From: a virus | Virus record (IMG/VR): IMGVR_UViG_3300037063_000214 | Length of the DNA stretch: 64,000 nt | Strand: one strand, 5' to 3' | Shown here: one piece after another, positions 1 through 64,000 of the stretch | How positions within the stretch are numbered: position 1 is the stretch's first letter | Layout: the number at the start of each line of letters is the position of its first letter | Made by a program: the position numbers and the translations under genes | Notes under the pieces: generated by a model | Databases searched by the model: none | Told to the model about the DNA's origin: nothing | What the model saw: only the letters and a program-made list of their open reading frames with translations

Positions 1-1068
1 TTACACAATAGAGTATCAGAACTATCCGATCAATTTCAAAAAAGCGTGGTTACAACTGCGGAACAAGGAGCACCTAAATCTCCAGAAAGGAGATCGTCTT
101 TAAAAGAACTGGTTAATATGTTCTGGAATCTTAAAGATCGAGGAGGATTAGCTATAACCCTATCAAAAAAAGGAATAATGTCTATGGAACAAGTCATGGA
201 TAAATCTATGACTCAAGAAAAATTGATAGACGCTTTAGATTCTGTAGACAAAAACGGACAAGGTTTGATACAGCAGGGGGATATCAATAATGATATAAAT
301 AACGATGGATTTAACGCTATGAAAAATAGCGAAGAGTTACTGTACCACATAAATGAAAGACAAAAAAAAGACAAAATTACAGACAAAGACAGGGAGAAAG
401 ATTTAGATGTAGCCAGAATGCTGCAAAGACGAGAAACTACTCCAGCGGATGCAATTGGAGCAATCTTTCAACCTTGGATTTTTGAACTTATTCATGGGGT
501 TGAAAAATTAGTAGACTTAGCTACCTTAGGAACTAATGATACAGAGGCACTAAAAAAACTTTACGAGGAAGATAAAGGGTCTATCCAAAAAGAGATAGAT
601 AATACTCAAAAATCCATGGATGATATATCTCAAGGGCTTAAAGATATAGCAGGCATACACACCACAGAAGCCGACAAAAAAAGAAAAGAGTTAGAAGAAA
701 AAGGTAAAAATCTATTAGCTTGGAGAAATAGATTAGACTTGATTAGTGGTAACCAATCTTACAGTACGCCGGTCGAAGCAGCCAGCGTAGAAGCAGGATT
801 GGGGTTACAGCCAATTGCAATGGATTTAACTAGCAGGTTACCTAAACAGTTGGACAATGGTTTAATATTAGAGACTAAGGGGGGTAGTAATCAACCACAA
901 TATAAAATAGATCAAAGTTCATTTATTGTAAATCAGTTTAGCGCTCCAATTAACCAGGATGCTGGGTATAATGACAGCGCAAGCGTGTCTAATGAACAAG
1001 CAGGTAAACAGATGCACCCGGCAATCGCTCCTTGGTTGAATGGGGGACTTCCAAATAGGAATCAATAA
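1..1068 (+). CDS. Hypothetical virion/internal protein, 5'-partial. The frame is open from position 1, so the ORF continues upstream of the window. Charged, coiled-coil-rich.
   Basis: Frame 1 has no stop from nt 1; the track shows 46..1068. Ends TAA at 1066-1068, immediately upstream of the SLT-domain gene, which suggests a tape-measure or internal-protein C-terminus. K/E/D-rich composition. Confidence 0.5.
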   Translation, partial: LHNRVSELSDQFQKSVVTTAEQGAPKSPERRSSLKELVNMFWNLKDRGGLAITLSKKGIMSMEQVMDKSMTQEKLIDALDSVDKNGQGLIQQGDINNDINNDGFNAMKNSEELLYHINERQKKDKITDKDREKDLDVARMLQRRETTPADAIGAIFQPWIFELIHGVEKLVDLATLGTNDTEALKKLYEEDKGSIQKEIDNTQKSMDDISQGLKDIAGIHTTEADKKRKELEEKGKNLLAWRNRLDLISGNQSYSTPVEAASVEAGLGLQPIAMDLTSRLPKQLDNGLILETKGGSNQPQYKIDQSSFIVNQFSAPINQDAGYNDSASVSNEQAGKQMHPAIAPWLNGGLPNRNQ

Positions 1069-1102
1069 TCAATAATCAATAATCAATAATCAATAATCAA
1101 TA
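1061..1102 (+). repeat. Heptanucleotide microsatellite (ATCAATA)x6 at a gene junction
   Basis: Six perfect tandem copies of atcaata at 1061-1102. It contains the TAA stop of the upstream ORF, places stops in all three frames, and its last copy supplies the AT of the ATG at 1102. Confidence 0.9.
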
Positions 1103-2556
1103 TGCCAACAATATATAATTTCAACCAATTAGAGGGTTTTGCAGCTAATGCAGGTTTTACAGGAGATCAAATACCCATCATGGCCGCTATTGCTTTAGCG
1201 GAGAGTAGTGGGAATCCCAATAAATATAATCCAGACGACCCTGGGGGGTCAGTAGGCCTTTGGCAAATAGATGGGCATTATTGGCCACAGTATGACCAAA
1301 ATGTAATAACAGATCCTCAAGCTAATGCTGACGCAGCCTTCGCTATTTTCCAAGCCCAAGGTTACCGTGCTTGGACTACCTTTGGAAGCGGTGCTTTTTT
1401 GGACCATCTAGACCCAAATACAGCAACTCAAGTTGCTAGTACTTTAGGAATTTCCCGGTTTAATGTACTAAATACTCCAGTAGCGCCTCAAGTAGGAAAT
1501 ATTATTGGGCCTAACACAACCGGTACTAATTACGGATTATCAGCGGCTGATCTTACACCGCCTTTACAGGTTCCGGAGCCAAGTCTAAGCGCCACGCCAT
1601 GGTATTTGGATAGAAATTTAGTCACTGGAAATCCTCATGCGCGTGGTATGGTACAACCAGTGAGTTTTGTAGTATACCTGGATCGTAATGACCCCACACA
1701 AACGCTGAATAACCCCACTAATCAGCAACCTATCGTCATTGAACTCAACACATCAATGACTACATTTGAAATAGCAAGTAAGCATGTTTACAATCGCACC
1801 CCATCGCGTACAGGTATGCATATCACCCTCTGGGGTATGCAACCGGATCTCATCAATGGTAGCGGCACTACGGGAGTGTTTATGAATCAATACGGTATTA
1901 CAGATTGGTTCAGCACCGCTCAAATTAATGATGAGATAGCTAAATTGGTAGGAGCTGGTTTTAGTAACAATCCCGATACAGAAAGGGCTATTAACCAAAA
2001 CCCAGAAGCCTATCGAGTAGCGGCACAGGATTGTTTTGTAGAATTTTTGAAGTTATTCCAAATGAACGGTAATGTGTGGTATCACACGGATAGTTATAAC
2101 GGAACTATGGGCGAACAAGAACAACAAGCCCCGAATGGTTGGTCTACCAAAGTAGGAGCCAGTTCATTTCAACAACATGGGCGTAACAATGATGTTATGA
2201 CACGCGGGTATGTGGGGATGAAGTATAGAAACAATGTTTATTTGGGGTATTTCAAGTCTTTGAATTGGACCCAAGATGCGGACAGCCCGTTTCAATGGAA
2301 ATTTTCTTTTACATTTCAAGTTGAGAATACCTATACATCATTGTATTATCCCAATTTCCAAGTTACTCAACCTCTCCCTAAGATTAATTTACTGGCTCAA
2401 GCTACAACGCAGCCGATTGTTACATTGACAGAACGTGGGGGATCCGCAAGTGTAGGAGGTCTTACCACAACTATGGTTACATCTGCAACTAATACCATAG
2501 CTCAAACTTTAGGTCCAGTACAAACTACAACTTCAGGACCCGTGGGAGATATTTAA
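1102..2556 (+). CDS. Virion-associated peptidoglycan hydrolase with an N-terminal SLT / lytic transglycosylase (GH23-like) domain
   Basis: N-terminus ...AAIALAESSGNPNKYNPDDPGGSVGLWQIDGHYW has the SLT catalytic Glu-Ser and GLxQI motifs. No SD; start overlaps the upstream repeat. The C-terminal 45 aa are shared with the 3723..6827 protein. Confidence 0.7.
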   Translation: MPTIYNFNQLEGFAANAGFTGDQIPIMAAIALAESSGNPNKYNPDDPGGSVGLWQIDGHYWPQYDQNVITDPQANADAAFAIFQAQGYRAWTTFGSGAFLDHLDPNTATQVASTLGISRFNVLNTPVAPQVGNIIGPNTTGTNYGLSAADLTPPLQVPEPSLSATPWYLDRNLVTGNPHARGMVQPVSFVVYLDRNDPTQTLNNPTNQQPIVIELNTSMTTFEIASKHVYNRTPSRTGMHITLWGMQPDLINGSGTTGVFMNQYGITDWFSTAQINDEIAKLVGAGFSNNPDTERAINQNPEAYRVAAQDCFVEFLKLFQMNGNVWYHTDSYNGTMGEQEQQAPNGWSTKVGASSFQQHGRNNDVMTRGYVGMKYRNNVYLGYFKSLNWTQDADSPFQWKFSFTFQVENTYTSLYYPNFQVTQPLPKINLLAQATTQPIVTLTERGGSASVGGLTTTMVTSATNTIAQTLGPVQTTTSGPVGDI

Positions 2557-3722
2557 TGGCAAGCACAAATACAAACAACTCCAATATTGGATCAAATGTA
2601 AGTACCGATTTTAGTGATTTCAATATAACTGCGGGAAATTCGGCGCAAACATCCCCTGTTCAACTGCCTATTCGCGGAGAGAAACGCATCATTCCCTGTC
2701 CTATTAGCCCCAGCGATACCAGTAGTCAGATTGAAAAAGCATATACAGCACGGGGACAAAAATCCCCTCAAGATAAGGGTTACGCTGCCACCGGTCGAAC
2801 AAGTCTTGTGCAATATAGCGATTTTTTTACAGCGGGGGCGATGAAACCCTTCGTGGATTATGTACTCGTTCGTATACCACATCGCGGAGTTACATCCACA
2901 GGACAACAAAATGGTAATGCACCAGCAGCTATTTTTCGATTTCTCATTAACCCGTCTCAGGTTCAAGTCAATCGACAAACTTTAGATGGGCAAGCTATGA
3001 CTCGTGCTGGCTGGCAGATAGGTGTGTGGGGAGAAGATTCTTTCCAAGTAAATCTCAGCGGTAAAACCGCTGGCCAATATTTTGCCTTTGGAGTTACAGA
3101 TCAGTTTCAACCATTTTCAGATTCCTATCGGAATTTAGAGTCTTTGGTCATGGTGTTTGAAAATAACGGATACTGGTTTGAAGGAGAGCAAGCAGCTGAA
3201 GGCCCACTCGCAGCGGATTTCACCAGACGTAGAATCAAAATGCACCAAGATGTCGAATTGTGGGTAGGAAATTTTATTTGGTACGGTATGTTTGATTCCC
3301 TTACTATTAGTCAATCGGCGGAAGCACCTTGGCTGATGAATTTTCAAATCAGTTTTATCGCGTGGAAAGAGAGATTTCGCTCCACATCCCCGTATCAAAA
3401 TTTGATTCTCAATAATGTACAACGAGGGCATACTTATGGAGCATGGGCTTCGGCTGCTACCACTTCACAAAATGGTACAACTACAGTATCATCGTTGGCT
3501 AATTTACCTCCATCAAATATACCAGGAACCAATATTTCTAGTGTTGGGTTTAGTACATTGAATAGTCAACCAGCTTTAGTCTCCCCATCTGTTGCGGCTG
3601 CTAATGTTAACAATACCCTGCCACAAGTAGCTCCTACATCCGTAGATAATATGGCAAATACATCTTTTCTTTTAAACCCCACTAGTGTGGCAGCGTCTAA
3701 TTTTTATAACGGAGTTTCTTAA
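2556..3722 (+). CDS. Hypothetical structural protein (388 aa)
   Basis: TAATG overlap with the upstream gene; Ser/Thr/Asn-rich C-terminus; same operon. Confidence 0.6.
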   Translation: MASTNTNNSNIGSNVSTDFSDFNITAGNSAQTSPVQLPIRGEKRIIPCPISPSDTSSQIEKAYTARGQKSPQDKGYAATGRTSLVQYSDFFTAGAMKPFVDYVLVRIPHRGVTSTGQQNGNAPAAIFRFLINPSQVQVNRQTLDGQAMTRAGWQIGVWGEDSFQVNLSGKTAGQYFAFGVTDQFQPFSDSYRNLESLVMVFENNGYWFEGEQAAEGPLAADFTRRRIKMHQDVELWVGNFIWYGMFDSLTISQSAEAPWLMNFQISFIAWKERFRSTSPYQNLILNNVQRGHTYGAWASAATTSQNGTTTVSSLANLPPSNIPGTNISSVGFSTLNSQPALVSPSVAAANVNNTLPQVAPTSVDNMANTSFLLNPTSVAASNFYNGVS

Positions 3723-6700
3723 ATGGCTATTCCAGTTCCATTTGATCCGAATAACGCAGTTACCGTTACAGGTACAGGTGCAACAGTAGAAACGCAGAAT
3801 TCTACACTCCCGAATCAACTACCTATCTCCAATACATCACCCACAGGAGTTACGGGTACAGTTCCATCCCAAACTCCGGCTACTACTATTAGAAATTTGT
3901 CCCAAAGTTGTCAAGAAAGAGAAATAATCAAGACCGCTCCCGATGTTATTGTGTATTTAGAGGGAACCCCCTATTTGACAAATTACTTTATCGACGATCC
4001 AAAAACCAAAGCTAGTAGTACTTTAGTGAATTTTAATGACCATGTCACAGCATTCAACGCTTCTTATGATACAGATATAATGGTACCCAACGCCACTATC
4101 GGTTTGCAGGTTCCAAATTTTTTAAGGTACTTGTATAAAATGCCAGGGGGTAACAATCTTTTAGACACTATGATGCAGGTACAAGTATATGCTAAAGGAT
4201 ATTACTTAGCATCAAACGGAGATACAGTATATCGCCGGGTTTTCAAGGGAATCACATCTCACATAAGTTATAACGACAATGGAAAAACTCTGGAGATATC
4301 AATTCAATGTCAAGGGTCAATGCACTTACTTGAAAAGATGCAAATTAATGTTCACCCATCTGCAATGGCAGCGGTAACTTTAGGGAGTATGTTAACCTGG
4401 CAGCAAAGTATTTTTGGAGATAATAATTGTTTTACTATCTTAGCAAAAGCTTTCACAACAGGTTTTCAATCGGATGGATTTCAAGCTAGTTCAGTTAGGA
4501 GCACAGATGGAGGTTATTTAACTCCAAGTGATATGTTTTATTCCGCTGTTACTAGAGGTTACATGGCGAAATGGCAAGCCATTTTGATGAATATGATTAA
4601 AGATGTACATATTTATGGGCCAGACAAAGATACTTTAGGGCAATTAGATCAATTACAAGAAGATGAAAATAAAGGGAAGATGGACAAAGATAAGAAGTAT
4701 GCTAGTGTTACATCTCATCCCGTAAAAACTTTTACTGAAACGATTACTGATAACTCCCCTTATTATAAAAAAATACAACAATTTTTACCTTTTAGAACTC
4801 CCGCTAGTTTACAGCTTACTGAGAGTGTTATTGTTAATAGATTGGATATTATTCGTGAAGTAGTTAAGAAGATGGATTTTGAAGCATATCAAGATATTGA
4901 TGGTAAGATTATTATCAAACCACCTTTGTACAATCTGGATGTCACAAACTTAGGTACTCGGTCTAAACAAACTAGTTCCAGCCCTCAAAATTTTGACAGT
5001 TTAGTTCAATCATCTATATCTACTGCACTTAGTGGAGGCTCGACGCCAACAACAACTACCTCTAGTAATTCAGTGTCTGCTAGTAGCATTAATCCACCAT
5101 CTACTAGCAATAGTATGACGAATCCTCTGACTCAAATTTACCCGCAAAATAATCCTTTTGTGGTTTATTTATCAGAAATGTTAACAGAACAGGAAACAGA
5201 AGATCAAAGCGCCATTCGACGCACGCGCACCACTATAACAGGAAATATTATGCCGTGGCAGGGGAACAATTTTCCGGCACCCGCAAAGCCAGTAGCGGAG
5301 TATATTGATGTCACAAAACTAGCAAAGTTTGGTCTTAGGGAAGAACCCATGCAGCAAGTACCCTGGCTTACAATGGGAGACAAATATACTCTATTCGCTC
5401 ACGCTGCCGCAGAAACAGCTAGGACAAATAGAGGGTACCGTACTTACTCGTTTACTATTCCCATGCGCCCTGAATTGAAATTGGGATTCCCCGTATTTAT
5501 ACCCCACAAAGATATGTACGCATACATAAAATCTGTAGCTATAAATTATCAGGTTGGGGGGTCAGCTACAATGTCCATAGTATGTGATACAGTCCGACCT
5601 AGAGTTTTGGTTAAGACAGCTCAAACATCTACTACGGGCAATGTTAGTAATTCACCGGCCACAAAATTTTCCGCTTATACCACAGCCCCTAATTTAATTT
5701 ATATGTGGACAAATAATCCAGTCGCAGCTACGGTGTTTGATCCCGCGCAACCCCAAAGTTACAATCAATATATTCAACAAACCGCTGGGGGTAATCAAAA
5801 TACAAACACTAATATGACAAGTGAGCTAAATGTATCTCAATCTTTACCCGCTGTTACGAAAAACATTGACGGAACAAAATTTGGTCCAACAGATCAACAA
5901 ATAAAAGTGTATTCTTATCTATCCACTACCTTAGCAACAACCGTAGGTAATAAAGCCAGTACTCCTACATCTACTTATGTTATCGTAAATGATACGGGGT
6001 ATTTTAATGGAAGAGCAAAAGACCCAAATTATCCAGGCCGACCAGCGGATGGAGATTATGTAAAGGATATTTGTGGTAATCCAAATTCTGTTATTCCTTA
6101 CACAGATGATAAAGGATATGAATTAATATCCCCATTTCCATGGGGGAGATGGAAAGATCTCAACACAACCATCAGTGAAATAACCGAACAGGGGTGGATT
6201 AATATTCCTCAGACTAACGGGTTAAATGGGCAAGATTTACAAGATGAGACAACTTTTCAAAGTACGGAGGCTTTTTTGTTTGCTGGTTTAGGTACTCCAA
6301 CGGCTACAAGTGACCCATCGACTATGTTATCCACGGCCATGGCTACCCAACAAAGTACAAATACTACACCTACATCGGTTTCACCAGCTTCAGCATCAGC
6401 TCCAAATTCACCGAATACCGGGGGAAATTCGACAAATACCATACAACCAGATGTTACTGTAATAGTATTAGATTACAGTCAACCAGGTTCTAATAGTAAT
6501 TTGTTAAATGCAGCTCAACCAGAAAACGCCTTGGCCGCTAGTTTAGTTAGCGCTAAAAACGCTGGATTGGCCGAACAGCAGCTAGTTAGCGTATTAGTAT
6601 CTGGGACTGTAGCTCCAATCCCAGCGGTGCAAGAACAATTATTAATTGCTCAAAACAGTGCGGCTAATGCACAGCAGTCATTTGCTACACTGACCTTACC

Positions 6701-6827
6701 AGGGGGATCCGCAAATGCTGGGGGACTTACTACAACTAAGGTTACAGCTTCAACTAGTACTATAGCTCAAACTTTGGGTCCAGCGCAAACTACAACGAGT
6801 AATTTACCAGTAGATATAACACCATAA
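3723..6827 (+). CDS. Large structural protein (1034 aa), Thr/Ser/Asn-rich, with a C-terminal module shared with the SLT protein
   Basis: Long ORF coupled to its neighbours. C-terminus LTLPGGSANAGGLTTTKVTASTSTIAQTLGPAQTTTS is about 80% nt-identical to the end of 1102..2556. Confidence 0.65.
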   Translation: MAIPVPFDPNNAVTVTGTGATVETQNSTLPNQLPISNTSPTGVTGTVPSQTPATTIRNLSQSCQEREIIKTAPDVIVYLEGTPYLTNYFIDDPKTKASSTLVNFNDHVTAFNASYDTDIMVPNATIGLQVPNFLRYLYKMPGGNNLLDTMMQVQVYAKGYYLASNGDTVYRRVFKGITSHISYNDNGKTLEISIQCQGSMHLLEKMQINVHPSAMAAVTLGSMLTWQQSIFGDNNCFTILAKAFTTGFQSDGFQASSVRSTDGGYLTPSDMFYSAVTRGYMAKWQAILMNMIKDVHIYGPDKDTLGQLDQLQEDENKGKMDKDKKYASVTSHPVKTFTETITDNSPYYKKIQQFLPFRTPASLQLTESVIVNRLDIIREVVKKMDFEAYQDIDGKIIIKPPLYNLDVTNLGTRSKQTSSSPQNFDSLVQSSISTALSGGSTPTTTTSSNSVSASSINPPSTSNSMTNPLTQIYPQNNPFVVYLSEMLTEQETEDQSAIRRTRTTITGNIMPWQGNNFPAPAKPVAEYIDVTKLAKFGLREEPMQQVPWLTMGDKYTLFAHAAAETARTNRGYRTYSFTIPMRPELKLGFPVFIPHKDMYAYIKSVAINYQVGGSATMSIVCDTVRPRVLVKTAQTSTTGNVSNSPATKFSAYTTAPNLIYMWTNNPVAATVFDPAQPQSYNQYIQQTAGGNQNTNTNMTSELNVSQSLPAVTKNIDGTKFGPTDQQIKVYSYLSTTLATTVGNKASTPTSTYVIVNDTGYFNGRAKDPNYPGRPADGDYVKDICGNPNSVIPYTDDKGYELISPFPWGRWKDLNTTISEITEQGWINIPQTNGLNGQDLQDETTFQSTEAFLFAGLGTPTATSDPSTMLSTAMATQQSTNTTPTSVSPASASAPNSPNTGGNSTNTIQPDVTVIVLDYSQPGSNSNLLNAAQPENALAASLVSAKNAGLAEQQLVSVLVSGTVAPIPAVQEQLLIAQNSAANAQQSFATLTLPGGSANAGGLTTTKVTASTSTIAQTLGPAQTTTSNLPVDITP

Positions 6828-6828
6828 T

Positions 6829-9213
6829 ATGCCGCTACTAAGAAAAAATACGGATTTTTATCCACCTACATCATTTGAAAGAACAAATGAAAGCCTCCAC
6901 CGCGATATTTTCATTGTAGAAGTTCTTACTGTTGACTATGAGCGTAAAGTAATGACAGTAGAAGATGTCAAAGATGGCCTTATTTATGGTAATGTTCAAG
7001 TATTTCCATCCGCGTCCACTTCATCACAAGGATACGATATGGTAATGCCCGAACAAGGTTCTATGGGAATTGCTTGTAATTTTGCTTACGATAAAGGTTT
7101 TCGTCAGGTGATGATAATTAGCTGGATTCATATGGATAGGTATCTTGGGATAGATGCTGTTGGGGTTAGACAAATATCCGGCACCCGAATCCAAGGTTAT
7201 AGCGACCGTCTGAGAGGTGTATATCGAAAGGCGTTCCCAGGGCAAAAAACATCAGCTTATACAGGTGGGGCGTCAGAAAAGGTGGATACCGGCTGGGATA
7301 GACAAGCAGCCGATTATAGCAGAGATAAAACGGATGCGGATAAGCGTCAATGGACTCAGATAGCGGCCCGTAGGGTCTCCTATACCGATGCTGGGGTATC
7401 TTTTGAGGGGTCAGTGAATCGCCCTCTGGCATCAAATTTAATCCCTGTGATTCTCCCAGATGGGACAATGGAATATGTAGCCTACCTGCAACCCGGAGCC
7501 CAACCATCAGATCGATATGTTAGCGGGAAGCAGGATGTAATTCCTTTCGCTGAACACACAGAATTGACGCAGGAATTCTCTCTTGATTATCCCATGCCTT
7601 ATGAAGTATTACAGACCAGTTTGTTTAACACCGTATTAGGTTCTACCGCAGACCCATGGGCACGCACTAAGGTAACCTCTCCCAGCGGTCAAGTAGCTTA
7701 CGATAACGAAACTTACATGATTACCCAGACTTGGGATGATCCGTTTGATGATAGAGCAAAAGCCGTGGGTCCAACACTTAATGAAGGACCTACCCCGCAA
7801 CGTAGAGCTTTTATTGTAGAAAAATCTCAAGGCACCTTGGTTGGATATAATATTTTTGACCAGGCAACTTACGGTCATGTGTTGAAGCCTGTTCTATTCC
7901 CTTATAATTACTGCGGGCGTTTTGGAGCAGATGTGGAATCAGGATATTTGCCAGTTGTGGATTCCGCGGATCATGAAGAAGCTCGTTTAGCAGCATCTTG
8001 TCTAGCCATACGATTCCCTTATGACCAAAACACTACGCGATTGGATGTAACGAAAGAGGGTTTTATCAGCTTGGAAATCGGATCGACTTTACCTAAAGAA
8101 AATATTCTAAAGCATTGGCAAGGTGGATATGAACACCCCCACGGTGCTGGCCGTTCTTTAGAAGCGCACCTTGTAGGTAGTGCAAAAATTGTTATCGGTA
8201 AAAATAGAGATGAAGAAGATGCTTTGGACGCTCAAATTTTAGGGCAATCTGTAATTCGTCTAGGGGCGGATGATGCATCTCTTCCGAATTCTCGTCGCAC
8301 AGTACAGACTCAAATTCGAAGTAATGGAGATATTCCGGCGACTCGTACTTTACAGTTCTGGACCGAACACAAATTGAATCCAGGGGACGCCGGTAGCCTA
8401 ACTATGAAAACGGGTGCTGAGAATATATCTCTTCGCGCTGCTACGGATGGAGGCGCTGTACTACGCTTGGGGGCTAAGAATCCAGCATCTTTACGCCGTC
8501 ATTTGATTAATGGGTACTCCGATGGTCCTGGTAAAACCGCTTATCCAGAATCTCCTACAGGACCTTATGGCGGAGGTACTGATTGTGGGGAACCTTTCCA
8601 TGGTCGCATAGACTCCAAGAGCCCGGGTCGTCCCACCTACGGAGCCGGGGATAATATTTATCGGTTCCATGATCTTACTCAAGTAGGAACACCCCCGCCA
8701 AATTCGGGGACAACTGACTTTAATCCTTTTCCCCCATACGCATGGAGTGGTTCTCCAGTAATCAACATGGATGCTCATGGGCAATCTCTTGATTTGCATG
8801 CTGTGCGAGATGCTTTATTGCGTTTGGGTTCAAATCCAGATTCTGGGCAATCGTTGCTTTTAGACTTAGCCGGTGGAATAGTTGCAGCACTGGGAAAAGA
8901 CAATCAGGGGCGTTCTATTACCGCGGCCTTAGACGGCGGGATTGAGATTACTATACTTCCTAACGCACAAGGAAAAGCCATGCGATTAAATATTATTGGT
9001 GATGTTGACATCTCTCATAAAGGGCACCTTCAGTACAACTGTGGGGGAGATATAATTACAGAATGTACAACAGCGAGAAGTATTGTAAAAACAGATCGTA
9101 TTGAAACACAGATGAATGCGATTAGTGCTTCTCTTGTTAGCGATAAGAGAGAAGCTCCAAATTCTGTGGATAATAATGGACTTTATGTCAGCAATGAAAA
9201 TCAAATTTCTTGA
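6829..9213 (+). CDS. Hypothetical structural protein (794 aa), possibly a baseplate or tail-tip component
   Basis: Long ORF starting immediately after the upstream stop; no recognisable catalytic motif. Confidence 0.6.
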   Translation: MPLLRKNTDFYPPTSFERTNESLHRDIFIVEVLTVDYERKVMTVEDVKDGLIYGNVQVFPSASTSSQGYDMVMPEQGSMGIACNFAYDKGFRQVMIISWIHMDRYLGIDAVGVRQISGTRIQGYSDRLRGVYRKAFPGQKTSAYTGGASEKVDTGWDRQAADYSRDKTDADKRQWTQIAARRVSYTDAGVSFEGSVNRPLASNLIPVILPDGTMEYVAYLQPGAQPSDRYVSGKQDVIPFAEHTELTQEFSLDYPMPYEVLQTSLFNTVLGSTADPWARTKVTSPSGQVAYDNETYMITQTWDDPFDDRAKAVGPTLNEGPTPQRRAFIVEKSQGTLVGYNIFDQATYGHVLKPVLFPYNYCGRFGADVESGYLPVVDSADHEEARLAASCLAIRFPYDQNTTRLDVTKEGFISLEIGSTLPKENILKHWQGGYEHPHGAGRSLEAHLVGSAKIVIGKNRDEEDALDAQILGQSVIRLGADDASLPNSRRTVQTQIRSNGDIPATRTLQFWTEHKLNPGDAGSLTMKTGAENISLRAATDGGAVLRLGAKNPASLRRHLINGYSDGPGKTAYPESPTGPYGGGTDCGEPFHGRIDSKSPGRPTYGAGDNIYRFHDLTQVGTPPPNSGTTDFNPFPPYAWSGSPVINMDAHGQSLDLHAVRDALLRLGSNPDSGQSLLLDLAGGIVAALGKDNQGRSITAALDGGIEITILPNAQGKAMRLNIIGDVDISHKGHLQYNCGGDIITECTTARSIVKTDRIETQMNAISASLVSDKREAPNSVDNNGLYVSNENQIS

Positions 9214-9300
9214 AAAGATAAGGGGATATAGTGGAGACAGCCTACTCTTTCAAGACGAGCAGAATACGGCGTGCTTAAACGTAAGGCAGAGAGAATATAA

Positions 9301-12300
9301 ATGGGCAGCATACCAGGACTAACACAGGCAGAAAATAACGCGCTTTTGTGGCCGATCAAAGCCAAAGGACAAGTGAATCGTTTAAATCCTCTTGGGGATC
9401 CTACGATTGAGCAATACTACCACTCTGCCATGGAGCAAGGTCGTTTCCTAGAAAAAAGTATAGCTGACGCTAATAACTGGATTCTTCAGAAAAAACAACA
9501 AGCCTTAAAGTACATTCAAACCTACACCCATATGAATTCTTTAGCTGTAGACGGACAGCTCCAACACGGTCCTCGTGCGGTTAAATACATCGCGGACTCT
9601 ATCAGTATCCTAAAAACTGTAGCCCAATTTGAAAAAGAAATTACTGGACTTGCTCAAGCAATTCAGCAGAACCTTACTATGCTTCTGTCTATTGAACAAA
9701 GCATGCTGCAAATGGTTCAGACTAATTCAAATGCTTTAGCAAATTTGCTGAACAATGTTTGTAACTGGGGACTGCCAGCTCGTCCATCAATCCCCAATCT
9801 TTTACCTGAGGGTATGTGGAATTGGAACGGTTTTAATTTTGCTCCGTTAGCTAATTTTGCTAAAGCGTTTGCTACGCCTCCATCATTCAATTTCAATTTT
9901 TCTTTCAGTCAATGTTCGTTGTCTATTCCTGGATTATTTAATTCAGGGGCATTGGGGAATAATATTCCGATATCTGTTACGACTAATAGTGGATTAATGC
10001 TCGGTACGGCGCAGTATATTCCACCTTTAGGGGGTTCTTCATCCTCAGCACCAGGGGCATCCCCAGTTTATGGACCTACATTTAATCCTAATACATCAAT
10101 GAATGGAGCGGTACCCGACCCCCATACTATTGTTGATAATTATTTAATGCCCGCAGCTACTTACATGAACAACATTGTATCCATTACACCGGTGTTGAGA
10201 GGGGATACAGTAGAACCTACAGATGCTGATTACTCAAACCCCAATTATACAGTTAGGGCAGCAGGGTTGCGCAAAGACCTAATTCATTTCATCACATTAG
10301 GTAATATCGTAGCCAATAATTATGATCCGTTTATAACCAGCGCGTGGATTTTATACCTCAATGCTACGCACATCGGGCGGGGTGGCAATTGGTTACCAAA
10401 TTTTGAATCCGTGTACGAACAATACATTCAACCGTCCATCACTTATTTGCAGAACACTCCTGTGCCTTACAATAATGTCAGTGGAAATGGTGTAGAGTAC
10501 ATGAGTATTTGGGGAACTACAGTAGCATACCAAGTAAATGACGTGGTAACTTACAATGGAAATTTGTATATAGCTCTGCAAATCAATACAGGGTATGAAC
10601 CAGACACGAATCCCACATACTGGCAGACACCTATTCCTCTAAATACTGTGTATGAAAACGCCCCAAACAACATACCTCTGATCGCTACCCTTAACAGCTT
10701 AAGTTTAGGAGATAGAAATACGCTGCTGTGGAAACTTTCATATATCGAAGCTTCTTTATTAGGTTACACCAGAAATCAAACATGGGATGCTTATCAAAAC
10801 GCCAATTACCTTTCGAATGTAACTGGATCAGATTTGGATTACACACCTACGGCTATTTCAACTACAACTAGCACTTTGATTTTAGGAGAGGGTGTAGCAG
10901 ATTTTCCTACGCCTATTACATTCCCTAGTTCTATGACAGTGCAATTGAACGCTGTCATAGCAGCCGCAACTATAAATATTCAAAACGATGTTGGATATCT
11001 ATCAGTTCGTTTGGGGAACCGGTACACTTACAATCAGTTTGCACAAGCAACCTTAGTCGATAGATTTAGCCAGTTTTGGCGCGATTTTGCTACCAATCTT
11101 AAAATTCTTCTGGCTCAAGATCCTTATCTTGTTCAATTTGTAATCACATATTTTGGTACATTGAACGGAGCCTTAAACCCCCTAGCTGATGCTACGGCAT
11201 ATAACGCCCTACAAGTAGACACTTCGAGTAGAAATCGATCCTGGACGCCTGGAACCCCCTTGCTGAGTATCCCAATCGCACCTATAGTATCCTACACTGA
11301 CAATGGTTCTCCCCCATCTACAGGGGGTTGGATCAATCCTCCAATAGATTTTGACCCTAATACTTTTCTTGCACGCCCCGATGTACAGGGACAACCTATT
11401 CCAGTGCAGATGGCCATGCTACGTACAAACATAAGCTACGCCGCCCTACAAACTTTCAAAAACAACTTCCAAAATGAAATTGCGGGACAAATTGCAAATG
11501 CTCAAAGTATCTTGGCACAATCCCAACAAATAGGGTTTCATGTGACGGCTGTGAATGATACCACAACCGTACCCTCGGGGGCGAGTATTCCTGTTCTATT
11601 TGATGACAGTACAAATTCAGCTTTGGGGGATTACGATTACACGGGAAATGTAACTAATCCCACTACTTTTACAATTCAAGCCGCAGGTGATTATGCTGGT
11701 TATGGACAATTGGATTGGGTTGCGACAGTTGCCGGAACTTATAATGTTACGATAAATCAAAACGGTGTTGGAATATTTACTACATCTGTAACTACGACAT
11801 CAGCCAATGCAAGTTTAACATTGCCATTTTCGTTTGCGGGTAGTTTTGCTCAAGGAGATGTGGTGCAAGTTATCGCCAATCAAGATAATGGGGTACCCCA
11901 AAATGTTATACCCCAGAGTTTTTTTAGCCTGGTTCAAACAGGAGCTCAAACTACTAGCAGCGGTTCTCCTCCTGTAACTCCTAGTGATACTACCACCATG
12001 TTTACTATGGTTAATTCCTTACCCACTTGGGTAAGCAGTCCCGTACCCGCGGCTACGGTTGTACAAGTTATTCAACCAAATGGAAATGTAGTACCAGTGG
12101 ATCCATTTGTTCCTGGTGTTTCTTTAATTCAAATCACGAACCCTAATGTGGTTATGATTACTGTAGATACTACACATCATTTCTTTATGGGGCAATTGAT
12201 AGTATTTTCTGGGTTTGATGCAGCCAGCTTTGTTAATAATCAAGTCGCTCTTATTACCGGAATTACAACAAATACATTTACAGCTACCTTTATTTCATAT

Positions 12301-12657
12301 ACTCACGCGAGTTACGGTCCAGCATCAGACACAGGGAATGTGTATTTAGCGATTGATGATTCCGGATCAATTTTATCTCCGAATCCTGATGGAATTACAA
12401 TCGCTTCCGCAGCTGCGGGGAGTATGGTAAGTGTTAATACGATTTACGGAGAATCGGTGCAGATACCAGGTCTTACTTTAACTGTTGGACAACCTGTTTA
12501 TGCGGGGTTGAATGGTGTATTGACTCAAGACTATACAACTCTCATCACTCAAGTAGGGTGGGTAATGTATATAGGAATGGCCATACCTGGAACTTTAACA
12601 TTACCGCAGACTGATACTATACTTTACGAGCCGCACATTCCAACAATATATATATAG
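9301..12657 (+). CDS. Tail fibre/receptor-binding-like protein (1118 aa) with a CBM5/12-like motif and one GF-x-N...FTA module
   Basis: VAYQVNDVVTYNGNLYIALQINTGYEPDTNPTYWQ resembles chitin-binding CBM5/12 (aromatic...GD.V.Y.G..Y...W). Later SGFDAASFVNNQVALITGITTNTFTATF is the recurring module. GAGAG SD before the ATG. Confidence 0.65.
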   Translation: MGSIPGLTQAENNALLWPIKAKGQVNRLNPLGDPTIEQYYHSAMEQGRFLEKSIADANNWILQKKQQALKYIQTYTHMNSLAVDGQLQHGPRAVKYIADSISILKTVAQFEKEITGLAQAIQQNLTMLLSIEQSMLQMVQTNSNALANLLNNVCNWGLPARPSIPNLLPEGMWNWNGFNFAPLANFAKAFATPPSFNFNFSFSQCSLSIPGLFNSGALGNNIPISVTTNSGLMLGTAQYIPPLGGSSSSAPGASPVYGPTFNPNTSMNGAVPDPHTIVDNYLMPAATYMNNIVSITPVLRGDTVEPTDADYSNPNYTVRAAGLRKDLIHFITLGNIVANNYDPFITSAWILYLNATHIGRGGNWLPNFESVYEQYIQPSITYLQNTPVPYNNVSGNGVEYMSIWGTTVAYQVNDVVTYNGNLYIALQINTGYEPDTNPTYWQTPIPLNTVYENAPNNIPLIATLNSLSLGDRNTLLWKLSYIEASLLGYTRNQTWDAYQNANYLSNVTGSDLDYTPTAISTTTSTLILGEGVADFPTPITFPSSMTVQLNAVIAAATINIQNDVGYLSVRLGNRYTYNQFAQATLVDRFSQFWRDFATNLKILLAQDPYLVQFVITYFGTLNGALNPLADATAYNALQVDTSSRNRSWTPGTPLLSIPIAPIVSYTDNGSPPSTGGWINPPIDFDPNTFLARPDVQGQPIPVQMAMLRTNISYAALQTFKNNFQNEIAGQIANAQSILAQSQQIGFHVTAVNDTTTVPSGASIPVLFDDSTNSALGDYDYTGNVTNPTTFTIQAAGDYAGYGQLDWVATVAGTYNVTINQNGVGIFTTSVTTTSANASLTLPFSFAGSFAQGDVVQVIANQDNGVPQNVIPQSFFSLVQTGAQTTSSGSPPVTPSDTTTMFTMVNSLPTWVSSPVPAATVVQVIQPNGNVVPVDPFVPGVSLIQITNPNVVMITVDTTHHFFMGQLIVFSGFDAASFVNNQVALITGITTNTFTATFISYTHASYGPASDTGNVYLAIDDSGSILSPNPDGITIASAAAGSMVSVNTIYGESVQIPGLTLTVGQPVYAGLNGVLTQDYTTLITQVGWVMYIGMAIPGTLTLPQTDTILYEPHIPTIYI

Positions 12658-12660
12658 TAA

Positions 12661-13797
12661 TCAGTATTCATATCCAATTAGAGTAAAAGTGACATTTGCG
12701 GTTGTTGTATCACTCAACTGACTGATACCAATTTCTTGTCCCCCGGCAATCTCTAAACCATCTGGAATACTAATCTCTCCGTAGCCCGCGTTGTTTGTTA
12801 CACCAGAAGTACTTAGTAACAATCCAAGAACAACCGGAGAAGAAGCATTTACAGTGCTCGCTGATCGTATACGCAATTTCACATATTCTACAACAGAACT
12901 AGGTTCTTGAATTGACGCGCAAAAAGACTGTATTCGTAAAGTTTTCCCAGTTGTCACAGTATAAGTAGTAGCTGGAGAACTAACGGTTCCTGCGCGATTG
13001 GCACCAACATTAATCAAAGTCTCGGATGTAGTGGTAGCGATAGAATCAATAAACCATACGCAATAAACCCTTCCTGTATCTTTGTATTCTATTACAAAAA
13101 GATTTTTATTTGTATCTAAAAATAAAGGTTCCAGTACATTACTAGCGTTTTGCCCCATCGCTACTGTGCCTGTAGGTGTGGTTACGGATGCTCCAGCGGT
13201 GTATTGGGTTCCTCCCCCACCCCCTGAATCTACGATTACATGCTGAGCACTGGGAAAAACAACTGTGGCGTTTAAACCGGCCGCTGCGGGTTGAGATACA
13301 ATAAGATCGCCGTCACCATTCACTGAGATATTAAGCATAGCCCCGGCAGCATCCACTCCAGCGACTAAAACGGGATTAACTGTAGTTGCACTTGTACCCG
13401 CAGCTTGAATTCCCTGCACTAAAGGATCAGCCCAAACAGCCGTTGCATTACCTGGTTGCGAAATGGGGATTTGTCCAGCATGGGTTAGGATTCCAATAAT
13501 TGGTATGCCATTGATCTCTGTGGCGTTGATGACACCAGAGCCAGTAGGGCCTAAAGTAGCACCAGAGCCTACAACTAGATTCGCTGTGGTGTTTATCCCA
13601 CTGAGAATTCCATTAAATGCTATGGATCCCGTGGGGGAAATGAGGGTAGGGTCAATAATTCCCAACGCATTTAAAGAGACGATTTTACCTGAATCTGCAA
13701 CGCCGCTACTGGTGACTACCACCCCCACTAGCTGTTCTTTTGACGGACCGCCAGGAACAGATTGGGTTATCGAGAAAGTTTTATAAACATCAGGCAC
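12661..13797 (-). CDS. Tail fibre-like protein (378 aa), Gly/Thr/Ser-rich, encoded on the opposite strand
   Basis: GTG start at 13797 with GAGGA SD (revcomp cgaggataaaattGTGcct). Repetitive G/T/S/N-rich composition typical of fibres. Convergent with 9301..12657. Confidence 0.6.
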   Translation of the reverse strand: MPDVYKTFSITQSVPGGPSKEQLVGVVVTSSGVADSGKIVSLNALGIIDPTLISPTGSIAFNGILSGINTTANLVVGSGATLGPTGSGVINATEINGIPIIGILTHAGQIPISQPGNATAVWADPLVQGIQAAGTSATTVNPVLVAGVDAAGAMLNISVNGDGDLIVSQPAAAGLNATVVFPSAQHVIVDSGGGGGTQYTAGASVTTPTGTVAMGQNASNVLEPLFLDTNKNLFVIEYKDTGRVYCVWFIDSIATTTSETLINVGANRAGTVSSPATTYTVTTGKTLRIQSFCASIQEPSSVVEYVKLRIRSASTVNASSPVVLGLLLSTSGVTNNAGYGEISIPDGLEIAGGQEIGISQLSDTTTANVTFTLIGYEY

Positions 13798-13873
13798 AAT
13801 TTTATCCTCGTTTAAAGAAATGAATAGTCAAGCTACATTAAGTTGTTGAAAATAAAGACATTCAAATAAAATA

Positions 13874-13903
13874 TTGACAATTTTCCCCATTTTAGGGTAT
13901 TAT
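13874..13903 (+). promoter_or_regulatory. Consensus sigma70-like promoter TTGACA-N18-TATTAT
   Basis: ttgaca at 13874-13879, tattat at 13898-13903, in a 250-nt non-coding gap. A leader of about 148 nt precedes the 14052 ATG. Confidence 0.6.
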
Positions 13904-14051
13904 ATTCGATGGGGAGCTTCAGGTCATTGATCGACCGAATGGCTCCTAAAAGTGTTTATGGAGGAAAACAAAATATAAGTCCTACCAATTCAATGCTTTA
14001 CGGTGGACGAAGTAGCTACAAAATCTTGTAATTCAGAATAACGGAGATTAT

Positions 14052-14573
14052 ATGAGAGCATTACTGTTGCTCGTCACCATGTGGGTGCTTCCCGCTTTGG
14101 TGGCTGCACAAACGTATGACAAGCAAAAGATTGACTCATTCGCATCTGCGATAGCACACGCAGAAGGATTCAATGTTAAACATTCTATTCCAGCGAAATA
14201 CCATAACCCAGGTGACATAAAAAGTCGCCCAAACTTCCATCCTTTTCCAGGTCAAAAGGCTATAGGTAAAGGTGGACACATTATTTTCAAAACAGATAAG
14301 GCCGGATGGGACGCTTTGAATGATCAAATCAAAAAAATGATTGATGGTCGATCAAAGCACTTCAATCCCAACATGACAATTGTTCAAGTAGCAAAACGTT
14401 ACGCGCAAAACTGGAAACCTTGGGTTAAAATTGTGACGCATGAATTGAATGTCAACCCAAATATAACCCTAAAAAAGCTGCTAACCTCCGATGAGCCTGA
14501 GATTTTTCTACCCTTGACAGCTTTTAATTTACCTCCGCCTACGCTAATGCTCCCAACATTAGCGAAAAATTAA
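14052..14573 (+). CDS. Secreted hypothetical protein (173 aa) with an N-terminal signal peptide
   Basis: GGAG SD 9 nt upstream. MRALLLLVTMWVLPALVAAQ is a signal peptide with an AxA-like cleavage site. Confidence 0.6.
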   Translation: MRALLLLVTMWVLPALVAAQTYDKQKIDSFASAIAHAEGFNVKHSIPAKYHNPGDIKSRPNFHPFPGQKAIGKGGHIIFKTDKAGWDALNDQIKKMIDGRSKHFNPNMTIVQVAKRYAQNWKPWVKIVTHELNVNPNITLKKLLTSDEPEIFLPLTAFNLPPPTLMLPTLAKN

Positions 14574-14594
14574 TCTCGCACAGTATTAGTATGC

Positions 14595-14888
14595 ATGCGC
14601 GTAATCCAATTACCGGATGTACTATTCGAATATCTCGTCCATGTAATTGAGAAGCACTCCTCTTCCGGCATCCATCCGGAAGAGGGTCTAGCTGTTTTTC
14701 AATTATGGGACATTCTAAAAAATAGGTCTACTCACATTGATGATGCTGCTATAGAAAAAATGACAGCAGCTGGTTCCCCAGTAGGGCAATCCCCAGCTGA
14801 CCCTTTAGGGAAAATACGCCACCCAGAAGATGAGTCTGATATTCTTCCCAACACAAAAGGAAAAGCTACTGGAGTGTGTGATTTATAA
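14595..14888 (+). CDS. Hypothetical small protein (97 aa)
   Basis: ORF only; acidic; no SD checked; convergent with the lysozyme gene. Confidence 0.3.
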   Translation: MRVIQLPDVLFEYLVHVIEKHSSSGIHPEEGLAVFQLWDILKNRSTHIDDAAIEKMTAAGSPVGQSPADPLGKIRHPEDESDILPNTKGKATGVCDL

Positions 14889-14908
14889 ACCGTGGGGCGT
14901 AGCGTAAA

Positions 14909-15337
14909 TCATTGCCAAGTTCCGGTTATGAGTTGGGTAGCTAAACGGCCGTATCTGGCTGGGAGTTCTTTAGCGGCGGCACTTTGTAGCAAGTTTGACG
15001 CTGCTTCGTCCCATTCCCCTCGCTGCATATATGATAAGGTGTTGTGAAAAGCGAGTAGTCCATGGACGCCTACATTAAATCCTACATTAATAAGAACACC
15101 TTGTCGTACTACATCTAATTTTGAGAACCAGGGTAAATTAGCGTTGAGATTAGCCACGACACTTGTCACATCATCATTCAAAATAGAGTTGCTTTGAGCT
15201 AAAGTAATACCGCACCCCCGGCGTTTATCAATACAATGACCTGTTCCTATTGTCCAATAACCATCATCATCTGGGTATGCGTATAAAACTGTTCCTTCAT
15301 CCCGATCGAGCTGTGAAATAATATCTGTAATTGCCAT
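14909..15337 (-). CDS. T4-type lysozyme (glycoside hydrolase family 24), endolysin
   Basis: DEGTVLYAYPDDDGYWTIGTGH ... LINVGFNVG ... WDEAASNL ... ITGTW matches the T4 lysozyme catalytic E/D/T core and the C-terminal WDEAA..TGTW signature. 142 aa. Confidence 0.85.
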   Translation of the reverse strand: MAITDIISQLDRDEGTVLYAYPDDDGYWTIGTGHCIDKRRGCGITLAQSNSILNDDVTSVVANLNANLPWFSKLDVVRQGVLINVGFNVGVHGLLAFHNTLSYMQRGEWDEAASNLLQSAAAKELPARYGRLATQLITGTWQ

Positions 15338-15351
15338 TGTTATCTTCCTAT

Positions 15352-16137
15352 TTATAAAGCTACATCCACATACACTTGATCTAAAGCAAAATTTATTGTT
15401 AAAATCATATGGGATTGTGCGGGAGTAGGATTGATAGCTGCTTCCCCTAACGAACTAGCTGGGGAATAACCCTCTATTACTCCCATCGGATTTGCTAAGG
15501 TTAACGTAGTAGACGATGATCCCAGACAGTTAAATGTCCCGTTATTACCAGCGTTTACAAAACCCTTGATTGTAAGGGAGTACCCTGTATAAGCGTTGTT
15601 AATCCCTCCGGGGATAGTTCCTATATATGTTGTACTATCGGGTGGAGAGCTTAGTTTTTCCACGGATACTAGAGAAAACAACCCTAGTTGGTTGCCTGCA
15701 TCAGGTGAAAAGATAATTGAAATAACACCGTCTGCATAGGTTAGTCCTTGAGGGGAAAATCCTTGGAGTGATCCGTTGTAGTTATCGCTTAAAGCAAATC
15801 CATCAGCTAGTAAAAATTGCATCCACATCGGTAATTCTGAGGCTTGAGTAACGGGAACACTTTGATCTAAAATTACCAAGGATGCTAAGGAAAGCAGTAC
15901 TAAACCATAGGTAGGAAAGGCTGCTGTGCTTCCTCTGTATGGATTAGGGCTGTTAGCAAATTCTGTGTACCAGGAAGCGTATACAGGACCTATATCCTGC
16001 ACACCATTGGTGTAGTGAGTTCCGTCAAAAGAAAATCCGGTGTGGTTATTTGCAACTGGAAAGTAAAACCCATCATTTGTTCTGGGTTGTAAATCCAAGG
16101 AGGCTACTGTATCGATATTTAGGTAGTTGTAAGCCAT
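15352..16137 (-). CDS. Hypothetical protein (261 aa) carrying one AYTGY...GF-x-N-x-x-NNGTF-x-C...TLTL module
   Basis: AYTGYSLTIKGFVNAGNNGTFNCLGSSSTTLTLANPMGV parallels two repeats in 20643..26258. 4-nt gap to the lysozyme gene, so co-transcribed with it. Confidence 0.55.
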   Translation of the reverse strand: MAYNYLNIDTVASLDLQPRTNDGFYFPVANNHTGFSFDGTHYTNGVQDIGPVYASWYTEFANSPNPYRGSTAAFPTYGLVLLSLASLVILDQSVPVTQASELPMWMQFLLADGFALSDNYNGSLQGFSPQGLTYADGVISIIFSPDAGNQLGLFSLVSVEKLSSPPDSTTYIGTIPGGINNAYTGYSLTIKGFVNAGNNGTFNCLGSSSTTLTLANPMGVIEGYSPASSLGEAAINPTPAQSHMILTINFALDQVYVDVAL

Positions 16138-16191
16138 ATCTAATAACTATTTTGTTAGTTGATTTGAAAAACCCAACTATCGTTTCCTAAA

Positions 16192-16599
16192 GTGATGCGG
16201 CAGAAAAAAGAACTTAAAGGATTGAAGTTTGGATTTTTATCAGTACTAGGTCTTGGGCTTCCCCAAGGAACGCGGAATAGACCTACTTGGATAGTTCGTT
16301 GTATTTGTGGTAAAGAGAAGTCTATTCGTGAAGATGTCCTTGTGTCTAACAGAGTTAAGAGTTGTGGGTGCGCCTCCGGCCGATTAAAAAAATCAAAAAT
16401 GGAAAAACGATATGGTCTTACGAATAAAAAATTTGGTCGGCTCTGGGTTGTATGGCGTATTGGATCTGTTCAAATAGGGAAATCTTATCATTCTCTTTGG
16501 ATGTGTAAATGCATTTGTGGGACATTTCTTACTGTGCAGGGCGGGAAACTTACCAGTAACAAAACTACAAGTTGTTCAGCTTGTGCGATGGAGGATTAA
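16192..16599 (+). CDS. Tandem zinc-ribbon protein (2x LTVL...WxCxCxCG...SCGC motif), putative DNA-binding/regulatory
   Basis: Two copies of the motif: KFGFLSVL..WIVRCICGKEKSI..SCGC and KFGRLWVV..WMCKCICGTFLTV..SCSAC. First gene of the long + operon. Confidence 0.6.
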   Translation: MMRQKKELKGLKFGFLSVLGLGLPQGTRNRPTWIVRCICGKEKSIREDVLVSNRVKSCGCASGRLKKSKMEKRYGLTNKKFGRLWVVWRIGSVQIGKSYHSLWMCKCICGTFLTVQGGKLTSNKTTSCSACAMED

Positions 16600-19500
16600 A
16601 TGTCAGACCAATATGATCAGAAACAATACCCACTAATAGTAAGTCGTACACTTAATCCCTCGATGAAAGCCCTCGCCACCGTGGTGGCGCGGCACGACGC
16701 GGAAATCACTGACGCGGATATCAATTTAATCCAAGATCTTCAAGATTTAAAAAGGTCTCAGATACTTCAAGATAAATCGTGTGTAAGCGGCTGTTTGACT
16801 TACGCACCTCTGCAATATAATACAGCCATTGCTAATACTTTTTTCATCCCCACCTTTGATGTGTTGTGGAACAATATTGAAATACTAACTATCGCTGGTA
16901 ATATGAGTCCCGATTTAACTCAAAACCGTGTGCAAATACCCACACCCCAAAATTGGACGCCAGGTGTTAACGCTCAAGATGCTCAGATATATGTTGTATT
17001 TCTTGAGATATGGTATCAAGCCCTTAATCCAGTTACCGGGCAGGGGTATTATCAAGATCCTATTACCGGTTTGAATTATTTTTATCCTTACGGAGGAGTC
17101 AATCCCGATCCATCCAATGCTGAAATTGTACCTGATGATTCTATTGATCCGTTTGAGGGGTTGTTTACAACTGAGAGAGCACAGATCCAATGGCGCATCA
17201 ATGTTCAACCTGTAGCTCTAACTTATAATTTTCAGACCTACCAATTTGGTCTAGACCCTGATACCACAGATGCCTCACCTTATGGTGTTCCTCTTAATGT
17301 ATACGCGCAAGCTGGGCAACCAGCCCCTATAGCAGCATCTCAGTACCAATTTTACAACATGGGGAATGTAAACGGGGATACAGGTTTATGGCGAGCTGGG
17401 TCTCCTCCATGGAATTCAATAACTACTTACAATCAAGGAGATGTTGTTACTTATTCCGGTTACACATATTCTAGCACTCAAGGTAGCAATCTCAATAATA
17501 TTCCGTCATCTAATTCATCGTGGGTAGTTACTAGTACAGGAAACGTAAATAATTCTTTGGGTACAATGGATGGTTACAGTTATGCAATGCCGCTGGCTGT
17601 TATCTTTCAACGTAACACCGGAATTTTTGATGTGAACTCCAATATATTTGGATGCGCGAGCGCTACTACCCCCAATTCCGGGGTATTGGCGAATCCCGTT
17701 TCTGGACGTTTTGATTCTCGATTAGCCGACCAGATATTTTCTGATAATGTAGTAGACACTCGTATCATAAACACTTTAGATGCTTGGGATGGAGAACTTC
17801 TTTTAGGGAATGGATTTGGAGATTTAGTACAAGGTAAAACACAGTTAGCGCTTTCTCGTGGATTATCATCGGGCAATAAAGCAGAAGATTTAGGTTCCAC
17901 TCTTCCTTACTATGTATCTATTGGCACAACCCCATCAGGAGGTACAATCCCTAATACATTCCCCGCTGGGTTATTTGATGGTTTTATGAACGGGTTTAGT
18001 AGTGATGCACGAACTTATGAATCCACCTATCAAATTACTACGAGTCAAAAATCTACAGGCATCTCAGGAAATAACTGGGTGTTGGGGGATTCCTTTACTA
18101 TTACTTTACCTTCTACATCTCAAGCTACAATTACCGATATTAGTGTAACGGCTCTTGTAACTCAAGGTACAACCAAAGTGCCCGCAGCTTTGTTACAGGG
18201 TCAGATTACTATTACAGGGCTAGGGTCTTCATCCGCCACAGTTACCTTTACTACAAATCTTACCGGTACACTCTTTGATCCGGGGTCTAATAATCTTTAC
18301 GCCACTATTAGCACAACTTATGCAGCTGGTACGAATGTAAATCTTCAGCAAATTCCATTTACTGTGGATGGTGGAAGTATTTTTGACGCACAAGCAGGTG
18401 CAACAATGCCTGTGTTTGGTATATCAGAATATGATGTACAAGTGCCACAAGTAGTCCTGGCACCGTCGAATCCTGTATATCAAACGGGGGGCGCTTCATT
18501 TGGTGTTTCAGCTAACTCTGTATATGCTATAAGTCCGAAATATTCTGATATTGTATTGGGTACAAAAATTTGGCTGGCAGTACCAGGTTCTCTGGGAACA
18601 TCCCAGACGATAGGTGGAAATTCTGTAACTACTTTCATGCTTCCAATGACCGGCATATCCGGACAACTAAATGGTTTGTACTGTACCTCAGCATGGGATT
18701 TAGCTTCTGACGCACCCTATACAATATCTTCCTGTGTTATGACATCTACGACCCCAGCGGGAATTATGCTTGTTGTTCAACTCCAAGCTTCTGTATCCCC
18801 AAGCTCTACTATTATTTTTTCAATCTTAGCTCAAAACACTGTTCAAACTACTTACAACGCTCCGGTGAAAGGTATTACATCAATTGAAGAAACTGTTATG
18901 TTTGGTAACTATCAATTGAACCAAAACGCAAGCCAAAACTTTCCTTGTGATACGCGAGTCGTGGTAGAAAATGTAAGTCAACCCGGAGGATCAGGCACAC
19001 CCACTACAATAGTTTTAGGGGCTAATGGATGCACTATAAAGGGAATATCCGGAAATGATGTGTCAAGTTTGATTTGGGTAGCAGATAATTCAGGAAATTT
19101 AAATTCCCTTCCAATCACCAGTATCAATTTTGTAAATGATGTAGTAGTTGTAGTTGTGCCAGGTACTGTAAATCTAGTAGGAAATTCTGCTCAACCATTT
19201 TTATTTTGCGGTAGTATTTTGCCCGCCTTATCTGCTACATCTACCTTTATTGTAGAAATTCGTTACATACCTTATCAAGGGGAGGGTGTGATTAATAGAG
19301 ATTATGAAATTTTAGCATCAGAAGATAACGCACTGGTGACATCTAACGGAACGGGTTCCGCCCCAATTATTGGATTAACAGATGTTTATCCCTATAACAG
19401 AGAACTGCCAATTATTACCACGCTCCCAGCGCAATCAAGTTGGGGAGATGCCGGTCTGACTAACACTCCACTAGCTTCTGTATTCGATTCAAATTATGTA

Positions 19501-20640
19501 GCTATGCGAGCAGACAATGTAGAAACTACATTTTTGGTTCCTTTACATACAAATGATTTTATACCCCCTATCAATAAAGATACTCGTAAAACTATACGTT
19601 TTATAACCCCAGGGCAGCGTGGCTTTGCTACAGCAACTCCCCACATCGGGTTCGCTATTACAGCCCCCACCCCTCGTACAGTATTAGGACAGAATCTACA
19701 GAACACTACTGCACCAATTACTTTATACGTGGACAACTCCGGAGCTGGGAACGACAATAACAGCGGATTGACGGCGCTTGAAGCTAAGGCTACATTTGCT
19801 GGGGCTATGGCCGAACTTCCTCCAGTATTGAGTTTCCCTTGTGTAATTATTTTCAATTCAACTGGGGTGCCTTATAGTATTTCAGCTCTTCAAAGTTCCC
19901 TGCAAACAGTAGCTTTAGGGGATGGTGATATTCGCTCACAGAAACAGTACTGTTTGGGAAATTTGTCTCGGACTATTCAAGGAGAAGGCAGGTTAGTAAT
20001 TTCTCAAGCCCCGCTTGCTTCGAGTCCAGTGATAATTACAGCATCAGGATTCGCAGGATTTGGAGATGGGCCTACGGCTGCTTTTTACATTGATACCAGT
20101 CGAGTAATTTTAAATGGTATACAGTTTGTAGGGTTCACCAATCCAGCTATTGTAGCGTATAACGCTGATATTGATATGGTTGGATGCTCATGGATTGGTA
20201 ATGCACAAGCAGGGTCGTACATTGGTTGTGACAGCGTTATTCTAGATGGTGGATATACATCCTTGGCAGATAACACCACAGGACATGTATGTGTGCAGTC
20301 AAATTTAACTTCTTCGAATCATAATCTCATAGTTAGCGGACCATCTGTCCCCCCAGAGCCTGGTATTTTTTATGTAGGAACTAGAGGGTCTACCGTAAAT
20401 CTGCAAGTACATGCAGCTGGTTCTTCATCGCAGACAGATGAAAATTGGACAGTACCCACACCTACATTTATTGTAGTAGAAGCTCAATTGAATTCCAGTG
20501 TAGCAGTATCATCTACTTTTCAAACTAATGGATCGGCTGTATTACAAGCCAATTCTGTATTACAACAAACAGCAGTTACTAATTCGTTTTTAGGTGGGGT
20601 GGTGGTAGATGCTAGTTCGTCAGTAGTGACCCAAGTATAA
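16600..20640 (+). CDS. Giant fibre/adhesin-like structural protein (1346 aa) with a CBM5/12-like motif
   Basis: TAAATG coupling. WNSITTYNQGDVVTYSGYTYSSTQ...SSW is a CBM5/12-like motif. Thr/Ser/Asn/Gly-rich. Confidence 0.65.
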   Translation: MSDQYDQKQYPLIVSRTLNPSMKALATVVARHDAEITDADINLIQDLQDLKRSQILQDKSCVSGCLTYAPLQYNTAIANTFFIPTFDVLWNNIEILTIAGNMSPDLTQNRVQIPTPQNWTPGVNAQDAQIYVVFLEIWYQALNPVTGQGYYQDPITGLNYFYPYGGVNPDPSNAEIVPDDSIDPFEGLFTTERAQIQWRINVQPVALTYNFQTYQFGLDPDTTDASPYGVPLNVYAQAGQPAPIAASQYQFYNMGNVNGDTGLWRAGSPPWNSITTYNQGDVVTYSGYTYSSTQGSNLNNIPSSNSSWVVTSTGNVNNSLGTMDGYSYAMPLAVIFQRNTGIFDVNSNIFGCASATTPNSGVLANPVSGRFDSRLADQIFSDNVVDTRIINTLDAWDGELLLGNGFGDLVQGKTQLALSRGLSSGNKAEDLGSTLPYYVSIGTTPSGGTIPNTFPAGLFDGFMNGFSSDARTYESTYQITTSQKSTGISGNNWVLGDSFTITLPSTSQATITDISVTALVTQGTTKVPAALLQGQITITGLGSSSATVTFTTNLTGTLFDPGSNNLYATISTTYAAGTNVNLQQIPFTVDGGSIFDAQAGATMPVFGISEYDVQVPQVVLAPSNPVYQTGGASFGVSANSVYAISPKYSDIVLGTKIWLAVPGSLGTSQTIGGNSVTTFMLPMTGISGQLNGLYCTSAWDLASDAPYTISSCVMTSTTPAGIMLVVQLQASVSPSSTIIFSILAQNTVQTTYNAPVKGITSIEETVMFGNYQLNQNASQNFPCDTRVVVENVSQPGGSGTPTTIVLGANGCTIKGISGNDVSSLIWVADNSGNLNSLPITSINFVNDVVVVVVPGTVNLVGNSAQPFLFCGSILPALSATSTFIVEIRYIPYQGEGVINRDYEILASEDNALVTSNGTGSAPIIGLTDVYPYNRELPIITTLPAQSSWGDAGLTNTPLASVFDSNYVAMRADNVETTFLVPLHTNDFIPPINKDTRKTIRFITPGQRGFATATPHIGFAITAPTPRTVLGQNLQNTTAPITLYVDNSGAGNDNNSGLTALEAKATFAGAMAELPPVLSFPCVIIFNSTGVPYSISALQSSLQTVALGDGDIRSQKQYCLGNLSRTIQGEGRLVISQAPLASSPVIITASGFAGFGDGPTAAFYIDTSRVILNGIQFVGFTNPAIVAYNADIDMVGCSWIGNAQAGSYIGCDSVILDGGYTSLADNTTGHVCVQSNLTSSNHNLIVSGPSVPPEPGIFYVGTRGSTVNLQVHAAGSSSQTDENWTVPTPTFIVVEAQLNSSVAVSSTFQTNGSAVLQANSVLQQTAVTNSFLGGVVVDASSSVVTQV

Positions 20641-20642
20641 TT

Positions 20643-23600
20643 ATGTCAAATCCAAATGTACCTCTTTATAATTCGGCTCCAGCAACGGCGATTGTAGACC
20701 AAAACTACAATCTAACTTTAAGTTGGGTACCAACACCAGATCCAAACACTGGGTTGTATACGCTCTATGATCACTGGGATATATCATCTACTGTTGATTC
20801 TCTCCCCACTCAATTGGTTAAGTTTTCCCCACCCGCTGGGTGGAGTACGGCGGGTGGTAGTTTAACTTTCACACAAGTTCTATCGGCAGGAAATGTTGTT
20901 ACTTTAAGTATGCAAGCATGGTTAGATACAGCAGAAACTACTTATCTAACTAATCCATGGGAAATTTCAGACCTTGCAACCCCAAGATTTTTTCCCAACG
21001 CTTTAGTGTCTTCTACTTTAACCTTTTACAACGGTACATCAAATTCTACATCCCTAGAGTTGGGACAACCTCTTACTGTAACTCTCAATCCAGCTTATGT
21101 AGCTGCCGGTCAATGGCAAATACTTTGGCCCGATGGAACTAATACAGGTTGGTTACCTTTGTCTATTCGAGCAATTACTAAATCTTTCTCTACACCGGGA
21201 GCTGGAAATGTAGTAATTCAAACTCGTTATAGCTATTCTGGAAGTCAATATGACCCGCCCACTACACTTATTCGTCAATTTACCCAACAAATTTATGTAG
21301 TTGATCAACAGTCTCCCCAAACACAAGGAACCACCGTAGGGTTAACTGGTTATTTAGGTATCAGTGGACAACAAGGATTTGAAATTGTAACATCTTCCAC
21401 ACCAGGATATACAATTCAACCTTGGGAAGTCATCGCACGAGCAATTGTCAGAGACACAATTACTAATGAATTAAAACTTCTGGTTGCGACATCCAGATAT
21501 TCCAATGCTAGTTCTTTATTTGGCACTATGGCGGTGGATGTGTTTCCACTGGAGGGTCGTCCTCACGCAAAAGGGCTGATTACTCCTCCGTACGAATTGA
21601 CAACTACATCACAAACAGAAACATCGCCTGTAGTAATATCTACTACATCTCTTCCAAATTTGATTGTAGGTAAATCTGTAACTCAAATATTGGGGGGAGT
21701 ACCACTGCAATTAACTACGAGTGCGGGAAGTGGCATAGCTCCTTTTATTTGGAATTCTACAGGACTGCCAAATGGCATTGTAATGAATACTAGTGGAGTA
21801 GTTAGTGGAACACCATTGGAATTAGGATTGTTCTACGCAACTTTTTCTGTGCAAGATTCCAGTATTCCATTCTCTATCGCAGAAGTAACCTTACCTCTAT
21901 TAGTAACAACTGATTTGTTAGTTGAAATAGCTCCGGGGCAGACTGACGCTAACGGTAATACTTTAGTACAAACTGGAAGCACTTTGGGTTGGGCTCAAGT
22001 TAATACACCGTATGCTGTTCAGATGCAGGTTGGAAATATAAATACTTCAGTGTCTATTCCTGGAGGACTTCCTCCTTATACTTGGAGTATTCCAGCGGGC
22101 GCTTTACCAGTTGGTTTGAGCATCAACCCCAATACAGGATTGATATCGGGAAGTCCTTGTACTTATAACTCAACCACAGACTTTTCTACTGTTTATTCAG
22201 CTACAGTTCAGGTAACAGATGCTATTGGTGCTAAAGCCACTCAAACTTACACTATGCAACTAGAGCCTGCAATGTTGACTTTTGGGCAACTAGATCAACC
22301 AGTGATATACGCTACACAACAGTTTAGATTAGTGGTTCCCGTTTTCGGTGGACTGTCCCCTTATGTTTTGTCTGATTTTTTAATTCCATCATCTGATTCT
22401 TCTTACTACAGTACCGCTAGTTTGATCGATGGACAGGTGATACTAGATTGTAATTTCCCTCAAAATGCTACGGGGGTTCACACGTTTTCTCTTATCGTAC
22501 GTGATAGCGCATCTCATACTGCTAACTCGTCTTTCAATGTTAACGTAGAGTCGCAAACAAACGAGTCATTTTTAGTGCCAGGTTTCTTAGATTATGCGTG
22601 GCAAAGCTCTACTGATGTTTCTAAACCCACTCCTATACCAGTCACAGGTAATTTTTCAGGGTTTATTTTAAACGGATTGATTGTTGAACTAGATGCCGTT
22701 GCCGCGGCAGCGGGGGGAACTACAATCTATACAGATAGTGGATTTGGGTGTTCTTTTGGTGGAGGATCAGCAAACGCTTATGCTGGGTATACTTTTGCCG
22801 TATCGGGATTCCAAAACTCAGTTAATAACGGAACTTTTTTATGTACTGCATCTACAACTAGCTCTTTGACTTTGAATAATCCAAACGGAGTAGCTGAAAA
22901 TCTGTTTCCGATTACATTCACTTTAACTTCAACTTCGCCAGTTACAGGTGTTCTTACTAATGTTGATTCCCCTTTTATTACAACTACAACATACACTGGA
23001 ACTGTTTCTGGGGGTGCTGGCAACGCTTATGCTGGGCAATCCTTTGAAGTAAGCGGATTTCCAACCGCCGCAAATAACGGAACATTCTATTGTACTAATT
23101 CTTCATCAACTACTCTAACATTATCAAATCCTAACGGTGTAGCAGAAACTGGGATATCATCTCCACCTGCGACTGCTGTTCAATCTTCCGCTAAAGCTCT
23201 ACAAGTTCAAAAAGGAGCCGTCTTATCAAACGGCATCACTGTAGCAATCGATCCTAATGTACCGGAAATTGAATTTTCTGGCCCACCGTCTGGAGTTATC
23301 GGAAATGCACAATACATCGTACCTCTCCAATTTCAATTAGAATTTGAAGGGAGTATACAGGCTACTATTTCACAAACCTTTACAACCTTAGCGGCTAATG
23401 CTATATCACCTCCTTGGCTCACCGGAGATATTGGGGCTATATCAACTACTACTCGTCCTTATTTATTTGGGGCATCGCAAAATGAACTGGTTGGATTAAA
23501 TCCTCGTAAACCTTTTTATAATTCACCAAGCATTCCTGCTTTTAGTCCTACACCCACACCCACGGATGGTCCATGGGTAGCAGCCGTCCAGAGCGGTTCC

Positions 23601-26258
23601 GGACTTCCTCCTGGTTTGTCTCTTGACGCTAATACAGGATTGATTTATGGAACTCTGGTTGGTTCATATTTTAGTCCAAGTGTGATACAGTATGTAGGAA
23701 CATCAGGGACAATTCACGGTACGGTGACAATTTCTTGGACAGTCGTCCAAAGTATGTTCCAGTTACAGGATAACATTATCGATAGTGAATTACTAGGTAC
23801 AATGTATCCATCAAATAGTAATATCTCTGTTCCTGGGGGTATTATTCCACAAACAGCTTCTATATTATACGGAAGATTGCCCTCTGGATTAACCCTCAGT
23901 GGTACCCCAACAGGACAAAATTTCTTGATCACCGGCACCCCACTGGAGGCTGGATACTTTGATGTCTGGTTTCAGATAACATCAACAAATAATCAATCAT
24001 CATATTTACACCACCGTTTTTCAATTAATTTTATTAATCCTTTGACAATTGTTACGACATTATTACCCAACATCAGCGCTCAATCTTTCGCTCCTTATTA
24101 CGCGCTTTTACAGGGATTCGGTGGAGTACCGCCCTATACTTGGTCGTCAAGTAACTTCCCCGGAGGTACGGGTATCGGGAACTTCTCAGGGCTGACTTTA
24201 TCTAGTAGTGGTGTAATATCTTCAGCATCTCCTTGGACGCAAGCCCCAGCTACTCCTACGGATTTGGGGGATATTTCTATAACTTTAACAGACTCTCGTG
24301 GTAGTAATTCGTCTGTAAACACATCTCTGGATTTATACTACAGTAATAGTTTGACTATTATAACTCCATCGCCTCACGGAATTGCAATAGTGACTGATGA
24401 TCCTAATGGGTACGCTTTTATCATGCAAGCAGCGGGTGGAAATCCACCGTATTCCTGGAGTTATTCTGGTGGTACTTTGCCTAGCGGTATATCATTTAGT
24501 TCTTTAGGTGCGTTTTCAGGTATATGGACTGGAAGTCCATATGTCGCAACTCCAATTACGATTACAGTACAGGATAGTACTTCCCCGACCCCTGTTACTA
24601 CATCGGCGGTTTTCAATATACAAACCGGATCACTTACAGCGGGGATTGAATTTTCAACTGGTAGTTTTAGTTTATTTAAGCCTCGTGTTGGAACTGTAGG
24701 GTTTATTCCACGAGGAGAACCATATCAAGGAACTCTTATAGGGATATGTACTCAGCCCCCAGTAGCATGGCAGATAGCTCCAACAGCAGCTTATTCCAAT
24801 ACTTTATTATCTGGATTAACTTTACAAGCTAGTGGTAACGGGGCTACGGCTACTATTTCTGGGACATACTCAGGAGTGCCTCATGTAGCTACAACTATAG
24901 ACGGAATATCTATTACACAAGTAGCTCGATCTGGAACCTTGACTACTATCACAGCTAATAATACATTACAAGTGGGGGATTATGTTATAGTAACATCTTC
25001 ATCTAATTCATCACTGAATGGAACATGGCTTGTAACATTTGTAGATGGTACATTCCCAGCATCTAATACATTATTCAAATTTAATACTGTGGCCTCAGGT
25101 ACAATTCTTCCCACAGCGGATACAGGAACAGCTACGGGATTGGGGTATATCATACGAGTAATCGCTGTCGATAATTTAGGTGATACAGCGGAGGCTCTGA
25201 TACCCCTTATAACAGGAACTAACTTAGTTGTCATAGGGTGGGATACTATACCTCCATCGAATTCCCCCTTCGGATATTCTTTTCCTTTACCGAATGATAT
25301 TATTACAGCACCTTATGGTCCTCTTCAGCTTATCGCAACCCACGGAGTACCGGTTGGTACTAATACAGATGGTTATAATCAATACACCTGGAATAGCCCA
25401 CAGTTTCCGTTAAACGGCCTCATACTCGCAGCGACAGGAGCAACATCAGGTCAAATATCTGGTGCAGCCTCATCTTTATTTAGTCCAAATCCTTTGAATT
25501 GTAGCTTTACAGTTACGGACAGTATCTATAATCAATCTACAATTATTTTACCCCTATTTTCACAAGTATCTGGACTAACTATTACAACGGTTGTACTACC
25601 TAATGTAATAGCCGGTCGAGCTTACGGTCCGATACAGATTACCGCGGCACTGGGTACCCCTCCTTATACATTCTCTGTGTCTCCGCGTACGGCTAGCCCT
25701 CTACCAACCGGAATCACTCTAACAAGTACAGGTGTTTTATCTGGTACTACTACTTTAGGTGGATACACAGAAAATGTGACACTGCGAGTTACGGATAGTA
25801 TCGGTGCTTATTCAGATACGACCTTCCCTCTGGTCGTTAAAGCTGGGTTGAATTTACAGACAGGTATCGACTATACGGACAGCACAAACACTTTGTCTTT
25901 AGGGTATATAACAGCGGCGGGTAATACTAACGATATAACCCCCAACCCAAATTTGTCTTTTTATGTTATAGCAACAGGGGTAATTTCCACCAGTTTGTCA
26001 AACCTTGTAATTACATTAAGTAACCCCAATGTTAATGCAAATCCCATCAGTCTAGTTAACGGGGTAGCTACATTTAGAATAAGTGAAACAACATCAGAGG
26101 GATTGAGCTTAGCATCTTTAGGTGTCAATAATTTAAGTGTAACAGTAGTGGATTCAGGAGTTAGTGTTACCAAAACATTTACATGGACAGTATACAACGA
26201 TGGAGTCATGGTGGTAGCCCCCGCAACGGGATCACTGCCAACACAAACAGTAGGATAA
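20643..26258 (+). CDS. Giant adhesin/fibre protein (1871 aa) with multiple putative-Ig (He_PIG / dystroglycan-type cadherin-like) repeats and two AYAGY...NNGTF-C modules
   Basis: Repeats such as GGLPPYTWSIPAGALPVGLSINPNTGLISGSP, SGLPPGLSLDANTGLIYGT, GGNPPYSWSYSGGTLPSGISFSS and GTPPYTFSVSPRTASPLPTGITLTSTGVLSGT. Also ANAYAGYTFAVSGFQNSVNNGTFLCT and GNAYAGQSFEVSGFPTAANNGTFYCT. Confidence 0.65.
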   Translation: MSNPNVPLYNSAPATAIVDQNYNLTLSWVPTPDPNTGLYTLYDHWDISSTVDSLPTQLVKFSPPAGWSTAGGSLTFTQVLSAGNVVTLSMQAWLDTAETTYLTNPWEISDLATPRFFPNALVSSTLTFYNGTSNSTSLELGQPLTVTLNPAYVAAGQWQILWPDGTNTGWLPLSIRAITKSFSTPGAGNVVIQTRYSYSGSQYDPPTTLIRQFTQQIYVVDQQSPQTQGTTVGLTGYLGISGQQGFEIVTSSTPGYTIQPWEVIARAIVRDTITNELKLLVATSRYSNASSLFGTMAVDVFPLEGRPHAKGLITPPYELTTTSQTETSPVVISTTSLPNLIVGKSVTQILGGVPLQLTTSAGSGIAPFIWNSTGLPNGIVMNTSGVVSGTPLELGLFYATFSVQDSSIPFSIAEVTLPLLVTTDLLVEIAPGQTDANGNTLVQTGSTLGWAQVNTPYAVQMQVGNINTSVSIPGGLPPYTWSIPAGALPVGLSINPNTGLISGSPCTYNSTTDFSTVYSATVQVTDAIGAKATQTYTMQLEPAMLTFGQLDQPVIYATQQFRLVVPVFGGLSPYVLSDFLIPSSDSSYYSTASLIDGQVILDCNFPQNATGVHTFSLIVRDSASHTANSSFNVNVESQTNESFLVPGFLDYAWQSSTDVSKPTPIPVTGNFSGFILNGLIVELDAVAAAAGGTTIYTDSGFGCSFGGGSANAYAGYTFAVSGFQNSVNNGTFLCTASTTSSLTLNNPNGVAENLFPITFTLTSTSPVTGVLTNVDSPFITTTTYTGTVSGGAGNAYAGQSFEVSGFPTAANNGTFYCTNSSSTTLTLSNPNGVAETGISSPPATAVQSSAKALQVQKGAVLSNGITVAIDPNVPEIEFSGPPSGVIGNAQYIVPLQFQLEFEGSIQATISQTFTTLAANAISPPWLTGDIGAISTTTRPYLFGASQNELVGLNPRKPFYNSPSIPAFSPTPTPTDGPWVAAVQSGSGLPPGLSLDANTGLIYGTLVGSYFSPSVIQYVGTSGTIHGTVTISWTVVQSMFQLQDNIIDSELLGTMYPSNSNISVPGGIIPQTASILYGRLPSGLTLSGTPTGQNFLITGTPLEAGYFDVWFQITSTNNQSSYLHHRFSINFINPLTIVTTLLPNISAQSFAPYYALLQGFGGVPPYTWSSSNFPGGTGIGNFSGLTLSSSGVISSASPWTQAPATPTDLGDISITLTDSRGSNSSVNTSLDLYYSNSLTIITPSPHGIAIVTDDPNGYAFIMQAAGGNPPYSWSYSGGTLPSGISFSSLGAFSGIWTGSPYVATPITITVQDSTSPTPVTTSAVFNIQTGSLTAGIEFSTGSFSLFKPRVGTVGFIPRGEPYQGTLIGICTQPPVAWQIAPTAAYSNTLLSGLTLQASGNGATATISGTYSGVPHVATTIDGISITQVARSGTLTTITANNTLQVGDYVIVTSSSNSSLNGTWLVTFVDGTFPASNTLFKFNTVASGTILPTADTGTATGLGYIIRVIAVDNLGDTAEALIPLITGTNLVVIGWDTIPPSNSPFGYSFPLPNDIITAPYGPLQLIATHGVPVGTNTDGYNQYTWNSPQFPLNGLILAATGATSGQISGAASSLFSPNPLNCSFTVTDSIYNQSTIILPLFSQVSGLTITTVVLPNVIAGRAYGPIQITAALGTPPYTFSVSPRTASPLPTGITLTSTGVLSGTTTLGGYTENVTLRVTDSIGAYSDTTFPLVVKAGLNLQTGIDYTDSTNTLSLGYITAAGNTNDITPNPNLSFYVIATGVISTSLSNLVITLSNPNVNANPISLVNGVATFRISETTSEGLSLASLGVNNLSVTVVDSGVSVTKTFTWTVYNDGVMVVAPATGSLPTQTVG

Positions 26259-26262
26259 AAAT

Positions 26263-28440
26263 ATGCCAACAGTAACAGAACAAATTAAAGTAACAGTAAC
26301 CGGAGCTAATCCAAATACTTATACATATTCTTTACCTGTGGATGTAACTACTGGATCTGGTGGTCCTCTAAGTATTACATTAACCGGCGTAAACCCAGGT
26401 CTGGACACAATTACGGCATCTATGGCATCTCACGGATATACATCAAATCCGGTAGAAGTAGCATGGCAACAAACAAACGGAACAGTGGCGGTAGGTCCTA
26501 TTTCCATAACTACTTACTCTTGTCCTAATGGATTTGTGGGTTATCCTGGTTTGACCGGTATTCTAGGGGGTCCTGTGATAGGTAATTCCCTAGTTCTTAA
26601 CCAAGAAAATGAAAACTGGCCGATTTCAGGATTTAATGACACTTTGGTACCTTGGGGCGCTTCGCATCCTACTCCTGATGGAGGTGGGTATAAATTAAAT
26701 CCAATGATCGTCGTAGAGCAAACATCATCGGGTGCTTACGCTAGTTATTTGGCAATACCTGGAACCGGTGGGAGTTTCACTTTAGATATGACGGGTAGCT
26801 TCGTGGTTAGTACCCCAGGAACTTACACTTTCTTTGTGGCTTTTGTGAACAGTGGCAACTACGGGGTATACATTGGAGGCGGGGCTACGGTAAGTTCCGC
26901 AACTAATGTTATTGGTCCCAACCCTTTTCCTTCTGTTGGACCTGTTAGTGGATTTCCTCTAGCTAGTCAAGTAAGTACAAACCTGGGTACTTATCCTCCA
27001 TACAGCTATATATATGTAAATTTTCCAGCGCCCGGGGTCTATCCATTCGAGGCAATTTATGTGCAAAGAACTTCAATTGATCCGGGGGGGTCTTCAAACG
27101 GAGCTTTTCAAATAGTTTATTTAGCTGGTACGCAACCAGATAATAATACCAATGTTGGATACCAGTCATATCCAGTTTCCCTAATATCAACACCGCCGAA
27201 TAGCAATCCCGGCACGGCACAGTTAGTGTTAACACCAACTGGTAGTGTAGCCCTGCAAGGAACATCTGATACACTCACTCTTGTAGTTCAAAACGTAATT
27301 TATACATCTTTTCCTTATTGTCCAATTTTCGAAGGAGTAAAGGGGTCTCTGTATGTGTCAAATGGGGTTAGTTCCGTTAACCCGAATTATTTTATCTATC
27401 CCACATACAACGGGAACAGCGTCAGCTTGACCGCCGCCGCTACACAAGGGGTTATAAATCTACAAGGAAATAACACATCATGGCAGGGTCGTTTAAGTCT
27501 TGCAGCCGATCCATCAAACAATTGGTTTGACTTAAATTACGGGGGTCAAAGTTTTGATTCCGGCGTAGCAAATACTCAACTTACAGTATATGCTGATGAT
27601 GTGGCATGGTATAATGCAGCAAATAAATCCTTCGATTCCTACGCGCCTCACTACCATGGGTACAACGGGGCGATTAGTTTTGGATTAGAAGTAGACTACA
27701 TGGTTAATCCGGGTTTGAATTCTCCTCCGGTTACATCATCTACGACATCTTTTTGGAGTTCAAGTTTCCCTCTAGGGTGTACAATCACTCTTAGTAAGCC
27801 CTTTTCACCTCAACAACAGGGAACTTTAGGGGACACGGGGAATTCTATTAGCTCGTCTATCACAGCCTCTGGAGGTGTGGTAATAACATCGACTAAACCA
27901 AATATTAACAGCTCTGGGTTTTTGACAGGTTGGACTCTTTATTTGCAGACCCCTCTTACTACCACAAACATTAATTTCAACATCATCGTTAATATTAGTG
28001 GTACGCTTACTTATTTGAATGGCACAAATTTTACTACGAAAGTTCTAACCTATGTTAATAACTACGCCATTCCATGCCTAGTTGTTGGCAGTCAATATCA
28101 AGCGCCAGTGTCTTACAGCTTTAGTACTACACCAGCATCTGGAAATGTTGCTGGCACATTTCAGTTATCAGCAACGGTGTATACAACAGACACGGGATCA
28201 GTGACTTTGAACTTTTTTAGGCAACCTTATCTTGGTGGAACATCTACTATATTGGGTGCTGGTATTTTAGGTACTCCGTATACAGGTACCGTGGGAGGTA
28301 AGACTGTATACTATAAACCCTTTACTCTGACTGTTACTATACCAACCGGGTTAGGGGATATGCTTATGGGATATATAGCAACTGATACTCTTAGTACCTT
28401 GTTTACCACTTATTACAGTTCCACGGAGTATAGTAGCTAA
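26263..28440 (+). CDS. Structural protein (725 aa), Thr/Ser/Gly-rich
   Basis: Long ORF coupled to neighbours; TAATG overlap at its 3' end. Confidence 0.6.
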   Translation: MPTVTEQIKVTVTGANPNTYTYSLPVDVTTGSGGPLSITLTGVNPGLDTITASMASHGYTSNPVEVAWQQTNGTVAVGPISITTYSCPNGFVGYPGLTGILGGPVIGNSLVLNQENENWPISGFNDTLVPWGASHPTPDGGGYKLNPMIVVEQTSSGAYASYLAIPGTGGSFTLDMTGSFVVSTPGTYTFFVAFVNSGNYGVYIGGGATVSSATNVIGPNPFPSVGPVSGFPLASQVSTNLGTYPPYSYIYVNFPAPGVYPFEAIYVQRTSIDPGGSSNGAFQIVYLAGTQPDNNTNVGYQSYPVSLISTPPNSNPGTAQLVLTPTGSVALQGTSDTLTLVVQNVIYTSFPYCPIFEGVKGSLYVSNGVSSVNPNYFIYPTYNGNSVSLTAAATQGVINLQGNNTSWQGRLSLAADPSNNWFDLNYGGQSFDSGVANTQLTVYADDVAWYNAANKSFDSYAPHYHGYNGAISFGLEVDYMVNPGLNSPPVTSSTTSFWSSSFPLGCTITLSKPFSPQQQGTLGDTGNSISSSITASGGVVITSTKPNINSSGFLTGWTLYLQTPLTTTNINFNIIVNISGTLTYLNGTNFTTKVLTYVNNYAIPCLVVGSQYQAPVSYSFSTTPASGNVAGTFQLSATVYTTDTGSVTLNFFRQPYLGGTSTILGAGILGTPYTGTVGGKTVYYKPFTLTVTIPTGLGDMLMGYIATDTLSTLFTTYYSSTEYSS

Positions 28441-29108
28441 TGGCAGACAATCTTGTTTACGGATACGCGGGACCACCATTCAATTTTTTGGGGCATTTCA
28501 GTGCAACGCAATGGAAGGCTTTTCAGAGCTACGTTAACGCTCGCACTAAAAATTTCCCAGCGATTCAACAACATTATCAAATTCGTGCCGCCCAACTGCG
28601 GAAGACCGCTGGTTTACTTGAAAAATTCTACGCCACAGTAAATGACATCCCACTTAACCCAACTTTCAATAAATTGGTTTGGAAACCAGGACCTCAAGGA
28701 CACTTTTACTACCCATTTCGGGATGATCATCTACCCATGGTCGCTATGTCCCAAATAAAATCGTATATGAGAGAACAATTTCAACGAATGGATGAAAGTG
28801 TATTTTCAATGAATCAGCTTCGCAATATCATTGAGAAAACAGAAGATAAAGCTCAAATTGCTAACATAGCTACTACTGATACTACCAGGGATATAGCTTC
28901 ATTAATTACTCAAATCAACAGTTATTTTAAGCAACCTCGCTTTGAGACTGTACTTGTAGACGATGTTTCAAATGTTTATCCAGCCGGGACGAGTAATCCT
29001 CGTTATAGCTGGCATAATTTAAACCCTCGTACACAATGGGAGATTGAACAAGTAGCAAATCCAGCGGGTACAGGAGCGTCTGTAAATATGCAGGATTTAG
29101 GGACATAA
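28440..29108 (+). CDS. Hypothetical structural/assembly protein (222 aa)
   Basis: TAATG overlap start. Non-repetitive composition, unlike the fibres, consistent with a baseplate or assembly protein. Confidence 0.55.
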   Translation: MADNLVYGYAGPPFNFLGHFSATQWKAFQSYVNARTKNFPAIQQHYQIRAAQLRKTAGLLEKFYATVNDIPLNPTFNKLVWKPGPQGHFYYPFRDDHLPMVAMSQIKSYMREQFQRMDESVFSMNQLRNIIEKTEDKAQIANIATTDTTRDIASLITQINSYFKQPRFETVLVDDVSNVYPAGTSNPRYSWHNLNPRTQWEIEQVANPAGTGASVNMQDLGT

Positions 29109-29109
29109 A

Positions 29110-29904
29110 ATGGGTACATATGATTACAATGTATTGACTAGCGACCCAATGTCTAAAGCTCCCATTGGAGCATGTAACCACGTTATCTCCTTTGAGCGGA
29201 TGGTAGTAAATCAAAACGATTTCCGTACTTTGAACTACGCTGGAAACACCACTCTCAATATGAGAGGTCCAATTAACGGAAGTACGAATGTGCAAATTTG
29301 GATTAGTGGAGAAGAGATTTTCTCCGATGATCCCGTTTACGGCTGGCAAGTTGTAATAGACCCAAATCGGATAGATACTTCAATACCGGCGGGTATTTTT
29401 TACAAAATAGTATTTAATCAATCGGTCAGATTAGTAATCCCACTAATTGAGGTATCTTATATTACTATACAAGGGTTCTGCTTAAAGTGCAGCGCTACGG
29501 GGTATGTGAATGATTTAAAACCATCTACTTCAGGTAATTTTTTACATGTTTCTGGAGCTAGTAAGTTAGTGCAAAAATCATTTAAATGGATTCTTGCATC
29601 AATGTGTCCCTTTTACCCTACTTTTATATGTCAGATTAAAAATTATCTAGGGAGAAAACTAGGGGCTCAAATTACAGATACCGATATTCAAACAGAAGTA
29701 GTGAATACTCTTAGTACGATGCAACAAGTTCAACAAGCGCAGGGAACAGTACAAAGTCTTGACCCACGGGAGATTCTAAAAGATATCATAAATGTAGTCG
29801 CTATTATTAGCCCAACTGATCCGACCACAATTTTACTGACAATTACGGTATCTAATTATAGTGGGCAGACGGTACCAATGAATTTTGAATTACCAATGAA
29901 TTAA
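29110..29904 (+). CDS. Hypothetical structural protein (264 aa)
   Basis: Starts 2 nt after the upstream stop; same operon. Confidence 0.55.
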   Translation: MGTYDYNVLTSDPMSKAPIGACNHVISFERMVVNQNDFRTLNYAGNTTLNMRGPINGSTNVQIWISGEEIFSDDPVYGWQVVIDPNRIDTSIPAGIFYKIVFNQSVRLVIPLIEVSYITIQGFCLKCSATGYVNDLKPSTSGNFLHVSGASKLVQKSFKWILASMCPFYPTFICQIKNYLGRKLGAQITDTDIQTEVVNTLSTMQQVQQAQGTVQSLDPREILKDIINVVAIISPTDPTTILLTITVSNYSGQTVPMNFELPMN

Positions 29905-29908
29905 ATAT

Positions 29909-32900
29909 ATGTCATCACCAGCCACAACATTATCGCCGTTTATATTGGTCACCCCAGTTCTTCCTCCGGGTACAACGGTATTGTCTACGGATTCTTCGGT
30001 ATTGCCGTTCATTATTAACGCTAGTTTAGATACAACGAGAATAGAAATAGGCATCTACAATACCGTTTATGGGGTTGATACTTACACTACAAACACCAAT
30101 CAAAATCAGTTTACCTTAAGTGTACCTTTAATTCTTACGACAGCAAATACTAATGTACAGATAATTGGGCGTAATTATGATCCCACACAATTTCCTAACG
30201 GCTGGCTCGCTAGTACATCCGTAGCTCCAAATTTTGATTTTGCTGACCCCAACGGAAATGTTCAAGTGGTGTTGGGTACTTTAGTAAATAATCCTTTATC
30301 TTTAAATATCACATCTGGCACTACGGGAATCGTTCAACCATCATGGAATACCGCTATTCCAGCTAATATCACATATGTGAGCCTAGCTTATGGAACTTCA
30401 GTAATAGCTACACTCACAGCCGCTAATAATTTTGTAGCGGGACAATATGTTTACCTTACACGATTGACCAACGCTTCATTTTTGAACGGGCAACTGGTGG
30501 TAGTTTTACCGGGAGTAACACCTACTCAATTTCAAGTAGCTGTAATTAATACCCCTCTAACCTATTTGGCTCAACCGGATACGGGTTATGCCCAATCCAT
30601 TACCCTAGATAATGGGGTTGTATGGACAAACATAGGGCCTATAGCTGTCACCCCCATTGTTAAATTTTCATTACTGGCGTATCAAAGTAATTTATCTATG
30701 GCGATTTCCCCGCCCTCTGGTATTACCGCTAGTAAAAATCAATCAGAGTGTTTAATACAGTGGGTTACTCCAAATTATCCGGGCTTCATCGGGGTCAGAG
30801 TGATGCTGTCTACTGATCCAGCTGGAATCAATCCCCCATACACTCAGTTTGGGGATTTAGTTTCAAACATCAGCAGCACCGCACCTACAATTATTGATAC
30901 TGAAACCACCAGTGCAACCAATGTGTCTGAAGTTATTATTACCGGCATTGGTATTTTTAACAATGTCTTGACGGTACAAGCACAAAATACATTCACCCCG
31001 GGTACAGTGGTTCAGTTTTCTAATATAGCCAACGCAGATTTTCTTGATAATGAAACGGTCACTATATTGACGACCACACCGTCTCAATTCACAGCTAGTT
31101 ATACATCTTTGAATTATCCTAACCCTACCACTTCATCCCTCTTTATTGCAGCAGATACAGGACAGGCTACAAGTATCGTATCCACAAACATTGTTACAAA
31201 TACAAGCACAGTAATGGAGACAAATTATAGCAGTGTAGAGATTCCGTATACAACTATTAACAATTCCATATTTTATGCTCTGTTTTCCACGATAATTCAA
31301 GACCCAGGAACAAATACAATGTACGAGTCTGTGCAAAACGGACCTTTAACCTGCGGCTTTGTAAACCTACAACTGGCTAATCCTACAGATTTTCCCGTTC
31401 TACAACGCAAAGAAGACATTGCCGGTAGATTGATTACTCAAATTACTCGGCAACTTCCGAATTTGGATTTGTCACCCCGTTCAGAAATCCGTGATATGTT
31501 TATCGATCCTTTTTCGATTGAGCTAGCAAGTATGTCTGTGCGTGAATGGTTCGCCAGGGTTTCAGAATCTATCTCCGCTATTTCTCAAGTTGATAATGTT
31601 AGTGGAAACGGCGTATCCGACCCATTTCAATCATCACCATATAAACAACAAATCGCTAGGGCTTTTGGTTTATCCGCAATAAGCACTCAAACCCTTATCA
31701 ATCAGCAGTTTGATTTATTGGGTGGGCAGGCTGGGTTAACTCGTTTGGGGGCTTCTACAGCTACCGGAGTTGCTACATTCTACGCCTATCAGCAACCGCA
31801 GTCCAGCATTACGATTCCCGAAGGGGCAGTGATCGCCACATCTCCGGATTCTAACACTGCCGCGGTGAGTTTCACTACTCTAGGGCAAGGGGTTATTAAT
31901 TTATCTAATCTATCCGCGTTCTACAACTCCCAATCTGGCTGGTGGGGAGTAAGCGTACCCATACAATGTACGCAACCAGGTTCAATCGGCAATGTAGGCG
32001 CTGGTACAATTACTCAAACAGTCACAGGTGTTCAGGCTGGGGTGAGTGTTACTAATTTAACCGCCGCACAATACGGAACAGACCAAGAAACCAATGCTGC
32101 ATTTGCTGCTAGAATTCAAGCTCGTTTGGTAACTGGAATTGATAATAGCTCACGAAATGGGTATTTGGTCAATGCTTTAAGCACTCCCGGTATCATTGGG
32201 GCTCAAATTGTGGCAGCTGGTGATTTGGACATGCTCAGAGACTGGGATCCTACTCGACAAAAGCATGTCTTTGGCTGCGTGGATATTTATGTGCGAGGTA
32301 CTACATACTCAGAGCAAAATGAGTTTGTCCCATTTCAGTACGCCAACAACGGAACGTACGGCATCTATAATACCTATTCTTCACTCGTTTACCAAGCGGG
32401 GACACTTCAGTTTCAAATTCAAGGTTATAATACTTTGGCGTATCCTCCATACGATGGTGTGGAACTACTGGTATCTCGTTCATCTACTCAGAGTTTTTAT
32501 CTGTCATTAGATAGAGCCCAATTCGTGAATAACACTGTTATTCTAAACCCCAATGATATAGCATATCAATATGCAGGTAACTCAATTACATATGCTAAGG
32601 TTGCGCTGAATATTAATAATGTTCCAGCCACAAATCAAGCCGCCTTAGCAGCTATCTCTGGTGCTTTGGTTAATACTTACACTTTTCAGTTGTTATTCCG
32701 TGAAAAATCAACTTTTATCCATGCTCCTGCGTTACAGCCTATAATTCAAGTGAATTCTATTACAGGGGAACCTACTCCTACTGGCACAGGCGTGGTTAAT
32801 TCGAATATTGTGAGTTTGATTCATACATCAGATTTTTTACTCAACGGTGGATCAAACAACGCTGGGGATCTGGTTGAAGTAGCAATACAAAGTCAACCTA

Positions 32901-34657
32901 TTACAAATGTTATTACAGCCAGCACTATGAATCCGGTGTTGATTGACACCGCGATGGATGTCCCCCTGAATAATAATGGAAATCCTTTGAATGTTTTATC
33001 TGTTCTTAGTCAGGATATGTCAACTTCTTATATTTATGGAACAGACTACACTATCGTTCCCTACGGTCCTTATCATCAGTATGGTTTGCAAGTTCTTACT
33101 TCTACTGTCGTAGTCACGGGAGTGAATATAAGTAATAATGTGATTACAGTCATAGCAAATAATGAGTTTGGTATAGGATCTTCTGTAACATTAAACGGGT
33201 TTACAAACTCATCTTTCTTGAACGGCCAAGTTCTTACAATCGCCACAGCAACGTCTTCATTTTTTACAGCTACCTTTACTTATCCCAGCTATGTCGGTAT
33301 AGATAGCGGTACAGCGATGGGCAGCGCCATTCAAAATAATCAACAGGTATCTGTAACATATAACAAATTTGTCTTATATGAACGCCTGAACTTTGTAAGC
33401 GAAGAAACTCAGATACTTACCGGGTCTCTTCCTACTATGTTGGATAACGATGGTTTTGTATATAATGTATGGTTGCCTCAGAGTTACACAACTGGGATAC
33501 CTACTTTTCCCGTTACTCAGCTTGGGTATTCTTTGCTACTTGATGGATGGGACGGGCAGTATAACACTATAGACGGTGGTTTGGATACAGGGGGTTCTTT
33601 AACTTTTGATCCATCTGGTCTAGTGGGTAATCAAGTTCCTTATGCCTCTAGATATATCAAGGTGACATATAATAATGGAATTTTAGATGTAGTGATGCAA
33701 GAAGGTTTAGATTTTACTTTAACCGTCGATCCTACAACAAAGGCAGCAACCATTACTCGTATTCTTACTGGTAAGATACCTGACGGCGCTACAGTTAATG
33801 TATCGTATTTTACCTTGGAAACTTTTACATTTTCTACCCAGTATCCATCTTTTGTACAAGTTTTAGCAACCGCCATCGCTCAAACTCAGTCTGCTTGTGC
33901 AGACGTAGCGATTAAAGCTATGGTAAGTAACCCTATTGATATTACACTTACAGTTACCCTTAACGCCAGCACATCTCCAGCAACTGTGGATCCTATTATT
34001 CGTACAGTCATTGATATTGTGCTAGATAACGCCGTAGGTACATTATATCAATCTGAGTTGATTACACAAATCCAGTCGATTACCGGAGTGCAAAATATTG
34101 AAATACCTCTTTTGAGATGCGCTAAATCTGATGGCAGTTATGATATCGGGGTTGTAATTCCCACAGGCACGAAATGGATTCCACTTTCATCTGACTCAGC
34201 TTTCGCCGGTATTAGTACCCCAAAAAATAGTTGGATTACAGCGGACCCCGTGCTGCCGGATACTACGATTCCATCTGGAGGGGCGGTGGATGCTATTGTA
34301 GATTTTCTTTATCAAGGACAGGCTTTTCAAAGAGCTTTATCTATTCAAAATTTTCTAACCAATCCTGTGACAGTTCAAAATATCGCTGTTCCTCCAGGTG
34401 CTACTTATGATACTCCCGGCTCATTTTATATCATAGGGCAGAATGATGAGATTAGTTCCACGGTGTCTTTACCCAATTCTTATTCTCAAAGAATTATCGC
34501 TACAGTCCCTGAAAATATTTTGAATCCGTCTTATTATAGTTACTTCTGTACTTATCAAGTTTATAATGAAGGGGGTGCGTCCGATGTAACTGTATCGCCC
34601 ACAGAATATCTATCCCCCGGGACTGTTACGATCGCATATCAAATAGCGGGGCAATAA
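29909..34657 (+). CDS. Giant structural protein (1582 aa) with three or more GF-T-N-x-x-F-L-N-G...FTA modules
   Basis: AGQYVYLTRLTNASFLNGQLVVVL..TQFQVAV; GTVVQFSNIANADFLDNETVTILTTTPSQFTASY; SSVTLNGFTNSSFLNGQVLTIATATSSFFTATF. Confidence 0.65.
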   Translation: MSSPATTLSPFILVTPVLPPGTTVLSTDSSVLPFIINASLDTTRIEIGIYNTVYGVDTYTTNTNQNQFTLSVPLILTTANTNVQIIGRNYDPTQFPNGWLASTSVAPNFDFADPNGNVQVVLGTLVNNPLSLNITSGTTGIVQPSWNTAIPANITYVSLAYGTSVIATLTAANNFVAGQYVYLTRLTNASFLNGQLVVVLPGVTPTQFQVAVINTPLTYLAQPDTGYAQSITLDNGVVWTNIGPIAVTPIVKFSLLAYQSNLSMAISPPSGITASKNQSECLIQWVTPNYPGFIGVRVMLSTDPAGINPPYTQFGDLVSNISSTAPTIIDTETTSATNVSEVIITGIGIFNNVLTVQAQNTFTPGTVVQFSNIANADFLDNETVTILTTTPSQFTASYTSLNYPNPTTSSLFIAADTGQATSIVSTNIVTNTSTVMETNYSSVEIPYTTINNSIFYALFSTIIQDPGTNTMYESVQNGPLTCGFVNLQLANPTDFPVLQRKEDIAGRLITQITRQLPNLDLSPRSEIRDMFIDPFSIELASMSVREWFARVSESISAISQVDNVSGNGVSDPFQSSPYKQQIARAFGLSAISTQTLINQQFDLLGGQAGLTRLGASTATGVATFYAYQQPQSSITIPEGAVIATSPDSNTAAVSFTTLGQGVINLSNLSAFYNSQSGWWGVSVPIQCTQPGSIGNVGAGTITQTVTGVQAGVSVTNLTAAQYGTDQETNAAFAARIQARLVTGIDNSSRNGYLVNALSTPGIIGAQIVAAGDLDMLRDWDPTRQKHVFGCVDIYVRGTTYSEQNEFVPFQYANNGTYGIYNTYSSLVYQAGTLQFQIQGYNTLAYPPYDGVELLVSRSSTQSFYLSLDRAQFVNNTVILNPNDIAYQYAGNSITYAKVALNINNVPATNQAALAAISGALVNTYTFQLLFREKSTFIHAPALQPIIQVNSITGEPTPTGTGVVNSNIVSLIHTSDFLLNGGSNNAGDLVEVAIQSQPITNVITASTMNPVLIDTAMDVPLNNNGNPLNVLSVLSQDMSTSYIYGTDYTIVPYGPYHQYGLQVLTSTVVVTGVNISNNVITVIANNEFGIGSSVTLNGFTNSSFLNGQVLTIATATSSFFTATFTYPSYVGIDSGTAMGSAIQNNQQVSVTYNKFVLYERLNFVSEETQILTGSLPTMLDNDGFVYNVWLPQSYTTGIPTFPVTQLGYSLLLDGWDGQYNTIDGGLDTGGSLTFDPSGLVGNQVPYASRYIKVTYNNGILDVVMQEGLDFTLTVDPTTKAATITRILTGKIPDGATVNVSYFTLETFTFSTQYPSFVQVLATAIAQTQSACADVAIKAMVSNPIDITLTVTLNASTSPATVDPIIRTVIDIVLDNAVGTLYQSELITQIQSITGVQNIEIPLLRCAKSDGSYDIGVVIPTGTKWIPLSSDSAFAGISTPKNSWITADPVLPDTTIPSGGAVDAIVDFLYQGQAFQRALSIQNFLTNPVTVQNIAVPPGATYDTPGSFYIIGQNDEISSTVSLPNSYSQRIIATVPENILNPSYYSYFCTYQVYNEGGASDVTVSPTEYLSPGTVTIAYQIAGQ

Positions 34658-37116
34658 TGGCTAATCTTATTAATAATAACCCAGATTTACTATATATCCG
34701 TAGCCGAGAAGATTTACTACAATTTTCTGACAGTCGGCTGAACTCACTTTTACAAGCTGTGGCGAATTTTTACACTACTCGTAATGACCAATCTACGTGG
34801 GGTAATTTTCTTCGAGCCTTGGCGGATGAGCTAGCAACCCTAGATTATGATTATGCCTATGATATCGTCAATAAAAGTCCCAGCTTTCTCACTCCCACGG
34901 ATATTCGTCGCCGCTGGGCAGCACCTTTGTATGTAAGTTCTAACTGGCCCAGCCAAGGGCAGTTTGATTTGGCGTTTAAAGCCATGCTCGTAGAGTTGAT
35001 TGCCGCTTATCAGCAAGGCACCACAGTGGCAGCTATTCAAGATGTAATTTATGCCTACACAGGTATTGATATTCAGGTACAAGAATTGTATAAACAGATA
35101 GGGAACGGAGTTTACGATCAATCTGATAGGAATTCTCTTCTGGTTAGTGTGAATGTGGGAAATGCGGGTTCAAATCCTCTTACAACTATTACATCTCTGG
35201 CACAGCTTCAAACTATCATTCAAAGTTTATATACAGCCATTGATCTAGCAAAACCAGCACATGTGGGGTTGGAATTTACTACAGTATTCAGTGAAGGGGA
35301 GCAATTGGACTGCATACTAAGTCCAACATACTTGACCCAGCAGCAGTACATTACAATGACCCAGGGTGTACAAGCGTACTATGTTAAAACTGGGTATGTT
35401 CCGACCAATCCCCCATTATTTTGGTTGGGAAATACAACCTATTTATTAAATAGTTTGGTTCTAGATTCGAATCAAAATTTTCAGTTAGTGACCGGTTCTA
35501 CAGGATTGGGGGAGACAGGGGTTACTGTACCAGTTTGGAATACCTTATCAGAAGGTACGACAAATGATAATCAACTCACATGGACAAATATTTCCCCCGC
35601 GGTGACAAGTATTGAAATACAAAACAATATAGTTACTGTTAGCCTTAATTTTTCTGCCCCTTTGAGTTTGGGAAATATAGTTACTTTGATAAATTTGGGG
35701 TACGCTACTTTTTTGAACGGTGTAGCTCTTACTGTACTCTCTGTAACGGGTAATACTTTTACAGCTGCCTACAATTATATCAACTCCCCGCCAAATTATG
35801 GACCTACTACCGAAACTCAAGGTACCGCAACTTTTGTTTTTCCGCCAGTGATTACAGCGACTCAGTGGCTTGCCTTACCGTTACAGTGGCAGGCGTTATA
35901 TCAGTTACAGTACACAAATGAGAATTGTCAATCTACCGGAATTAACGATATCTTGCGAATTTATGTGCGCCAAGTTGAAACTCCACCGTGGGGACCGATG
36001 TTGATACAAGCTCCTGTGCTAGACCCAGCGAATCCGTCTACTACAATTGCGGCGTATGGAAGATTATTAAGTCCTACGCTTACACCGAGCGCCTGGTCAA
36101 TATTGCCTAATATTTTTGTAGATGTAACAAGCGCCTATTCTGATGGTATGAACGCTACCTATACTTATATTCCTCGCACTCAATTTCTCCATGATGGGGA
36201 ACAGCTAACCATAACAGGGTTTACAAATCCAGCGTTAAATGTAACCGCTAGGATACATAAGGTTACAAATTTAGTTGCCAATGTGACGGGAGTAAATATC
36301 ACTACTATGGGCTCGCCTCCTGTTAGTACTTTAACTGTAAGTACCGACTCTAATTTTTTATACCCAGGGGCTATTGTTAATTTTGCTAATACCGCTGAAT
36401 CTTTTTTGAATGATACAGAAGTGGTTGTACTTACCGCCAGTCCAACAGGATTTACCGCTATTGCGCCATTGAGTGCTCCAACTTCTTATATTAATTCAGC
36501 GGATACAGGTACAGCAGAGGTTACGTCCTTTCAAATACCTTTAGCTCAAGTTATAGCATTGGAAACTCAGGACGGAACATCGGCAGGGTTAGTAACCCCA
36601 ACTCTGCAATCTGCGTATTACTACTCGGACGGAAATTATATACTAGGGCAAGCTCCAATTAATACAACAGGAGCGGGACAAGGAGAAAGCTGGAATCCTG
36701 GGGAGAGTGTGTTTATCGGACAGTTGATTGTAGATTCTAATGGATACACTCAAATAGCCTTAAATAGTGGAACTACAAATTCCGTTAGTCCTATTTGGTC
36801 TACAGAATTAGACGCAACTACTGAAGATAATGGTGGTGGTGGGTTTGACCTAGTTCGTTTACCTCATCCTATTATTACATCACAAGGAGTTACATGGCAA
36901 AATTTGGGTATGAGTACATTATCTGATCCAAAAAATTGGGTCGGTATATTGAATTTTAATGTAGAAATAATTCCTCCAGCACTTGTTCCTTTTACCGGAG
37001 AAGTAGGTAATTGGGACATTCTACATCTTTATGGTTTAGTTGCTCCCAGGCTTTCGCAGACTTGGGAGATATCGGGTGATCCGCAGGATCAAGATTTCAT
37101 ATTTGGGCTTTTTTAG
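34657..37116 (+). CDS. Large structural protein (819 aa) with three GF-T-N...FTA modules
   Basis: TAATG overlap. NIVTLINLGYATFLNGVALTVLSVTGNTFTAAY; QLTITGFTNPALNVTARIHKVTN; AIVNFANTAESFLNDTEVVVLTASPTGFTAIA. Confidence 0.65.
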   Translation: MANLINNNPDLLYIRSREDLLQFSDSRLNSLLQAVANFYTTRNDQSTWGNFLRALADELATLDYDYAYDIVNKSPSFLTPTDIRRRWAAPLYVSSNWPSQGQFDLAFKAMLVELIAAYQQGTTVAAIQDVIYAYTGIDIQVQELYKQIGNGVYDQSDRNSLLVSVNVGNAGSNPLTTITSLAQLQTIIQSLYTAIDLAKPAHVGLEFTTVFSEGEQLDCILSPTYLTQQQYITMTQGVQAYYVKTGYVPTNPPLFWLGNTTYLLNSLVLDSNQNFQLVTGSTGLGETGVTVPVWNTLSEGTTNDNQLTWTNISPAVTSIEIQNNIVTVSLNFSAPLSLGNIVTLINLGYATFLNGVALTVLSVTGNTFTAAYNYINSPPNYGPTTETQGTATFVFPPVITATQWLALPLQWQALYQLQYTNENCQSTGINDILRIYVRQVETPPWGPMLIQAPVLDPANPSTTIAAYGRLLSPTLTPSAWSILPNIFVDVTSAYSDGMNATYTYIPRTQFLHDGEQLTITGFTNPALNVTARIHKVTNLVANVTGVNITTMGSPPVSTLTVSTDSNFLYPGAIVNFANTAESFLNDTEVVVLTASPTGFTAIAPLSAPTSYINSADTGTAEVTSFQIPLAQVIALETQDGTSAGLVTPTLQSAYYYSDGNYILGQAPINTTGAGQGESWNPGESVFIGQLIVDSNGYTQIALNSGTTNSVSPIWSTELDATTEDNGGGGFDLVRLPHPIITSQGVTWQNLGMSTLSDPKNWVGILNFNVEIIPPALVPFTGEVGNWDILHLYGLVAPRLSQTWEISGDPQDQDFIFGLF

Positions 37117-37136
37117 CTAACAAAATCTTAAATAGG

Positions 37137-38579
37137 ATGATAAAAGCAACTAAAATCGCTTATGTAAGCCCCCCACATGGAGAATTGGTTCTTACCCTAA
37201 TCCATGACGCTAATCCCCGCGCGACCCTCACTTTAGACTTGGGGATTCCCAATTTCACCGTTTTTTCTATGACCTTACCTCTAGCTGAAGGGGAACCTAA
37301 AGCTATGTCAGAACTCATAGCGGAATCTGTCCATGTGCTCCTGGATGAAGTAGCCTCTTTTATGCTTAGCATGGAATATGAAGATGCAGTAATCAAACTT
37401 ATTTATGCAACTGTACTTACATGTTTTAAGGGCATGAGTCAAGAAGCGGATACATCTAAAGAACAAGATGAATCGGGACAAGATCCAACGGTGAAAATGT
37501 TTGAAGGAACATTCGATATTCCGATGGACTTCATCAATGAAACTCAGCGCAAGGTGGTTACAGCTTCCACATCAGCTACAGCATCGTCAAAAATACGCCG
37601 TGATCCACCAACTCGTCATATTGAGTTTACTTACTCTCCGAAAGAGAAGATCAAAGCTATTGATACAGCGCGTGTTATACGGCAGTATAGAAATCGCAGC
37701 CTCAAGCAGCAACCTCGTCCTATGTATGTAATCGTGTATAATCAAATGGGTAGACCCACCGGTACTATTCTCGTTGGCCCCGGTAAAAATTTCAAAAATG
37801 AACTGCTGCATAAGATGAAAAAGAGCAGTGTGGATTTTACTGAGCCCGTAAGTTTTGTCAATGAACAAGAAATGAAATCGTCTCCGCTTAACGGTATTCC
37901 CCGCACTATATCTGTTGGCGGAATGACTTACCAACCGGAGTCTGTTTCTGGGGGAGATATGTGTTTGTATCACGGACCGCAAGATTACATCGTCAAGTTC
38001 GTAGATGGTCGTTCCCAAATATTCCCCGGTCGCCCCACTTTCCGTAAAATGCGGCAATTAAATTTCCCCGTACCCACTAAACGATATCGCTGGACAACTA
38101 TTCCAGAAAATTATTTGAAACAGCCAAAACCTCATATCCCCGAAGAAGAACCGAAAGAAGCGGCCTATGAGGATTCAGAAAAACTAAAAAATACAGTTCA
38201 AGCAGAATCGGTGGATAAGGTAACAAAAGATTTAGTGTATTTAAAACCTATGAAAACCTATGATGATTTAGTACCCTTGGATATTTTGAAGAAACGACTT
38301 CTGCGAGATAAGTTAGCAGATAGACCTATTTTTGAAGGTAAGATGGTAATTGACCGTATTGGGCATAGGGGAGTATATGAAGGTCAATTTAAATTGATCA
38401 TCCCACAGTATTTTATTCGAAGATATGGGGTACAGCGTGACGATGGTACTTTTTCAGTGTATCATTTAAGAAGGGATGGAAAAGCAAGGCGCGTAGGCTT
38501 ACGCCCTGTTCCAGCGGAAGAATTTCGAGAGGCAAAACCCATTGGAGAAGATGATGCAAACGCAAGTGGAGCTGTATAA
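37137..38579 (+). CDS. Basic (K/R-rich) hypothetical protein (480 aa), possibly an internal or DNA-associated virion protein
   Basis: Composition changes sharply from the preceding fibre proteins. Confidence 0.55.
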   Translation: MIKATKIAYVSPPHGELVLTLIHDANPRATLTLDLGIPNFTVFSMTLPLAEGEPKAMSELIAESVHVLLDEVASFMLSMEYEDAVIKLIYATVLTCFKGMSQEADTSKEQDESGQDPTVKMFEGTFDIPMDFINETQRKVVTASTSATASSKIRRDPPTRHIEFTYSPKEKIKAIDTARVIRQYRNRSLKQQPRPMYVIVYNQMGRPTGTILVGPGKNFKNELLHKMKKSSVDFTEPVSFVNEQEMKSSPLNGIPRTISVGGMTYQPESVSGGDMCLYHGPQDYIVKFVDGRSQIFPGRPTFRKMRQLNFPVPTKRYRWTTIPENYLKQPKPHIPEEEPKEAAYEDSEKLKNTVQAESVDKVTKDLVYLKPMKTYDDLVPLDILKKRLLRDKLADRPIFEGKMVIDRIGHRGVYEGQFKLIIPQYFIRRYGVQRDDGTFSVYHLRRDGKARRVGLRPVPAEEFREAKPIGEDDANASGAV

Positions 38580-38862
38580 CGAAGCAACAAATGAATTTAG
38601 AGTTTACTGGCTGGTGGACATGGATCATGAGACTCAATCCTGGCTAGTAAGAGGTCGCAAACTAGCCGTAGCATGGTTGAATTCTTCTCAAGACATAGAT
38701 TTAGGCGGTTTTGCACCATTATGTGTATCCAGAGTTTTTATAACGATACCCGATGACGCGGATTTACCACCAAACGCTCGTAAACTAACTTTATGGACAC
38801 AGTTAGAGGGCGATAGTATGTATGCACTGAATAAAGTGTGTCCTTATATCGGAACGGTTTAA
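38551..38862 (+). CDS. Hypothetical small protein (about 103 aa)
   Basis: Track ORF 38542..38862 begins at a TTG; the first ATG is 38551. Overlaps the upstream gene's end by about 29 nt. Confidence 0.4.
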   Translation: MMQTQVELYNEATNEFRVYWLVDMDHETQSWLVRGRKLAVAWLNSSQDIDLGGFAPLCVSRVFITIPDDADLPPNARKLTLWTQLEGDSMYALNKVCPYIGTV

Positions 38863-38865
38863 AAA

Positions 38866-39543
38866 ATGGTTTATAAAGAGGTTTCAATGCCAATTCAATA
38901 TAAAGATGAGTTTTATACACAAAAGCCACCTATCGACTCGGGTTATATTCGTATCATGAGGGCGGATACCGGAGAAATTCTCTGGCAGCAAAAAAATGTC
39001 ATAACGAATACCGTAAAATGGCTTTTTGCACGGCTCATGGCAAATGCCCTTCCTAACGCTCCGCAGCCGCCCTATACGCTAGGGCAATCTGGGGTGTATG
39101 CTGACCCCCTTTATGGCATCTGGGGGCTTGCAATAGGCTCTGGAAGCCCTAGCTGGGCCCCTGAGACGCAACCTGACCCGACTCCTACTCAAACCGCCTT
39201 GATTTCTCAATTCCTGCGTAAAAAGTTGACCCGTATCAATTATGTGGACACGAATTTTACCCCATTGAACACATTCAGTACCATGGTTGATTTTCAAACT
39301 ACGGTAAATGCGACCACAGATAATATCACGCAAGCAATTAGAGAAATGGGATTGATTGGAGGCGGGACTTTAATTGGAGCAGGGGGACAACCCACTGACA
39401 TGCAAACAGCTCCATATTTTAATCCTACGGGAACCCCCCCAGGACCAGCTGATAGCGTAGTGCTTATAAACTACAAAACACTGCCACCATTGATTCTTCC
39501 GAGCGGAGTTGATATAATTTTCAGCTGGATCCTACAATTTTGA
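38866..39543 (+). CDS. Hypothetical protein (225 aa)
   Basis: ORF starts 4 nt after the upstream stop; last gene of the + late operon. Confidence 0.5.
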   Translation: MVYKEVSMPIQYKDEFYTQKPPIDSGYIRIMRADTGEILWQQKNVITNTVKWLFARLMANALPNAPQPPYTLGQSGVYADPLYGIWGLAIGSGSPSWAPETQPDPTPTQTALISQFLRKKLTRINYVDTNFTPLNTFSTMVDFQTTVNATTDNITQAIREMGLIGGGTLIGAGGQPTDMQTAPYFNPTGTPPGPADSVVLINYKTLPPLILPSGVDIIFSWILQF

Positions 39544-39562
39544 GAACGGTAAGTACTTAATT

Positions 39563-39784
39563 ATGGATTCTCCAGAATATATAGATGATTGGGGGCTTTC
39601 TCCCAAAGATATAGCTACCATCAAACGCGCCGTGCAAGACGCTAATGATGGGCTCACTTATACATTGATCCCGGGATCCTCATTGAGATTTCGTTGCAAT
39701 CCCTGCGGTAGAGAAGCAGATATTGATGAAAGGCCATTTCCCCACAAATTAAATTGTCCTATGAAAAAGTCAATACACCGCTAA
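39563..39784 (+). CDS. Small Cys-containing hypothetical protein (73 aa)
   Basis: ORF with CNPCGRE...NCP, a possible zinc ribbon. Confidence 0.35.
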   Translation: MDSPEYIDDWGLSPKDIATIKRAVQDANDGLTYTLIPGSSLRFRCNPCGREADIDERPFPHKLNCPMKKSIHR

Positions 39785-39820
39785 AACGGGGGGCTTCCGC
39801 TTGGCAAGTTCAGGTGAATT

Positions 39821-40117
39821 ATGAGAGTACAACAAAAAATGCCCGCTCCTATTCGTATATACACACAATTGGGTTGTGCGCCCTGTGACGCTACGAAAAA
39901 ATATTTCCAAGATCGTGGTGTACCCATTGAAGTGGTTATTGTAGATGAACTCCTAAAACAAGGTATTGCTCGTTCTCTAGAAGTAAAAGAATTACAGACT
40001 CCTATTACTATGTGCTACGCTGGGGAAGCAACTCAACTCGTTATTGGATACAGTCCGGAAGCTTTTGACAAATTTATCGAAGATTCTAAAGATTTCAAGA
40101 TGCCACATGTTTTGTAG
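39821..40117 (+). CDS. Glutaredoxin/NrdH-like redoxin (98 aa)
   Basis: IRIYTQLGCAPCDATKKYFQDRGVPIEVVIVDE has the CxxC thioredoxin-fold motif with an NrdH-like layout. Confidence 0.5.
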   Translation: MRVQQKMPAPIRIYTQLGCAPCDATKKYFQDRGVPIEVVIVDELLKQGIARSLEVKELQTPITMCYAGEATQLVIGYSPEAFDKFIEDSKDFKMPHVL

Positions 40118-40129
40118 TATAATGATAGT

Positions 40130-41923
40130 GTGGAAGAATCTACAGTAGTAGCGCCAACAGTAAAAAATCTTATCTCGGAAAAATCCGCCGATCTGCGTGA
40201 CCATTTCCCCTTTAACACTATACGGGAAAATCAAAACGAGACTCTAGATAAGCTTGCAATCTGGAATAAAAGCAATAAAAAATTTTTCATTCTTGAGGCG
40301 GCCACCGGGTTCGGGAAAAGCCCAATAAATATCGCGGAAGCATCTTGGGCTAAAACATCAAAAGGACAATTTAAACCTGGTGCCTACATTCTCACCCCTC
40401 AAAAAACTCTAGCCCAACAATATATGACTGATTTTGAACCTTTGGGTTTAGTTGAACTCAAAGGGAGAACCAATTACACCTGCGCGAGCTGGTCAAAACA
40501 AATGGGGGATAGAGTAAATTGTGAAGATGGGGCATCTATGAATGAAGCCCAGAGAAAGAAGATATCCGATCAAGATAAAAATCCTTCAGAGGAGCCAGAC
40601 AATTTCGTGGATCAAAATCCCTCTCCAGAGGAGCCAGACGATTTCGTGGATCAAAATCCCTCTCCAGAGGTACGTTGTGGTTCCTGCCCATACCGCATTG
40701 CTAAAGATAAATTCATGCATTACCCTTTTGGTACAACAAATTTTGCATACTATTTGTACGAATCAAACCTCTCTGGTCAATTACCAAGAAGAAATACACT
40801 AATTTTAGACGAGGCTCATAACACAGAAGAACAAATTTTAGGCTTAACGGAAACAGTAATTACTCAAAAAGATTGTACTAAAAATGGTGTATCTGAAAAA
40901 CTTCCCATTTTTAAAGATAATGATTCAGATGCGGTTATGCTTTGGCTTGATAATATTTTGGTGCCCGCTATTTCTAAACGATTAATGCATCTGGCTTCGC
41001 AGCTAACATCTGAAAAAAACAGAGTAGCATTAGACGCGGCAAGAAAAAAATCAGCACTGGAGAATTTTATTTTACGCTTGAATTTTTTTCGTTACGCAAA
41101 AGATAAAAGTGAGTGGTTTGTTTGGTCCGACTGGAATGAACAATTTAAACAGGGTACAGGAGATTTGTGTATTAAGCCTTTAACCGCACGTTTATTTGCG
41201 CATGATCTTCTGTTCTCTAAAGCCCAAAAAATATTGATTACATCCGCTACGATTCTTGATCCCAATACTTTCATGCGTAGTTTAGGGATACATCCAAACG
41301 ATGCAGAGTATCTTTCTATTGGTAGTGAATTTCCCATAGAAAATCGTCCTCTATTTTATTGGCCGGTAGGGAATATGCGCCAAAAAGATATTAAAGAAAC
41401 TCTCCCAAAAATGGCAGAAGAGGTAGAAAAAATTTTAAAGTACGCTCGATATTCAACTAAAAAAGGAATTGTACACACACAATCCTATTACATCAATAAT
41501 TATTTGGTGCGATATTTGCGGGATAGAGGACTTGGGAATAGAATTATAACTCATGATTCGAATTTTGGAGCAAGGGAAGAAGCGCAATTTCAACATATAG
41601 TAGCTAGAGAAAAAGACCCTACTATTTTATTTTCTCCGTCTATGACAGAGGGGCTCGACCTTAGGGAGGATTTAAGTCGATTGCAAATAGTTTGTAAGGT
41701 TCCTTATCCAGCGCTTACGCCGTACAATAAAGCTAGAATGCAACGTGACCCTGCATATTATCAATGGCAAACCGCTTTAAAACTGGTTCAGCAAACCGGC
41801 AGAAGCAACCGAAGCGCAACTGATCGTTCCCATACTTTTATACTAGATTCTGGCTTTAGTACTTTTATTCAAAAAAATAATCATATCCTACCCAAGTACT
41901 GGCTCGATGCGATCCACTGGTAA
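40130..41923 (+). CDS. Superfamily-2 DEAH-box helicase, XPD/DinG-like with a Cys-rich (Fe-S) insert
   Basis: GTG start. Walker A EAATGFGKS; motif II LILDEAHN; motif VI QQTGRSNRS. Cys cluster YTC..NCED..RCGSC lies between motifs I and II. Confidence 0.7.
   Translation: MEESTVVAPTVKNLISEKSADLRDHFPFNTIRENQNETLDKLAIWNKSNKKFFILEAATGFGKSPINIAEASWAKTSKGQFKPGAYILTPQKTLAQQYMTDFEPLGLVELKGRTNYTCASWSKQMGDRVNCEDGASMNEAQRKKISDQDKNPSEEPDNFVDQNPSPEEPDDFVDQNPSPEVRCGSCPYRIAKDKFMHYPFGTTNFAYYLYESNLSGQLPRRNTLILDEAHNTEEQILGLTETVITQKDCTKNGVSEKLPIFKDNDSDAVMLWLDNILVPAISKRLMHLASQLTSEKNRVALDAARKKSALENFILRLNFFRYAKDKSEWFVWSDWNEQFKQGTGDLCIKPLTARLFAHDLLFSKAQKILITSATILDPNTFMRSLGIHPNDAEYLSIGSEFPIENRPLFYWPVGNMRQKDIKETLPKMAEEVEKILKYARYSTKKGIVHTQSYYINNYLVRYLRDRGLGNRIITHDSNFGAREEAQFQHIVAREKDPTILFSPSMTEGLDLREDLSRLQIVCKVPYPALTPYNKARMQRDPAYYQWQTALKLVQQTGRSNRSATDRSHTFILDSGFSTFIQKNNHILPKYWLDAIHW
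40578..40670 (+). repeat. 39-nt tandem direct repeat (two full copies plus partial flanks) inside the helicase Fe-S region, encoding PEEPD(N/D)FVDQNPS x2
   Basis: cagaggagccagacaatttcgtggatcaaaatccctctc at 40587-40625 and again at 40626-40664 (1 mismatch), with partial copies on both sides. Confidence 0.85.
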
Positions 41924-42014
41924 ATATTTTTTAACACGCTGAAAACAAAAGGTTTAAAAATATACTTTTTCGGTATTCCTAATGTATACTAGGAGTGGAG
42001 GGAACAACACCCCT

Positions 42015-42563
42015 ATGATTACATCTTTGGACAAAAACAATCTCAAGACTCTACGCAGCGCAATGGAATCCGCTCTGGAGCAGGTAACCAAGCAATATGG
42101 TGTGAAGTTCCGTGTTGGCAGCGCCCGATTTTCTCCTGATGCGGCAACCTTCAAAGTTGAAGTGGCTACCGTTTCTACCGATGGAGTAGTCAACACCAAG
42201 AAAGTGGCTGAATTTAAGCATTGTTGTCATCAATACGGCTTGAAGGAAGAGCACCTTGGGGTTTACATTACCTATAATGGGATGCAGTATAAAATTAGCG
42301 GACTATCCCTCAGTTCGTGGCGTTATCCCATCCTTGCCGATCGTATATCTGACGGCAAAACCTTCAAACTTCCGGAAAGCGCAGTTGCCAGTTTAACATC
42401 CGTTGTTTCGCCTTCTTTTGGGGCTTGTCAGAATACAAGCTGCGCCGGTTTGGCTTCTGAACGGCGTAAGATCGGCGGCAAGGTGGTTACTTTGTGTGAA
42501 TCCTGCGCAATCCTGCACGATGAAGCGATGGCTGAATTGAAATCCGAAGCAGCGGGGAGTTAA
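42015..42563 (+). CDS. Hypothetical protein (182 aa from the first SD-supported ATG)
   Basis: GGAGTGGAGGG SD before the ATG at 42015. The track ORF starts earlier at 41982. Confidence 0.5.
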   Translation: MITSLDKNNLKTLRSAMESALEQVTKQYGVKFRVGSARFSPDAATFKVEVATVSTDGVVNTKKVAEFKHCCHQYGLKEEHLGVYITYNGMQYKISGLSLSSWRYPILADRISDGKTFKLPESAVASLTSVVSPSFGACQNTSCAGLASERRKIGGKVVTLCESCAILHDEAMAELKSEAAGS

Positions 42564-42565
42564 GT

Positions 42566-42889
42566 ATGGCAGCTAAAATTTGTTGTACACCAGCAAGTAT
42601 CGTATGCCCGGAATTCTCGGATTTTTCCGATTACAAAGTATATAATGCCGCGTGCGAGAAATATGTTAAAGCTACGCAAGAATGGACGAAAGCGAACGGC
42701 TCTAGCGAATGCGCCGGAGAGATTATTTTCTTTGGTGTAGGTGACGGCAGTGCGCGTTATGTCGTTTTTTCACTCAAGCCAGTGAAATTAATTCACCTGG
42801 ATGATGGGGATTCGTACCATTTTCCATACGCCCATCTTTTGACCGCGAAAGCTGTTCGTGAAGAAGTCCGCAGAAACAAGGGGGAGTGA
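42566..42889 (+). CDS. Hypothetical protein (107 aa)
   Basis: ORF 3 nt after the upstream stop. Confidence 0.45.
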   Translation: MAAKICCTPASIVCPEFSDFSDYKVYNAACEKYVKATQEWTKANGSSECAGEIIFFGVGDGSARYVVFSLKPVKLIHLDDGDSYHFPYAHLLTAKAVREEVRRNKGE

Positions 42890-43062
42890 TGACAATAGAA
42901 GAACGAGCTGATTGGATAGAAGCAAAGATGCAGGCTAATTGCAGAAGTCTGGACGATCATAGCTGCATTGAATATGGATTAGCTCTGCTTTGTGCTTTAG
43001 CCCATCTAAACTATACTGATGAGCAATGGGAACAAGCTGAGAAATTAATTCAATCAAATTAG
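42889..43062 (+). CDS. Small hypothetical protein (57 aa), below the track's 60-aa cutoff
   Basis: ATGA overlap with the upstream stop (gtgATGAcaat). Reads MTIEERADWIEAKMQ... Confidence 0.35.
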   Translation: MTIEERADWIEAKMQANCRSLDDHSCIEYGLALLCALAHLNYTDEQWEQAEKLIQSN

Positions 43063-43143
43063 AGGCATGAAACGACCAAGAAATGTTGATCCCAACGATA
43101 GGCGGAGCCCGATGCAGCGATTGTTGGAGGGGAAAACAACGCA

Positions 43144-43731
43144 ATGACAATCTACTATAAACTCACGACACAAGAAGGAATGACCCAAAACAATACCCAA
43201 TGGGGCGAGAATGTAACTCATGAGGCTACGGGAGACATTGAGCAAGATTTATGCTCCAATGCATGGATACATGCGTACACCCATCCCTTACTCGCCATAC
43301 TCATGAACCCGGCTCATGCGATGATAAAAAATCCCATCCTTTGGGAAGGAAATGGAGAAGGGGAAGCAAAATTTGAACCCCTTAAGTGCGGGTTCAGAAA
43401 GTTTACTACGCTTCGACAAATTCCTCTTCCCGAAGTAACCAATGTTCAAAAGGTAGCCTTTGGTATTCTCTGTGCTAAAGAAATAAATACGGACTCAAGT
43501 TGGAACCAATGGGCAGATAAGTGGTTAAGCGGGGAGGATCGTACTAAATCTTCTGCTTATTATGCTGCTTATGCTGCTGCTTCTGCTGCTTCTGCTGCTT
43601 ATGCTGCTTCTAATGCTGCTAAGTATGCTGATGCTGCTGCTTATGCTGCTTATGCTGCTTATAATGCTGCTTCTAAAGGCAAAGAATTAGATTTTGTTTC
43701 GATTGCCCTTAAAGCCATGGAGGTGAAATGA
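43144..43731 (+). CDS. Hypothetical protein with a C-terminal Ala/Tyr-rich repeat (AAYAA)n
   Basis: C-terminus SAYYAAYAAASAASAAYAASNAAKYADAAAYAAYAAYNAAS is encoded by a GCT-rich microsatellite at 43549-43680. Confidence 0.55.
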   Translation: MTIYYKLTTQEGMTQNNTQWGENVTHEATGDIEQDLCSNAWIHAYTHPLLAILMNPAHAMIKNPILWEGNGEGEAKFEPLKCGFRKFTTLRQIPLPEVTNVQKVAFGILCAKEINTDSSWNQWADKWLSGEDRTKSSAYYAAYAAASAASAAYAASNAAKYADAAAYAAYAAYNAASKGKELDFVSIALKAMEVK

Positions 43732-44012
43732 TGAGTAAACAGGCGGGGTTGATGCGTGAAATGGTGTGTTCGAAAGGGGATGTAATTCTAAAAAAAGAGA
43801 GTGATCTGCTGGTCAAAGATACGAAATTGACCACTTTATTTTTCCATATCTTCAATTGTGGTGAATGTAAAAAACCCGCACATTTCGGTTTGACTTTGAT
43901 GGCTTTGGCTGTAAGGGGTGCTACGGATATTGCTTTAGAAGAAGTCGCTGGACAAGGATATCAGGAGATTGTGAATGAAGAAGCTGGAGAAGCTGGAGCA
44001 GCGAGAAGCTGA
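43728..44012 (+). CDS. Hypothetical small protein (94 aa)
   Basis: GGAGGTG SD; ATGA overlap with the upstream gene. Confidence 0.4.
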   Translation: MMSKQAGLMREMVCSKGDVILKKESDLLVKDTKLTTLFFHIFNCGECKKPAHFGLTLMALAVRGATDIALEEVAGQGYQEIVNEEAGEAGAARS

Positions 44013-44634
44013 AAATTTGGTGGTTATGCTTTTAGGATGCAAGCTACCTCTGACTCACGAGGCACTTAAAGCTGCGTATCGAAATGCTGTGAGACGCCTT
44101 CGCCCTGACTTAGCCAACAATAAGCAGAATGACGAAGAATTCATTCACATGAAGGATTTGTATTCAGCGTTGCTGGATCAAGAGCCGATTTGGGCGTTTG
44201 TAGACAGTCTTCCCTTAACAAAAACTGTCGAAGGTACTCCCCTAAATGACCTGGGTTTGGGTCTGGGTTCTCGAAAAAACGGAACTGATTGCAAGGATTG
44301 TAACCACAAAGGGTACACAGAACATCATCCTACGGGCTACCAGCGCTGCTCTTGGTGTTTTGCGGGGTTTGCCTACTCGCAACCTTGTCTACGCTGTAGC
44401 GGCACTGGAAATGGCCCTAAGCAGGTTCCTAATACTTGTCCCCAGTGCCTGGGTCGGGGAATTAAGGAATTTTCTCGTGTTGTGCGGTGCGGACAATGCG
44501 ATGGAAGCGGCGGGAAGCAAATTAAAGAAAAGGCAGTTGAATATCACACCTGTTACAAATGCTTAGGAACGGGTGAAATTGAAATTTTCAATCCAGTGAT
44601 TCCAAAAGGGGTTTTAATAGGAAAAGAAAGGTAG
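43975..44634 (+). CDS. DnaJ-like protein: degenerate J-domain (HPD replaced by RPD) plus a DnaJ-type zinc finger (4x CxxCxGxG)
   Basis: THEALKAAYRNAVRRLRPDLANNKQNDEEFIHMKDLYSAL is J-domain-like. CLRCSGTG, CPQCLGRG, CGQCDGSG, CYKCLGTG are the four zinc-finger repeats. AGGAG SD present. Confidence 0.7.
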   Translation: MKKLEKLEQREAENLVVMLLGCKLPLTHEALKAAYRNAVRRLRPDLANNKQNDEEFIHMKDLYSALLDQEPIWAFVDSLPLTKTVEGTPLNDLGLGLGSRKNGTDCKDCNHKGYTEHHPTGYQRCSWCFAGFAYSQPCLRCSGTGNGPKQVPNTCPQCLGRGIKEFSRVVRCGQCDGSGGKQIKEKAVEYHTCYKCLGTGEIEIFNPVIPKGVLIGKER

Positions 44635-44640
44635 AAAAAT

Positions 44641-44904
44641 ATGGCGGAACATATGAATCAAACAGTAGAGCCAGAGTTGGATGGTTTCAATCGCATGGGT
44701 AAGCCGCTCAGTGAACAAGCAAGGAGCGCAGCCTATGAGCATTGTAAGGCAATGGGACTTAATTCAGCGCGGGCGTGGGAATGCGTCAGCTCAATAGCAA
44801 ATCAACTGGAGCATGATAAGCCTTATGAGGCTCAAGCTGCCGGGATGAGGTTTCTCGATTTGACTGGAACCTATCGCCTGATGGCTGTTCTACTAACAGC
44901 ATAG
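44641..44904 (+). CDS. Hypothetical small protein (87 aa)
   Basis: ORF with upstream GGTAGAAAAAT then ATG. Confidence 0.4.
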   Translation: MAEHMNQTVEPELDGFNRMGKPLSEQARSAAYEHCKAMGLNSARAWECVSSIANQLEHDKPYEAQAAGMRFLDLTGTYRLMAVLLTA

Positions 44905-44939
44905 CAAAAGAAGGGTAGAAAAATATGGAGAGAAACTAA

Positions 44940-45320
44940 ATGATAGTCACCATCTTGGCATACAAGTCGGACGGCGTGGATGTCTGCCATGGCTGTGTCA
45001 TGGCACACTATTCCTCGGACTTTCAATGGAAATCCTCTATGGATCGAGGAGAGATCGCCGAGTTCCTCGCGGGTCTCATGTTCGACAACAAGCATCTCGA
45101 CACAAACGAGGGCGGGTACGAATTCACGTTCCTCTTCAACGGCGAAGAGAATAATGGTGAATGGGATTCGGCCGTCCTCAGAAGTGAGATAGAGGAGAAA
45201 GCCACAGCGCTTTACAATCTTAAGGAGATCGACTTCCAACGGAAGGACGCCGAATCCAAGAAGCGATCCGCCGACAATGTTGGGCAAGAGGCAAATGGTG
45301 GAATCGTTAGTATTCAATAG
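44940..45320 (+). CDS. Hypothetical protein (126 aa) in a GC-rich, atypical-codon island
   Basis: Local GC is visibly higher (about 50%+) with GC3-rich codons (ctc, ttc, gac, atc, ggc), unlike the flanks. An antisense ORF 44871..45317 also exists; the + frame is preferred on operon polarity. Confidence 0.45.
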   Translation: MIVTILAYKSDGVDVCHGCVMAHYSSDFQWKSSMDRGEIAEFLAGLMFDNKHLDTNEGGYEFTFLFNGEENNGEWDSAVLRSEIEEKATALYNLKEIDFQRKDAESKKRSADNVGQEANGGIVSIQ

Positions 45321-45322
45321 AC

Positions 45323-45616
45323 ATGCTTCCTACGCGTCGTCAAAAAAAGCGAATCCCTAAAGCAAAAGATATTGTTCTGATGATGCGAGCCTTATCCGCA
45401 TGTATTCCTATGCACGCTCGTCCGAACCATGGTTTGCGCGAGTCTTTGAAAGGGGTTGTAAACTACCGTTTTCAATGCATTACCTATGATGTGGATTGGA
45501 CGGTTGATGTATATCATGGAGATTTTTTTGTTGTAGGGGCTCGCAATTTTAATCAACCCTGTCCTTCGGTGTCATCTGCTATTAAACATTTGCGGCGTAT
45601 GTTAGGATTAAAGTAA
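45323..45616 (+). CDS. Hypothetical protein (97 aa)
   Basis: ORF only. Confidence 0.4.
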   Translation: MLPTRRQKKRIPKAKDIVLMMRALSACIPMHARPNHGLRESLKGVVNYRFQCITYDVDWTVDVYHGDFFVVGARNFNQPCPSVSSAIKHLRRMLGLK

Positions 45617-46191
45617 TGCTCATTCCTCTCGCTATAAACACAGAAGACGATATCAAAGTCATTTTAGCCCATCAAACCCTTATAACTAAAACAGCTCAAG
45701 CAGAATGCGTGCAAGAAGCATTGATCGATGGTGTACCTAAAGCCGCTGAACAATACATAAAAGATGAATCTAAAGTGTTGGAGAAATACGCCAGGTACCC
45801 CACTCTTACAGAATACAGCCTTATGCCCAACGCCTCCAGCGCATTTAAATGGGGGGCTACTTTTGGGGTTACAGCGTTAGTAGGTATTTTGATTCTTGAC
45901 GCTACTAAGCAATTGTTTGATGAAAAACCCGATTTAAAAGATGCGTATTTGCGTTATTTGATACAACTGGATGACCGACAAAAAACAATCAATTTAAACG
46001 ACAAAGTAACTAAAGTATTTACTGTATTATCTGAACATTTTGGGATTATCTGGGGAAAAAATGATACCATATCGCTTACAGTTGTAGGTCGGAGAGTACT
46101 GCTTCATTTGATAGATGCTCAAAAATTTGTTGAAGAGATCATTGAAGCTCATTCCCATTTACAGCCTAAAATCCCAGATACTAGTATTTAA
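45616..46191 (+). CDS. Hypothetical protein (191 aa) with one predicted TM segment
   Basis: ATG overlaps the upstream stop; hydrophobic stretch GATFGVTALVGILILDA. Confidence 0.45.
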   Translation: MLIPLAINTEDDIKVILAHQTLITKTAQAECVQEALIDGVPKAAEQYIKDESKVLEKYARYPTLTEYSLMPNASSAFKWGATFGVTALVGILILDATKQLFDEKPDLKDAYLRYLIQLDDRQKTINLNDKVTKVFTVLSEHFGIIWGKNDTISLTVVGRRVLLHLIDAQKFVEEIIEAHSHLQPKIPDTSI

Positions 46192-46195
46192 AGAA

Positions 46196-46669
46196 ATGAG
46201 GAAGGTATATTTAGCAGCTCCATTTGAGTGGATTGATCGAATGAAAGTATACGCACAAGAATTGCGTACACTAGGGTTTGAAGTAACTTCTCGTTGGCTA
46301 GATGAGCAATATAAAGGCGGGGAAACGGATATAACAAATGAAGACGGAGGCACCCAGTTAGATAAAAAAGATATTGCTATCAGTTACGCGATCAGAGATA
46401 TGCGAAATATTCTTGCGTCTGATATTTTAATCGAATTTAATCCTGGAAAAGCTCTGGTGCGAAATACCCGTTTAGCAGAATTTGGAGGCGCTCTCTTTTT
46501 AGGGAAGCAATGTATTGTAATTGGTCCTGAAAATCCAAAATATAGAGACCATATCGATACCGTTTTTATATTTTTGCAGGGTGATGCGCTCCCCGATGAT
46601 TTGAAGGCCGCTGGCATTAAACCAGTGAAGCATTTTCATACTTGGGAAGATTTTAAACAAACTATATGA
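46196..46669 (+). CDS. Nucleoside 2-deoxyribosyltransferase / DNPH1-like (Nuc_deoxyrib_tr superfamily) protein
   Basis: MRKVYLAAPFE... and NTRLAEFGGALFLGKQCIVIG resemble the YLAGPF and E-containing xGTxfElGyA motifs of this family. Confidence 0.55.
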   Translation: MRKVYLAAPFEWIDRMKVYAQELRTLGFEVTSRWLDEQYKGGETDITNEDGGTQLDKKDIAISYAIRDMRNILASDILIEFNPGKALVRNTRLAEFGGALFLGKQCIVIGPENPKYRDHIDTVFIFLQGDALPDDLKAAGIKPVKHFHTWEDFKQTI

Positions 46670-47448
46670 GCGTGAAGAAAACCGGTGTAATCGGAGTAGA
46701 ATATCCCACCACCCCGCTTCTTTTAGAGCGAACTGTAAAAATGCACAATATTTTGATCGGCAACGACACTACACAGATTCGTTTTGCTGAGCAATTTTTG
46801 TCTACCGTACACAACACCAAAATTTACCATCAGGAAATGCCTGTAGTTAACGATAGTCATCTTTTAGGTAAAGATGAACCTCAACTATATCTTGTAGAGC
46901 GTTCCGGCCTTATCGATATATCCCCACATGTTAAAACAAAAACAGGCATTTTTTCCACTGATATAATCCGGAAAGGTAGCACTGGCGTTCACGCTATTGT
47001 TCGTTTTGCGGCCCAACTTTTAGATATTAAAAAACCCGATAAAATTATAACTCAAAAAATAGCTGATGAAATTGTAGATGACATTTATGATATAAAAGCA
47101 AGTATTTGGTGGGCCGCTTGGCTTTTAAGCGGATCAGTGGTAGAAAAGAATAAATGGGTAAGACCTTGGGAAAATTGGTTAACTTGGATGCCAAGGGATG
47201 AAGACCCCAGGTATCGACTTAATTCCCTTTACTGGGAGTTAGTAATGTGGGTTTTTGCGGCCTTAGGAGACGAACGTGGATACAAAAAAACAAAAGGGCG
47301 CTGGAACCAAAAAAAATTTGAAAATTTAATACAATTAGCTTTGCCTAAAGATAGAGTTTACAGTAGCTTAGAGGTGCTTAGTATATGGCGAGAACGCCAA
47401 TATGACCCATATATTTGTATAATGAAAATATCTCAAATTTGGCGATAA
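46666..47448 (+). CDS. Hypothetical protein (260 aa)
   Basis: ATGA overlap with the upstream gene. Confidence 0.5.
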   Translation: MSVKKTGVIGVEYPTTPLLLERTVKMHNILIGNDTTQIRFAEQFLSTVHNTKIYHQEMPVVNDSHLLGKDEPQLYLVERSGLIDISPHVKTKTGIFSTDIIRKGSTGVHAIVRFAAQLLDIKKPDKIITQKIADEIVDDIYDIKASIWWAAWLLSGSVVEKNKWVRPWENWLTWMPRDEDPRYRLNSLYWELVMWVFAALGDERGYKKTKGRWNQKKFENLIQLALPKDRVYSSLEVLSIWRERQYDPYICIMKISQIWR

Positions 47449-47510
47449 TTTTTTGACTATGATACTCTTAGATATGTCGTTTGGTTACTAAGATAATCAA
47501 GCGGCATATT

Positions 47511-47539
47511 TGATTAATACAGCCAAGTGCAGTATTATC
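47511..47539 (+). promoter_or_regulatory. Sigma70-like promoter TTGATT-N17-TATTAT
   Basis: ttgatt at 47511-47516 and tattat at 47534-47539 in a 125-nt non-coding gap, about 35 nt before the GTG start with GAGGAG SD. Confidence 0.5.
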
Positions 47540-47573
47540 ATGCTATGGGGATTTTTCCCCGAGGAGAAACACA

Positions 47574-48236
47574 GTGAATAAATTCGCTAATATCTTTGCG
47601 GTAATCGTCCTCATGGTCGGTGTCGCTTTTGCACAAACTACTCCAACCACAACTGCTACTGAGTATTATGGTAGCCACTTCGCTCCCTATGTTGAAGGTT
47701 TTATCACTAATACCCCCACATCCAATAACACAGTAAACGGCAGCGTAGGGGCTGGTGTGGAATCTAACTATGAGCATCTGTACGTGGATGCTAATGGTCT
47801 TTTCAATACAACCCAAGCTACAGGCGGTGGGTACTCTGGTAGTTTTACAGCACAAGCCTATGCCAAGTTCGGATATGTATTGCTCGGCGGGGGTGCTAGT
47901 TTTGTAGAAAACTCAAACAGTTTTAGCACTTACTTCAATCATTGTGAAAAAGCGGGTGTAAAGGGTTGCGCTGTACTAGTCCAAAATTCCGCTAATCCAT
48001 TCGTGGGTGGTGGTGTTCAAGTTGGTCGTTTGCGCTCTATCTTTACTTACACAATTCCTGCGGCTAATGCACTTCCTGGACAACAGCAATTCAATGTTAA
48101 TACAGAATTCGCTGCAACCAAGCATATCCGTGTTGTAGTACCTGTACAGTTTACAACGTATTATGATGGTATTGTAAGCCCCACGCATTCTGCAACTGTC
48201 GGTCAATACGGCGGCGGTGTAAAGTTGGTGTGGTAA
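47574..48236 (+). CDS. Secreted outer-membrane beta-barrel-like protein (220 aa), a moron candidate (Lom/Ail/OmpX-like architecture)
   Basis: GTG start with GAGGAG SD. Signal peptide MNKFANIFAVIVLMVGVAFAQ. Alternating hydrophobic/polar, Gly/Tyr-rich segments; C-terminal aromatic ...GGGVKLVW. Own promoter and terminator. Confidence 0.55.
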   Translation: MNKFANIFAVIVLMVGVAFAQTTPTTTATEYYGSHFAPYVEGFITNTPTSNNTVNGSVGAGVESNYEHLYVDANGLFNTTQATGGGYSGSFTAQAYAKFGYVLLGGGASFVENSNSFSTYFNHCEKAGVKGCAVLVQNSANPFVGGGVQVGRLRSIFTYTIPAANALPGQQQFNVNTEFAATKHIRVVVPVQFTTYYDGIVSPTHSATVGQYGGGVKLVW

Positions 48237-48255
48237 TTGTACTTGTTTCTTCCCT

Positions 48256-48287
48256 AAGCCCCGGATCAAACCGGGGCTTTTCTTTTT
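48256..48287 (+). terminator. Rho-independent terminator
   Basis: aagccccgg-atcaaa-ccggggctt hairpin followed by TTCTTTTT. Confidence 0.8.
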
Positions 48288-48332
48288 GCCTATAATCCCT
48301 GCAAAAGCAGTATTAAACCTAAGCAGGAAATT

Positions 48333-48698
48333 ATGGCTACAAGCAAGTCTAAAATCGGGCGTGAAGAGTTAGTATCTAAAGTTCAAAGTAGACTCAAACT
48401 CAAAACCAAGAAGGAAGCTGATTACATCATAAACGAAGTAGTAGCGGCCCTTGAGTCTACTCTTTTAAGTAACCTCCAAACAAAAGATTTCACCTTGAAG
48501 CTGAGTTCCTTCGGGAAATTTACAGTACGGCATAAAACCGGCATTGTAAGATTCATCCCATTTACCCGTGAAGTAAAACAAACAAAGAATAAAAGAAAGA
48601 TTAGATTTACTCCATTGGGAGAATTGCGGAGAGCGGAACCAGAACCTGAAAGTGATCCTGTGAATTCAAAAAATGATCCAAAAGACAGTAGTAAATAA
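48333..48698 (+). CDS. HU/IHF-family histone-like DNA-binding protein with a C-terminal extension
   Basis: AGGAAA SD. ...FGKFTVRHKTGIVRFIPFTREV...KIRFTPLGELRR fits the HU arm signature. Confidence 0.5.
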   Translation: MATSKSKIGREELVSKVQSRLKLKTKKEADYIINEVVAALESTLLSNLQTKDFTLKLSSFGKFTVRHKTGIVRFIPFTREVKQTKNKRKIRFTPLGELRRAEPEPESDPVNSKNDPKDSSK

Positions 48699-48717
48699 AA
48701 GTAGGAGAGATACAAAT

Positions 48718-49572
48718 ATGCCAATACAACAATTTGATGATGATTTCGAAAATTTACCCGTTCAAAGCACAACCAAAAGTGCTGCTGCGGCTGCCCCCGC
48801 GGTTTCAACCAAAACACATACACAAAAACCAGTAGAAAACGAAGAAGAAGAAACACCAAAACCAAAAGTAAGTGATGATGAAGATCTTGCTACGGATTTT
48901 GACGATGAAAAAGTATATGCCCGTACGGGACAACTCAATCAATGCAGACCTGACAAGGGTAAAGCAGCACGATTCGCTTTCATCCCTAAGGATTGGTTTG
49001 CTCCACAAACAGCCAAGAACCATTTCATTGAGACGCTGGATGGCAAGGATGTAAAGAAAGGCCGCTATCGTTGTTTAACTCCTATGGGAGCGAATGCAGA
49101 GCCTCAATTTTGCTGCGTGGCCGTAGATAAAGATGGTGATGTAGAAGTTGTAGCTTTGGTTGTACGATACACAAACGCTGACCCTGTATCTGGGAAGTAT
49201 GTTAAGGATGCAGAAGGCAATTGGCCGCCTATTGAGTTTGAGATTCAATTTGTACGTTTGTCTCAATTTAACATGCGCCAGATCAAGAAACTTCCTGATG
49301 AAGATAGCGATCCTTTCAAGATCGATATTGTAATGACAAATGCTGAGGGCAGGGCATTTGGTTATGAATTTAACCGTAAGTCTAACGCCCCGCGCTGGAT
49401 GGGGGATCAAGCAAAGATCGATGAAGTTAAAGCAGCGGCTCAAAAGTTTATCAAGGATAACGGAAGGAAGTTGCGCTCTAAGCTCGGTCAAAAACTCAAT
49501 TTAACAGAATGGAAAGCGCTTCTCTCCAAGCGAGTCGGAGAAAGTAAAATAGAAAACCTAGAAGAGCTATAA
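48718..49572 (+). CDS. Hypothetical protein (284 aa), acidic N-terminus, possibly DNA-binding/SSB-like
   Basis: Strong AGGAGAG SD before the ATG at 48718. The track ORF 48673 starts earlier, inside the HU gene's end. Confidence 0.55.
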   Translation: MPIQQFDDDFENLPVQSTTKSAAAAAPAVSTKTHTQKPVENEEEETPKPKVSDDEDLATDFDDEKVYARTGQLNQCRPDKGKAARFAFIPKDWFAPQTAKNHFIETLDGKDVKKGRYRCLTPMGANAEPQFCCVAVDKDGDVEVVALVVRYTNADPVSGKYVKDAEGNWPPIEFEIQFVRLSQFNMRQIKKLPDEDSDPFKIDIVMTNAEGRAFGYEFNRKSNAPRWMGDQAKIDEVKAAAQKFIKDNGRKLRSKLGQKLNLTEWKALLSKRVGESKIENLEEL

Positions 49573-49590
49573 AACGAGGAGAAATTAAAG

Positions 49591-49620
49591 GGGTCGGAAA
49601 TACTCCGACCCTATTTTTTT
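49591..49620 (+). terminator. Rho-independent terminator
   Basis: gggtcgga-aatac-tccgaccc hairpin followed by TATTTTTTT. Confidence 0.8.
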
Positions 49621-49626
49621 GAAGAT

Positions 49627-50364
49627 ATGCTTATCTGCGGATTAGACTTTGAAAGTTCGGGCTTAAAAATCGAAACAATTGGTGTTACAGAAGTTGGTAT
49701 TATCATATGGGATACAGTAACTCGTTCCCCTATCCGATCATTCTCTACAATTGTAGATCCCGGGCCTGATGTTATTTGGGAACCTGGCGCATTAGAAGTA
49801 AATAACCTCACTCCAGAGATATGCCGTGATCTAGGCATGCCGGATGAGGAAGCAGCTAGAAGGTCACTTCGCTGGTATGGTAGTTCGGATGTAGCTTGCG
49901 CTCATAACGGCAATAAATTTGACCGCCCTCTGTTAGAGAAGTGGGCTAAAAAATATAACTTGGATTGGCAACCCAGTAAAGTATGGATAGATACAAAAAC
50001 TGATTTGGAACTACCAATAGGTAATAGCAATCGTTTGATTTACATGGCAGCAGATCGAGGATTTTGTAACCCTTTTCCTCACCGCGCTATTTTTGATGTT
50101 ATGACTATGTTAAAGGTACTTGACCATTACGATATTGATAAAGTAATGGAAATGGCCAAAAGTCCTAACCTTACTGTTAAAGCTCTTATCACTTTCGATC
50201 AAAATCAAGCGGTTAAAAATCGAGGTTACCACCCAAACTGGGAAACTAAACCCGATGGTTCAAAAGGTAAATTTCTTTACTGGTCCATGCCAATTAAAGA
50301 GTGCAAGTTAGACGCAGAGCGAATAGCTGCGCGAGCCGCGGGTTTTGAAATTGAGGTAATCTAG
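49627..50364 (+). CDS. DEDDh 3'-5' exonuclease (DnaQ-like)
   Basis: Exo I GLDFESSG; Exo II AHNGNKFDRPLL; Exo III PHRAIFDVMTM. Confidence 0.8.
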   Translation: MLICGLDFESSGLKIETIGVTEVGIIIWDTVTRSPIRSFSTIVDPGPDVIWEPGALEVNNLTPEICRDLGMPDEEAARRSLRWYGSSDVACAHNGNKFDRPLLEKWAKKYNLDWQPSKVWIDTKTDLELPIGNSNRLIYMAADRGFCNPFPHRAIFDVMTMLKVLDHYDIDKVMEMAKSPNLTVKALITFDQNQAVKNRGYHPNWETKPDGSKGKFLYWSMPIKECKLDAERIAARAAGFEIEVI

Positions 50365-51242
50365 TGGCGAAAGAAATTCTTGTTATTCCTAATATTCCAG
50401 CTCCTATGGTAATGGATCAATGGCTGGTTTTTGGTTTGGATTTATCTTTATCCCGCACCGGCTGGTCAGCATTGTATGTGAAAAAAACATCCGATCAAAC
50501 CGAAGCAAAATTTTTAAAGATAGGTTCTATCAAACCCGAATCTACTAAAGCACCAGTTTGGGTTAGAAGTAAATTAATAGCTAAAGGGTTGATGGATACA
50601 CTTCTAACTCCCGCAGTACGGAAGATTTTGAACACACCAAATACAGGTGTGTTATTTGTTTTTGAAGCCAGCACCCCAAAAAATGATTTCTTAAACGGTA
50701 TCTCTCAAGTTGTTCGTTCGGAATTTTTTACCGATCATGCGCTTGTTTCTTACATGGAAAATACCCCAGATAAAGGAGACATGCATACCTGTAATAGTCC
50801 GGAATGTTGTTCCGTCGATGCTAAATATATTTACACTTTATTAGTTAACGCCAGCACTCTTCGTAATATGATGCACCTTACTCAAAGAGGGGTTAAAAAC
50901 AAGAAAGAAAACATCGCCAGGGCATACGATTTTTTAAAAAAAGATGAATTTCCAGAAGTGGATAGTGATGCTTGTGATGCTGTTCTATTGGCGATGGTAG
51001 GCCGTTATGTCTGTTCTATTTTCACAGGATTTCCGAATGAGGTTCCTGGTGTTTTCCTGGACAAACTTTGTGATTCAAAACAAGAAATAAAAGGTAAAGG
51101 GCGCAATCAACACACTATCACTAAGGGTATATTGTATAGACCGGAATATTTTTACGCCCACCAGAATCAAAAGAGAACCTTACTCCTTAAAGACGCCAGT
51201 CAACCAGTAAAAAAGCTACAGAAAATATGGTTTGAAGTATAA
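50364..51242 (+). CDS. RuvC-like Holliday-junction resolvase
   Basis: WLVFGLDLSLSRTGWSAL resembles RuvC motif I (GIDPGxxxTGyav). C-terminal DSDACDAVLLAM resembles DAADALAIA. Confidence 0.6.
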   Translation: MAKEILVIPNIPAPMVMDQWLVFGLDLSLSRTGWSALYVKKTSDQTEAKFLKIGSIKPESTKAPVWVRSKLIAKGLMDTLLTPAVRKILNTPNTGVLFVFEASTPKNDFLNGISQVVRSEFFTDHALVSYMENTPDKGDMHTCNSPECCSVDAKYIYTLLVNASTLRNMMHLTQRGVKNKKENIARAYDFLKKDEFPEVDSDACDAVLLAMVGRYVCSIFTGFPNEVPGVFLDKLCDSKQEIKGKGRNQHTITKGILYRPEYFYAHQNQKRTLLLKDASQPVKKLQKIWFEV

Positions 51243-51306
51243 GTCAGTATTAAACTAACAGTCCAACTTAAAACCCATCGGGTAAAGCAGAGACTCAGAG
51301 GATATA

Positions 51307-52587
51307 ATGCCAAAAAAAACAGCTCCCATAGACACCCGCAATTTAACAGTTGAAGCCCGTCGAGAACTTTTTCTTAAAAGCAGAGAAGAAGATAAACCAG
51401 ATTTTCAAGTACTCACCAAAGATTATGTAGATGAATTGACCCCTTACGGGTTGATCACATTTGATACTGTATTAGGCTTGGGCGGCATCGCTCGCCGCGG
51501 ATGTGTGTCGCAGATACACGGCGACGAAGGCGTTGGCAAGTCCACTCTCACCTATACCATCGCTAAAAATTATCAAGAATATACTGGAGAACCATTGGGT
51601 ATATTTGATTTTGAGGGCACAGGTAGACCCGCTTACTTGGAACGCATTGGATGTGACCTAGATATGGTTAAATTGATTCAACCCATTAGCATGGAAGAAT
51701 CTGTCAAGGAAACCATTCGATTGATCCGGCAAGGTTGCCGTTTCTTCATTTATGATTCGATTCCTTGCATGAACTCTATGGTAGAGGAAACCGATATTAT
51801 GAGTGGCAAAGTGTTCAAAGCGAGCTATGGTAAACAAGCTCAAGTCATGGGAAATTTCTATCGAATTTTACGCCCCTATGTTCAACAAGCAGACGGGCAT
51901 ATGTTCATGGTTAATCAAACCAGGGCTCGTATTGACGACAGCAATGAAGCAAAGTATGCCAATGATTACAGCTATACAAATAAAACATACCAGCTTCCAG
52001 GAGGACGTATTTCCCGCTTTACCCCATCCGTGATGATCGAAATGCGCATGGTAAAAGAAGTAAAACCCTATGATGGAAAACCTGGTATAACACCGGATAA
52101 AGATGGTTTCATTGTAGAGTCCGCTACTCCTGAGACTAAAGATAAACCATGTGTCAATAGAGTAAGAGTCCGTACCCTAAAAAATAAAGTAACGGGCGCT
52201 GGGTTTCGTGAGGGGTTCATTTGGGTTCGTCCAGCAACTCATCCTTGTCCTGGTATTGATGATCTGATGAGTGTGCGTGAGCTGGCGCGTCATTATGGTT
52301 TCATTCAAAATAAAGGGGCTAAGTGGTTTGTCGGAAAAACAGCAGATGAGGCTATCCAGGCTTATCCCAACAAAGATGCAGCGATTGATGATTTGGTGAT
52401 AAAGAAAAACCCTGAGGTACATGCGAAGTTAAAATCTCTTGTTGCAGAGGCTGTAAGGTCTGATAGCACTGGTCGTTTTAATACAACTCTTACAACAGAA
52501 GATTTAGAGTTGCTTGAAGGAGATGATGCTCTAGCTCCAGTGGGGGTAGGTAAGAATATCGTTTCATTTGATGAGGAAGAGAACTAA
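51307..52587 (+). CDS. RecA-family recombinase (UvsX/Sak4/RecA-like)
   Basis: GAGGA SD. FDTVLGLGGIARRGCVSQIHGDEGVGKSTLT has Walker A, and the following IFDFEGTG...IYDSIPCM matches the RecA core layout. Confidence 0.7.
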   Translation: MPKKTAPIDTRNLTVEARRELFLKSREEDKPDFQVLTKDYVDELTPYGLITFDTVLGLGGIARRGCVSQIHGDEGVGKSTLTYTIAKNYQEYTGEPLGIFDFEGTGRPAYLERIGCDLDMVKLIQPISMEESVKETIRLIRQGCRFFIYDSIPCMNSMVEETDIMSGKVFKASYGKQAQVMGNFYRILRPYVQQADGHMFMVNQTRARIDDSNEAKYANDYSYTNKTYQLPGGRISRFTPSVMIEMRMVKEVKPYDGKPGITPDKDGFIVESATPETKDKPCVNRVRVRTLKNKVTGAGFREGFIWVRPATHPCPGIDDLMSVRELARHYGFIQNKGAKWFVGKTADEAIQAYPNKDAAIDDLVIKKNPEVHAKLKSLVAEAVRSDSTGRFNTTLTTEDLELLEGDDALAPVGVGKNIVSFDEEEN

Positions 52588-52593
52588 TAACGA

Positions 52594-53766
52594 ATGTCTA
52601 CGAGCATCAAACTATCAGGGAAAAATTTCCAGAGCTGGGATGCATTTGATTTAACGCTTGCTGGATTGACTGTATTAACTGGTCCTTCAGACACTGGGAA
52701 AAGCGCCATTTTTCGTGCTTTAAAAGGCGTATTACGAAATGAACTCCCTATTGACTGGATACGAAATGATCAAGATGAATCTTTAGAAGTTCGACTTGAA
52801 TTAGATAACCACATTGTTACAGTGAAACGCCCTCTTAAGGGTTCTACTACATACACCATTGATGATAAAGTTTTTGCTAAACTCGCCGGTGCTATACCAG
52901 ATAAAGTAAAAGAGCTTAAATTTGGTGATGTGGTTATCGGAGAATATGATGTAGACCCCATATTTGGGCGGCAGAATAGTCCTCAGTTTCTTATTGATCC
53001 TGATACATTCAAACCTCCGGAAGTAAATGCTATTTTAGGGGCATTTGGGGGTACTGAAAAACTTGAACACGGTAAGAAAGAAGCCAATCTACGCAAGACT
53101 CAAAAAGATGCTGAAGCTCGCACTCTAGCTGTTCAGATACGAGACGCTGAAGAACGGAAGGCCGCTTTAACCGTCCTGCAAACTCAAGGTGACAGTTTAG
53201 AGACTGTTTTGCAGGAACTGGAAGCGACTATTTTAATCGTGGAACTGGAAAATCATTGGTTAGAACAGGCTATTGCATGTCGCCAGCGTATAATCCCCCT
53301 TCGAGAAATTCAAGAAACTCTCATTTTACCCGATATTTCGGATTTAGAACTGATGTACCAGCAAATTCAAAAGGCAGACCAGGCAGCAGAAGCAACAGCT
53401 TACGCTAAATGGCTTAAAAAACCGTCTACAATCACTTCTGCGGTCGTTGGGCAGTGGGATGAGGCTAGACGGCATTGGAACCTGATCGAAGCGCTAGGAA
53501 GCACTGTAGAAGCAGGAAAGCACATCGTATCCACAGATAAGCTAAAAGCAGCTTTACAGGGCATAGAAACTCTATATTCTGATACTGTTGGGCTTTGGGG
53601 CGGTATTAAAAGACTTGAGGTACTTGGAGCGCTACTAGACGAACTATCGGATTCGACTAATCGATTGGTCGGGGTTGAAGGTGAACTTCTGGTAGCGCAA
53701 ACCGAGGCTCAAAAAGGGCTTTGCCCCAAATGTGGATCCCCAATGTTTCATGTTTGTAAAGGATAA
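52594..53766 (+). CDS. SbcC/Rad50-like SMC-type ATPase (short form, 390 aa) with a C-terminal Cys pair
   Basis: N-terminus KLSGKNFQSWDAFDLTLAGLTVLTGPSDTGKSAIFRAL matches the AAA_23/SbcC N-terminal Walker A. Coiled-coil middle; ends CPKCGSPMFHVC. Confidence 0.5.
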   Translation: MSTSIKLSGKNFQSWDAFDLTLAGLTVLTGPSDTGKSAIFRALKGVLRNELPIDWIRNDQDESLEVRLELDNHIVTVKRPLKGSTTYTIDDKVFAKLAGAIPDKVKELKFGDVVIGEYDVDPIFGRQNSPQFLIDPDTFKPPEVNAILGAFGGTEKLEHGKKEANLRKTQKDAEARTLAVQIRDAEERKAALTVLQTQGDSLETVLQELEATILIVELENHWLEQAIACRQRIIPLREIQETLILPDISDLELMYQQIQKADQAAEATAYAKWLKKPSTITSAVVGQWDEARRHWNLIEALGSTVEAGKHIVSTDKLKAALQGIETLYSDTVGLWGGIKRLEVLGALLDELSDSTNRLVGVEGELLVAQTEAQKGLCPKCGSPMFHVCKG

Positions 53767-53768
53767 TC

Positions 53769-54068
53769 ATGTCAGAAATAACACAAGAAAATCTAAAGAA
53801 AATTCAAGCCAGGGTAAAGGCCTTACAGAGCAGTAGAGACGAAATCATTGGAACTCTTAAGGTTCAGGAGAGCAAAAGAGATGAAGCTTATGTTAAACTG
53901 AAAGAGTTGGGTATCGCTAACCCTGAAAAAATGACGGCGAAAGAACTACAAGCACTGGCTGATCAAAAGAAAAATGAATTAGCAGAAAAAATAGACGCTT
54001 TGAATGATCAGCTGGCGCAGGGCGAGAAGTTGATTCAACAATACGAAGAATTGCAACAGGAGAATTAA
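53769..54068 (+). CDS. Coiled-coil hypothetical protein (99 aa)
   Basis: ATG overlaps the upstream stop; heptad-rich E/K/Q sequence. Confidence 0.45.
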   Translation: MSEITQENLKKIQARVKALQSSRDEIIGTLKVQESKRDEAYVKLKELGIANPEKMTAKELQALADQKKNELAEKIDALNDQLAQGEKLIQQYEELQQEN

Positions 54069-54069
54069 T

Positions 54070-54621
54070 ATGTCAATAATACCGATGGTAAAACCAGCCG
54101 TGGTAGAAAAGCAACCGGATGGCACATATGTGGTAAGAATTCAGCATACTGAAGGGGGAGATGTATCTCAAGTTTCTTTTGGTCACTGGACTTTTGGAGA
54201 ATCCCTAGCAAATGCTTATGCAGCCTTCATTAACGGAGCTTCAAATATAGATTCAAAAATAGATAAACTGGCTTCTGAGATGGAAGCCGCGGCACCAGAT
54301 GCTAAGGCTGATATTAAAAAGGCTACGGAACTAGCTCAGGATCAAGCTAAAGTTATTATCGCTGATGCTAAGGTAGAAGCGGATAAGCTTGTGGCAGCGG
54401 CTAAAGAAGAAATCGTAAAGGTAACAGCAAATGCTGAAGCTTTTTATGAAGATACAAAAAATGAAGCTCGTCAACTTTTAACTGAAGCCCGATCGGAAGC
54501 AGCTAAAATATTAGCTAAAGCTGCGGAAGCTGTAAAGCCTCTTGTACCAGATCCAGTACCGTTCCCCACTAAACCAACAAAGCCATCAAAGTCAACTAAG
54601 CCAGAAATTGATGAGGAATAA
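54070..54621 (+). CDS. Coiled-coil hypothetical protein (183 aa), Ala/Glu/Lys-rich
   Basis: AGGAGA SD; AEAxK repeats. Confidence 0.5.
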   Translation: MSIIPMVKPAVVEKQPDGTYVVRIQHTEGGDVSQVSFGHWTFGESLANAYAAFINGASNIDSKIDKLASEMEAAAPDAKADIKKATELAQDQAKVIIADAKVEADKLVAAAKEEIVKVTANAEAFYEDTKNEARQLLTEARSEAAKILAKAAEAVKPLVPDPVPFPTKPTKPSKSTKPEIDEE

Positions 54622-54647
54622 TGTCGATTTTACCGGAGTTGTTTTAA

Positions 54648-55199
54648 ATGGACGATAAAACCCCGTTTGGTAAAATGGTTTATCTAGCATCGCCATATAC
54701 CCACGAAAACAGAGAAGTAGAAACAGAGCGCTTCATCGCGGCTGTTAAAGCTTGTGGGTGGTTGATGGTTAACATTTCAGATGTTCAAATGATTTACTCT
54801 CCCATCGCTCATACACATCCTATCGCTGATGTATGTACTCTTCCTGGTTTTTGGAGTTTTTGGGAAGCTTGCGATAAATGTATGCTCTCACGCTGTGATG
54901 AAATTTGGATTCTCACGCTCGATGGTTGGGAGACCTCTACGGGAGTAACAGCAGAACGGCAGATTGCTTCGGAGTACGGATTGAAAGAAAAATTCGTGGT
55001 TCCTCAATCTGATGGTGGATATGCAGTGGAGGCTTACGAGAAAAAACAAAAAATAAAAGGTAGATCATTTCTTGGATTTCATTTACATGACTGGTCTAAA
55101 TGGGAAGTTGTAAATAGAGGTGAAATTAGATCCGGGATAAAACAAAAGAGAGTTTGTTTAACCTGCAATACAAAGCAAGTTGATATAGAGTGGGTATAA
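54648..55199 (+). CDS. Nucleoside 2-deoxyribosyltransferase-like (DUF1937-type) protein
   Basis: GGAG SD. KMVYLASPYTHENRE... and TSTGVTAERQIASEYGLK fit the YLAsPY...E motif of the family. Confidence 0.5.
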   Translation: MDDKTPFGKMVYLASPYTHENREVETERFIAAVKACGWLMVNISDVQMIYSPIAHTHPIADVCTLPGFWSFWEACDKCMLSRCDEIWILTLDGWETSTGVTAERQIASEYGLKEKFVVPQSDGGYAVEAYEKKQKIKGRSFLGFHLHDWSKWEVVNRGEIRSGIKQKRVCLTCNTKQVDIEWV

Positions 55200-55432
55200 A
55201 GGTGCATAAATATTTACGAATACCTTCTTCCAAACGCATAGAAATGCTCAAAAGTAATATTAGTATCTGTGAAAACACTCTTCAGCATGTCAATAATTGC
55301 ATCGAATGTCAAGAAGCTAAAGATGAAGAATTGTGCCCTTTGGGTCAAAAGATGTTTGATGAATTTTTAGTATTCCAAGCTCGTTGTAAATATTTAAACT
55401 TGATTGGAGAAAATGCTGATGTCATTTTTTAA
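55190..55432 (+). CDS. Small Cys-containing hypothetical protein (80 aa)
   Basis: ORF overlapping the upstream gene's end; CIECQEAKDEELCP. Confidence 0.3.
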   Translation: MGIKVHKYLRIPSSKRIEMLKSNISICENTLQHVNNCIECQEAKDEELCPLGQKMFDEFLVFQARCKYLNLIGENADVIF

Positions 55433-55718
55433 TGAATTTCATATAGCGGATGAAAAAACATGCAAAGCTCGCTGGAGTTGCGGCAAACCTGGGTTGTTGT
55501 TTTTCTGTGCCTTTTGTGGGTATAAGTTCGTTGTTGGAGATGAATATCGAGTAACTTATACGAATGACACTGATGCTGGTGGTAATCCCCTTACATGTAG
55601 ACCTTGTGATACTAAATTTGGTGGTTTAGACGGGTGCCGTAAAGTTTGGATAGAAATGAATGAAGAATACCGTACCAAGTTCAAGTATTTCTACTACAGA
55701 GATTTGTATGGTGATTAA
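55413..55718 (+). CDS. Zinc-ribbon small protein (about 101 aa)
   Basis: GGAG SD 5 nt before the ATG at 55413 (track TTG start 55404). CKARWSCG...CAFCGYKF...CRPCDTKF. Confidence 0.45.
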   Translation: MLMSFFNEFHIADEKTCKARWSCGKPGLLFFCAFCGYKFVVGDEYRVTYTNDTDAGGNPLTCRPCDTKFGGLDGCRKVWIEMNEEYRTKFKYFYYRDLYGD

Positions 55719-56715
55719 ACTCCAAGATCCAAAAAACAGAGTAAACTTAGTTTGGTCAACTGACTGGCACCTTACTGACATCCCACCCGCTAGGCGTAAA
55801 GATGATTATCGTAACGCTATCTTAGCAAAAATAGAATTCATTCGTGATCTAGTAGAAAAACTTAACGGAGCCGGTTTATGTGGAGGTGACGTTTTTCACT
55901 ATAAAATCCCTAAACATGCTGGAAACAGCATCCGTTTGATTATCGATTTGATGCACGCTTTAAGAAAGTTTCCTCAGGGTAAAGTATTTGGTTCCATTGG
56001 AAACCATGATTTATCCTGGGATCGTATGGATACACTACCTCGTCAACCATTGGGTTTATTGATCGCTGTAGGCGCTTACCATGACCTGAATACTGAACCT
56101 GTTATTTTTACTAATGCTGATGATACTGTACGAGTATCCGTTGAAACTTTTCCATTTGCTGAAGGGGATGTTACGATTCAAAATATCAAAAACGCGGATC
56201 CTAGGCAACCTCATGTAGACCATAGAATAGGCATTGTACACGCTTACGGGTATCCTGGAGACGCTGGTTCAATGTTTGGCACCCGAAAAATAGGCTATAA
56301 TGAATTGATTGGTACAGACTTTGATATACTGCTGTGGGGGCATGATCATTCAAGACATGAAACTATAGAAGTGGGCGGCTGCACCCATATAAATTTGGGG
56401 AGTTTGGCTCGTGCAGCGTTTACTTATGATGAGGTTGAACGCCCAGTGTGCGCAGCTATTCTTTCCTTTGAACCAAGCGGTGCTTTCAAATATGGAGAAA
56501 AAGAAATTCCGGTGAAACCCTTGCAAATAGCTTTTGCAGCCGCAGATAAGGGTGTAGAGCAAATAGCAAAGTCTGATGATATCACTTCGTTTTTTGCGGA
56601 TATGGATGCTGCGGTACAGGGAATTGAAGTCAATGATCCTAAAGTAGTTATTAAAGAGTTGTGTGCTGGGGATATCAATTTAGAGAATTTGATTTTAGAG
56701 CTGTGTGATTTATAA
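55708..56715 (+). CDS. SbcD/Mre11-like calcineurin-fold nuclease (metallophosphoesterase)
   Basis: VWSTDWHLTD (DxH), GGDVFH (GD), GNHD (GNHD/E), GHDH motifs in order. ATG at 55708 inside track ORF 55660. Confidence 0.65.
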   Translation: MVIKLQDPKNRVNLVWSTDWHLTDIPPARRKDDYRNAILAKIEFIRDLVEKLNGAGLCGGDVFHYKIPKHAGNSIRLIIDLMHALRKFPQGKVFGSIGNHDLSWDRMDTLPRQPLGLLIAVGAYHDLNTEPVIFTNADDTVRVSVETFPFAEGDVTIQNIKNADPRQPHVDHRIGIVHAYGYPGDAGSMFGTRKIGYNELIGTDFDILLWGHDHSRHETIEVGGCTHINLGSLARAAFTYDEVERPVCAAILSFEPSGAFKYGEKEIPVKPLQIAFAAADKGVEQIAKSDDITSFFADMDAAVQGIEVNDPKVVIKELCAGDINLENLILELCDL

Positions 56716-56736
56716 ACACTAAGCATCCCTCTTAAC

Positions 56737-56958
56737 ATGGAGACTCGCCGCAGCGATGTAGTGGAAGAACGAGTATATAAGGCGGCTTGGCATATACTCA
56801 TAGCTGGAATTGGTTTTTACGAATTTCGTCACCATCGGACAACTGCCTCCAAAGTATTGGCCTGTGGGTTAATGGCTTTTCATGTTGATGGAGCAATATC
56901 CGATATTCTGGACTCCAAACCCCTATCTCAAAGACTTTTAGATCGTATTCTTCGCTAG
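56737..56958 (+). CDS. Small two-TM membrane protein (73 aa); holin-like topology is possible
   Basis: Hydrophobic segments AAWHILIAGIGFY and KVLACGLMAFHV with a charged C-terminus. Confidence 0.35.
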   Translation: METRRSDVVEERVYKAAWHILIAGIGFYEFRHHRTTASKVLACGLMAFHVDGAISDILDSKPLSQRLLDRILR

Positions 56959-56998
56959 TCTTCCAATCCTTGGTATTAACAATCTGAAAGGATTTTTT

Positions 56999-57355
56999 AT
57001 GCTTGAAAAAGTTAAGTATGATGCTACACCTCAACCTTTACCAGTGGGAGGAACTATAGATGTAGCAATTGAAGTTGCAAAAGACCTAAAAGCGATGGGG
57101 CTAGAAAACATTGCAGAATGTGTTGAAGCTCGTATTCGCTTAGGTGAAAAAAAGTATGGAACTCGTTTAAAAGCGCATAATGGTAGAGACGCAATGACCG
57201 ATTTATTTGAGGAGCTTCTCGATGCTTTGAACTATTCAAAACAAATTCAACTTGAAAGTACTAATGGCGACACTTATTTTTACCCAGAACTTCTTAAATT
57301 AGTCATTAAGGTTAAAGCCAGTCTTGACCTAAAACATTCAACTAAAGTAGAATAA
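56999..57355 (+). CDS. Putative all-alpha NTP pyrophosphohydrolase (MazG-like)
   Basis: ENIAECVEARIRLGEKKYG ... DAMTDLFEELLDALNY resemble the ExxE...E/DxxD metal-binding helices of MazG/HisE-type enzymes. Weak. Confidence 0.3.
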   Translation: MLEKVKYDATPQPLPVGGTIDVAIEVAKDLKAMGLENIAECVEARIRLGEKKYGTRLKAHNGRDAMTDLFEELLDALNYSKQIQLESTNGDTYFYPELLKLVIKVKASLDLKHSTKVE

Positions 57356-57369
57356 AACCAGGAGGAAAT

Positions 57370-59541
57370 ATGAATCGTATTGTATCCGCACTTATCGTTT
57401 TTGTATTATTTGTAACCCCAGTTTTTGCTAGAAACCATCCATTGAAACGTCATGTCCGCAAAGAAGTTACATCGGCTGCTCGTGTAAGTGACCTTCCAGC
57501 AGATCGTCAATTGATTATGGCTATTATGTTGCCTCTCCGCAATGAGTCAACTTTAACAGCTCTTTTACAGCAAATAAACACCCCATCAAGTCCTTTGTAT
57601 CACCAGTTTCTAACGCCTGAACAATTCACTAAAGAGTTTGGTCCAACGGAACAGGATTATCAAGCGGTAGTTCGTTTTGCTATAAAGCAGGGGTTTTTTG
57701 TGTACAAACAACACACTAATCGTATACTTGTTGATATCACTGGATCTACAGCACAAATAGAAAAAGCTTTCAATGTAAAAATGGGGTTATATAAACATCC
57801 TATTGAAAATCGTAATTTTTATTCTCCAGATGTAGAACCGTCTCTTGATTTAGATGTTCCAATCTATCGTATTGCTGGTTTAAATAATTTCTCTATTCCT
57901 AGTCGTAGATTGATTAAGCGTTCATTTAACGCTCGTCTATCAGATGTAGTTGCAGGGTCTGGTCCTAGCGGTTCTTTCCGTCCATCGGATATGCGAGCGG
58001 CATATTATGGATCAGGTACTTTGACAGGTACCGGTCAATCTGTGGGCATGTTAGAGTTCGATGGTTATAATATCGCAGATGTAAATTCTGATATGGGGGG
58101 TGTTGCTTATACCGTACCTGTACAGAATATTCTTGTCGATGGTGCAAGTGCTGGCTCTGATGGAGATGATGGAGAGCAAGCTTTGGATATCGCTCAAGCT
58201 ATCGGTATGGCACCGGGGTTAACTTCTGTACGGGTTTACATCGCCCCAGGCAATTCCGCCATAGGTACCGGAGATGTGGATATTTTTAATCAAATGGCTG
58301 TGGACAACATTTCCAAACAATTGAGTTGTTCTTGGGGTTGGAGTCCCGATGATATAACTGATGATGACCCTATTTTTAAAGAATTCGCAGCACAGGGTCA
58401 AAATCTTTTTGTAGCCTCTGGAGATGCTGGTAAGTATACGGGAAATAACAATAATGATAGCAGCTACCCAGCTGAAGATCCGTATGTTGTAGCTGTTGGC
58501 GGTACGGATTTAACTACAAATGGTGCTGGAGGAACTTGGCAAACAGAAACGGCTTGGTCGGATAGCAGTGGTGGTCCAGCGGACGATGGTTTTGCAATTC
58601 CTAGCTGGCAAGTAGGAGTAGCAAATTCTAATGGTGCTTCTACAGCAATTCGTAATGTTCCGGATGTTGCCGCAGAAGCAAATTTCGATAATATTATGTG
58701 TGATGATGGCGCTTGCACTTACAATCAAACTGGGGGTACTAGCTATGCTGCGCCTCGCTGGGCTGGCTATATGGCTTTAGTGAATCAGCAGAACATGACT
58801 AATCATGGTACTACTTTAGGTTTCTTGAATCCCTTGATTTATCCCATTGGTTTCGGTGCTGCGTACACTATTAATTTTCACGATATTACAAGCGGGAGCA
58901 ATGGGCATCCGGCTACTGTTGGGTATGATATGGTAACTGGTTGGGGTAGTCCTAATGGGGCAACTTTAATCAATACTTTAACAGGCGCTCCAACCGGAGT
59001 AGGATTACAAGCAACTTATAATCCAACCTATAAAACTCCAGCATGTACAGTTGTCAGTAATTCCTGTGATTCAGGCCCAACTCTACTTTTAGGTCGCGGA
59101 AATGTGCATAACGGTGCGGAACAAAATCACCCCAATACAATCAATAACTCTTGCGGGGATGGGAACTCGGGGGTATTTCACTCCTATGAATCAAATGATC
59201 GCCTTGCGGTAGCTTCTGTATCTGGTGGGTTGTTAACCGCGGGTACAAAAGCAACGATAACAGCCACAGTATGGGCTCGAAAGGATTTTGAAAGCGATTC
59301 TCTTGACCTTTACGTTACTTCAAATGTTGTAAATCCTACTTGGGTTTATATCGCTACGCTTAAGCCCACTAAAGATGCACAAAATATTTTATCGACTACA
59401 TTTACTCTCCCAGCCTCCGGCAATTTACAAGCTGTACGAGCACATTTTCGATATGAGGGACATGTGAATCCATCGGCTTGTGGTAATTCTTCTGGTGGAG
59501 AGTATGATGATTATGATGATTTAGTTTTTGCGGTGAATTAA
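57370..59541 (+). CDS. Secreted S53-family serine peptidase (sedolisin/kumamolisin-like) with an N-terminal pro-kumamolisin activation domain
   Basis: AGGAGG SD. Signal peptide MNRIVSALIVFVLFVTPVFA. Pro-domain QFLTPEQFTKEFGPTEQDYQAVVRFA. Catalytic Ser motif GGTSYAAPRWAG; Asp/Glu-rich catalytic region. Confidence 0.8.
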   Translation: MNRIVSALIVFVLFVTPVFARNHPLKRHVRKEVTSAARVSDLPADRQLIMAIMLPLRNESTLTALLQQINTPSSPLYHQFLTPEQFTKEFGPTEQDYQAVVRFAIKQGFFVYKQHTNRILVDITGSTAQIEKAFNVKMGLYKHPIENRNFYSPDVEPSLDLDVPIYRIAGLNNFSIPSRRLIKRSFNARLSDVVAGSGPSGSFRPSDMRAAYYGSGTLTGTGQSVGMLEFDGYNIADVNSDMGGVAYTVPVQNILVDGASAGSDGDDGEQALDIAQAIGMAPGLTSVRVYIAPGNSAIGTGDVDIFNQMAVDNISKQLSCSWGWSPDDITDDDPIFKEFAAQGQNLFVASGDAGKYTGNNNNDSSYPAEDPYVVAVGGTDLTTNGAGGTWQTETAWSDSSGGPADDGFAIPSWQVGVANSNGASTAIRNVPDVAAEANFDNIMCDDGACTYNQTGGTSYAAPRWAGYMALVNQQNMTNHGTTLGFLNPLIYPIGFGAAYTINFHDITSGSNGHPATVGYDMVTGWGSPNGATLINTLTGAPTGVGLQATYNPTYKTPACTVVSNSCDSGPTLLLGRGNVHNGAEQNHPNTINNSCGDGNSGVFHSYESNDRLAVASVSGGLLTAGTKATITATVWARKDFESDSLDLYVTSNVVNPTWVYIATLKPTKDAQNILSTTFTLPASGNLQAVRAHFRYEGHVNPSACGNSSGGEYDDYDDLVFAVN

Positions 59542-59548
59542 CCAGAGC

Positions 59549-59624
59549 GCTCTTGTAGCTCAGTGTAGAGCATTCCGTGTGCAACGGAAGGGTCGGATGG
59601 TTCAACTCCATCCCAAGGGCTCCA
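59549..59624 (+). tRNA. tRNA-like element, possibly a degenerate tRNA (anticodon loop tgTGCaa implies UGC/Ala) with an encoded 3' CCA
   Basis: Acceptor gctcttg/caagggc (one U-G) then t, CCA. D-arm gctc-agtgta-gagc (6-nt loop). Anticodon stem ttccg/cggaa. T-arm ggatgg-ttcaact-ccatcc. Non-canonical G at position 33 and a 6-bp T-stem. Confidence 0.5.
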
Positions 59625-59629
59625 AATTT

Positions 59630-60595
59630 ATGAAGGAAATCTATGAACGAGTAGCGGCAGATTTCGCAGAGAAAATTGACCATCTGTTTGAATCTGAAAA
59701 ATCCCTAGAGACCACATTTAAACAGTATTACGAAGGTTTGCCCTTTGATCGTACAGAGCACTGGAGCGGTATCATCCACAAAATTTTATCTGATTCCTGG
59801 AAAGACAAAGGACCTGAAGTAAAGTGTGAACCTACAGGAATGGATAAACTTCAAATTATGCGTTATCTTCATCATCTTCTGGATTACAATATTTTTACTC
59901 AAGTACTTCTCAATCTCCAAGGATACACCGGTATGTTTTATATGACCGGAGATGCCCAAGCTGAGATTGAGCGAATGAAATCAGCATGGTCTTCAGCATA
60001 CAAACTTGACCCCTTTGCTCCAAAGGCTAAAATGCTGAAACAGGCTGAAGCGATTACCGAAGAACAAAAACAATACAATCAAACTATCAGTGCTCTTCGT
60101 GCCCTGCGTATCATCACTCAGTTTACTCCACAAATTAGCTTCAGAGTGAGCCCAAAAGGGTCTACACCGGCCTTCGCAGACAGTCGTAATATCAGTATGA
60201 TAGGGTTGGGGGGAGATCGCTTTCTTAAAACGATATCATCCCTCAAACCGTATTACATTACTTGGAATCAAGTTCCTCAAATAGCCCAATTTATCGGGAT
60301 TACCACACCACCAGGGCACGATGTTCCTGTCTCTACATTTAAAGCAGACGGCATATCATATGAATTCCATTCAAAATCTGGTGGAGAAGTGATTCAAGAT
60401 GTTCTTTTTGCTAGAAAAATCATGTATGAAATCTTCCGAGATGTTAATATAACCAGAGAGACTTGTATCATGATTCCTCGTATGAATTCTATTTTGATTG
60501 TTGGGGATGTAGTATTTGAGAATCTACAAAAGGCATACGAGCGCCTGTACAAGATGTATCCGGTCATTAGTTTTGTGGATGGGATTCGTGCCTAA
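59630..60595 (+). CDS. Hypothetical protein (321 aa)
   Basis: First ATG downstream of the tRNA-like element. Track ORF 59579 would start inside the tRNA. Confidence 0.5.
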   Translation: MKEIYERVAADFAEKIDHLFESEKSLETTFKQYYEGLPFDRTEHWSGIIHKILSDSWKDKGPEVKCEPTGMDKLQIMRYLHHLLDYNIFTQVLLNLQGYTGMFYMTGDAQAEIERMKSAWSSAYKLDPFAPKAKMLKQAEAITEEQKQYNQTISALRALRIITQFTPQISFRVSPKGSTPAFADSRNISMIGLGGDRFLKTISSLKPYYITWNQVPQIAQFIGITTPPGHDVPVSTFKADGISYEFHSKSGGEVIQDVLFARKIMYEIFRDVNITRETCIMIPRMNSILIVGDVVFENLQKAYERLYKMYPVISFVDGIRA

Positions 60596-60770
60596 AAAAT
60601 GTAGTATTCATCTCTGTGAAAATCAAGCAACTAACTCTCTTCTGTTTAGTGATGATTCCATATCATTTTATTGCGCAAAACATTATGATTCCATAACCAA
60701 GCGTTGGCTGAAACAGGCAGCGGAAGACTTAGATTGTTTAAAAGCGGTGAAAAGGAATAAGCTCAGATGA
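60579..60770 (+). CDS. Small Cys/His protein, paralog 1 of the ...FYCAKHYD... family
   Basis: MGFVPKKCSIHLCENQ...SFYCAKHYDSI. The start is uncertain; it overlaps the upstream gene. Confidence 0.45.
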   Translation: MGFVPKKCSIHLCENQATNSLLFSDDSISFYCAKHYDSITKRWLKQAAEDLDCLKAVKRNKLR

Positions 60771-60964
60771 AAAAATGTGATTATACTCGCTGTGAAAATT
60801 CAACTGTCGCACATATCGATTATTATAATAGTAATTTAAAATTTTACTGTGCGAAGCATTATGATTTAATAGTTAAACATTTGGCCAAATATGCCCAAGA
60901 CCCCGATGAATGGGGGATTCAAAGGTGGTTTACAGAAATTCTAAGAAGGAACGGGATCAGATGA
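60767..60964 (+). CDS. Small Cys/His protein, paralog 2 (MKKCDYTRCEN...KFYCAKHYD...RRNGIR)
   Basis: ATGA overlap with paralog 1; strong aa and nt similarity to paralog 3. Confidence 0.55.
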   Translation: MKKCDYTRCENSTVAHIDYYNSNLKFYCAKHYDLIVKHLAKYAQDPDEWGIQRWFTEILRRNGIR

Positions 60965-61173
60965 AAAAATGTGACTATAATCGTTGTGAAAATTCAGCTG
61001 TCGCACATATCGATTACTGCGGGCAAACAGCTCAGCCAATCTGTGGGCCCGCAGTAAAGTTTTACTGTGCGAAGCATTATGATTTTATAGTTAAATATTT
61101 AGCTAAAGATGCCCTAGACCCCGATGATGATGGGTGGTCTACAAAAATTCTAAGAAGGAACGGGGTCAGATGA
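60961..61173 (+). CDS. Small Cys/His protein, paralog 3 (MKKCDYNRCEN...KFYCAKHYD...RRNGVR)
   Basis: ATGA overlap. The same junction sequence aagaaggaacggg(a/g)tcagATGAaaaa recurs. Confidence 0.55.
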   Translation: MKKCDYNRCENSAVAHIDYCGQTAQPICGPAVKFYCAKHYDFIVKYLAKDALDPDDDGWSTKILRRNGVR

Positions 61174-62153
61174 AAAAGATATTTCTGTTGGACACAATGA
61201 GTTTTATCTACCGCGCTTATCATGCTGCGGCACATCAGTCCATTATGATGAGTACTAAAGCAGGATTTCCTACCGGGGCGAGTTATATTTTTTGTAATAT
61301 GCTTCGTAAATTACAAAAAGATTTTAATCCCGAGTACCTCATCGCCATATGCGACACCCCGGGCGAAACCTTTAGAGATAAACTATCCCCTGATTATAAG
61401 GCCAATCGCAAGGGCGAAACTCCTTACGACTTGGTACGCCAACTTCCTCACATTTTTAAGGCGATTGAAGCTTACGGCATCTCTAAAATGGAGTTGGCTG
61501 GATATGAAGCAGATGATATTATTGGTACCTTGGCGCGTAAAATTTACGCCGAAGATCCTGAAAATCAAGTATACATTGTGACCGGTGATAAGGATATGTT
61601 TCAGTTGGTAAACGACAGAACATTTACCATCAATCCTATGAAAGACTTGGTGTGTGATGTAGAAAAAGTGACTGAGATTGTGGGTGTGCCCCCAGAACAA
61701 GTTGTAGATGTCATGGCTTTACGTGGAGACACCACAGACAATGTGCCCGGAGCCCCGGGAATCGGCAAGAAGGGGTCTGTAGACATCATCAAGCAGTTTG
61801 GTTCTTTAGAACAAGCTTTTGTACGAGCGGATGAATTGAAGCGTAAATCATATAAAGAGTCCTTAAAAAATAATCAAGCTCAAATCCTACTCAGCAAACA
61901 ATTAGTGACCATAGAAATCAATGCTCCCGTAGAACTTAGTATTTCGTCTATGAAAATAGGGGAAACTAATACTGAAGCTCTGAGTTCTTTATACAAAGAA
62001 CTAGAGTTCGCCACTCTTTTGAAAAGAGAAGGTTTAGGAGCGCTGCCTGAAATTGTAGATGACTTCGCAGAAATCGTACCTCCTGATGACATTCTCACCC
62101 AAACCACGATGACCAAAGAAGATGCGGATGATTTGATCGACAGTATTTCATAG
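61170..62153 (+). CDS. 5'-3' exonuclease / flap endonuclease (Pol I N-terminal-domain-like, FEN)
   Basis: FLLDTMSFIYRAYHA; GYEADDIIGTLA; IVTGDKDMFQLV; the H3TH region TDNVPGAPGIGKKGSVDII. Confidence 0.8.
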   Translation: MKKIFLLDTMSFIYRAYHAAAHQSIMMSTKAGFPTGASYIFCNMLRKLQKDFNPEYLIAICDTPGETFRDKLSPDYKANRKGETPYDLVRQLPHIFKAIEAYGISKMELAGYEADDIIGTLARKIYAEDPENQVYIVTGDKDMFQLVNDRTFTINPMKDLVCDVEKVTEIVGVPPEQVVDVMALRGDTTDNVPGAPGIGKKGSVDIIKQFGSLEQAFVRADELKRKSYKESLKNNQAQILLSKQLVTIEINAPVELSISSMKIGETNTEALSSLYKELEFATLLKREGLGALPEIVDDFAEIVPPDDILTQTTMTKEDADDLIDSIS

Positions 62154-62155
62154 AT

Positions 62156-62587
62156 ATGGCTAAATATAATTGTAGCTGCGGTGAACCAGCGTTTGCTGTT
62201 ATATGCGGGGAAGAAGGTTTTCCTGTTTGTTTTGATCATTTTTTCAAACAGATAAAAGAAGATGTTGAATATTATTTAAAACAGGCAGTTGGAAATACTG
62301 AAAGGTTTCAAATCCATTGTTTTTTCAAGAATGATGAACCTATTTATCTTCCTTTTGCGAGCTATCTTCAACTAGGAGAGAACCAACACTGCTGGGATAA
62401 ATCTGATAACTGGAAAGATATTACTCCCTGTAAACATGAGAAATTTCATATAGCAAAAGCATTCGAGAATGACCCGGTTTATAGCGATGATGACCAGCTT
62501 AAATATTGTGATTCCTGTGGAGTAAATAAACTACAGGAAAGAAAAGCCCGCGGCAGAATTTTTAATACTGGAAAAAGAAATGATTGA
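62156..62587 (+). CDS. Cys/His-rich small protein (143 aa), distantly related to the FYCAKHYD paralogs
   Basis: NCSCGEPAFAVICGEEGFPVCFDHFFK parallels C-x4/5-C...C-x2-H of the paralogs. Confidence 0.5.
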   Translation: MAKYNCSCGEPAFAVICGEEGFPVCFDHFFKQIKEDVEYYLKQAVGNTERFQIHCFFKNDEPIYLPFASYLQLGENQHCWDKSDNWKDITPCKHEKFHIAKAFENDPVYSDDDQLKYCDSCGVNKLQERKARGRIFNTGKRND

Positions 62588-62688
62588 TGTTAACATATCG
62601 ACCTATTAGCGGGTATTGATCAAAATTAGTTAGGGGTACAAAATCAATCCCGAAATTTTCAGACTTTCAAAATTATATTCATACAACC

Positions 62689-62716
62689 TTGAAATTTAAC
62701 CTCACTGTGGTATTAT
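62689..62716 (+). promoter_or_regulatory. Sigma70-like promoter TTGAAA-N16-TATTAT
   Basis: ttgaaa at 62689-62694, tattat at 62711-62716, in a 200-nt AT-rich non-coding gap upstream of 62791. Confidence 0.45.
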
Positions 62717-62790
62717 AAATATATAGCAAACATTTATCGATGAAGCCACTTTATTGTGGTAAACCATAACAATTCAACCCCAGAGGAAAT

Positions 62791-63444
62791 ATGAATAAAT
62801 CAATTGTTACCGTTCTTTCACTAGCACTTTTTATGACTCCCCTTATTGCACAAGAAGAAAAAGGTGGACATGAATCGGCTAGACCCCAAGCAGCGCAACA
62901 TGAAGGCGCAGCAAAACAAACAGCACCAAAACAAGAAAAAGTTCCAAAGGCTGAAAAAGTAGCCAAAGTTCCGAAGGCTGAGAAACAAGAAAAGGCCCCA
63001 AAGACAGAGAAAGTAGCTAAGACTCAGGCTCCAAAAGCTGAGAAGCAAGCAAGATCTGAAAAGCCTACAGCTGTAAAGGCCCAAAAGCAGGAAAAGGCCC
63101 CTAAACAGGAAAAAGTAAAGGCTGAAAAACCAGAGACTCAAAAAGAGGATCGTACCAATGAGATAGCACATCAAAATTGGAACGGTAAGAATTTTAAGCC
63201 AGAATACTTTAAATCTAACTTTGGTGAATCGCACGGTTTTGGTATTCGCAGTGCTCAATGGCAGGGAAATCAATTCCATTCAGGCTCACGCTTTATGTTC
63301 GGCGGTGCGTGGTTTGTACTAGGAGAGGATCTACCTCTAGATTGGTACAGCTGCAACACCTATATCAATGAATATGAAGGCGGATATGCTCTTTACTGCC
63401 CTGAATATCCAGGCGTTCCATTTGGAATCACTGTAGTATTCTAA
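62791..63444 (+). CDS. Secreted/anchored protein with a Lys/Pro/Glu-rich (PKxEK)n linker and a C-terminal globular domain ending in F (TolA/TonB-like architecture)
   Basis: GAGGAAA SD. N-terminal hydrophobic MNKSIVTVLSLALFMTPLIA. Repeats KVPKAEKVAKVPKAEKQEKAPKTEKVAK... C-terminal 100-aa domain ...GVPFGITVVF. Confidence 0.6.
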   Translation: MNKSIVTVLSLALFMTPLIAQEEKGGHESARPQAAQHEGAAKQTAPKQEKVPKAEKVAKVPKAEKQEKAPKTEKVAKTQAPKAEKQARSEKPTAVKAQKQEKAPKQEKVKAEKPETQKEDRTNEIAHQNWNGKNFKPEYFKSNFGESHGFGIRSAQWQGNQFHSGSRFMFGGAWFVLGEDLPLDWYSCNTYINEYEGGYALYCPEYPGVPFGITVVF

Positions 63445-63465
63445 TAACCGTTAACATTAACATCA

Positions 63466-63500
63466 ATATAGCCACTAATATAGTGGCTATATTTTTTATC
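63466..63500 (+). terminator. Rho-independent terminator
   Basis: atatagccact-aat-agtggctatat hairpin followed by TTTTTT. Confidence 0.7.
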
Positions 63501-63518
63501 GTGGCTATATTTTTTATC
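63483..63518 (+). repeat. Perfect 18-bp tandem duplication gtggctatattttttatc x2 overlapping the terminator's 3' half
   Basis: Identical copies at 63483-63500 and 63501-63518. Confidence 0.85.
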
Positions 63519-63706
63519 GTTACACTTGTTAAATTTTTATCGGACTTTTCATTTCATAAGTAGATACGAGAACGCGAAGAAAAATTATTTGAAATACTAG
63601 GATGAAATAATTGGTCTGCTGCGAAACTCGTAGCTTTCAAAACCCCACAACTAACAGGGTTCGCCGTGGAAACTACAGTCAACCAACCAAAGACAAGGAG
63701 AATTTA

Positions 63707-64000
63707 TGAATTTCGATTATACCCCAAAAGCATCAGGACCAAAGAAAGCAATTGGCCTATCTGTTACACAAACCATCAATAATGACGGCACAGCTTCAAC
63801 AAACGCAATTTTTCAAGACAGCGATGGATTACCGATCACTGCCGCTCAGTTCAACAATTTATACCCAGTAGGTGTAGCGCTTCCAACGGTTACCGCTGGC
63901 GACAGTACACCAGGCCCTTCAGCATTTAAAGTTGTAGCAGTTACTCCTCCAACTGCAAGCACTGCGGTCCCTGGGGCCTTTGTTGTAGCTACAACTTCCG
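63707..64000 (+). CDS. Hypothetical protein, 3'-partial (runs off the window end)
   Basis: AAGGAG SD 7 nt before the ATG at 63707; open to position 64000. Reads MNFDYTPKASGPKK... Confidence 0.5.

Follow-up and report, generated by a model that had tools for sequence, protein, structure and literature searches.

Five proteins encoded by a 64,000-nucleotide stretch of viral DNA (IMG/VR record IMGVR_UViG_3300037063_000214; here, the window) share a short recurring sequence module, raising the questions of whether this module is a genuine domain, which fold it adopts, and what it does in the proteins that carry it. A sequence-only reading of the window had proposed a unit of ~35 residues without a named domain, present in at least 11 copies, that would form a mobile beta-sandwich-like element of fibre and adhesin proteins.

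Extent and copy number of the core module

A detection HMM built from metagenomic sequences only, with zero window sequences, was run on the 342 open reading frames (ORFs) of the window. This external-only HMM retrieved seven copies of the core module (i-E 3.9e-21 to 1.8e-6), three in gpA, two in gpB, and one each in gpC and gpD (Table 1). The core unit spans 67 to 78 residues, the ~35-residue consensus covering its centre only. Profile searches of the window ORFs recovered a recurring module in the five ORFs originally named, at or around the positions given for it, including all three copies in gpA (i-E 2.4e-17 to 3.9e-21) and the single copy in gpC. Two of the three copies listed for gpB, the first and the last, were likewise recovered. 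The middle one, possibly a degenerate barrel, found no support from the core profile (E 0.3 to 0.8) and reached an E of 8e-4 only with an iterated, drifted type-2 profile. The core copy in gpD had been overlooked. The robust total is 10 (7 core and 3 variant copies) in place of at least 11.

Reversed or shuffled window ORFs used as controls gave at best an E of 0.1, indicating that the similarity is not compositional low complexity. The host proteins of the modules are rich in T, N, S, and V, with sizeable HMMER bias terms on some matches, as would be expected if composition were the sole source of the similarity and no domain existed. We give this explanation practically no credence, since it is refuted by the E values of the external-only HMM (down to 4e-21) in comparison to those of the controls, by the hundreds of homologues, and by a fold model with a pLDDT of 95.6 (see below); the column-specific conservation of the profile, which includes an invariant Gly, also argues against it. 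The most conserved profile residues (T11, N16, G21, L35, N36, G37, F50, D64, and G66) resemble core and turn residues more than the lining of a binding pocket.

Table 1. Module-bearing proteins and module copies in the window
Feature	Position	Strand	Evidence and remarks
gpA, baseplate wedge protein (Baseplate_J/T4 gp6-like), 1582 aa	29909-34657	+	Pfam Baseplate_J 2e-16; phrog_6 1.6e-24
gpB, second baseplate protein, 819 aa	34657-37116	+	Homology to Tunturi_5 gp240
gpC, fibre-like protein with CBM_5_12	9301-12657	+	CBM_5_12 6.7e-8 (Pfam)
gpD, fibre/adhesin-like protein	20643-26258	+	Six He_PIG Ig-like stretches (Pfam)
Core module gpA-1	30383-30601	+	aa 159-231; i-E 2.4e-17, external-only HMM
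Core module gpA-2	30941-31177	+	aa 345-423; i-E 8.8e-21, external-only HMM
Core module gpA-3	33116-33325	+	aa 1070-1139; i-E 3.9e-21, external-only HMM
Core module gpB-1	35605-35838	+	aa 317-394; i-E 7.6e-16, external-only HMM
Core module gpB-2 (third gpB copy of the sequence-only reading)	36322-36525	+	aa 556-623; i-E 2.4e-11, external-only HMM
Core module gpC	12124-12351	+	aa 942-1017; i-E 5.4e-15, external-only HMM
Core module gpD, divergent	24915-25142	+	i-E 1.8e-6, external-only HMM; 1.4e-6, A2 HMM
Doubtful gpB copy, possibly degenerate barrel	36181-36297	+	aa 509-547; E 0.27-0.76, core profiles
Type-2 module D1, gpD	22713-22928	+	i-E 1.6e-23, type-2 profile
Type-2 module D2, gpD	22980-23174	+	i-E 1.3e-26, type-2 profile
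Type-2 module E1, 261-aa ORF 15352-16137	15451-15639	-	i-E 7.6e-29, type-2 profile

Predicted fold of the core module and probable relationship to E1_FCCH

The AlphaFold2 model of gpA-3 (pLDDT 95.6) contains six strands arranged in a beta-barrel rather than the beta-sandwich-like unit anticipated, and the core module is predicted to fold autonomously as such a barrel. Among the BFVD models, similar barrels (TM 0.6 to 0.8) occur in baseplate J-like, wedge, tail protein I, Mtd-like, and fibre proteins.

The Pfam family E1_FCCH (PF16190), the first catalytic cysteine half-domain of UBA1 and UBA7, matched 16 of 113 single domains of the core module family at E<0.01 (best E, 6.4e-7) and two of six window copies (best E, 1.7e-4). 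Among the window proteins, the best match was that of gpC (residues 947 to 999; E 0.0078), which, at 16.7 bits, is below the gathering threshold of 29.5 bits; a 10-copy homologue (P0001) reached 39.8 bits by summation, above the same cut-off applied to whole proteins. Thus, the module does have a relative among named domains, and the view that it belongs to none holds for the window copies only in that their Pfam assignment is unconfident; since their best score falls short of the threshold, an already described family accounts for them only in part. Alignment by hhalign of the core module alignment A2 with 16 nonredundant E1 FCCH fragments, a low-diversity set (Neff 2.1), gave a P of 0.001 and a probability of ~21% over 31 columns, in the expected register. 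The FCCH region of UBA7 appeared as a weak match in the PDB profile search, and searching PDB sequences with profiles A1 and A2 returned nothing significant. Two other PDB matches were discarded: Utp21, a 17-residue coincidence around "ATFLNGQ," and designed Kelch repeat proteins (SAKe), obtained by phmmer with one homologue domain, an artefact of summing six subthreshold repeats.

E1_FCCH and the core module are both six-stranded antiparallel barrels of ~70 residues, both are insertions inside a larger host protein, and the stretch G-[DQ]-x-V-x-[FL]-S-...-L-N-G is in register between the two. Unlike E1_FCCH, the core module occurs in multiple copies, has no link to ubiquitin chemistry, and resides in baseplate and fibre proteins of the virion instead of an E1 adenylation domain: no ThiF or E1 domain was found in the module-bearing window proteins, whose domains are of the Baseplate_J, baseplate, fibre-like, and Ig-repeat types. 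Together, these results indicate that the core module is a real domain family, previously unnamed as a sequence family and probably a distant relative of the FCCH barrel found in ubiquitin-activating E1 enzymes.

Gain, loss, and divergence of modules

The nearest cultured relative of the phage is Tunturiibacter phage Tunturi_5. Outside the modules, gpA is 44 to 46% identical to the "baseplate wedge subunit" gp241 of Tunturi_5, and residues 9 to 222 of gpB are 47% identical to its 344-residue "baseplate protein" gp240 (BLASTP). Beyond residue 222, only the short islands 431 to 476 and 787 to 808 of gpB align with gp240. On this comparison, gpB consists of a conserved N-terminal part of 222 residues and, for the remainder, mostly of inserted domains.

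Module presence or absence was compared site by site in P0010, P0026, P0075, P0045, P0057, P0033, and P0130. The gpA-1 copy lies within a segment that is present in the orthologues P0010 and P0026 and missing in gp241; gpA-2 is present in P0010 and lacking in P0026 and gp241; gpA-3 is missing in gp241. For gpB, both copies are present in P0075 and P0045 and missing in gp240, and P0057 has a tandem double at the gpB-1 site and no module at the gpB-2 site. In the gpC orthologue P0033, a second module occupies a site at which gpC itself has none. Single modules have therefore been gained, lost, and duplicated between orthologues at defined sites, and these clean differences in gpA, gpB, and gpC support the earlier proposal that the unit is mobile, here as a cassette of baseplate and fibre proteins. 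Modules also diverge faster than their scaffolds, with 36 to 51% identity where the scaffold has 66%.

Each window copy is 45 to 55% identical to copies in other phages versus 17 to 43% to the other window copies. Recent intragenomic duplication was rejected as the source of the copies because the foreign copies are closer and because no DNA-level similarity exceeding 15 to 19 bp was found among the window copies. Over its history, the module was inserted, lost, and exchanged at numerous sites in baseplate and fibre proteins, and it probably entered gpA and gpB, the two large wedge proteins of the baseplate, and the two fibre/adhesin-like proteins (gpC and gpD) as a self-contained cassette.

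The type-2 variant

The three variant copies of the sequence-only reading exist and are very alike. The minus-strand ORF that contains one of them adjoins the lysozyme gene, as described; it lies directly upstream of the Phage_lysozyme gene at 14909-15337 (PF00959, 1.6e-11). The identity of the variant with the core module, in contrast, was not demonstrable, as hhalign comparison gave a P of ~1e-3 and a probability of 20 to 23% over just 34 columns. The core HMM gave E values of 0.2 to 2.3 on type-2 fragments, and a bridge search revealed no instance significant for both pure profiles. Searching of type-2 members with Pfam gave no E1_FCCH match, only scattered, unrelated weak ones, and comparison of the variant with the E1 FCCH profile revealed no similarity either. 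The type-2 variant thus appears from its sequence to be a separate family, weakly linked to the core.

These results, together with an AlphaFold2 model of the minus-strand copy having a pLDDT of 73.8 and four clear strands only, are what an unrelated small domain would give if the G-x-x-V-x-x-x-G-F ... N-G motif were shared by convergence or composition. We regard this explanation as unlikely, albeit deserving some weight, since the order and the register of the motifs are identical over the whole unit, the predicted strands occupy the positions of core strands 2 to 5, both module types occur together in single proteins (P0054, P0091, P0030, and P0105), and the iterated type-2 profile starts to gather core copies. 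The two types also share the same weak top fold matches. Our tentative reading, and the most likely one, is that the variant may be a strongly diverged barrel of the core's kind.

Distribution and host

Exhaustive HMMER searching of metagenomes revealed 625 cluster representatives of the core family at E<=1e-3, of which 156 also passed E<=1e-10, and single proteins contained as many as 10 copies; a word-indexed homology search with a six-copy alignment gave 231 candidates, none of which was significant. Homologues of the module proteins are all metagenomic "hypothetical proteins." Genomes and IMG/VR were scanned with patterns derived from one consensus-like member, the 113-sequence alignment containing no sufficiently conserved stretch, so that the resulting taxonomic picture is biased to close relatives. 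The family occurred at 65 IMG/VR loci, and 27 of the 29 genome loci were in Acidobacteriota metagenome-assembled genomes. Some of the chromosomal module proteins of Acidobacteriota are secreted and carry Big_2 or Ig-like domains.

A tblastn search of 50,697 phage genomes with the consensus of either module type gave no match, a result to which the low-complexity filter may contribute. The DNA of 29909-37116 matched no cultured phage, and no module was found anywhere in the 40-kb structural region of Tunturi_5. In these scans, biased as they are to close relatives, the family appears restricted to metagenomic phages and Acidobacteriota genomes and is carried by no cultured phage. The window originates from an uncultured soil phage with a jumbo-phage-like structural module, and the host is probably a member of the Acidobacteriota, a phylum for which very few phages have been cultured. 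With a name and a predicted fold, a block that recurs without annotation in the large structural proteins of Acidobacteriota phages from soil and peat can now be defined as a domain family (~70 residues, at least 625 clusters, alignment available).

Proposed role of the barrels

Exposed adhesion to glycans or surfaces is the likely role of the modules. We infer outward exposure because the modules are dispensable between orthologues and diverge faster than their scaffolds; the barrels would project from the baseplate periphery and from the fibres. There, they could bind host surface polysaccharide multivalently and with low affinity, much like the barrel that binds polysialic acid in endosialidase tailspikes and the Ig-like decorations of other phages, and module turnover could tune adsorption and host range. 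As a whole, we consider it fairly probable that FCCH-like barrel cassettes in baseplate and fibre proteins are exposed and bind host polysaccharide.

Alternatively, the barrels could be structural and play no part in host recognition; as spacers or intersubunit "glue," they would enlarge and stabilize the large phage's baseplate. The conserved positions of the module look structural, modules are located not in fibres alone but also in gpA and gpB, which are core wedge proteins, and no ligand has been demonstrated for the FCCH domains of siphophage tail tubes (PMC13576161). We nevertheless find this role rather improbable: an essential architectural function is hard to reconcile with the clean gain and loss of modules between close orthologues and with their full absence from Tunturi_5. 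The faster divergence of the modules also speaks against a structural role, as does the occurrence of the same domain in secreted proteins of the host and in CBM- and Ig-bearing fibre-like proteins.

The preferred reading, an exposed polysaccharide-binding barrel, can be extended. The barrel could be a glycan- or surface-binding module common to secreted proteins of the Acidobacteriota and to their phages, captured from the host (or the reverse), and inserted, duplicated, and replaced combinatorially at ~10 baseplate and fibre sites, and its family could be a prokaryotic or viral sister group of the eukaryotic E1 FCCH. We view this extension as speculative and hold it to be doubtful. If true, host sharing and combinatorial use would amount to a lineage-specific host-range toolkit, and a sister-group relationship would offer a handle on the origin of the eukaryotic domain. 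The presence and absence of modules in orthologues already provide a clean example of cassette-style evolution of baseplate proteins, and the module boundaries provide exact cut points for host-range domain swaps or deletions.

Comparison with known phage decoration domains

Accessory decoration domains are commonplace on virion proteins. FCCH-type barrels on phage tails have been published; those fused to siphophage tail tube proteins of the PF08813 family (NBD2 gp39, MED16 gp13, and the FCWL1 tail tube, 9jlf) are outward-facing decorations of the tube (PMC13576161). Like these domains, the core module, as predicted, joins an FCCH-type barrel to a structural protein of the virion. The tube protein bears its domain once, at the N terminus, whereas the core module is inserted internally, one to three times per protein, into baseplate wedge and fibre proteins, shares just 12% sequence identity with the tail-tube domain, and has no sequence-level match to any cultured phage (tblastn). 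In endosialidase tailspikes (phi92, 4hiz; K1F endoNF), a lectin-like barrel is part of a receptor-binding protein, in which it provides a polysialic-acid site and a hotspot of host discrimination (PMC12632334). That barrel is 15% identical to the core module with no sequence-profile link, and its enzyme context is absent for the core module. Ig-like, CBM, and PKD-type domains (Big_2, He_PIG, and CBM_5_12) follow the same evolutionary logic as small, mobile, surface-exposed accessories of the virion, but they adopt a sandwich fold and not a closed barrel. Such domains are found beside the core module, namely, CBM_5_12 in gpC, He_PIG in gpD, and K319L-like PKD and Big_2 in homologues.

Identification of the core module

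The sequence-only reading had described a recurring module of ~35 residues. The recurrence is real and far beyond chance, but the unit, delimited by eye, extends over ~70 residues, with the consensus I-x-I-x-N-N-V-l-T-V-x-A-x-N-x-F-x-x-G-x-x-V-x-L-x-G-f-t-n-a-s-F-L-N-G-Q-x-v-t-I-x-t-a-T-x-x-x-F-T-A ... Y ... a-D-T-G-T-A. Using the six obvious window copies as the query, HMMER was run exhaustively against 1.84 billion cluster representatives. It matched 625 proteins at E<=1e-3, of which 156 also passed 1e-10 and 17 passed 1e-30; single proteins carried up to ten core modules. A profile built from 107 foreign domains and no window sequence was run against the 342 ORFs of the window. It recovered seven copies (i-E values of 3.9e-21 to 1.8e-6), three in gpA, two in gpB, and one each in gpC and gpD. 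The next-best real ORF gave 0.12, and among 2052 controls with reversed or shuffled sequence the lowest value was 0.1. The modules are located on baseplate and fiber proteins, as had been proposed. Two of the three copies previously assigned to gpB were thus retrieved; the middle one gave E values of 0.27 to 0.76 with core profiles and reached 8e-4 only with a drifted, iterated profile. The divergent gpD copy had been missed, and because of it gpD carries both module types (one core, two type-2).

DNA similarity among the core copies comprised nothing longer than 15 to 19 bp. Protein identity between them was 17 to 43%, and every window copy had a nearer relative (45 to 55% identity) in another metagenomic protein, indicating that the copies are old and not recent duplicates.

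Coordinates of genes, modules, and neighboring features in the window
Feature	Position	Strand	Description
gpC	9301-12657		Fiber-like; core module at aa 942-1017
CBM_5_12 in gpC	10510-10626		aa 404-442; 6.7e-8
Minus-strand island	12661-16137	-	Breaks the plus-strand structural run; 378-aa ORF, Phage_lysozyme, and type-2 ORF
Phage_lysozyme	14909-15337	-	
Type-2 ORF	15352-16137	-	261 aa; type-2 unit at aa 165-235; directly upstream of the lysozyme gene; putative virion protein at most
Cys-rich ORF	16192-16599	+	135 aa; adjoins the island; repeated C-x-C / C-x-x-C motifs
ORF	16600-20640		1346 aa; weaker CBM_5_12 match at aa 271-294
gpD	20643-26258	+	Fiber/adhesin-like; six He_PIG Ig-like stretches
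Core module in gpD	24915-25142	+	Seventh, divergent copy
Small wedge proteins	28440-29904		
gpA	29909-34657	+	1582 aa; wedge core (Baseplate_J / phrog_6) at aa 596-794; one core module at aa 1070-1139
Second motif in gpA	~30335-30640		
gpB	34657-37116	+	819 aa; N-terminal 222 aa conserved
Second motif in gpB	~35500-35600		
Doubtful core copy in gpB	~36181-36297		Middle copy
Second motif in gpB	~36760-36910		
ORF	37137-38579		480 aa; between gpB and the BW3TFN ORF
BW3TFN ORF	38866-39543	+	Second gene downstream of gpB; baseplate wedge 3 tail fiber network component match, 27.2 bits versus a cut-off of 27
Sedolisin-type peptidase	57370-59541	+	Pro-kumamolisin activation domain and Peptidase_S8; weak C-terminal GEVED match; phage-like surroundings

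Predicted fold and relationship to E1_FCCH

AlphaFold2 modeling of the third gpA copy from a 113-sequence alignment (pLDDT 95.6, pTM 0.79) predicted a six-stranded barrel instead of the β-sandwich-like unit suggested previously, a fold assignment that is firm for a prediction. Structures listed with this model were the phage FCWL1 tail tube protein (9jlf_E; 7.7, 12% identity), the phi92 endosialidase (4hiz_A; 7.6, 15% identity), human UBA1 (4p22_B, 7.4, 22%; 9mc4_A, 7.1, 21%), and the isolated mouse FCCH domain (2v31_A; 5.3, 22%). Foldseek comparison with BFVD revealed similar barrels (TM 0.6 to 0.8, 20 to 33% identity, E of 0.01 or weaker) in baseplate J-like, wedge, tail protein I, Mtd-like, and fiber models from uncultured phages.

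The sole recurrent Pfam match was E1_FCCH (PF16190), the first catalytic cysteine half-domain of ubiquitin-activating E1, found for 2 of 6 window copies and 16 of 113 family members (best E, 6.4e-7). The ten-copy metagenomic homologue P0001 scored 39.8 bits, exceeding the 29.5-bit cut-off. The window copies themselves fall below the Pfam threshold and hence are not members by that measure. An E1 FCCH set was assembled with a bait sequence, 97% identical to a database entry, which gave 110 matches, all except the weakest annotated as PF16190. Comparison of the module profile with these E1 fragments, a low-diversity alignment, by hhalign (P = 0.001, probability 21%) paired a-x-N-x-F-x-x-G-q-x-V-x-L-s-g-l-t-x-a-t-f-L-N-G-q of the module with A-R-H-G-F-E-S-G-D-F-V-S-F-S-E-V-Q-G-M-x-E-L-N-G of E1. 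Homology with E1 FCCH is likely, though short of proof.

No source gave a name for any core-module homologue. The family is new and unnamed; its named relative has been described on phage tails before. In NBD2 and MED16, the tail-tube protein bears an FCCH-type barrel on the tube exterior, and among the architectures of the PF08813 family is one with E1 FCCH fused at the N terminus (PMC13576161). The family should be no surprise for a phage structural biologist; it helps the annotation of Acidobacteriota phages and domain-swap experiments.

The type-2 variant

Three further units, two in gpD and one in the minus-strand ORF, had been read as a variant of the same module. They are related to one another (44 to 59% identity) and, judged by sequence, constitute their own family. 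Of the 150 homologues listed with the core module, four also contain type-2 units (P0054, P0091, P0030, and P0105), as do 14 small ORFs or fragments from metagenomes. Identity with the core module fared less well. The core HMM gave E values of 0.2 to 2.3 on type-2 units, and hhalign aligned the two over 34 columns, in the register originally proposed, with P values of 8.7e-4 to 1.1e-3 and a probability of 20 to 23%. No instance was significant for both pure profiles, and Pfam returned no FCCH match on type-2 members. The sequence link is weak. In the AlphaFold2 model of type-2 (21-sequence alignment, pLDDT 73.8), the predicted strands (residues 4-8, 23-26, 36-43, and 47-51) correspond to core strands 2 to 5, which is no more than suggestive of kinship. 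We consider a common ancestry of the two types fairly likely. On the whole, the earlier interpretation of the recurring module was half right: mobility and a place on baseplate and fiber proteins hold up, whereas the unit is a barrel related to a named domain.

Insertion, loss, and turnover of modules

Comparison of gpA with its orthologue in Tunturi_5, the nearest cultured relative, showed collinear proteins with 44 to 46% identity, all three modules lying in segments that the orthologue is without. Likewise, gpB and the 344-aa gp240 have aa 9-222, 431-476, and 787-808 in common; the intervening sequence, including both modules, is extra in gpB. Neither module type was found in the 40-kb structural region of Tunturi_5. 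Sites were compared among metagenomic orthologues (P-numbered proteins) by scoring gap-free residues in the module columns. Single modules were present or absent at defined sites, bearing out the proposed mobility.

Presence of core modules at individual sites among orthologues
Site	Present	Absent
gpA site 1	gpA, P0010, P0026	Tunturi_5
gpA site 2	gpA, P0010	P0026, Tunturi_5
gpA site 3	gpA, P0010, P0026	Tunturi_5
gpA fourth, C-terminal site	P0010 only	gpA, P0026, Tunturi_5
gpB site 1	gpB, P0075, P0045; tandemly doubled in P0057	Tunturi_5
gpB site 2	gpB, P0075, P0045	P0057, Tunturi_5
gpB-family N-terminal site	P0057 only	gpB, P0075, P0045, Tunturi_5
gpC-family second site	P0033	gpC, P0130

At shared sites, module divergence usually exceeded scaffold divergence, with identities of 36 to 51% versus 66% for gpA and P0010, 37 to 45% versus 63% for gpB and P0075, and 41% versus 56% for gpC and P0033; the one exception was gpB site 1 against P0045 (56% versus 50%). 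This pattern is compatible with units that are exposed, dispensable, and fast-evolving or replaceable.

Another short motif, P-x-W-N/S-T ... D-N/G ... V/L-T/V-W-T/Q-N-I/L-G/S (the second motif of the table), was seen at three places, each adjoining a module, and the first gpA module is seemingly nested within it. This motif may be another small accessory domain. Residues 255-311 of gpB weakly match phrog_20658 (head decoration).

Distribution

A pattern scan of IMG/VR retrieved 65 loci with the core module on contigs ranging from 4 to 463 kb; three of these measured 332 to 463 kb, and many were 20 to 60 kb long. With one genome per species, 27 of 29 loci were in Acidobacteriota MAGs (Terriglobia, Terriglobales, Sulfotelmatobacter, and Acidiferrales). 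Both scans are biased to close relatives because they start from one consensus sequence. By tblastn, neither module consensus matched cultured phage genomes.

Several Acidobacteriota loci are chromosomal genes for secreted, non-phage-looking proteins, and relatives carry Big_2 or ASH/DUF1573 Ig-like domains. Signal peptides were found in L092 (1263-3149) and L069 (621-3161), the latter also with Big_2 domains; in both, the module is nested in another barrel-like N/G-H-G-Y-x-x-G-D unit. One host protein is lipoprotein-like, with the module nested in another N-H-G-Y-x-x-G-D barrel. L096 (387-2459) has a signal-like N terminus and a sub-threshold PD40 β-propeller-repeat match.

Proposed role

The domain family, predicted fold, insertion sites, turnover, and lineage association are documented. 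We infer an exposed, polysaccharide-binding role because the module is accompanied by CBM_5_12, He_PIG, PKD, and Big_2 domains and is also found in secreted host proteins. In gpC, the 1346-aa ORF, and gpD, the CBM_5_12 or He_PIG matches represent additional accessory binding domains. The barrels would project from the wedge periphery and the fibers. Weak, multivalent binding to polysaccharide on the host surface would help adsorption, and module gain, loss, and replacement could tune host range. The main rival explanation is that the modules are purely architectural. The best-conserved positions resemble core and turn residues, and tail-tube FCCH domains have no known ligand (PMC13576161), both of which count against binding.

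Phage and gene context

The window contains a long series of plus-strand structural genes and, elsewhere, genes for a lysozyme, a helicase, a RecA-like protein, and a sedolisin. The DNA of region 29909-37116 matched none of 50,697 cultured phage genomes, and protein searches identified Tunturi_5 (309 kb; host Tunturiibacter, Acidobacteriota) as the sole relative; the phage is without a close cultured relative. Tunturi_5 gp247 to gp240 encode a tail fiber, two giant proteins, minor tail, baseplate, wedge, and baseplate proteins. Gene order and size agree with those of the window; homology was tested for the gpA/gp241 and gpB/gp240 pairs. The phage is widespread in environmental data sets, since an identical gpB protein is indexed in 106 public metagenome-assembly blocks on contigs of up to 50 to 200 kb (e.g., sample WOOD18).

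Follow-up and report, generated by a model that had tools for sequence, protein, structure and literature searches.

Introduction

A J-domain meets its Hsp70 partner through an interface formed by the HPD loop and helix II. In the class A JDPs, among them E. coli DnaJ (TIGR02349; PF00226 + PF00684 + PF01556), an N-terminal J-domain with HPD precedes a CxxCxGxG zinc domain with four CxxC pairs, and a G/F region, beta-sandwich domains and a dimerisation domain are present as well. The functional weight of the tripeptide is well documented: H-to-Q and D-to-N substitutions abolish stimulation (PMC13254874), and the loss through H-to-Q, though the exchange is conservative, was seen in every system tested (PMC13254874; PMC3486835). 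Earlier work cited in one account reports that D35N disrupts DnaK binding while H33Q removes ATPase stimulation (PMC12169576). H33 contacts the linker residue L391 and D35 pairs with R167; in molecular dynamics, H33A leaves the binding free energy unchanged and blocks the transition to the stimulating state, and D35A loses specific docking (PMC13012618). At the same time, HscC tolerates HPE, and a J-domain analogue designed de novo, in which HPD is lacking, was reported to stimulate Hsc70 (PMC13254874), so that the absence of HPD is no proof of inactivity.

Proteins that share the J-fold and have HPD replaced non-conservatively are grouped as type IV or J-like JDPs, and include Pam16/Tim16 (DKE/DKS in Pam16), DNAJB13 (HPL), the type IV JDPs of Plasmodium and HSV-1 ICP22. 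A 2026 review lists as open questions whether the HPD deviations in such pseudo-JDPs are accidental or selected, and whether such proteins are competitors of functional J-domains or do no more than recruit Hsp70 (PMC13254874).

Viruses, too, encode J-domains. The large and small T-antigens of polyomaviruses keep HPD and carry unrelated downstream domains, and some large phages code for homologues of DnaJ and DnaK (PMC12619734). Among phage JDPs, Rki (ORF057w) of the T4-like phage RB43 was the first to be characterised. It is a small protein with an N-terminal J-domain that is thought to act on host DnaK in the course of infection; its HPD is functional (H38Q inactivates it), it has no zinc finger, and the zinc-finger-like ORFs of RB43 are separate genes (PMC3486835). 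Here we describe a phage protein of 219 aa in which a J-domain with Arg-Pro-Asp in place of HPD is joined to an enlarged cysteine-rich domain.

The gene and its surroundings in the phage genome

The gene lies in a stretch of viral DNA of 64,000 nucleotides, here called the window, where a complete ORF on the plus strand (43975-44634) codes for a phage J-domain / six-CxxC zinc-finger protein of 219 aa plus stop. A Shine-Dalgarno sequence, AGGAG, can be read at 43963-43967 on the same strand, 7 nt 5' of the ATG, and homologues begin at the equivalent position. The end of an upstream ORF of 94 aa overlaps the gene by 38 nt, and both the gene and its small neighbours belong to a same-strand run that extends from the helicase gene at 40130 to a strong terminator-like hairpin at 48256-48279, which closes it. 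Base for base, the gene is the same in the window, in one ENA contig and in one JGI contig, and the protein sequence recurs in 141 indexed blocks of public assemblies.

The codons at 44101-44109 (CGC CCT GAC) specify Arg-Pro-Asp. An initial reading made from the sequence alone had proposed a J-domain with RPD for HPD, and had asked whether a true HPD might lie in an alternative start or frame; the six frames of 43901-44700 hold none. Sequencing error as the source of Arg43 was considered and rejected, as all population variants have this residue, the two commonest of them on 49 and 13 contigs.

The genes of the window are those of a large myovirus-like phage with a G+C content of about 40-42%. 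They include a protein with an SLT lysozyme domain and very large tail/baseplate proteins, Baseplate_J among them; a DEAD/Helicase_C_2 helicase, an RNase T-type exonuclease, a RecA-family protein and a 5'-3' exonuclease; and an SbcC-like AAA_23 ATPase, a Metallophos phosphoesterase, an HU-like protein and one tRNA-Ala. The J-protein gene is placed between the tail/baseplate module and the recombination/replication genes, and its position among small genes beside the latter suggests early or middle expression. Since contigs reach at least 10 kb past each end of the window, the phage must be larger than the window, and one contig that carries the protein measures 176 kb. No Hsp70 or GrpE domain was found in about 84 kb (the window and 10 kb beyond each end) of a genome that may reach 176 kb, and PADLOC defence-system models matched neither the protein nor its neighbours.

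A J-domain with Arg-Pro-Asp in place of HPD

The J-fold, a helical hairpin with helices I-III/IV, is present in the 219-aa protein at about residues 9-70 (43999-44184, plus strand), with helices at 9-20, 28-41 and 50-69. Pfam PF00226 matches residues 19-70 (E 1.7e-5, 25.2 bits), narrowly missing its gathering score of 27.8, and the same model matches 101 of 121 relatives when these are scanned singly (E<=1e-3). In a phmmer search of the PDB, residues 18-71 align with the J-domain of Thermus DnaJ2, with RPD lying over HPD. A profile of the protein's family, introduced below, finds isolated J-domains in the PDB at E values of 2e-11 to 1e-8, its best match being DNAJA2, across the J-domain and the zinc region. 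The comparison with E. coli DnaJ that the first reading had called for was made with hhalign and joins the family to DnaJ residues 4-208 with 98.8% probability. These matches bear out that reading's J-domain and indicate that the homology is genuine.

Arg43-Pro44-Asp45 (44101-44109, plus strand) aligns on the HPD of both Thermus DnaJ2 and E. coli DnaJ, so that the tripeptide which marks the J-domain superfamily is altered in its first residue. The rest of the Hsp70-contact surface is retained, with K32, Y35, R36, R40, R41, F56 and K60 in the query. According to the alignments, R22, Y25, K26, F47 and K51 of E. coli DnaJ correspond to K32, Y/F35, R36, F56 and K/R60; these five positions are conserved to 100% in the RPD group as well as in the HTD/HSD group, which is at least the level of the HPD group. 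Across 162 sequences of the family the conserved positions of the J-domain are P25, L31, K32, R36, H43 (96%), P44 (87%), D45 (100%) and F56 (98%).

The retention of this surface bears on one alternative, in which the J-fold has come to serve a partner that is not Hsp70, much as Pam16 binds Pam18, and the working part of the protein would be a three-zinc domain with the C-terminal tail, acting as a holdase, an adaptor or an inhibitor of a host or phage protein. Such a history could account for the 17% of the family that departs from HPD, and for the fact that conservation in the family is highest in the linker signature, the cysteines and the tail rather than in the J-domain; DnaJ-like phage proteins consisting of a zinc finger alone also exist, for example RB43 ORF179c and ORF191c (PMC3486835). 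However, the residues that contact Hsp70, Asp45 included, are invariant in all tripeptide variants, which a non-Hsp70 partner would hardly explain, and J-like domains of the Pam16 type have lost the Asp as well (PMC13254874). We therefore hold this alternative to be decidedly unlikely.

A six-CxxC cysteine-rich domain and a conserved tail

Downstream of the J-domain, the cysteine-rich domain (44290-44574, plus strand; PF00684; PDB 2ctt and 1exk) contains six CxxC pairs, at C106/109, C125/128, C138/141, C155/158, C172/175 and C193/196. Four of these form canonical CxxCxGxG motifs, beginning at C138 (CLRCSGTG), C155 (CPQCLGRG), C172 (CGQCDGSG) and C193 (CYKCLGTG). The class A complement of four such motifs is thus complete, as the sequence-only reading had noted, but that reading missed two further pairs upstream, at C106 (CKDCNHKG) and C125 (CSWCFAGF), which are kept in at least 95% of relatives. 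Each of the six pairs is conserved to at least 94% in the 162 sequences, exactly six CxxC are present in 131 of 158 full-length relatives, and motifs 1 and 2 are mostly CxxCxGxG there too. From residue 138 onward the protein scores 28.2 bits against PF00684, for which the gathering score is 32.7; 113 of 121 relatives scanned singly match this model, and phmmer against the PDB places residues 151-213 on the zinc domain of DNAJA3. Because there are six CxxC pairs, three Zn sites are predicted, and the domain is presumably a three-zinc, sixfold version of the four-motif, two-zinc domain of DnaJ.

The segment between the two domains carries a signature of its own, T84..G87..L90..L93-G94-x-G96..N102-G103 (44224-44283, plus strand), conserved to 83-100% in the 162 sequences, with G96 at 100%. 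A G/F region is absent: residues 70-103 hold the T..G..L..LGLGLG signature without a Phe-rich stretch, and hhalign places the LGLGLG linker on the G/F or DIF region of DnaJ at negligible confidence.

Only 23 residues follow the last zinc motif. No match to DnaJ_C (PF01556) was obtained in the 219-aa protein, and the downstream ORFs are without a Pfam match; the protein lacks both the client-binding beta-sandwich domains and a dimerisation domain, in agreement with the earlier remark that C-terminal substrate-binding domains were not apparent. In their place stands a tail, E201-I-E-I-F-N206-P-V-I-P-K-G212 (44575-44610, plus strand), conserved in the 162 sequences (N206 98%, P207 97%, V208 93%, G212 87%) and modelled in the predicted structure as coil of lower pLDDT. 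A descent of the NPVIPKG segment from 'VKIPAGV', the beta-sandwich strand that follows the zinc finger in DnaJ, was considered but found no support, since an HMM of the family C-terminus aligns only with the CxxCxGxG part of DnaJ and never through the tail. NCBIfam models give weak, partial DnaJ matches only, with TIGR02349 at 35 bits against a cut-off of 377.

An uncultured phage family from the DnaJ lineage

A word-indexed search returned 16 direct homologues, whose alignment seeded the family profile. When 1.84 billion cluster representatives were scanned with HMMER, 242 proteins were recovered at E<=1e-30, nearly all of 200-250 aa, and the query was the top match of the profile (297 bits). 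The family layout consists of the J-domain, the T..G..L..LG.G linker, six CxxC and a C-terminal E....NPV[IL]PKG, all of which are found in the query. No model in Pfam, NCBIfam or PHROG spans the full length of the family; the best PHROG match, phrog_14336, is of unknown function and covers the zinc part alone. On these sequence comparisons the query protein is no oddity, being a member of a large uncharacterised phage family of the DnaJ lineage in which HPD is the norm.

The family is almost confined to uncultured phage contigs. The contigs of its members are phage-like and 11-78 kb long, one member being found also on a contig of 123 kb, and the genes sit among small genes of the same strand, with ParB, DnaB, ThyX, DNA polymerase A, ligase, NUDIX, HNH and sigma-like genes nearby. 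An all-against-all BLAST of the ORFs within 5 kb at ten loci revealed no conserved neighbour that might hint at a client, the J-protein alone being shared with the window. Searches of 50,697 GenBank phage records by tblastn and blastn gave no match for the query, for the relative P0021 or for 7.9 kb of flanking DNA. Among GTDB genomes, a first scan found none, and a second found family copies on four MAG contigs, which yielded no host clue; in the two long contigs, of 272 kb and 606 kb, the match is surrounded by phage-like genes, and these contigs probably represent large phages that were binned as bacterial.

Comparison with the described viral and cellular proteins sets the family apart from each of them. 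The protein shares with class A JDPs the order of J-domain and zinc domain descends from them and would work like them, yet it departs from their definition on three counts, the absence of the G/F region, of the beta-sandwich domains and of the dimerisation domain; where E. coli DnaJ has four CxxC pairs and HPD, it has six pairs, RPD, its own linker signature and the NPV[IL]PKG tail. With His replaced by Arg in a verified J-domain, it would qualify as a type IV or J-like JDP (PMC13254874). Unlike Pam16 and DNAJB13, however, it keeps Pro and Asp and loses His alone, and unlike the type IV JDPs it is phage-encoded and nested in a family with HPD as the norm. Rki resembles it as a small phage protein with an N-terminal J-domain, and is set apart by its published description (HPD functional, zinc finger absent). 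Identity to the polyomavirus T-antigen J-domains is 15-21%. The same general architecture recurs in viral J and zinc-finger proteins of BFVD, such as A0A6J5RXX2 of an uncultured Caudovirales phage and DnaJ-like proteins of giant viruses, but these are 265-383 aa long, match by Foldseek at E 1.7e-5 to 6e-4 with 15-17% identity, and stand outside the family.

Variation and selection at the tripeptide

In the 162 sequences the tripeptide is HPD in 135, HTD in 16, RPD in five, HSD in four, and YPD and RAD in one each. The Asp is thus present in all 162, and, given the 135 HPD sequences, HPD is the ancestral and normal state, with the query in a minority. A crude neighbour-joining tree, calculated with the three tripeptide columns removed, groups all five RPD sequences with one HPD sequence (P0008) and one HTD sequence (P0004) as a single clade of seven leaves, which points to His and Pro positions that change easily in this branch of the family. 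The sample of the RPD clade amounts to five clusters at 90% identity, to which a profile search of a set of 5.8 billion proteins added no further members.

Within the clade, the codons of the tripeptide vary synonymously (CGC/CGT, CCT/CCA, GAC/GAT), so that the RPD peptide has been held through silent turnover. For P0002 against P0003, the sole unsaturated pair (dS 0.6-1.0) and hence the one pair from which dN/dS was taken, the ratio comes to 0.089 for the J-domain and to 0.155 for the zinc domain and tail. J-domain identity within the clade is 0.49-0.59 at a zinc-region identity of 0.44-0.51; HPD-HPD pairs of the same zinc-region identity show 0.35 +/- 0.07 in the J-domain, with the caveat that the pairs are not independent. 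The loop that follows the tripeptide is fixed as RLRPDLAN[NS][KQ]xND[EQ]EF. Taken together, these patterns argue that RPD is a derived state kept by purifying selection, not a product of decay.

The same data weigh on the view that the phage acquired a DnaJ gene of which what is left is decaying or without function. The protein is indeed shorter than DnaJ, has lost HPD and scores under the Pfam gathering thresholds. Against this stand an intact ORF, identical in the window, ENA and JGI, a protein recurring in the 141 assembly blocks, dN/dS values of 0.09-0.15, a strong Shine-Dalgarno sequence, and at least 242 cluster representatives of the same architecture. Family size, the identical gene copies across assemblies and dN/dS effectively refute this view, and we regard it as scarcely credible.

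Selection on the J-domain could also be expected of a fully active co-chaperone, in which Arg43 replaces His and clients bound by the zinc domain are delivered to DnaK as by class A JDPs; Arg43 would then perhaps pair with a complementary change in an Hsp70 of the host or of the phage. The strong purifying selection, the invariance of Pro and Asp in the RPD clade and the fixed loop, which is what a co-adapted interface would give, speak for such a protein, as do the tolerance of HPE with HscC and the ability of the HPD-less designed domain to stimulate Hsc70 (PMC13254874). On the other hand, His occupies its position in 96% of the family, H-to-Q kills stimulation in each system where it was assayed (PMC13254874; PMC3486835), and the roughly 84 kb of the phage examined hold no Hsp70 gene. 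Full activity is for these reasons an unlikely explanation.

A possible role at host DnaK

The pattern in the family is that the Asp and the basic face are always kept, whereas the His, and the Pro that orients it, have been lost repeatedly. This fits the division between binding and signalling in the literature, from which we infer that the RPD protein docks on DnaK and stimulates it weakly or not at all. Docking on host DnaK would proceed through the intact basic face of helix II, Asp45 and Phe56; with no His to pass the signal on to the ATPase site, hydrolysis would be stimulated weakly or not at all, and the protein would serve as a tether or a competitor at the J-binding site of DnaK. A partner from the phage or the host would be held by the zinc domain together with the C-terminal tail. 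We give this reading, which proceeds by analogy with characterised J-proteins, an even chance. The reduced ATPase stimulation in particular is extrapolated from H33Q and H33A, and the long side chain of Arg43 might still contact the DnaK linker. A phage J-protein variant or decoy that engages host DnaK or client proteins had already been proposed in the sequence-only reading. That interpretation is partly supported: the purifying selection on RPD and the intact Hsp70-contact surface are consistent with an engagement of DnaK, and the decoy role is a conjecture.

A more specific scenario, which must count as a long shot, is that the RPD clade represents a phage inhibitor or trap of DnaK. The J-domain would sit on the J-site by helix II and Asp45 without triggering hydrolysis, and the exposed C-terminal NPV[IL]PKG would act as a built-in pseudo-substrate for the substrate-binding domain of DnaK. 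This segment presumably resembles Hsp70-binding peptides such as NRLLLTG or the LPPVK of IscU. Host processes that depend on DnaJ would be blocked as a result while the phage takes over the cell; examples are the turnover of sigma-32 and the DnaJ-dependent sensing of phages by systems of the bNACHT25 type (PMC12169576). The HPD, HTD and RPD orthologues would then form a graded natural series from activator to blocker.

Implications

While phage JDPs and type IV JDPs are both known as kinds, what appears to be new here is an RPD clade inside an unannotated phage family of truncated, DnaJ-like proteins with six CxxC. The very short list of phage J-proteins, on which Rki alone has been characterised, thereby gains a widespread group from uncultured phages, and the family defines an enlarged version of the DnaJ cysteine-rich domain, predicted to bind three zinc ions. 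The compact family provides close orthologues with HPD, HTD, HSD and RPD. Because there is evidence that RPD was selected while Asp and helix II stayed fixed, and because the proteins are of only about 220 aa, the pseudo-JDP question becomes directly testable. Should the protein prove to block DnaK, it would offer a lead for natural inhibitors of Hsp70, as well as a lead on how phages may handle defences that depend on DnaJ.

Genome context and distribution of the phage

The gene for the J-protein (43975-44634, + strand; Arg43-Pro44-Asp45 at the HPD position) belongs to a phage genome that extends beyond both ends of the window by no less than 10 kb, as seen in loci L022 and L024, and the longest contig carrying this gene reaches 176 kb. 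The flanking sequence encodes AAA ATPases, a Sequestin-domain protein, NADAR and additional large structural ORFs; neither an Hsp70 nor a GrpE was seen in the approximately 84 kb of phage genome examined. Two genes upstream of the J-protein gene lies a 195-aa ORF (43144-43731, + strand), the C-terminal half of which is of low complexity and rich in Ala and Tyr, including SSAYYAAYAAASAASAAYAASNAAKYADAAAYAAYAAYNAAS, and whose sole match, a weak one, is to phrog_38757. The early or replication region also holds genes for an HU-like DNA-binding protein (Bac_DNA_binding; 48333-48698, + strand) and a DUF1937/DUF4406 protein (54648-55199, + strand). Further along, a 723-aa kumamolisin-type (sedolisin-like) peptidase (57370-59541, + strand), recognized by Pro-kuma_activ, with further matches to Peptidase_S8 (weak) and GEVED (below threshold), is followed directly by a tRNA-Ala(TGC) gene (59549-59624); this is unusual cargo for a phage.

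The J-protein is indexed in 141 public assembly blocks, and two further proteins of the same phage in 41 and 120; the gene itself shows no base difference between ENA and JGI samples. Two members of the protein cluster contain peptides that look adapter-derived (MCIRDR… and …VSYTHLSYPRRRTERSGL). Either the phage is very widespread, or it is in part a cross-sample contaminant.

Variation in the tripeptide and the zinc module

A rare population variant of the window protein, P0166, found on two short contigs, reads RPV; this substitution (D45V) would abolish an Asp that is otherwise invariant, and may stem from a sequencing error or mark a defective form. Variation extends to the zinc module, in that a family subgroup which includes HTD and HSD types (P0010-P0013, P0085, P0093 and P0126) has only four CxxC pairs. 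One predicted zinc site has apparently been lost from these proteins, which fits a nested-hairpin layout of the six motifs.

Family members in other contigs

Family members also occur in L017 (606 kb) and L018 (272 kb), very long contigs that GTDB assigns to bacterial MAGs. Their surroundings look phage-like: L017 has an RpoB-like gene along with a PD-(D/E)XK nuclease, and L018 has a sigma factor, ThyX and a Dda-like helicase. Both contigs may be huge phages that were placed into bacterial bins.

On three mutually unrelated phage contigs a sigma-factor-like gene lies directly downstream of or near the family member (L004/L005, 8588-9211; L014, 10973-11188; L018, 2466-3485). This proximity may simply reflect a common early-gene location; the presence of sigma-factor-like genes beside these J-domain proteins is noteworthy because Rki, the J-domain protein of phage RB43, acts on sigma-32 through DnaK.

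Follow-up and report, generated by a model that had tools for sequence, protein, structure and literature searches.

Results

The window, by which we mean the whole 64,000-nucleotide stretch of IMG/VR record IMGVR_UViG_3300037063_000214 that was analysed, comes from a large uncultured soil or peat phage with a genome of ~150 kb (relatives reach 463 kb) and a composition of 41% GC, the window itself lying at ~38-45% GC. Together the window and its flanks, from -8.9 kb to +73.4 kb, cover ~82 kb of this genome of roughly 150 kb. A sequence-only reading had picked out three genes, here called ORF1, ORF2 and ORF3, as two members of the nucleoside 2-deoxyribosyltransferase (NDT)/DNPH1 superfamily and a MazG-like protein that might edit the nucleotide pool for modified DNA. 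All three are present on the + strand at the positions it gave, within the following set of features.

45323..46191, + strand: two tightly packed genes upstream of ORF1 (97 aa and 191 aa, stop/start overlap)
46196..46669, + strand: ORF1, 157 aa, divergent NDT-superfamily protein (Y5/D68/E95)
46666..47448, + strand: 260-aa gene, its ATG sharing bases with the stop codon of ORF1 (ATGA)
48256..48279, + strand: intergenic terminator-like hairpin (9-bp stem, 7 GC, T-run)
49590..49612, both strands: second intergenic terminator-like hairpin
52594..53766, + strand: SbcC/Rad50-type N-terminal ATPase (AAA_23; PHROG 16465 'exonuclease', 1.5e-12; PHROG 77 'SbcC-like')
54648..55199, + strand: ORF2, 183 aa, DUF1937 domain at residues about 10-115 (Y12/D76/E103)
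55660..56715, + strand: calcineurin-like metallophosphoesterase (Pfam Metallophos, 3e-5; weak PHROG 284 'exonuclease')
56999..57355, + strand: ORF3, 118 aa, small helical protein (very large family without a Pfam model)

Genomic context

ORF1, ORF2 and ORF3 all belong to the replication/recombination module of this ~150-kb phage, and each is syntenic with its relatives. The true start of ORF1 is the ATG at 46196, the Met at which its homologues also start; a start at the upstream ATG at 46115 would make ORF1 overlap the gene before it. The order helicase, two small genes, ORF1, 260-aa gene, HU, RNase T-like exonuclease and RecA is kept at all 12 of 12 related loci, which are 36-76% identical and lie on contigs that measure 29-463 kb and include several fragments. 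The 97-aa and 191-aa genes are syntenic with ORF1 at every one of these loci, and the 260-aa gene, for which no match was found in Pfam or the PDB, adjoins ORF1 in all relatives. The hairpin at 48256..48279 ends the unit that contains ORF1, and the hairpin at 49590..49612 lies upstream of a block comprising the exonuclease, RecA, the SbcC-like ATPase and ORF2. ORF2 is flanked upstream by the SbcC-like ATPase, which has a CxxC motif at its end, and downstream by the metallophosphoesterase. The ATPase is a conserved upstream neighbour, an SbcC-like gene being followed by DUF1937 in three relatives. The metallophosphoesterase directly follows DUF1937 at loci L022 and L032, and at L033 its position is taken by a 272-aa gene with no Metallophos match on record. 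Its identification as Mre11/SbcD is tentative, and the PDB yielded no match for it.

The sequence-only reading treated the three genes as one set, a view that does not hold. They form neither a cluster nor an operon: the spacings are 8 kb and 1.8 kb, at least 14 genes lie between them, and two strong terminator-like hairpins stand between ORF1 and ORF2/ORF3. The distance from ORF2 to ORF3 also differs among relatives, as do the intervening genes, and nothing was found to support one system made of all three.

ORF2 is a DUF1937 protein

By its sequence, ORF2 clearly qualifies as a bona fide DUF1937 member, as its predicted superfamily membership would have it. It matches DUF1937 (PF09152) with 52.6 bits (E=8.5e-14) against a Pfam cut-off of 23, PHROG 355 'nucleoside 2-deoxyribosyltransferase' at 1.7e-13, and PDB 1T1J, a DUF1937 hypothetical protein of Pseudomonas aeruginosa, at 1.5e-7 by sequence and 1e-16 by profile; its fold would, by homology, be that of 1T1J. 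Among the matches listed, PF09152 is present in all but one of 120 ORF2 relatives, the exception being a 104-aa fragment. Y12 and E103 are invariant in the relatives and D76 is conserved in at least 90%; S51-P52 and S97-x-G99 are also invariant, and the transferase-type proline is present. ORF2 also carries a C-terminal extension of ~60 residues (HxH...CxxC), which is specific to its lineage and missing in most DUF1937 members.

ORF1 is a divergent superfamily member

For ORF1 the predicted membership stands at the level of fold, family profile and catalytic triad, but not at that of the Pfam family named. Its score against PF05014 is 12.7 bits (E=0.14), below the cut-off of 28.8, and a precomputed PF05014 match exists for only 4 of the 104 relatives among the matches listed; as a Nuc_deoxyrib_tr (PF05014) protein in the strict sense we reject it, on this score and on the absence of the 5'-OH-binding Asp discussed below. 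A profile of 23 ORF1 sequences matched PDB nucleoside 2-deoxyribosyltransferases and a CMP N-glycosidase at E of about 0.005-0.02. The AlphaFold model (pLDDT 90.2, pTM 0.86) gave NDT, BcmB, YtoQ and DNPH1 as top Foldseek matches, with E from 3.7e-4 and TM of about 0.5; every match at E<=1e-3 was an NDT, those to BcmB, YtoQ, DNPH1 and MilB (the last from rank 23 on) were weaker, and TIR/ThsB structures were among the lower-ranked. Family profile, model and Foldseek together thus confirm membership at the level of the flavodoxin-like alpha/beta fold, by matches that are individually weak (E about 0.005 for the profile against the PDB, TM about 0.5, a score below the Pfam cut-off). Y5, D68 and E95 are unchanged in 23 relatives. 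R89 and R92, in the loop preceding the nucleophile Glu, are invariant, and ~20 residues are inserted after strand 2.

Shared catalytic features

The Tyr/Asp/Glu catalytic triad is kept in both proteins: Y5/D68/E95 of ORF1 and Y12/D76/E103 of ORF2 correspond in the alignments to Y7, D62 and E88 of Chroococcidiopsis NDT, the positions at which PDB 8pqp, 8pqs and 9emx carry mutations. Alignment of the two family profiles with hhalign (E=4.5e-4) pairs D68 with D76 and E95 with E103. In the PDB, both families match nucleoside 2-deoxyribosyltransferases best (PF05014; Chroococcidiopsis NDT, PDB 8pqp/8qc0). In true nucleoside transferases an Asp six residues before the nucleophile Glu binds the 5'-OH (PMC12884076), and this residue, D82 of Chroococcidiopsis NDT, was found by profile alignment to be replaced in both ORF1 and ORF2. 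Its place would be taken by S97 in ORF2 and by V88/R89 in ORF1, in a loop one residue longer, these phosphate-loop equivalences coming from low-scoring alignments with a one-residue indel. ORF1 has no proline at all between P9 and P83 and lacks the proline that is said to shield transferases from water (PMC12884076).

ORF3 is not MazG

Every test spoke against the suggestion that ORF3 is MazG-like. No match was found in Pfam for ORF3 or 21 relatives, in NCBIfam, or in the PDB for profiles of 22 and 44 sequences, and hhalign against MazG-type families gave probabilities of 0.1-1%, the control reaching 91.7%. In MazG proteins, metal is bound by two acidic motifs, EExxE on one helix and ExxD on another; ORF3 shows a single conserved acidic helix (D68, E72, D75). 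ORF3 gave no match to the four-helix fold of solved MazG/dUTPase-like structures, and its last helix is not conserved, many family members ending near residue 86. Like the all-alpha NTP pyrophosphohydrolases MazG and MazZ, ORF3 is helical, and its D68-x3-E72-x2-D75 helix resembles EExxE by eye and is the site of the sole hhalign local alignment; unlike them, it has no second metal-binding helix. With that motif missing and no significant similarity by any method, we reject ORF3 as a MazG pyrophosphohydrolase. It belongs to a phage family of about 10,000 sequence clusters with a conserved core of R45, G49, Y53, G54, L57, N61-G62-R63, D68 and E72, and it is not part of the putative nucleotide-pool activity of ORF1 and ORF2.

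Discussion

ORF1 and ORF2 are further members of an already known superfamily, and both are probably active enzymes. The explanation that we favour, and to which we give an even chance of being right, is that they are two independent NDT/DNPH1-superfamily enzymes that reshape the nucleotide pool during phage replication, with ORF3 standing apart. Both would attack an N-glycosidic bond by way of a covalent Glu-(deoxy)ribosyl intermediate. The loop that precedes the nucleophile, which reads Ser-x-Gly in ORF2 as it does in DNPH1 and holds a pair of invariant arginines in ORF1, suggests that they probably use 5'-phosphorylated substrates. The likeliest reading is that they are N-glycosidases or transferases acting on 5'-phosphorylated nucleotides. 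DNPH1 (Rcl), MilB and BcmB are (deoxy)nucleoside 5'-monophosphate N-glycosidases with the same fold as ORF1 (Foldseek E 2e-3 to 5e-2) and a Glu nucleophile, the Ser-x-Gly-x3-Glu of ORF2 being as in DNPH1; ORF1 differs from them in its two invariant arginines, longer loop and ~20-residue insertion, and ORF2 in its unique SPIAHTHP motif. Because the proline is absent from ORF1, this protein would most likely be a (d)NMP N-hydrolase. ORF2 combines proline and phosphate-type pocket, like DmtZ, and may therefore both transfer deoxyribose 5-phosphate between bases and hydrolyse.

Phage precedent for pool editing by this superfamily, as the sequence-only reading had presumed, does exist: DmtZ of Z-genome phages is an NDT-superfamily dAMP N-hydrolase and deoxyribose-5-phosphate transferase (PMC12884076), and it keeps the pool-editing idea plausible. 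DmtZ (Gordonia phage Ghobes, Arthrobacter phage Wayne) resembles the proteins described here in being a phage-encoded NDT-superfamily enzyme, one without a Pfam match, and in its triad of Tyr, Asn or Asp, and Glu and its 5'-phosphate pocket without Asp (PMC12884076); the transferase-type proline it shares with ORF2. Unlike the DmtZ phages, the phage studied here is much larger and carries ORF1 and ORF2 in a recombination module, with no dUTPase-like DutZ as neighbour. It is unlikely that NDT-like enzymes, with or without ORF3, here destroy canonical dNMPs or dNTPs so that a non-canonical base enters the DNA. DmtZ, DutZ and MazZ play such a role in Z-genome phages (for DmtZ, PMC12884076), a preprint links NDT statistically to dZ phages (10.1101/2025.10.22.683976), and polymerase and nucleotide-metabolism genes probably lie in the other ~68 kb of the genome. 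Against this, the ~82 kb examined yielded no PurZ, DatZ, dUTPase-like protein, TS-like hydroxymethylase, DpdA or DNA glycosyltransferase, which bears out, and extends to the flanks, the earlier observation that the window holds no modification enzyme; nothing in these ~82 kb shows chemical modification of the phage DNA. ORF3 is not MazG, the three genes are not clustered, and tblastn in a phage collection matched no record with ORF1 and 26 with ORF2, among them no Gordonia or Arthrobacter phage.

We likewise assign a low probability to classical salvage, in which ORF1 and/or ORF2 would swap bases on deoxynucleosides from degraded host DNA (dN + base') and shift the precursor pool toward the 41% GC of the phage, whose DNA would be unmodified. 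By structure and by profile the closest matches are indeed true nucleoside 2-deoxyribosyltransferases, ORF2 keeps the transferase-type proline, and a window GC of about 38-45% would fit; however, neither family has the Asp with which nucleoside transferases hold the 5'-OH (PMC12884076), and the proline is absent from ORF1.

The contexts of DUF1937 genes in cultured phages differ, and the substrate could therefore be a nicotinamide nucleotide or another nucleotide rather than a dNMP. In Caulobacter phage CcrBL9 the DUF1937 gene belongs to a PnuC-NMN adenylyltransferase operon, overlapping the end of the NMN adenylyltransferase gene, which itself follows the PnuC transporter; in a Vibrio phage that is unrelated, it shares sequence with the gene of a small phosphoesterase. 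ORF1 and/or ORF2 might cleave, exchange or bind a nicotinamide- or ADP-ribose-derived nucleotide, either in NMN/NR salvage or in removal of TIR-type immune signals, instead of acting on DNA precursors. The annotation of a Rhizobium phage homologue as a TIR-domain protein, the TIR/ThsB matches of ORF1, and the presence, 8-16 kb downstream in the same phage, of a NADAR gene and a Sequestin 3'cADPR sponge (10.1101/2025.07.12.664507) point the same way. We nevertheless doubt this role: in this lineage ORF1 and ORF2 lie among replication/recombination genes, not anti-defence genes, no NAD-salvage gene adjoins either, and the intact triad favours an NDT-type enzyme over a sponge. It is very improbable that ORF2 is an accessory factor of an SbcC-like/metallophosphoesterase nuclease, acting on DNA ends or damaged nucleotides within DNA and not on free nucleotides, as its conserved neighbours and the Vibrio phage overlap might suggest, since DUF1937 is found in many other contexts, the Mre11/SbcD identity of the phosphoesterase is weak, and no DNA-acting superfamily member appears in the cited literature or among the structural matches here.

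Phage nucleotide-pool editing by NDT-superfamily enzymes has been demonstrated only recently (DmtZ, 2026). As a long shot, the ORF1 family could be an unannotated NDT branch with an arginine-lined phosphate loop, fixed at the core of the replication module throughout a clade of large-to-huge soil and peat phages, which with DUF1937 performs a DmtZ-like dNMP base exchange that supplies a non-canonical base; if so, all phages of the clade would carry chemically modified DNA, produced by a hitherto undescribed route. The finding that ORF3 is not MazG removes a false lead, and the ORF3 family of ~10,000 clusters marks a large gap in phage annotation. ORF1 and ORF2, which are conserved in a clade whose phages reach 463 kb, are two cheap, well-defined expression targets with intact catalytic residues, and their differing pocket features predict substrate class.

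Organisation of the phage genome

The sequence-only reading saw in three genes, ORF1, ORF2 and a MazG-like ORF3, a possible system for editing the dNMP/dNTP pool in favour of modified DNA. Our analysis partly confirms it: two of the three are genes of the nucleoside 2-deoxyribosyltransferase (NDT) superfamily, and none is MazG. All three ORFs are present. The DNA of the window is phage, and the region around these genes is a long stretch of + strand genes. The features discussed are as follows.

1-39,500: tail, baseplate, tail-fibre and lysis proteins
40,130 onward: replication/recombination module
46196-46669 (+): ORF1, 157 aa, divergent NDT-superfamily protein
54648-55199 (+): ORF2, 183 aa, DUF1937 (PF09152) protein
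56999-57355 (+): ORF3, 118 aa, small helical protein

The module encodes a DEAD-type helicase, DnaJ-like and HU-like proteins, an RNase T-type exonuclease, RecA, an SbcC-like ATPase, a metallophosphoesterase and a 5'-3' exonuclease. Contigs carrying genes of the window reach 133,018 and 152,942 bp; one extends ~68.7 kb beyond the upstream edge of the window and another stops ~12.6 kb past its end, and the window therefore represents roughly 40% of a genome of roughly 150 kb. Relatives in IMG/VR lie on contigs of 29-463 kb, six of them longer than 200 kb; when the phage itself was sought there, a 29% relative was the single match. Compared by megablast with 50,697 phage records, the region gave zero matches, so no near-identical cultured phage was found. 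In search of a host, 185,579 species genomes were scanned twice with ORF1 patterns, with only two weak, unrelated matches. The sample names WOOD18 and JGI 3300014491 presumably point to thawing-permafrost peat. Promoter scanning gave 39 candidates versus 38.6 in shuffled sequence, that is, no excess.

Several other genes of the region merit description. The DnaJ-like protein (43975-44634), upstream of the ORF1 block, has weak, sub-threshold matches to the J domain (25.2 versus 27.8 bits) and the CXXCXGXG zinc-finger domain (28.2 versus 32.7), and its gene is missing from all 12 related loci compared. The module helicase of a more distant relative (L038, 531-3275) contains intein domains (Hom_end_hint, with a faint Hom_end match). 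One metagenomic variant of this phage (L004, 15488-16633) carries an inserted IS605 OrfB/TnpB-like gene with a Cas12f1-like TNB domain; it follows the 5'-3' exonuclease region, at a site where other variants lack such an insert. Inside the run of replication genes lies a 723-aa sedolisin-type S53 peptidase (57370-59541), an unusual cargo in a phage, with a pro-kumamolisin activation domain (E=3e-26), a hydrophobic N-terminus resembling a signal peptide and a weak, sub-threshold C-terminal GEVED-domain match (21.2 bits, cut-off 24.4). Directly 3' of its gene is a tRNA-Ala (anticodon TGC, 59549-59624). Because the GTG start listed mechanically for ORF 59579-60595 falls within this tRNA, the true start of that ORF is probably further downstream; some metagenome gene calls give 321 aa.

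ORF1 and ORF2 belong to the NDT superfamily

ORF2 is unambiguously assigned to DUF1937, matching the Pfam family at E=8.5e-14 (52.6 bits, cut-off 23), PHROG 355, 'nucleoside 2-deoxyribosyltransferase', at 1.7e-13, and PDB entry 1T1J at 1.5e-7 as a single sequence and 1e-16 as a family profile. Six residues, Y12, S51, P52, S97, G99 and E103, do not vary across 20 relatives, and conservation of D76 is at least 90%. In the profile, Y12, D76 and E103 align to Y7, D62 and E88 of Chroococcidiopsis NDT, which carry mutations in PDB entries 8pqp, 8pqs and 9emx. The C-terminal ~60 residues of ORF2 are absent from most homologues.

ORF1 is more divergent. Its start should be the ATG at 46196, giving 157 aa, as homologues begin at the same Met and the alternative ATG at 46115 would run into the preceding gene. 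The Pfam match to PF05014 fell below the cut-off (12.7 bits, E=0.14; cut-off 28.8), searches of PHROGs and NCBIfam gave zero matches, and tblastn found none in phage records. Searched against the PDB, a 23-sequence profile matched a series of nucleoside 2-deoxyribosyltransferases as well as BcmB, a CMP N-glycosidase, with E=0.005-0.02. AlphaFold gave a confident model (pLDDT 90.2, pTM 0.86), and its Foldseek matches in the PDB at E<=1e-3 were exclusively NDTs (best E 3.7e-4, TM ~0.5); weaker matches comprised BcmB, YtoQ, DNPH1 and MilB, mixed with a few FMN-dependent azoreductases. Residues Y5, W34, D68, R89, R92 and E95 are invariant across the family, and Y5, D68 and E95 align to the NDT triad in the profile. 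The Asp-to-Glu segment also aligns between the ORF1 and ORF2 profiles (hhalign E=4.5e-4, probability 33%). The two proteins are members of one superfamily, kin at that level only and not recent paralogues. The identification of two NDT-superfamily genes was therefore right, for ORF2 through DUF1937 and for ORF1 through profile, model, Foldseek and conserved triad.

ORF3 represents a large family distinct from MazG

The small helical protein ORF3 is not detectably MazG-like, and its earlier assignment as such is withdrawn. MazG-type Pfam families matched neither ORF3 nor any of 21 relatives up to E=5, NCBIfam gave zero matches, and no PDB sequence was matched by the single sequence or by profiles of 22 or 44 sequences. 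A MazG-domain profile was built from E. coli MazG, its sequence validated by a 93.5% match to an annotated Salmonella MazG, together with annotated phage MazG genes. Against it, ORF3 profiles gave hhalign probabilities of 0.1% and 0.3%, while the control, the MazG C-terminal domain against an N-type profile, gave 91.7%. Of the MazG-like helices proposed, one conserved acidic helix (D68, E72, D75) stands and the second metal-binding helix is missing; many family members stop near residue 86. A Lockin-type nucleotide sponge was also considered, and rejected because Lockin is a beta-sheet protein.

At E<=0.001 the ORF3 family comprises 9,937 cluster representatives (50% identity), 6,157 of them at E<=1e-10, with a majority of the members listed being 90-150 aa long, and has an invariant polar core of R45, G49, Y53, G54, L57, N61-G62-R63, D68 and E72. 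Neither Pfam nor NCBIfam has a model for it, no structure has been solved, and members from cultured phages bear the label 'hypothetical protein' or an uninformative gp number. A weak match of ORF3 to PHROG 139, 'dNMP kinase' (E=0.002), is confined to the C-terminal tail of that profile. Scanned for fusions as clues to role, ten longer members held no Pfam domain, nor did a 364-aa Salinibacter phage protein or gp50 of Streptomyces phage Galactica; the Galactica gene lies between those for a helicase and DNA polymerase I.

Three genes in a conserved gene order

There is no evidence in favour of ORF1, ORF2 and ORF3 acting as one system. ORF1 is separated from ORF2 by 8 kb, and ORF2 from ORF3 by 1.8 kb, with many genes between. 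Strong terminator-like hairpins at two intergenic sites, 48256-48279 and 49590-49612, set the ORF1 unit apart from the rest. ORF1 is tightly packed with three genes, with stop/start overlaps at 45616 and 46666-46669, and this block is kept in 12 of 12 related loci together with the order helicase, ORF1 block, HU, exonuclease, RecA; ORF1 identity across these loci is 36-76%. ORF2 is flanked by the SbcC-like ATPase gene and the metallophosphoesterase gene. The SbcC-like gene again precedes DUF1937 in three relatives, and a phosphoesterase follows it in L022 and L032 (the L033 gene at that place has no recorded Metallophos match). An ORF3 homologue lies 4-5 kb beyond the DUF1937 gene in the two relatives checked (L032 and L033), with different intervening genes. 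Given this spacing, the hairpins, the conserved order and the varied intervening genes, the co-occurrence of the three genes therefore reflects general synteny of the phage lineage and not a dedicated cluster.

Within the ORF1 block, a 260-aa gene coupled to ORF1 had no Pfam or PDB match, also when a 10-sequence profile was used. The ORF1 transcription unit further includes a 220-aa protein (47574-48236) with a hydrophobic N-terminus resembling a signal peptide. In a relative, the gene at this position matches OMP_b-brl (PF13505), and tblastn detected no similarity between the two products. The 220-aa protein may be an outer-membrane beta-barrel protein encoded by the phage, in which case the host would be Gram-negative.

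Predicted mechanism and possible roles

Fold, family and conserved triad are shown for ORF1 and ORF2; the mechanism beyond these is predicted, with pocket-residue equivalences taken from weak sequence alignments. In the NDT superfamily the Glu is the residue of the covalent intermediate; the position that binds the 5'-OH is Asp/Asn in nucleoside transferases and is taken by small uncharged residues in nucleotide hydrolases, and a conserved proline keeps water out of the transferases (PMC12884076). The ORF2 loop reads S97-x-G99-x3-E103, and in the profile S97 aligns to the 5'-OH Asp (D82), and invariant P52 to P40, of Chroococcidiopsis NDT. This combination is shared with DmtZ and suggests that ORF2 would be a dNMP hydrolase, perhaps also capable of deoxyribose 5-phosphate transfer. 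ORF1 has zero prolines between P9 and P83, a loop one residue longer, and invariant arginines at positions -3 and -6 relative to E95; the lack of proline and the two arginines suggest a hydrolase that would act on an anionic (5'-phosphate) substrate.

Editing of the nucleotide pool for modified DNA is a plausible role for such enzymes, with a true precedent in DmtZ and an NDT tied to dZ phages, although the genomic context lends it no support. Pfam was run on every window ORF of 100 aa or more and on several smaller ORFs, and precomputed Pfam calls covered the flanks from about -8.9 kb to +73.4 kb. Neither the window nor these flanks showed a thymidylate-synthase-like hydroxymethylase, PurZ, DatZ, dUTPase, DpdA or DNA glycosyltransferase. 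DNA polymerase and nucleotide-metabolism genes were likewise not seen there, and so are probably located in the remaining ~68 kb of the genome. In a relative (L032, 5153-5839), the metallophosphoesterase gene and the ORF3 homologue flank a gene for an N6/N4 DNA methyltransferase; ordinary DNA methylation is thus present in the lineage, and the window has no such gene at the matching position.

Classical deoxynucleoside salvage is possible, but the pocket residues agree less well with it. Other contexts suggest a nicotinamide-nucleotide or counter-defence role. In the cultured jumbo phage CcrBL9 of Caulobacter (L031, 4350-6411), the DUF1937 gene belongs to a tight string of overlapping genes with those for a PnuC-like transporter and an NMN adenylyltransferase, in which the DUF1937 gene overlaps the 3' end of the NMN adenylyltransferase gene, itself after PnuC; this string hints that some DUF1937 proteins may act on nicotinamide nucleotides. 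Downstream in our phage, past the window end, a Sequestin (PF21825) protein is encoded at ~65,130-65,354 (L009, 12340-12564), and beyond it lie two AAA ATPases and a NADAR-domain protein (L009, 20189-20654; ~72,979 onward), which together look like a counter-defence neighbourhood. The Sequestin family has been shown to sponge the Thoeris signal 3'cADPR (10.1101/2025.07.12.664507).

Least likely is a DNA-directed role with the SbcC-like ATPase and metallophosphoesterase that flank ORF2. Single-sequence PDB searches for Mre11 or Rad50 identity of these neighbours gave nothing significant. The SbcC-like protein (52594-53766) is only 390 aa long; it comprises the N-terminal half of the ATPase and an extended helical part, and its end, CPKC...HVC, is similar to a zinc hook. 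As no nearby gene was recognised for the C-terminal ATPase half, it may be a split or truncated Rad50/SbcC.

The analysis thus yields two good biochemical targets, ORF1 and ORF2, and one corrected annotation, that of ORF3, whose family constitutes a sizeable blind spot in the annotation of phages.

Follow-up and report, generated by a model that had tools for sequence, protein, structure and literature searches.

A solitary phage tRNA gene with an apparent threonine-type body, an alanine anticodon and G33, and its place among aberrant-loop phage tRNAs

Few bases in biology are as strongly conserved as U33, and in recent work tRNAs have emerged as a major battleground of phages versus bacterial defence nucleases. 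The known natural tRNAs with a purine at position 33 are rare dual-identity tRNAs that cause regulated mistranslation, and the G33 or A33 that marks them lowers decoding efficiency (PMC11415595). One of them, the bacterial tRNA-ProX, is characterized by G72, A73, A33, A34, A15:A48 and a co-encoded dedicated ProRS (PMC11415595). On the phage side, tRNAs are described that evade host anticodon nucleases through changes in the anticodon loop, as in a mycobacteriophage and T5 (PMC10264068, in which no mention of position 33 was found), and the tRNA-Lys of T5 has been set against PARIS (PMC11464382) and a phage tRNA-Tyr against retron effectors (PMC11555353). The AcrIIIA1 paper, which was considered as a further precedent, proved unrelated, being concerned with host tRNA and tmRNA fragments. 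While phage tRNA genes as such are already known, literature searches found no described class of phage tRNAs with a purine at position 33 or a short D-loop, features which distinguish the gene analysed here.

This gene belongs to a large phage, of which a stretch of 64,000 nucleotides (hereafter the window) was analysed. The longest contig carrying the genes of this phage measures 176 kb, and its relatives reach 223-455 kb; a blastn search of positions 57000-62000 against a collection of sequenced phages gave no match. The genes of the window encode baseplate and tail proteins, lysozymes, a helicase, a UvsX-like recombinase and exonucleases, and lie nearly all on one strand. In 35 of these genes, GCA accounts for 26% and GCT for 43% of the alanine codons (n=1271). 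The phage is AT-rich and its probable host is GC-rich.

Two tRNA predictors agree on the element. ARAGORN calls a tRNA-Ala(tgc) at exactly 59549-59624 and no second tRNA in the 64-kb window, and Rfam RF00005 matches the same segment end to end (model positions 1-71) with 44.7 bits (gathering score 29; local E = 1.8e-8). The MFE structure is the cloverleaf itself, with an energy of -30.3 kcal/mol and 62% of the ensemble; the fold has a z of -3.2, is equalled by 1 of 200 shuffles, and retains all 22 of its 22 stem pairs. The cloverleaf with a perfect 5-bp anticodon stem that a previous sequence-only reading had drawn, and whose standing that reading had tied to the verdict of tRNA predictors, is therefore confirmed by the MFE fold, ARAGORN and Rfam. 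The phage is represented by 16 independently assembled metagenome contigs, and all 15 that span the site carry the identical element, which means that its deviations are not sequencing errors. The element is a real, well-folded tRNA gene of the phage. Divided into its structural segments (Table 1), it reads GCTCTTG TA GCTC AGTGTA GAGC A TTCCG TGTGCAA CGGAA GGGTC GGATGG TTCAACT CCATCC CAAGGGC T CCA.

Table 1. Features of the phage tRNA locus, in window coordinates
Feature	Position	Strand	Basis
Complete 76-nt class I tRNA gene with encoded CCA	59549..59624	+	ARAGORN, Rfam, MFE fold
Acceptor 5' strand GCUCUUG, pairs with CAAGGGC at 59614-59620	59549..59555	+	sequence
D-arm GCUC-AGUGUA-GAGC, 6-nt loop without the G18G19 doublet	59558..59571	+	sequence
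Anticodon arm: stem UUCCG/CGGAA, loop U-G33-UGC-A-A	59573..59589	+	sequence
Variable loop GGGUC	59590..59594	+	sequence, Rfam alignment
T-arm GGAUGG-UUCAACU-CCAUCC, canonical 5 bp plus outer G:C	59595..59613	+	sequence, Rfam alignment
Discriminator U73 (59621), then encoded CCA	59621..59624	+	sequence
S53 (sedolisin-type) protease gene, upstream of the tRNA	57370..59541	+	Pfam Pro-kuma_activ, Peptidase_S8
Conserved 321-aa phage gene, function not assigned	59630..60595	+	orthologue N-termini, 240 homologues

Three rules of canonical elongator tRNAs are broken in this molecule, namely U33, the G18G19 doublet and the 7+5 acceptor/T stack; U8, A14, A37, the T-loop UUCAACU (T54-T55-C56...A58) and the 3' CCA are kept. 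G33 lies at 59579, directly before the anticodon UGC at 59580-59582. In a census of 689 seven-nucleotide anticodon loops, position 33 is T in 631, C in 37, A in 14 and G in 7, and G33 occurs in none of the 193 other tRNAs of our first reference set. The two additional bases of the T-arm could form a sixth stem pair, G59595:C59613, which would give a 7+6 acceptor/T stack; the Rfam alignment places one insertion in each strand of the T-stem, ARAGORN draws both bases as unpaired spacers, and a sixth pair is formable in 18 of 722 tRNAs. The acceptor stem begins with the pairs G1:C72, C2:G71, U3:G70, C4:G69 and U5:A68. The peculiarities listed by the previous reading (G33, the 6-nt D-loop, the extra T-stem pair, U3:G70, UGC, UUCAACU and the encoded CCA) can all be read directly in the sequence.

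About 6 kb downstream of the element, just past the window, the phage encodes a tRNA-Tyr(GUA) and four tRNA-Leu, all five of which are canonical: each has U33, the D-loop GG and A73-CCA, and a T-stem of 5 bp. The 44.7 bits of the element fall inside the range of Rfam scores of these siblings, 40.9-50.2 bits; hence, where the element had been called a degenerate tRNA-like sequence, the deviations stand but "degenerate" overstates them. The element resembles the ordinary array tRNAs of large phages in its encoded CCA, its co-transcription with neighbouring genes and a GC content well above the genome average (55% in the element and 53.8-59.3% in the sibling tRNAs, versus 41% in the genome). It differs from them in being solitary, about 6 kb from the array, and in its G33, GG-less D-loop, 7+6 stack and U73.

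The identity of the element was assessed from its acceptor end and anticodon on the one hand, and from its body on the other. The bacterial determinants of alanine identity are A73, G2-C71, G3.U70, G4-C69 and G20, and the first three acceptor pairs together with A73 are invariant in all known prokaryotic tRNA-Ala (PMC9976931). Consistent with this, G3:U70 and A73 are present in every correctly registered tRNA-Ala of a reference set of 277 tRNAs. The element has none of the five determinants, showing instead U73, C2:G71, U3:G70 and C4:G69, and no G20. It does have an alanine-type NGC anticodon, UGC, but the anticodon is not a determinant for AlaRS. Because every bacterial AlaRS determinant is missing, the element is unlikely to be a normal alanine tRNA, and the automatic label of tRNA-Ala is almost certainly wrong.

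The combination of G1:C72, C2:G71 and U73 is confined to threonine and glycine tRNAs in the same reference set (n=277). In the standard register, the element agrees with four of six glycine identity rules (U73, G1:C72, C2:G71 and C36, with U3:G70 and G35 in place of G3:C70 and C35) and with three of seven threonine rules (G1:C72, C2:G71 and G35, with U34, C36, C4:G69 and U5:A68 in place of G34, U36, G4:C69 and G5:C68). Only one of six cysteine rules agrees, U73 being the sole match in this register, and a GCA anticodon would need a one-base shift. Judged from these positions, the acceptor identity of the element appears ambiguous between glycine and threonine.

With the anticodon loop masked, the element was compared with about 700 tRNAs, a set that superseded a first classification whose biased reference collection gave no discrimination. 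Its two nearest neighbours in this larger set, L145 with 82.6% and L187 with 80% identity, are tRNA-Thr(GGU) genes from operons of the bacterial thrU-tyrU-glyT-thrT kind, and threonine is the best isotype overall, remaining at the top when the D-arm is masked as well. Glycine similarity is low (top-3 mean 0.667), and alanine ranks near the bottom (n=29 alanine tRNAs). The likeness to the thrT-type tRNA-Thr(GGU) extends to the 17-nt D-arm, whose AGUGUA loop is identical to that of the element, the acceptor pattern GC(U/C)-UUG, U73, the GGAAGGGUC segment and the UUCAACU T-loop. The two differ in the anticodon loop, which is UUGGUAA in the bacterial tRNA and UGUGCAA, with G33 and C36, in the element, as well as in the extra T-stem pair and U3:G70 of the element and in the isolated position of the phage gene between protein-coding genes. 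Relative to the Thr(UGU) loop UUUGUAA, the loop of the element differs at positions 33 and 36. Using the anticodon stem and variable loop to look for a parent tRNA was uninformative: it returned 47 loci of many isotypes, none of them with G33. The element is best described as a threonine-type body with an alanine anticodon and G33. The previous proposal of a phage tRNA with altered identity is thus supported by the large-phage setting, the two predictors, the absence of all five alanine determinants, the Thr/Gly-type acceptor and the Thr-like body.

This constitution recalls the dual-identity tRNAs, such as the tRNA-Ser(CAG) of Candida with its G33 and the bacterial tRNA-ProX with its A33, which share with the element a purine at position 33 and an anticodon and acceptor identity belonging to different amino acids; tRNA-ProA even has an alanine anticodon as well (PMC11415595). 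Unlike these, the element has a Thr/Gly-like rather than a Ser- or Pro-type acceptor, and no dedicated synthetase is encoded in the 64-kb window, where the 49 ORFs include no family of aminoacyl-tRNA synthetases or tRNA-processing enzymes. At the positions that characterize tRNA-ProX the element has C72, U73, G33 and U34, and it is without A34, A15:A48 and G21.

The genomic context places the element between two genes. GTG 59579, which lies within the tRNA, opens a mechanical ORF, and some gene callers took it as the start codon, giving a 338-aa product. The N-termini of the orthologues, however, conform to M-[QKRL]-E-[IVM]-Y-Q-R in nine of nine cases and align with ATG 59630, which is thus the true start; the tRNA is therefore intergenic, and the overlap with the downstream start that had been reported for it is an artefact of the mechanical GTG. 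The TAA of the upstream gene lies 7 nt before the tRNA and ATG 59630 lies 5 nt after it. No promoter-like or terminator-like site was found beside the element, and terminator-like sites number zero in the surrounding 5 kb, suggesting that the element is co-transcribed with its neighbours in a polycistronic unit. The sole motif resembling a Shine-Dalgarno sequence for the 321-aa gene, AAGGG, falls within the 3' strand of the acceptor stem. In relatives the upstream gene abuts or overlaps the 321-aa gene, an arrangement of translational coupling that is broken here.

Comparison with relatives shows that the protease gene and the tRNA together form a lineage-specific insertion. Both are missing from all 13 relatives inspected (nine IMG/VR loci and four contigs at 65-69% protein identity), and in none of the 13 does any tRNA lie upstream of the orthologous 321-aa gene; among the 120 best listed homologues of that gene, none falls between 69% and 100% identity. 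Four strict patterns run against viral and metagenome collections recovered no exact or near-exact copy of the tRNA besides the phage's own near-identical contigs, which were reached through their proteins, and the element has been seen in one phage lineage only. The viral collection likewise contains no relatives of the protease, which is most similar, with 69-75% identity, to chromosomal genes from the Acidobacteriota (among them Terriglobales, Candidatus Sulfotelmatobacter and Bryobacteraceae). These acidobacterial loci have no tRNA within 5 kb. The GC3 of the protease is 0.278 in the phage, like that of other phage genes, versus 0.66-0.73 in the bacterial homologues, implying that its capture from Acidobacteriota is old. 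If the tRNA arrived at a time comparable to that of the protease, its 55% GC and flawless stems suggest selection on the tRNA structure. Polymorphism is silent on this point: the 16 contigs differ at 21 variable sites in 9.4 kb, none of which falls in the 76-nt tRNA where 0.17 would be expected, and this absence says nothing on constraint because the contigs are about 99.9% identical.

The element appears to be one of a larger set of unusual phage tRNAs. A search with the D-arm and T-loop that left the anticodon arm free recovered two tRNAs from large-phage arrays (L090 and L091), both of which share U73 and the D-loop AGUGUA with the element and have a purine as base 33, in the loops UAAAUAA and CAUUUAG respectively; their acceptor stems differ from that of the element by compensatory changes. 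A search with the D-arm alone yielded 13 viral and more than 120 metagenome loci, and showed the 17-nt D-arm to be common to bacterial thrT-type tRNA-Thr genes and many aberrant-loop phage tRNAs. Its carriers comprise canonical tRNAs, for example threonine and glycine genes with U73, and intact cloverleaves with a purine or C at position 33 or with anticodon loops of 6, 8 or 9 nt; in one form the anticodon arm is replaced by a GNRA-tetraloop hairpin. In a control set of 660 tRNAs lacking the anchored D-arm, the anticodon loop is strongly aberrant in 15 of 46 whose D-loop is GG-less versus 13 of 614 with GG (odds ratio 22, p = 8e-12), an association that pseudogene decay together with ARAGORN's requirement for a cloverleaf could also yield. 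The 24 aberrant members, including the element, have 98.6% standard pairs and 161 double-sided changes, and their covariation score is 0.855, whereas shuffles reach 0.18 and slid registers no more than 0.19, in a survey that was anchored on the D-arm, whose parser pre-selected well-paired candidates and in which ARAGORN sees cloverleaves only. Aberrant genes of another large-phage clade recur on at least nine contigs at one conserved slot of a syntenic array, flanked by Lys(CUU)/Arg and Lys(UUU).

By analogy, then, the element may be assigned to a recurrent phage class that unites a short, GG-less D-loop with a non-U33 or odd-sized anticodon loop, and any function shared across the class would likewise be an analogy. 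We had also considered a more restrictive unification, termed ThrX, in which a single threonine-type body would carry many foreign anticodons across the class. This was rejected since the GCCC...U73 subfamily, which is the closest to the element in architecture, lies nearest to canonical tRNA-Lys and has lysine-type rather than threonine-type bodies. The recurrence of intact genes with A33, G33, 6-nt loops or tetraloops at a conserved place in arrays suggests that phages keep tRNA-shaped RNAs for reasons besides codon supply.

Given the above observations, our leading though tentative explanation, to which we would accord somewhat less than an even chance, is that the element is a threonine-derived, structurally maintained and decoding-impaired phage tRNA that would benefit the phage either in the contest with its host over tRNAs or through hybrid decoding. 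Its body would have descended from a bacterial thrT-type tRNA-Thr, the anticodon loop having been remodelled to U-G33-UGC-A-A. The RNA would be transcribed within the operon of the protease and the 321-aa gene, as the context indicates, its 5' end would be freed by RNase P, and 3' trimming would halt at the encoded CCA. Charging, if any, would be with an amino acid other than alanine, the acceptor end fitting ThrRS or GlyRS rules, and G33 would be expected to weaken the U-turn, rendering the decoding of GCA and GCG inefficient. Long residence with preserved structure is suggested by the complete drift of the adjacent protease in GC3, if both arrived together. For the aberrant-loop class, selection is unlikely to act on ordinary codon supply. 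The role we would prefer, in analogy to the nuclease-escaping phage tRNAs, is that of an altered-loop tRNA uncuttable by anticodon-loop nucleases or of a tRNA-shaped decoy, with low-level hybrid decoding as the main alternative role under the same explanation. The element resembles those tRNAs in being phage-encoded and in the concentration of its deviations in the anticodon loop, whereas they keep a coherent identity and its own anticodon is mismatched to its body. Extended to the class as a whole, the proposal would be that its members are kept precisely because they are no longer normal decoders, serving as decoys or uncuttable stand-ins, or, in the case of the element, as a dual-identity tRNA that places threonine or glycine at GCA and GCG; in this general form we consider it unlikely.

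Among the competing explanations, the one we take most seriously, while regarding it as doubtful, is that the element is a neutral relic, namely a threonine-type tRNA that arrived in this variable region, lost decoding through loop mutations and indels, shows no further decay as yet and is perhaps still cut by RNase P without serving a useful role. Its confinement to one lineage and its solitary placement in a hypervariable slot beside a horizontally acquired gene would fit such an origin, as would the coincidence of several critical defects (G33, the lost G19, the extra T-stem pair and the mismatch of anticodon and acceptor); polymorphism offers no information against it, and odd calls are frequent in phage arrays. 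On the other hand, the 22 stem pairs are intact and the two extra T-arm bases pair with each other, GC stands at 55% in a 41% GC genome next to a captured gene that is fully ameliorated, and the Rfam score is on par with that of functional siblings; other phages, too, keep similar aberrant-loop genes, whose stems covary and whose place in the array is conserved. The previous reading also offered a tRNA-like regulatory or processing signal, and we regard it as distinctly improbable that the element is such a signal alone: the polycistronic RNA would be cut here by RNase P and 3' nucleases, parting the protease mRNA from the downstream one, the released RNA would be roleless, and the folded acceptor stem would additionally mask the weak site at which ribosomes bind ahead of the 321-aa gene. 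The proximity of the flanking genes (7 and 5 nt), the lack of a promoter or terminator nearby, the loss of the coupling seen in relatives, and the location of AAGGG all accord with this. But such a signal could do without the encoded CCA, the canonical T-loop and the complete anticodon arm, the other tRNAs of the phage are examples of true tRNAs expressed in comparable surroundings, and none of the observations tells the signal apart from ordinary tRNA maturation.

The remaining explanations concern decoding in another sense, or integration. That the element is an ordinary tRNA-Ala(UGC) supplementing the decoding of GCA, GCG and GCU would accord with UGC in the standard register and with the share of GCA and GCT among the alanine codons of an AT-rich phage in a probably GC-rich host; it is nevertheless very unlikely in view of the missing determinants, the position of alanine near the bottom of the body ranking and the impairment of decoding by G33 (PMC11415595). 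Alternatively, the loop could be read in a shifted register as U-G-U-GCA-A, with the U-turn at its third base (U 59580) and the anticodon GCA at 59581-59583, making the element a tRNA-Cys. U73 and a GCA anticodon are indeed major determinants for CysRS (PMC9976931), and U34 is found in 13 of the 21 purine-33 loops of our survey. This reading is highly improbable, however, given that the shifted 7-nt loop has no alternative pairing register and would leave one base only after the anticodon, that the bacterial cysteine pairs G2:C71 and C3:G70 of the acceptor are missing, that the body is Thr-like rather than Cys-like, and that another phage tRNA of the survey (L098), with G33, an in-register ACC anticodon and a full glycine-type acceptor, argues for the standard register. 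Finally, tRNA genes are common integration targets and the element borders a horizontally acquired gene, and it had accordingly been suggested to be a tRNA-derived integration-site remnant (an attP or the scar of an att site). We dropped this idea as barely credible: the tRNA is full-length, not a 3' remnant, its 3' half recurs nowhere else in the 64 kb when up to three mismatches are allowed, the 49 ORFs of the window include no integrase family, and the acidobacterial protease loci have no tRNA within 5 kb.

Of more general consequence is that annotation pipelines will label this gene tRNA-Ala, which amounts to mislabelling. If borne out, the aberrant-loop class would supply testable candidates for nuclease-resistant or decoy tRNAs, and it would call for caution in counting every predicted phage tRNA as a decoder. 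Variation at position 33 within the related class goes beyond purines, for it includes Lys(UUU)-type genes in which this position is A, C or deleted. Odd calls of the form "tRNA-???" are common in phage arrays.

The tRNA array of the window's phage and of all its relatives consists solely of type II (long-variable-arm) tRNAs, namely one to three copies of Tyr(GUA) together with Leu(GAG, UAG, CAG, CAA), and is positioned a few kb 3' of the conserved 321-aa gene. This restriction to Tyr and Leu suggests that the array is an answer to a host nuclease specific for type II tRNAs, rather than a means of codon supply. Directly 5' of the tRNA-Tyr gene in the window's phage lies a 74-aa gene with a match to Pfam PF21825 (Sequestin). 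The arrays of the closest relatives (L008, L026) additionally contain genes reported as 'tRNA-???', with 6-nt anticodon loops, which have the D-loop GAAUGGCAGA in common with the adjacent Leu genes.

Aberrant tRNA-like genes are also observed in other large phages, in a syntenic array common to the contigs L090, L094/L099, L095, L110, L123, L141, L153, L157 and L222, with the order Ile-Tyr-Asn-Gln-Lys(CUU)-(Arg)-[1 to 3 aberrant tRNA-like genes]-Lys(UUU)-Met-Val-Ala...Asp-Trp-Gln. The members of the aberrant slot form intact cloverleaves with A33, G33 or C33, or with 6- or 8-nt loops. Many of them retain a conserved UUU core, and hence look like paralogues of tRNA-Lys(UUU) in which position 33 is variable or deleted. 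Several large-phage arrays also encode amber-suppressor-type tRNAs with the anticodon CUA, labeled 'tRNA-Pyl' by ARAGORN, which hints at TAG recoding in these phages.

A tRNA-like gene of two further loci, L100 and L191, combines an acceptor stem, an AGUGUA D-arm and a T-stem of 6 bp; its discriminator is A73, after which L100 has CCA and L191 has CTA. In both, a 4-bp hairpin capped by a GCAA tetraloop takes the place of the anticodon arm, so that the anticodon is wholly absent. Truncated tRNA-like units recur in tandem roughly every 74 nt in Bacteroidota genomes (L041, L042, L050, L058, L068, L069, L071, L078). Each unit runs from the 5' acceptor strand through the D-arm and the anticodon arm to the variable loop, where an A-rich spacer follows, and is devoid of the T-arm and the 3' acceptor strand; the 7-nt loop varies from unit to unit.

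Coordinates of the features described in the text (L014 and L020, contigs of the window's own phage; other L-numbers, further loci or contigs)
Feature	Coordinates	Strand	Also in
S53 protease gene	window 57370-59541	+	
ORF, 93 aa, spanning the tRNA	window 59402-59683	-	
IS605-type OrfB/TnpB gene	L014 8857-10002 (corresponds to ~62.5 kb of window)		
PF21825 (Sequestin) gene	L020 12340-12564 (~65.1 kb in window coordinates)		
Tyr/Leu array	L020 12794-13693 (~65.6-66.6 kb in window coordinates, just past window end)		L001-L009, L026, L028, L032
'tRNA-???' calls	L008 9054-9122; L026 7442-7510		
tRNA-like gene without anticodon	L100 ~6150-6235	-	L191
CUA-anticodon tRNAs	L090 1953-2028; L183 2163-2235		L211

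The gene upstream of the tRNA encodes an S53 (sedolisin/kumamolisin-type) protease with a pro-domain, which is unusual for a phage. Its nearest homologues are acidobacterial chromosomal genes (69-75% identity), and amelioration of its codon composition is complete (GC3 0.278 versus 0.66-0.73), which points to a host among the Acidobacteriota. The phage protein is 723 aa long, as against about 940 aa in the bacterial proteins, and its C-terminal quarter differs from theirs. The 93-aa reverse-strand ORF is most likely spurious, since it lies antisense to the tRNA as well as to the adjoining 3' part of the protease gene and 5' part of the 321-aa gene.

One population variant of the phage (L014) carries a gene of the IS605-type OrfB/TnpB (Cas12f-like) kind, which the window lacks. 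Indel variation among the contigs of this phage is also found around 62.4-63 kb.
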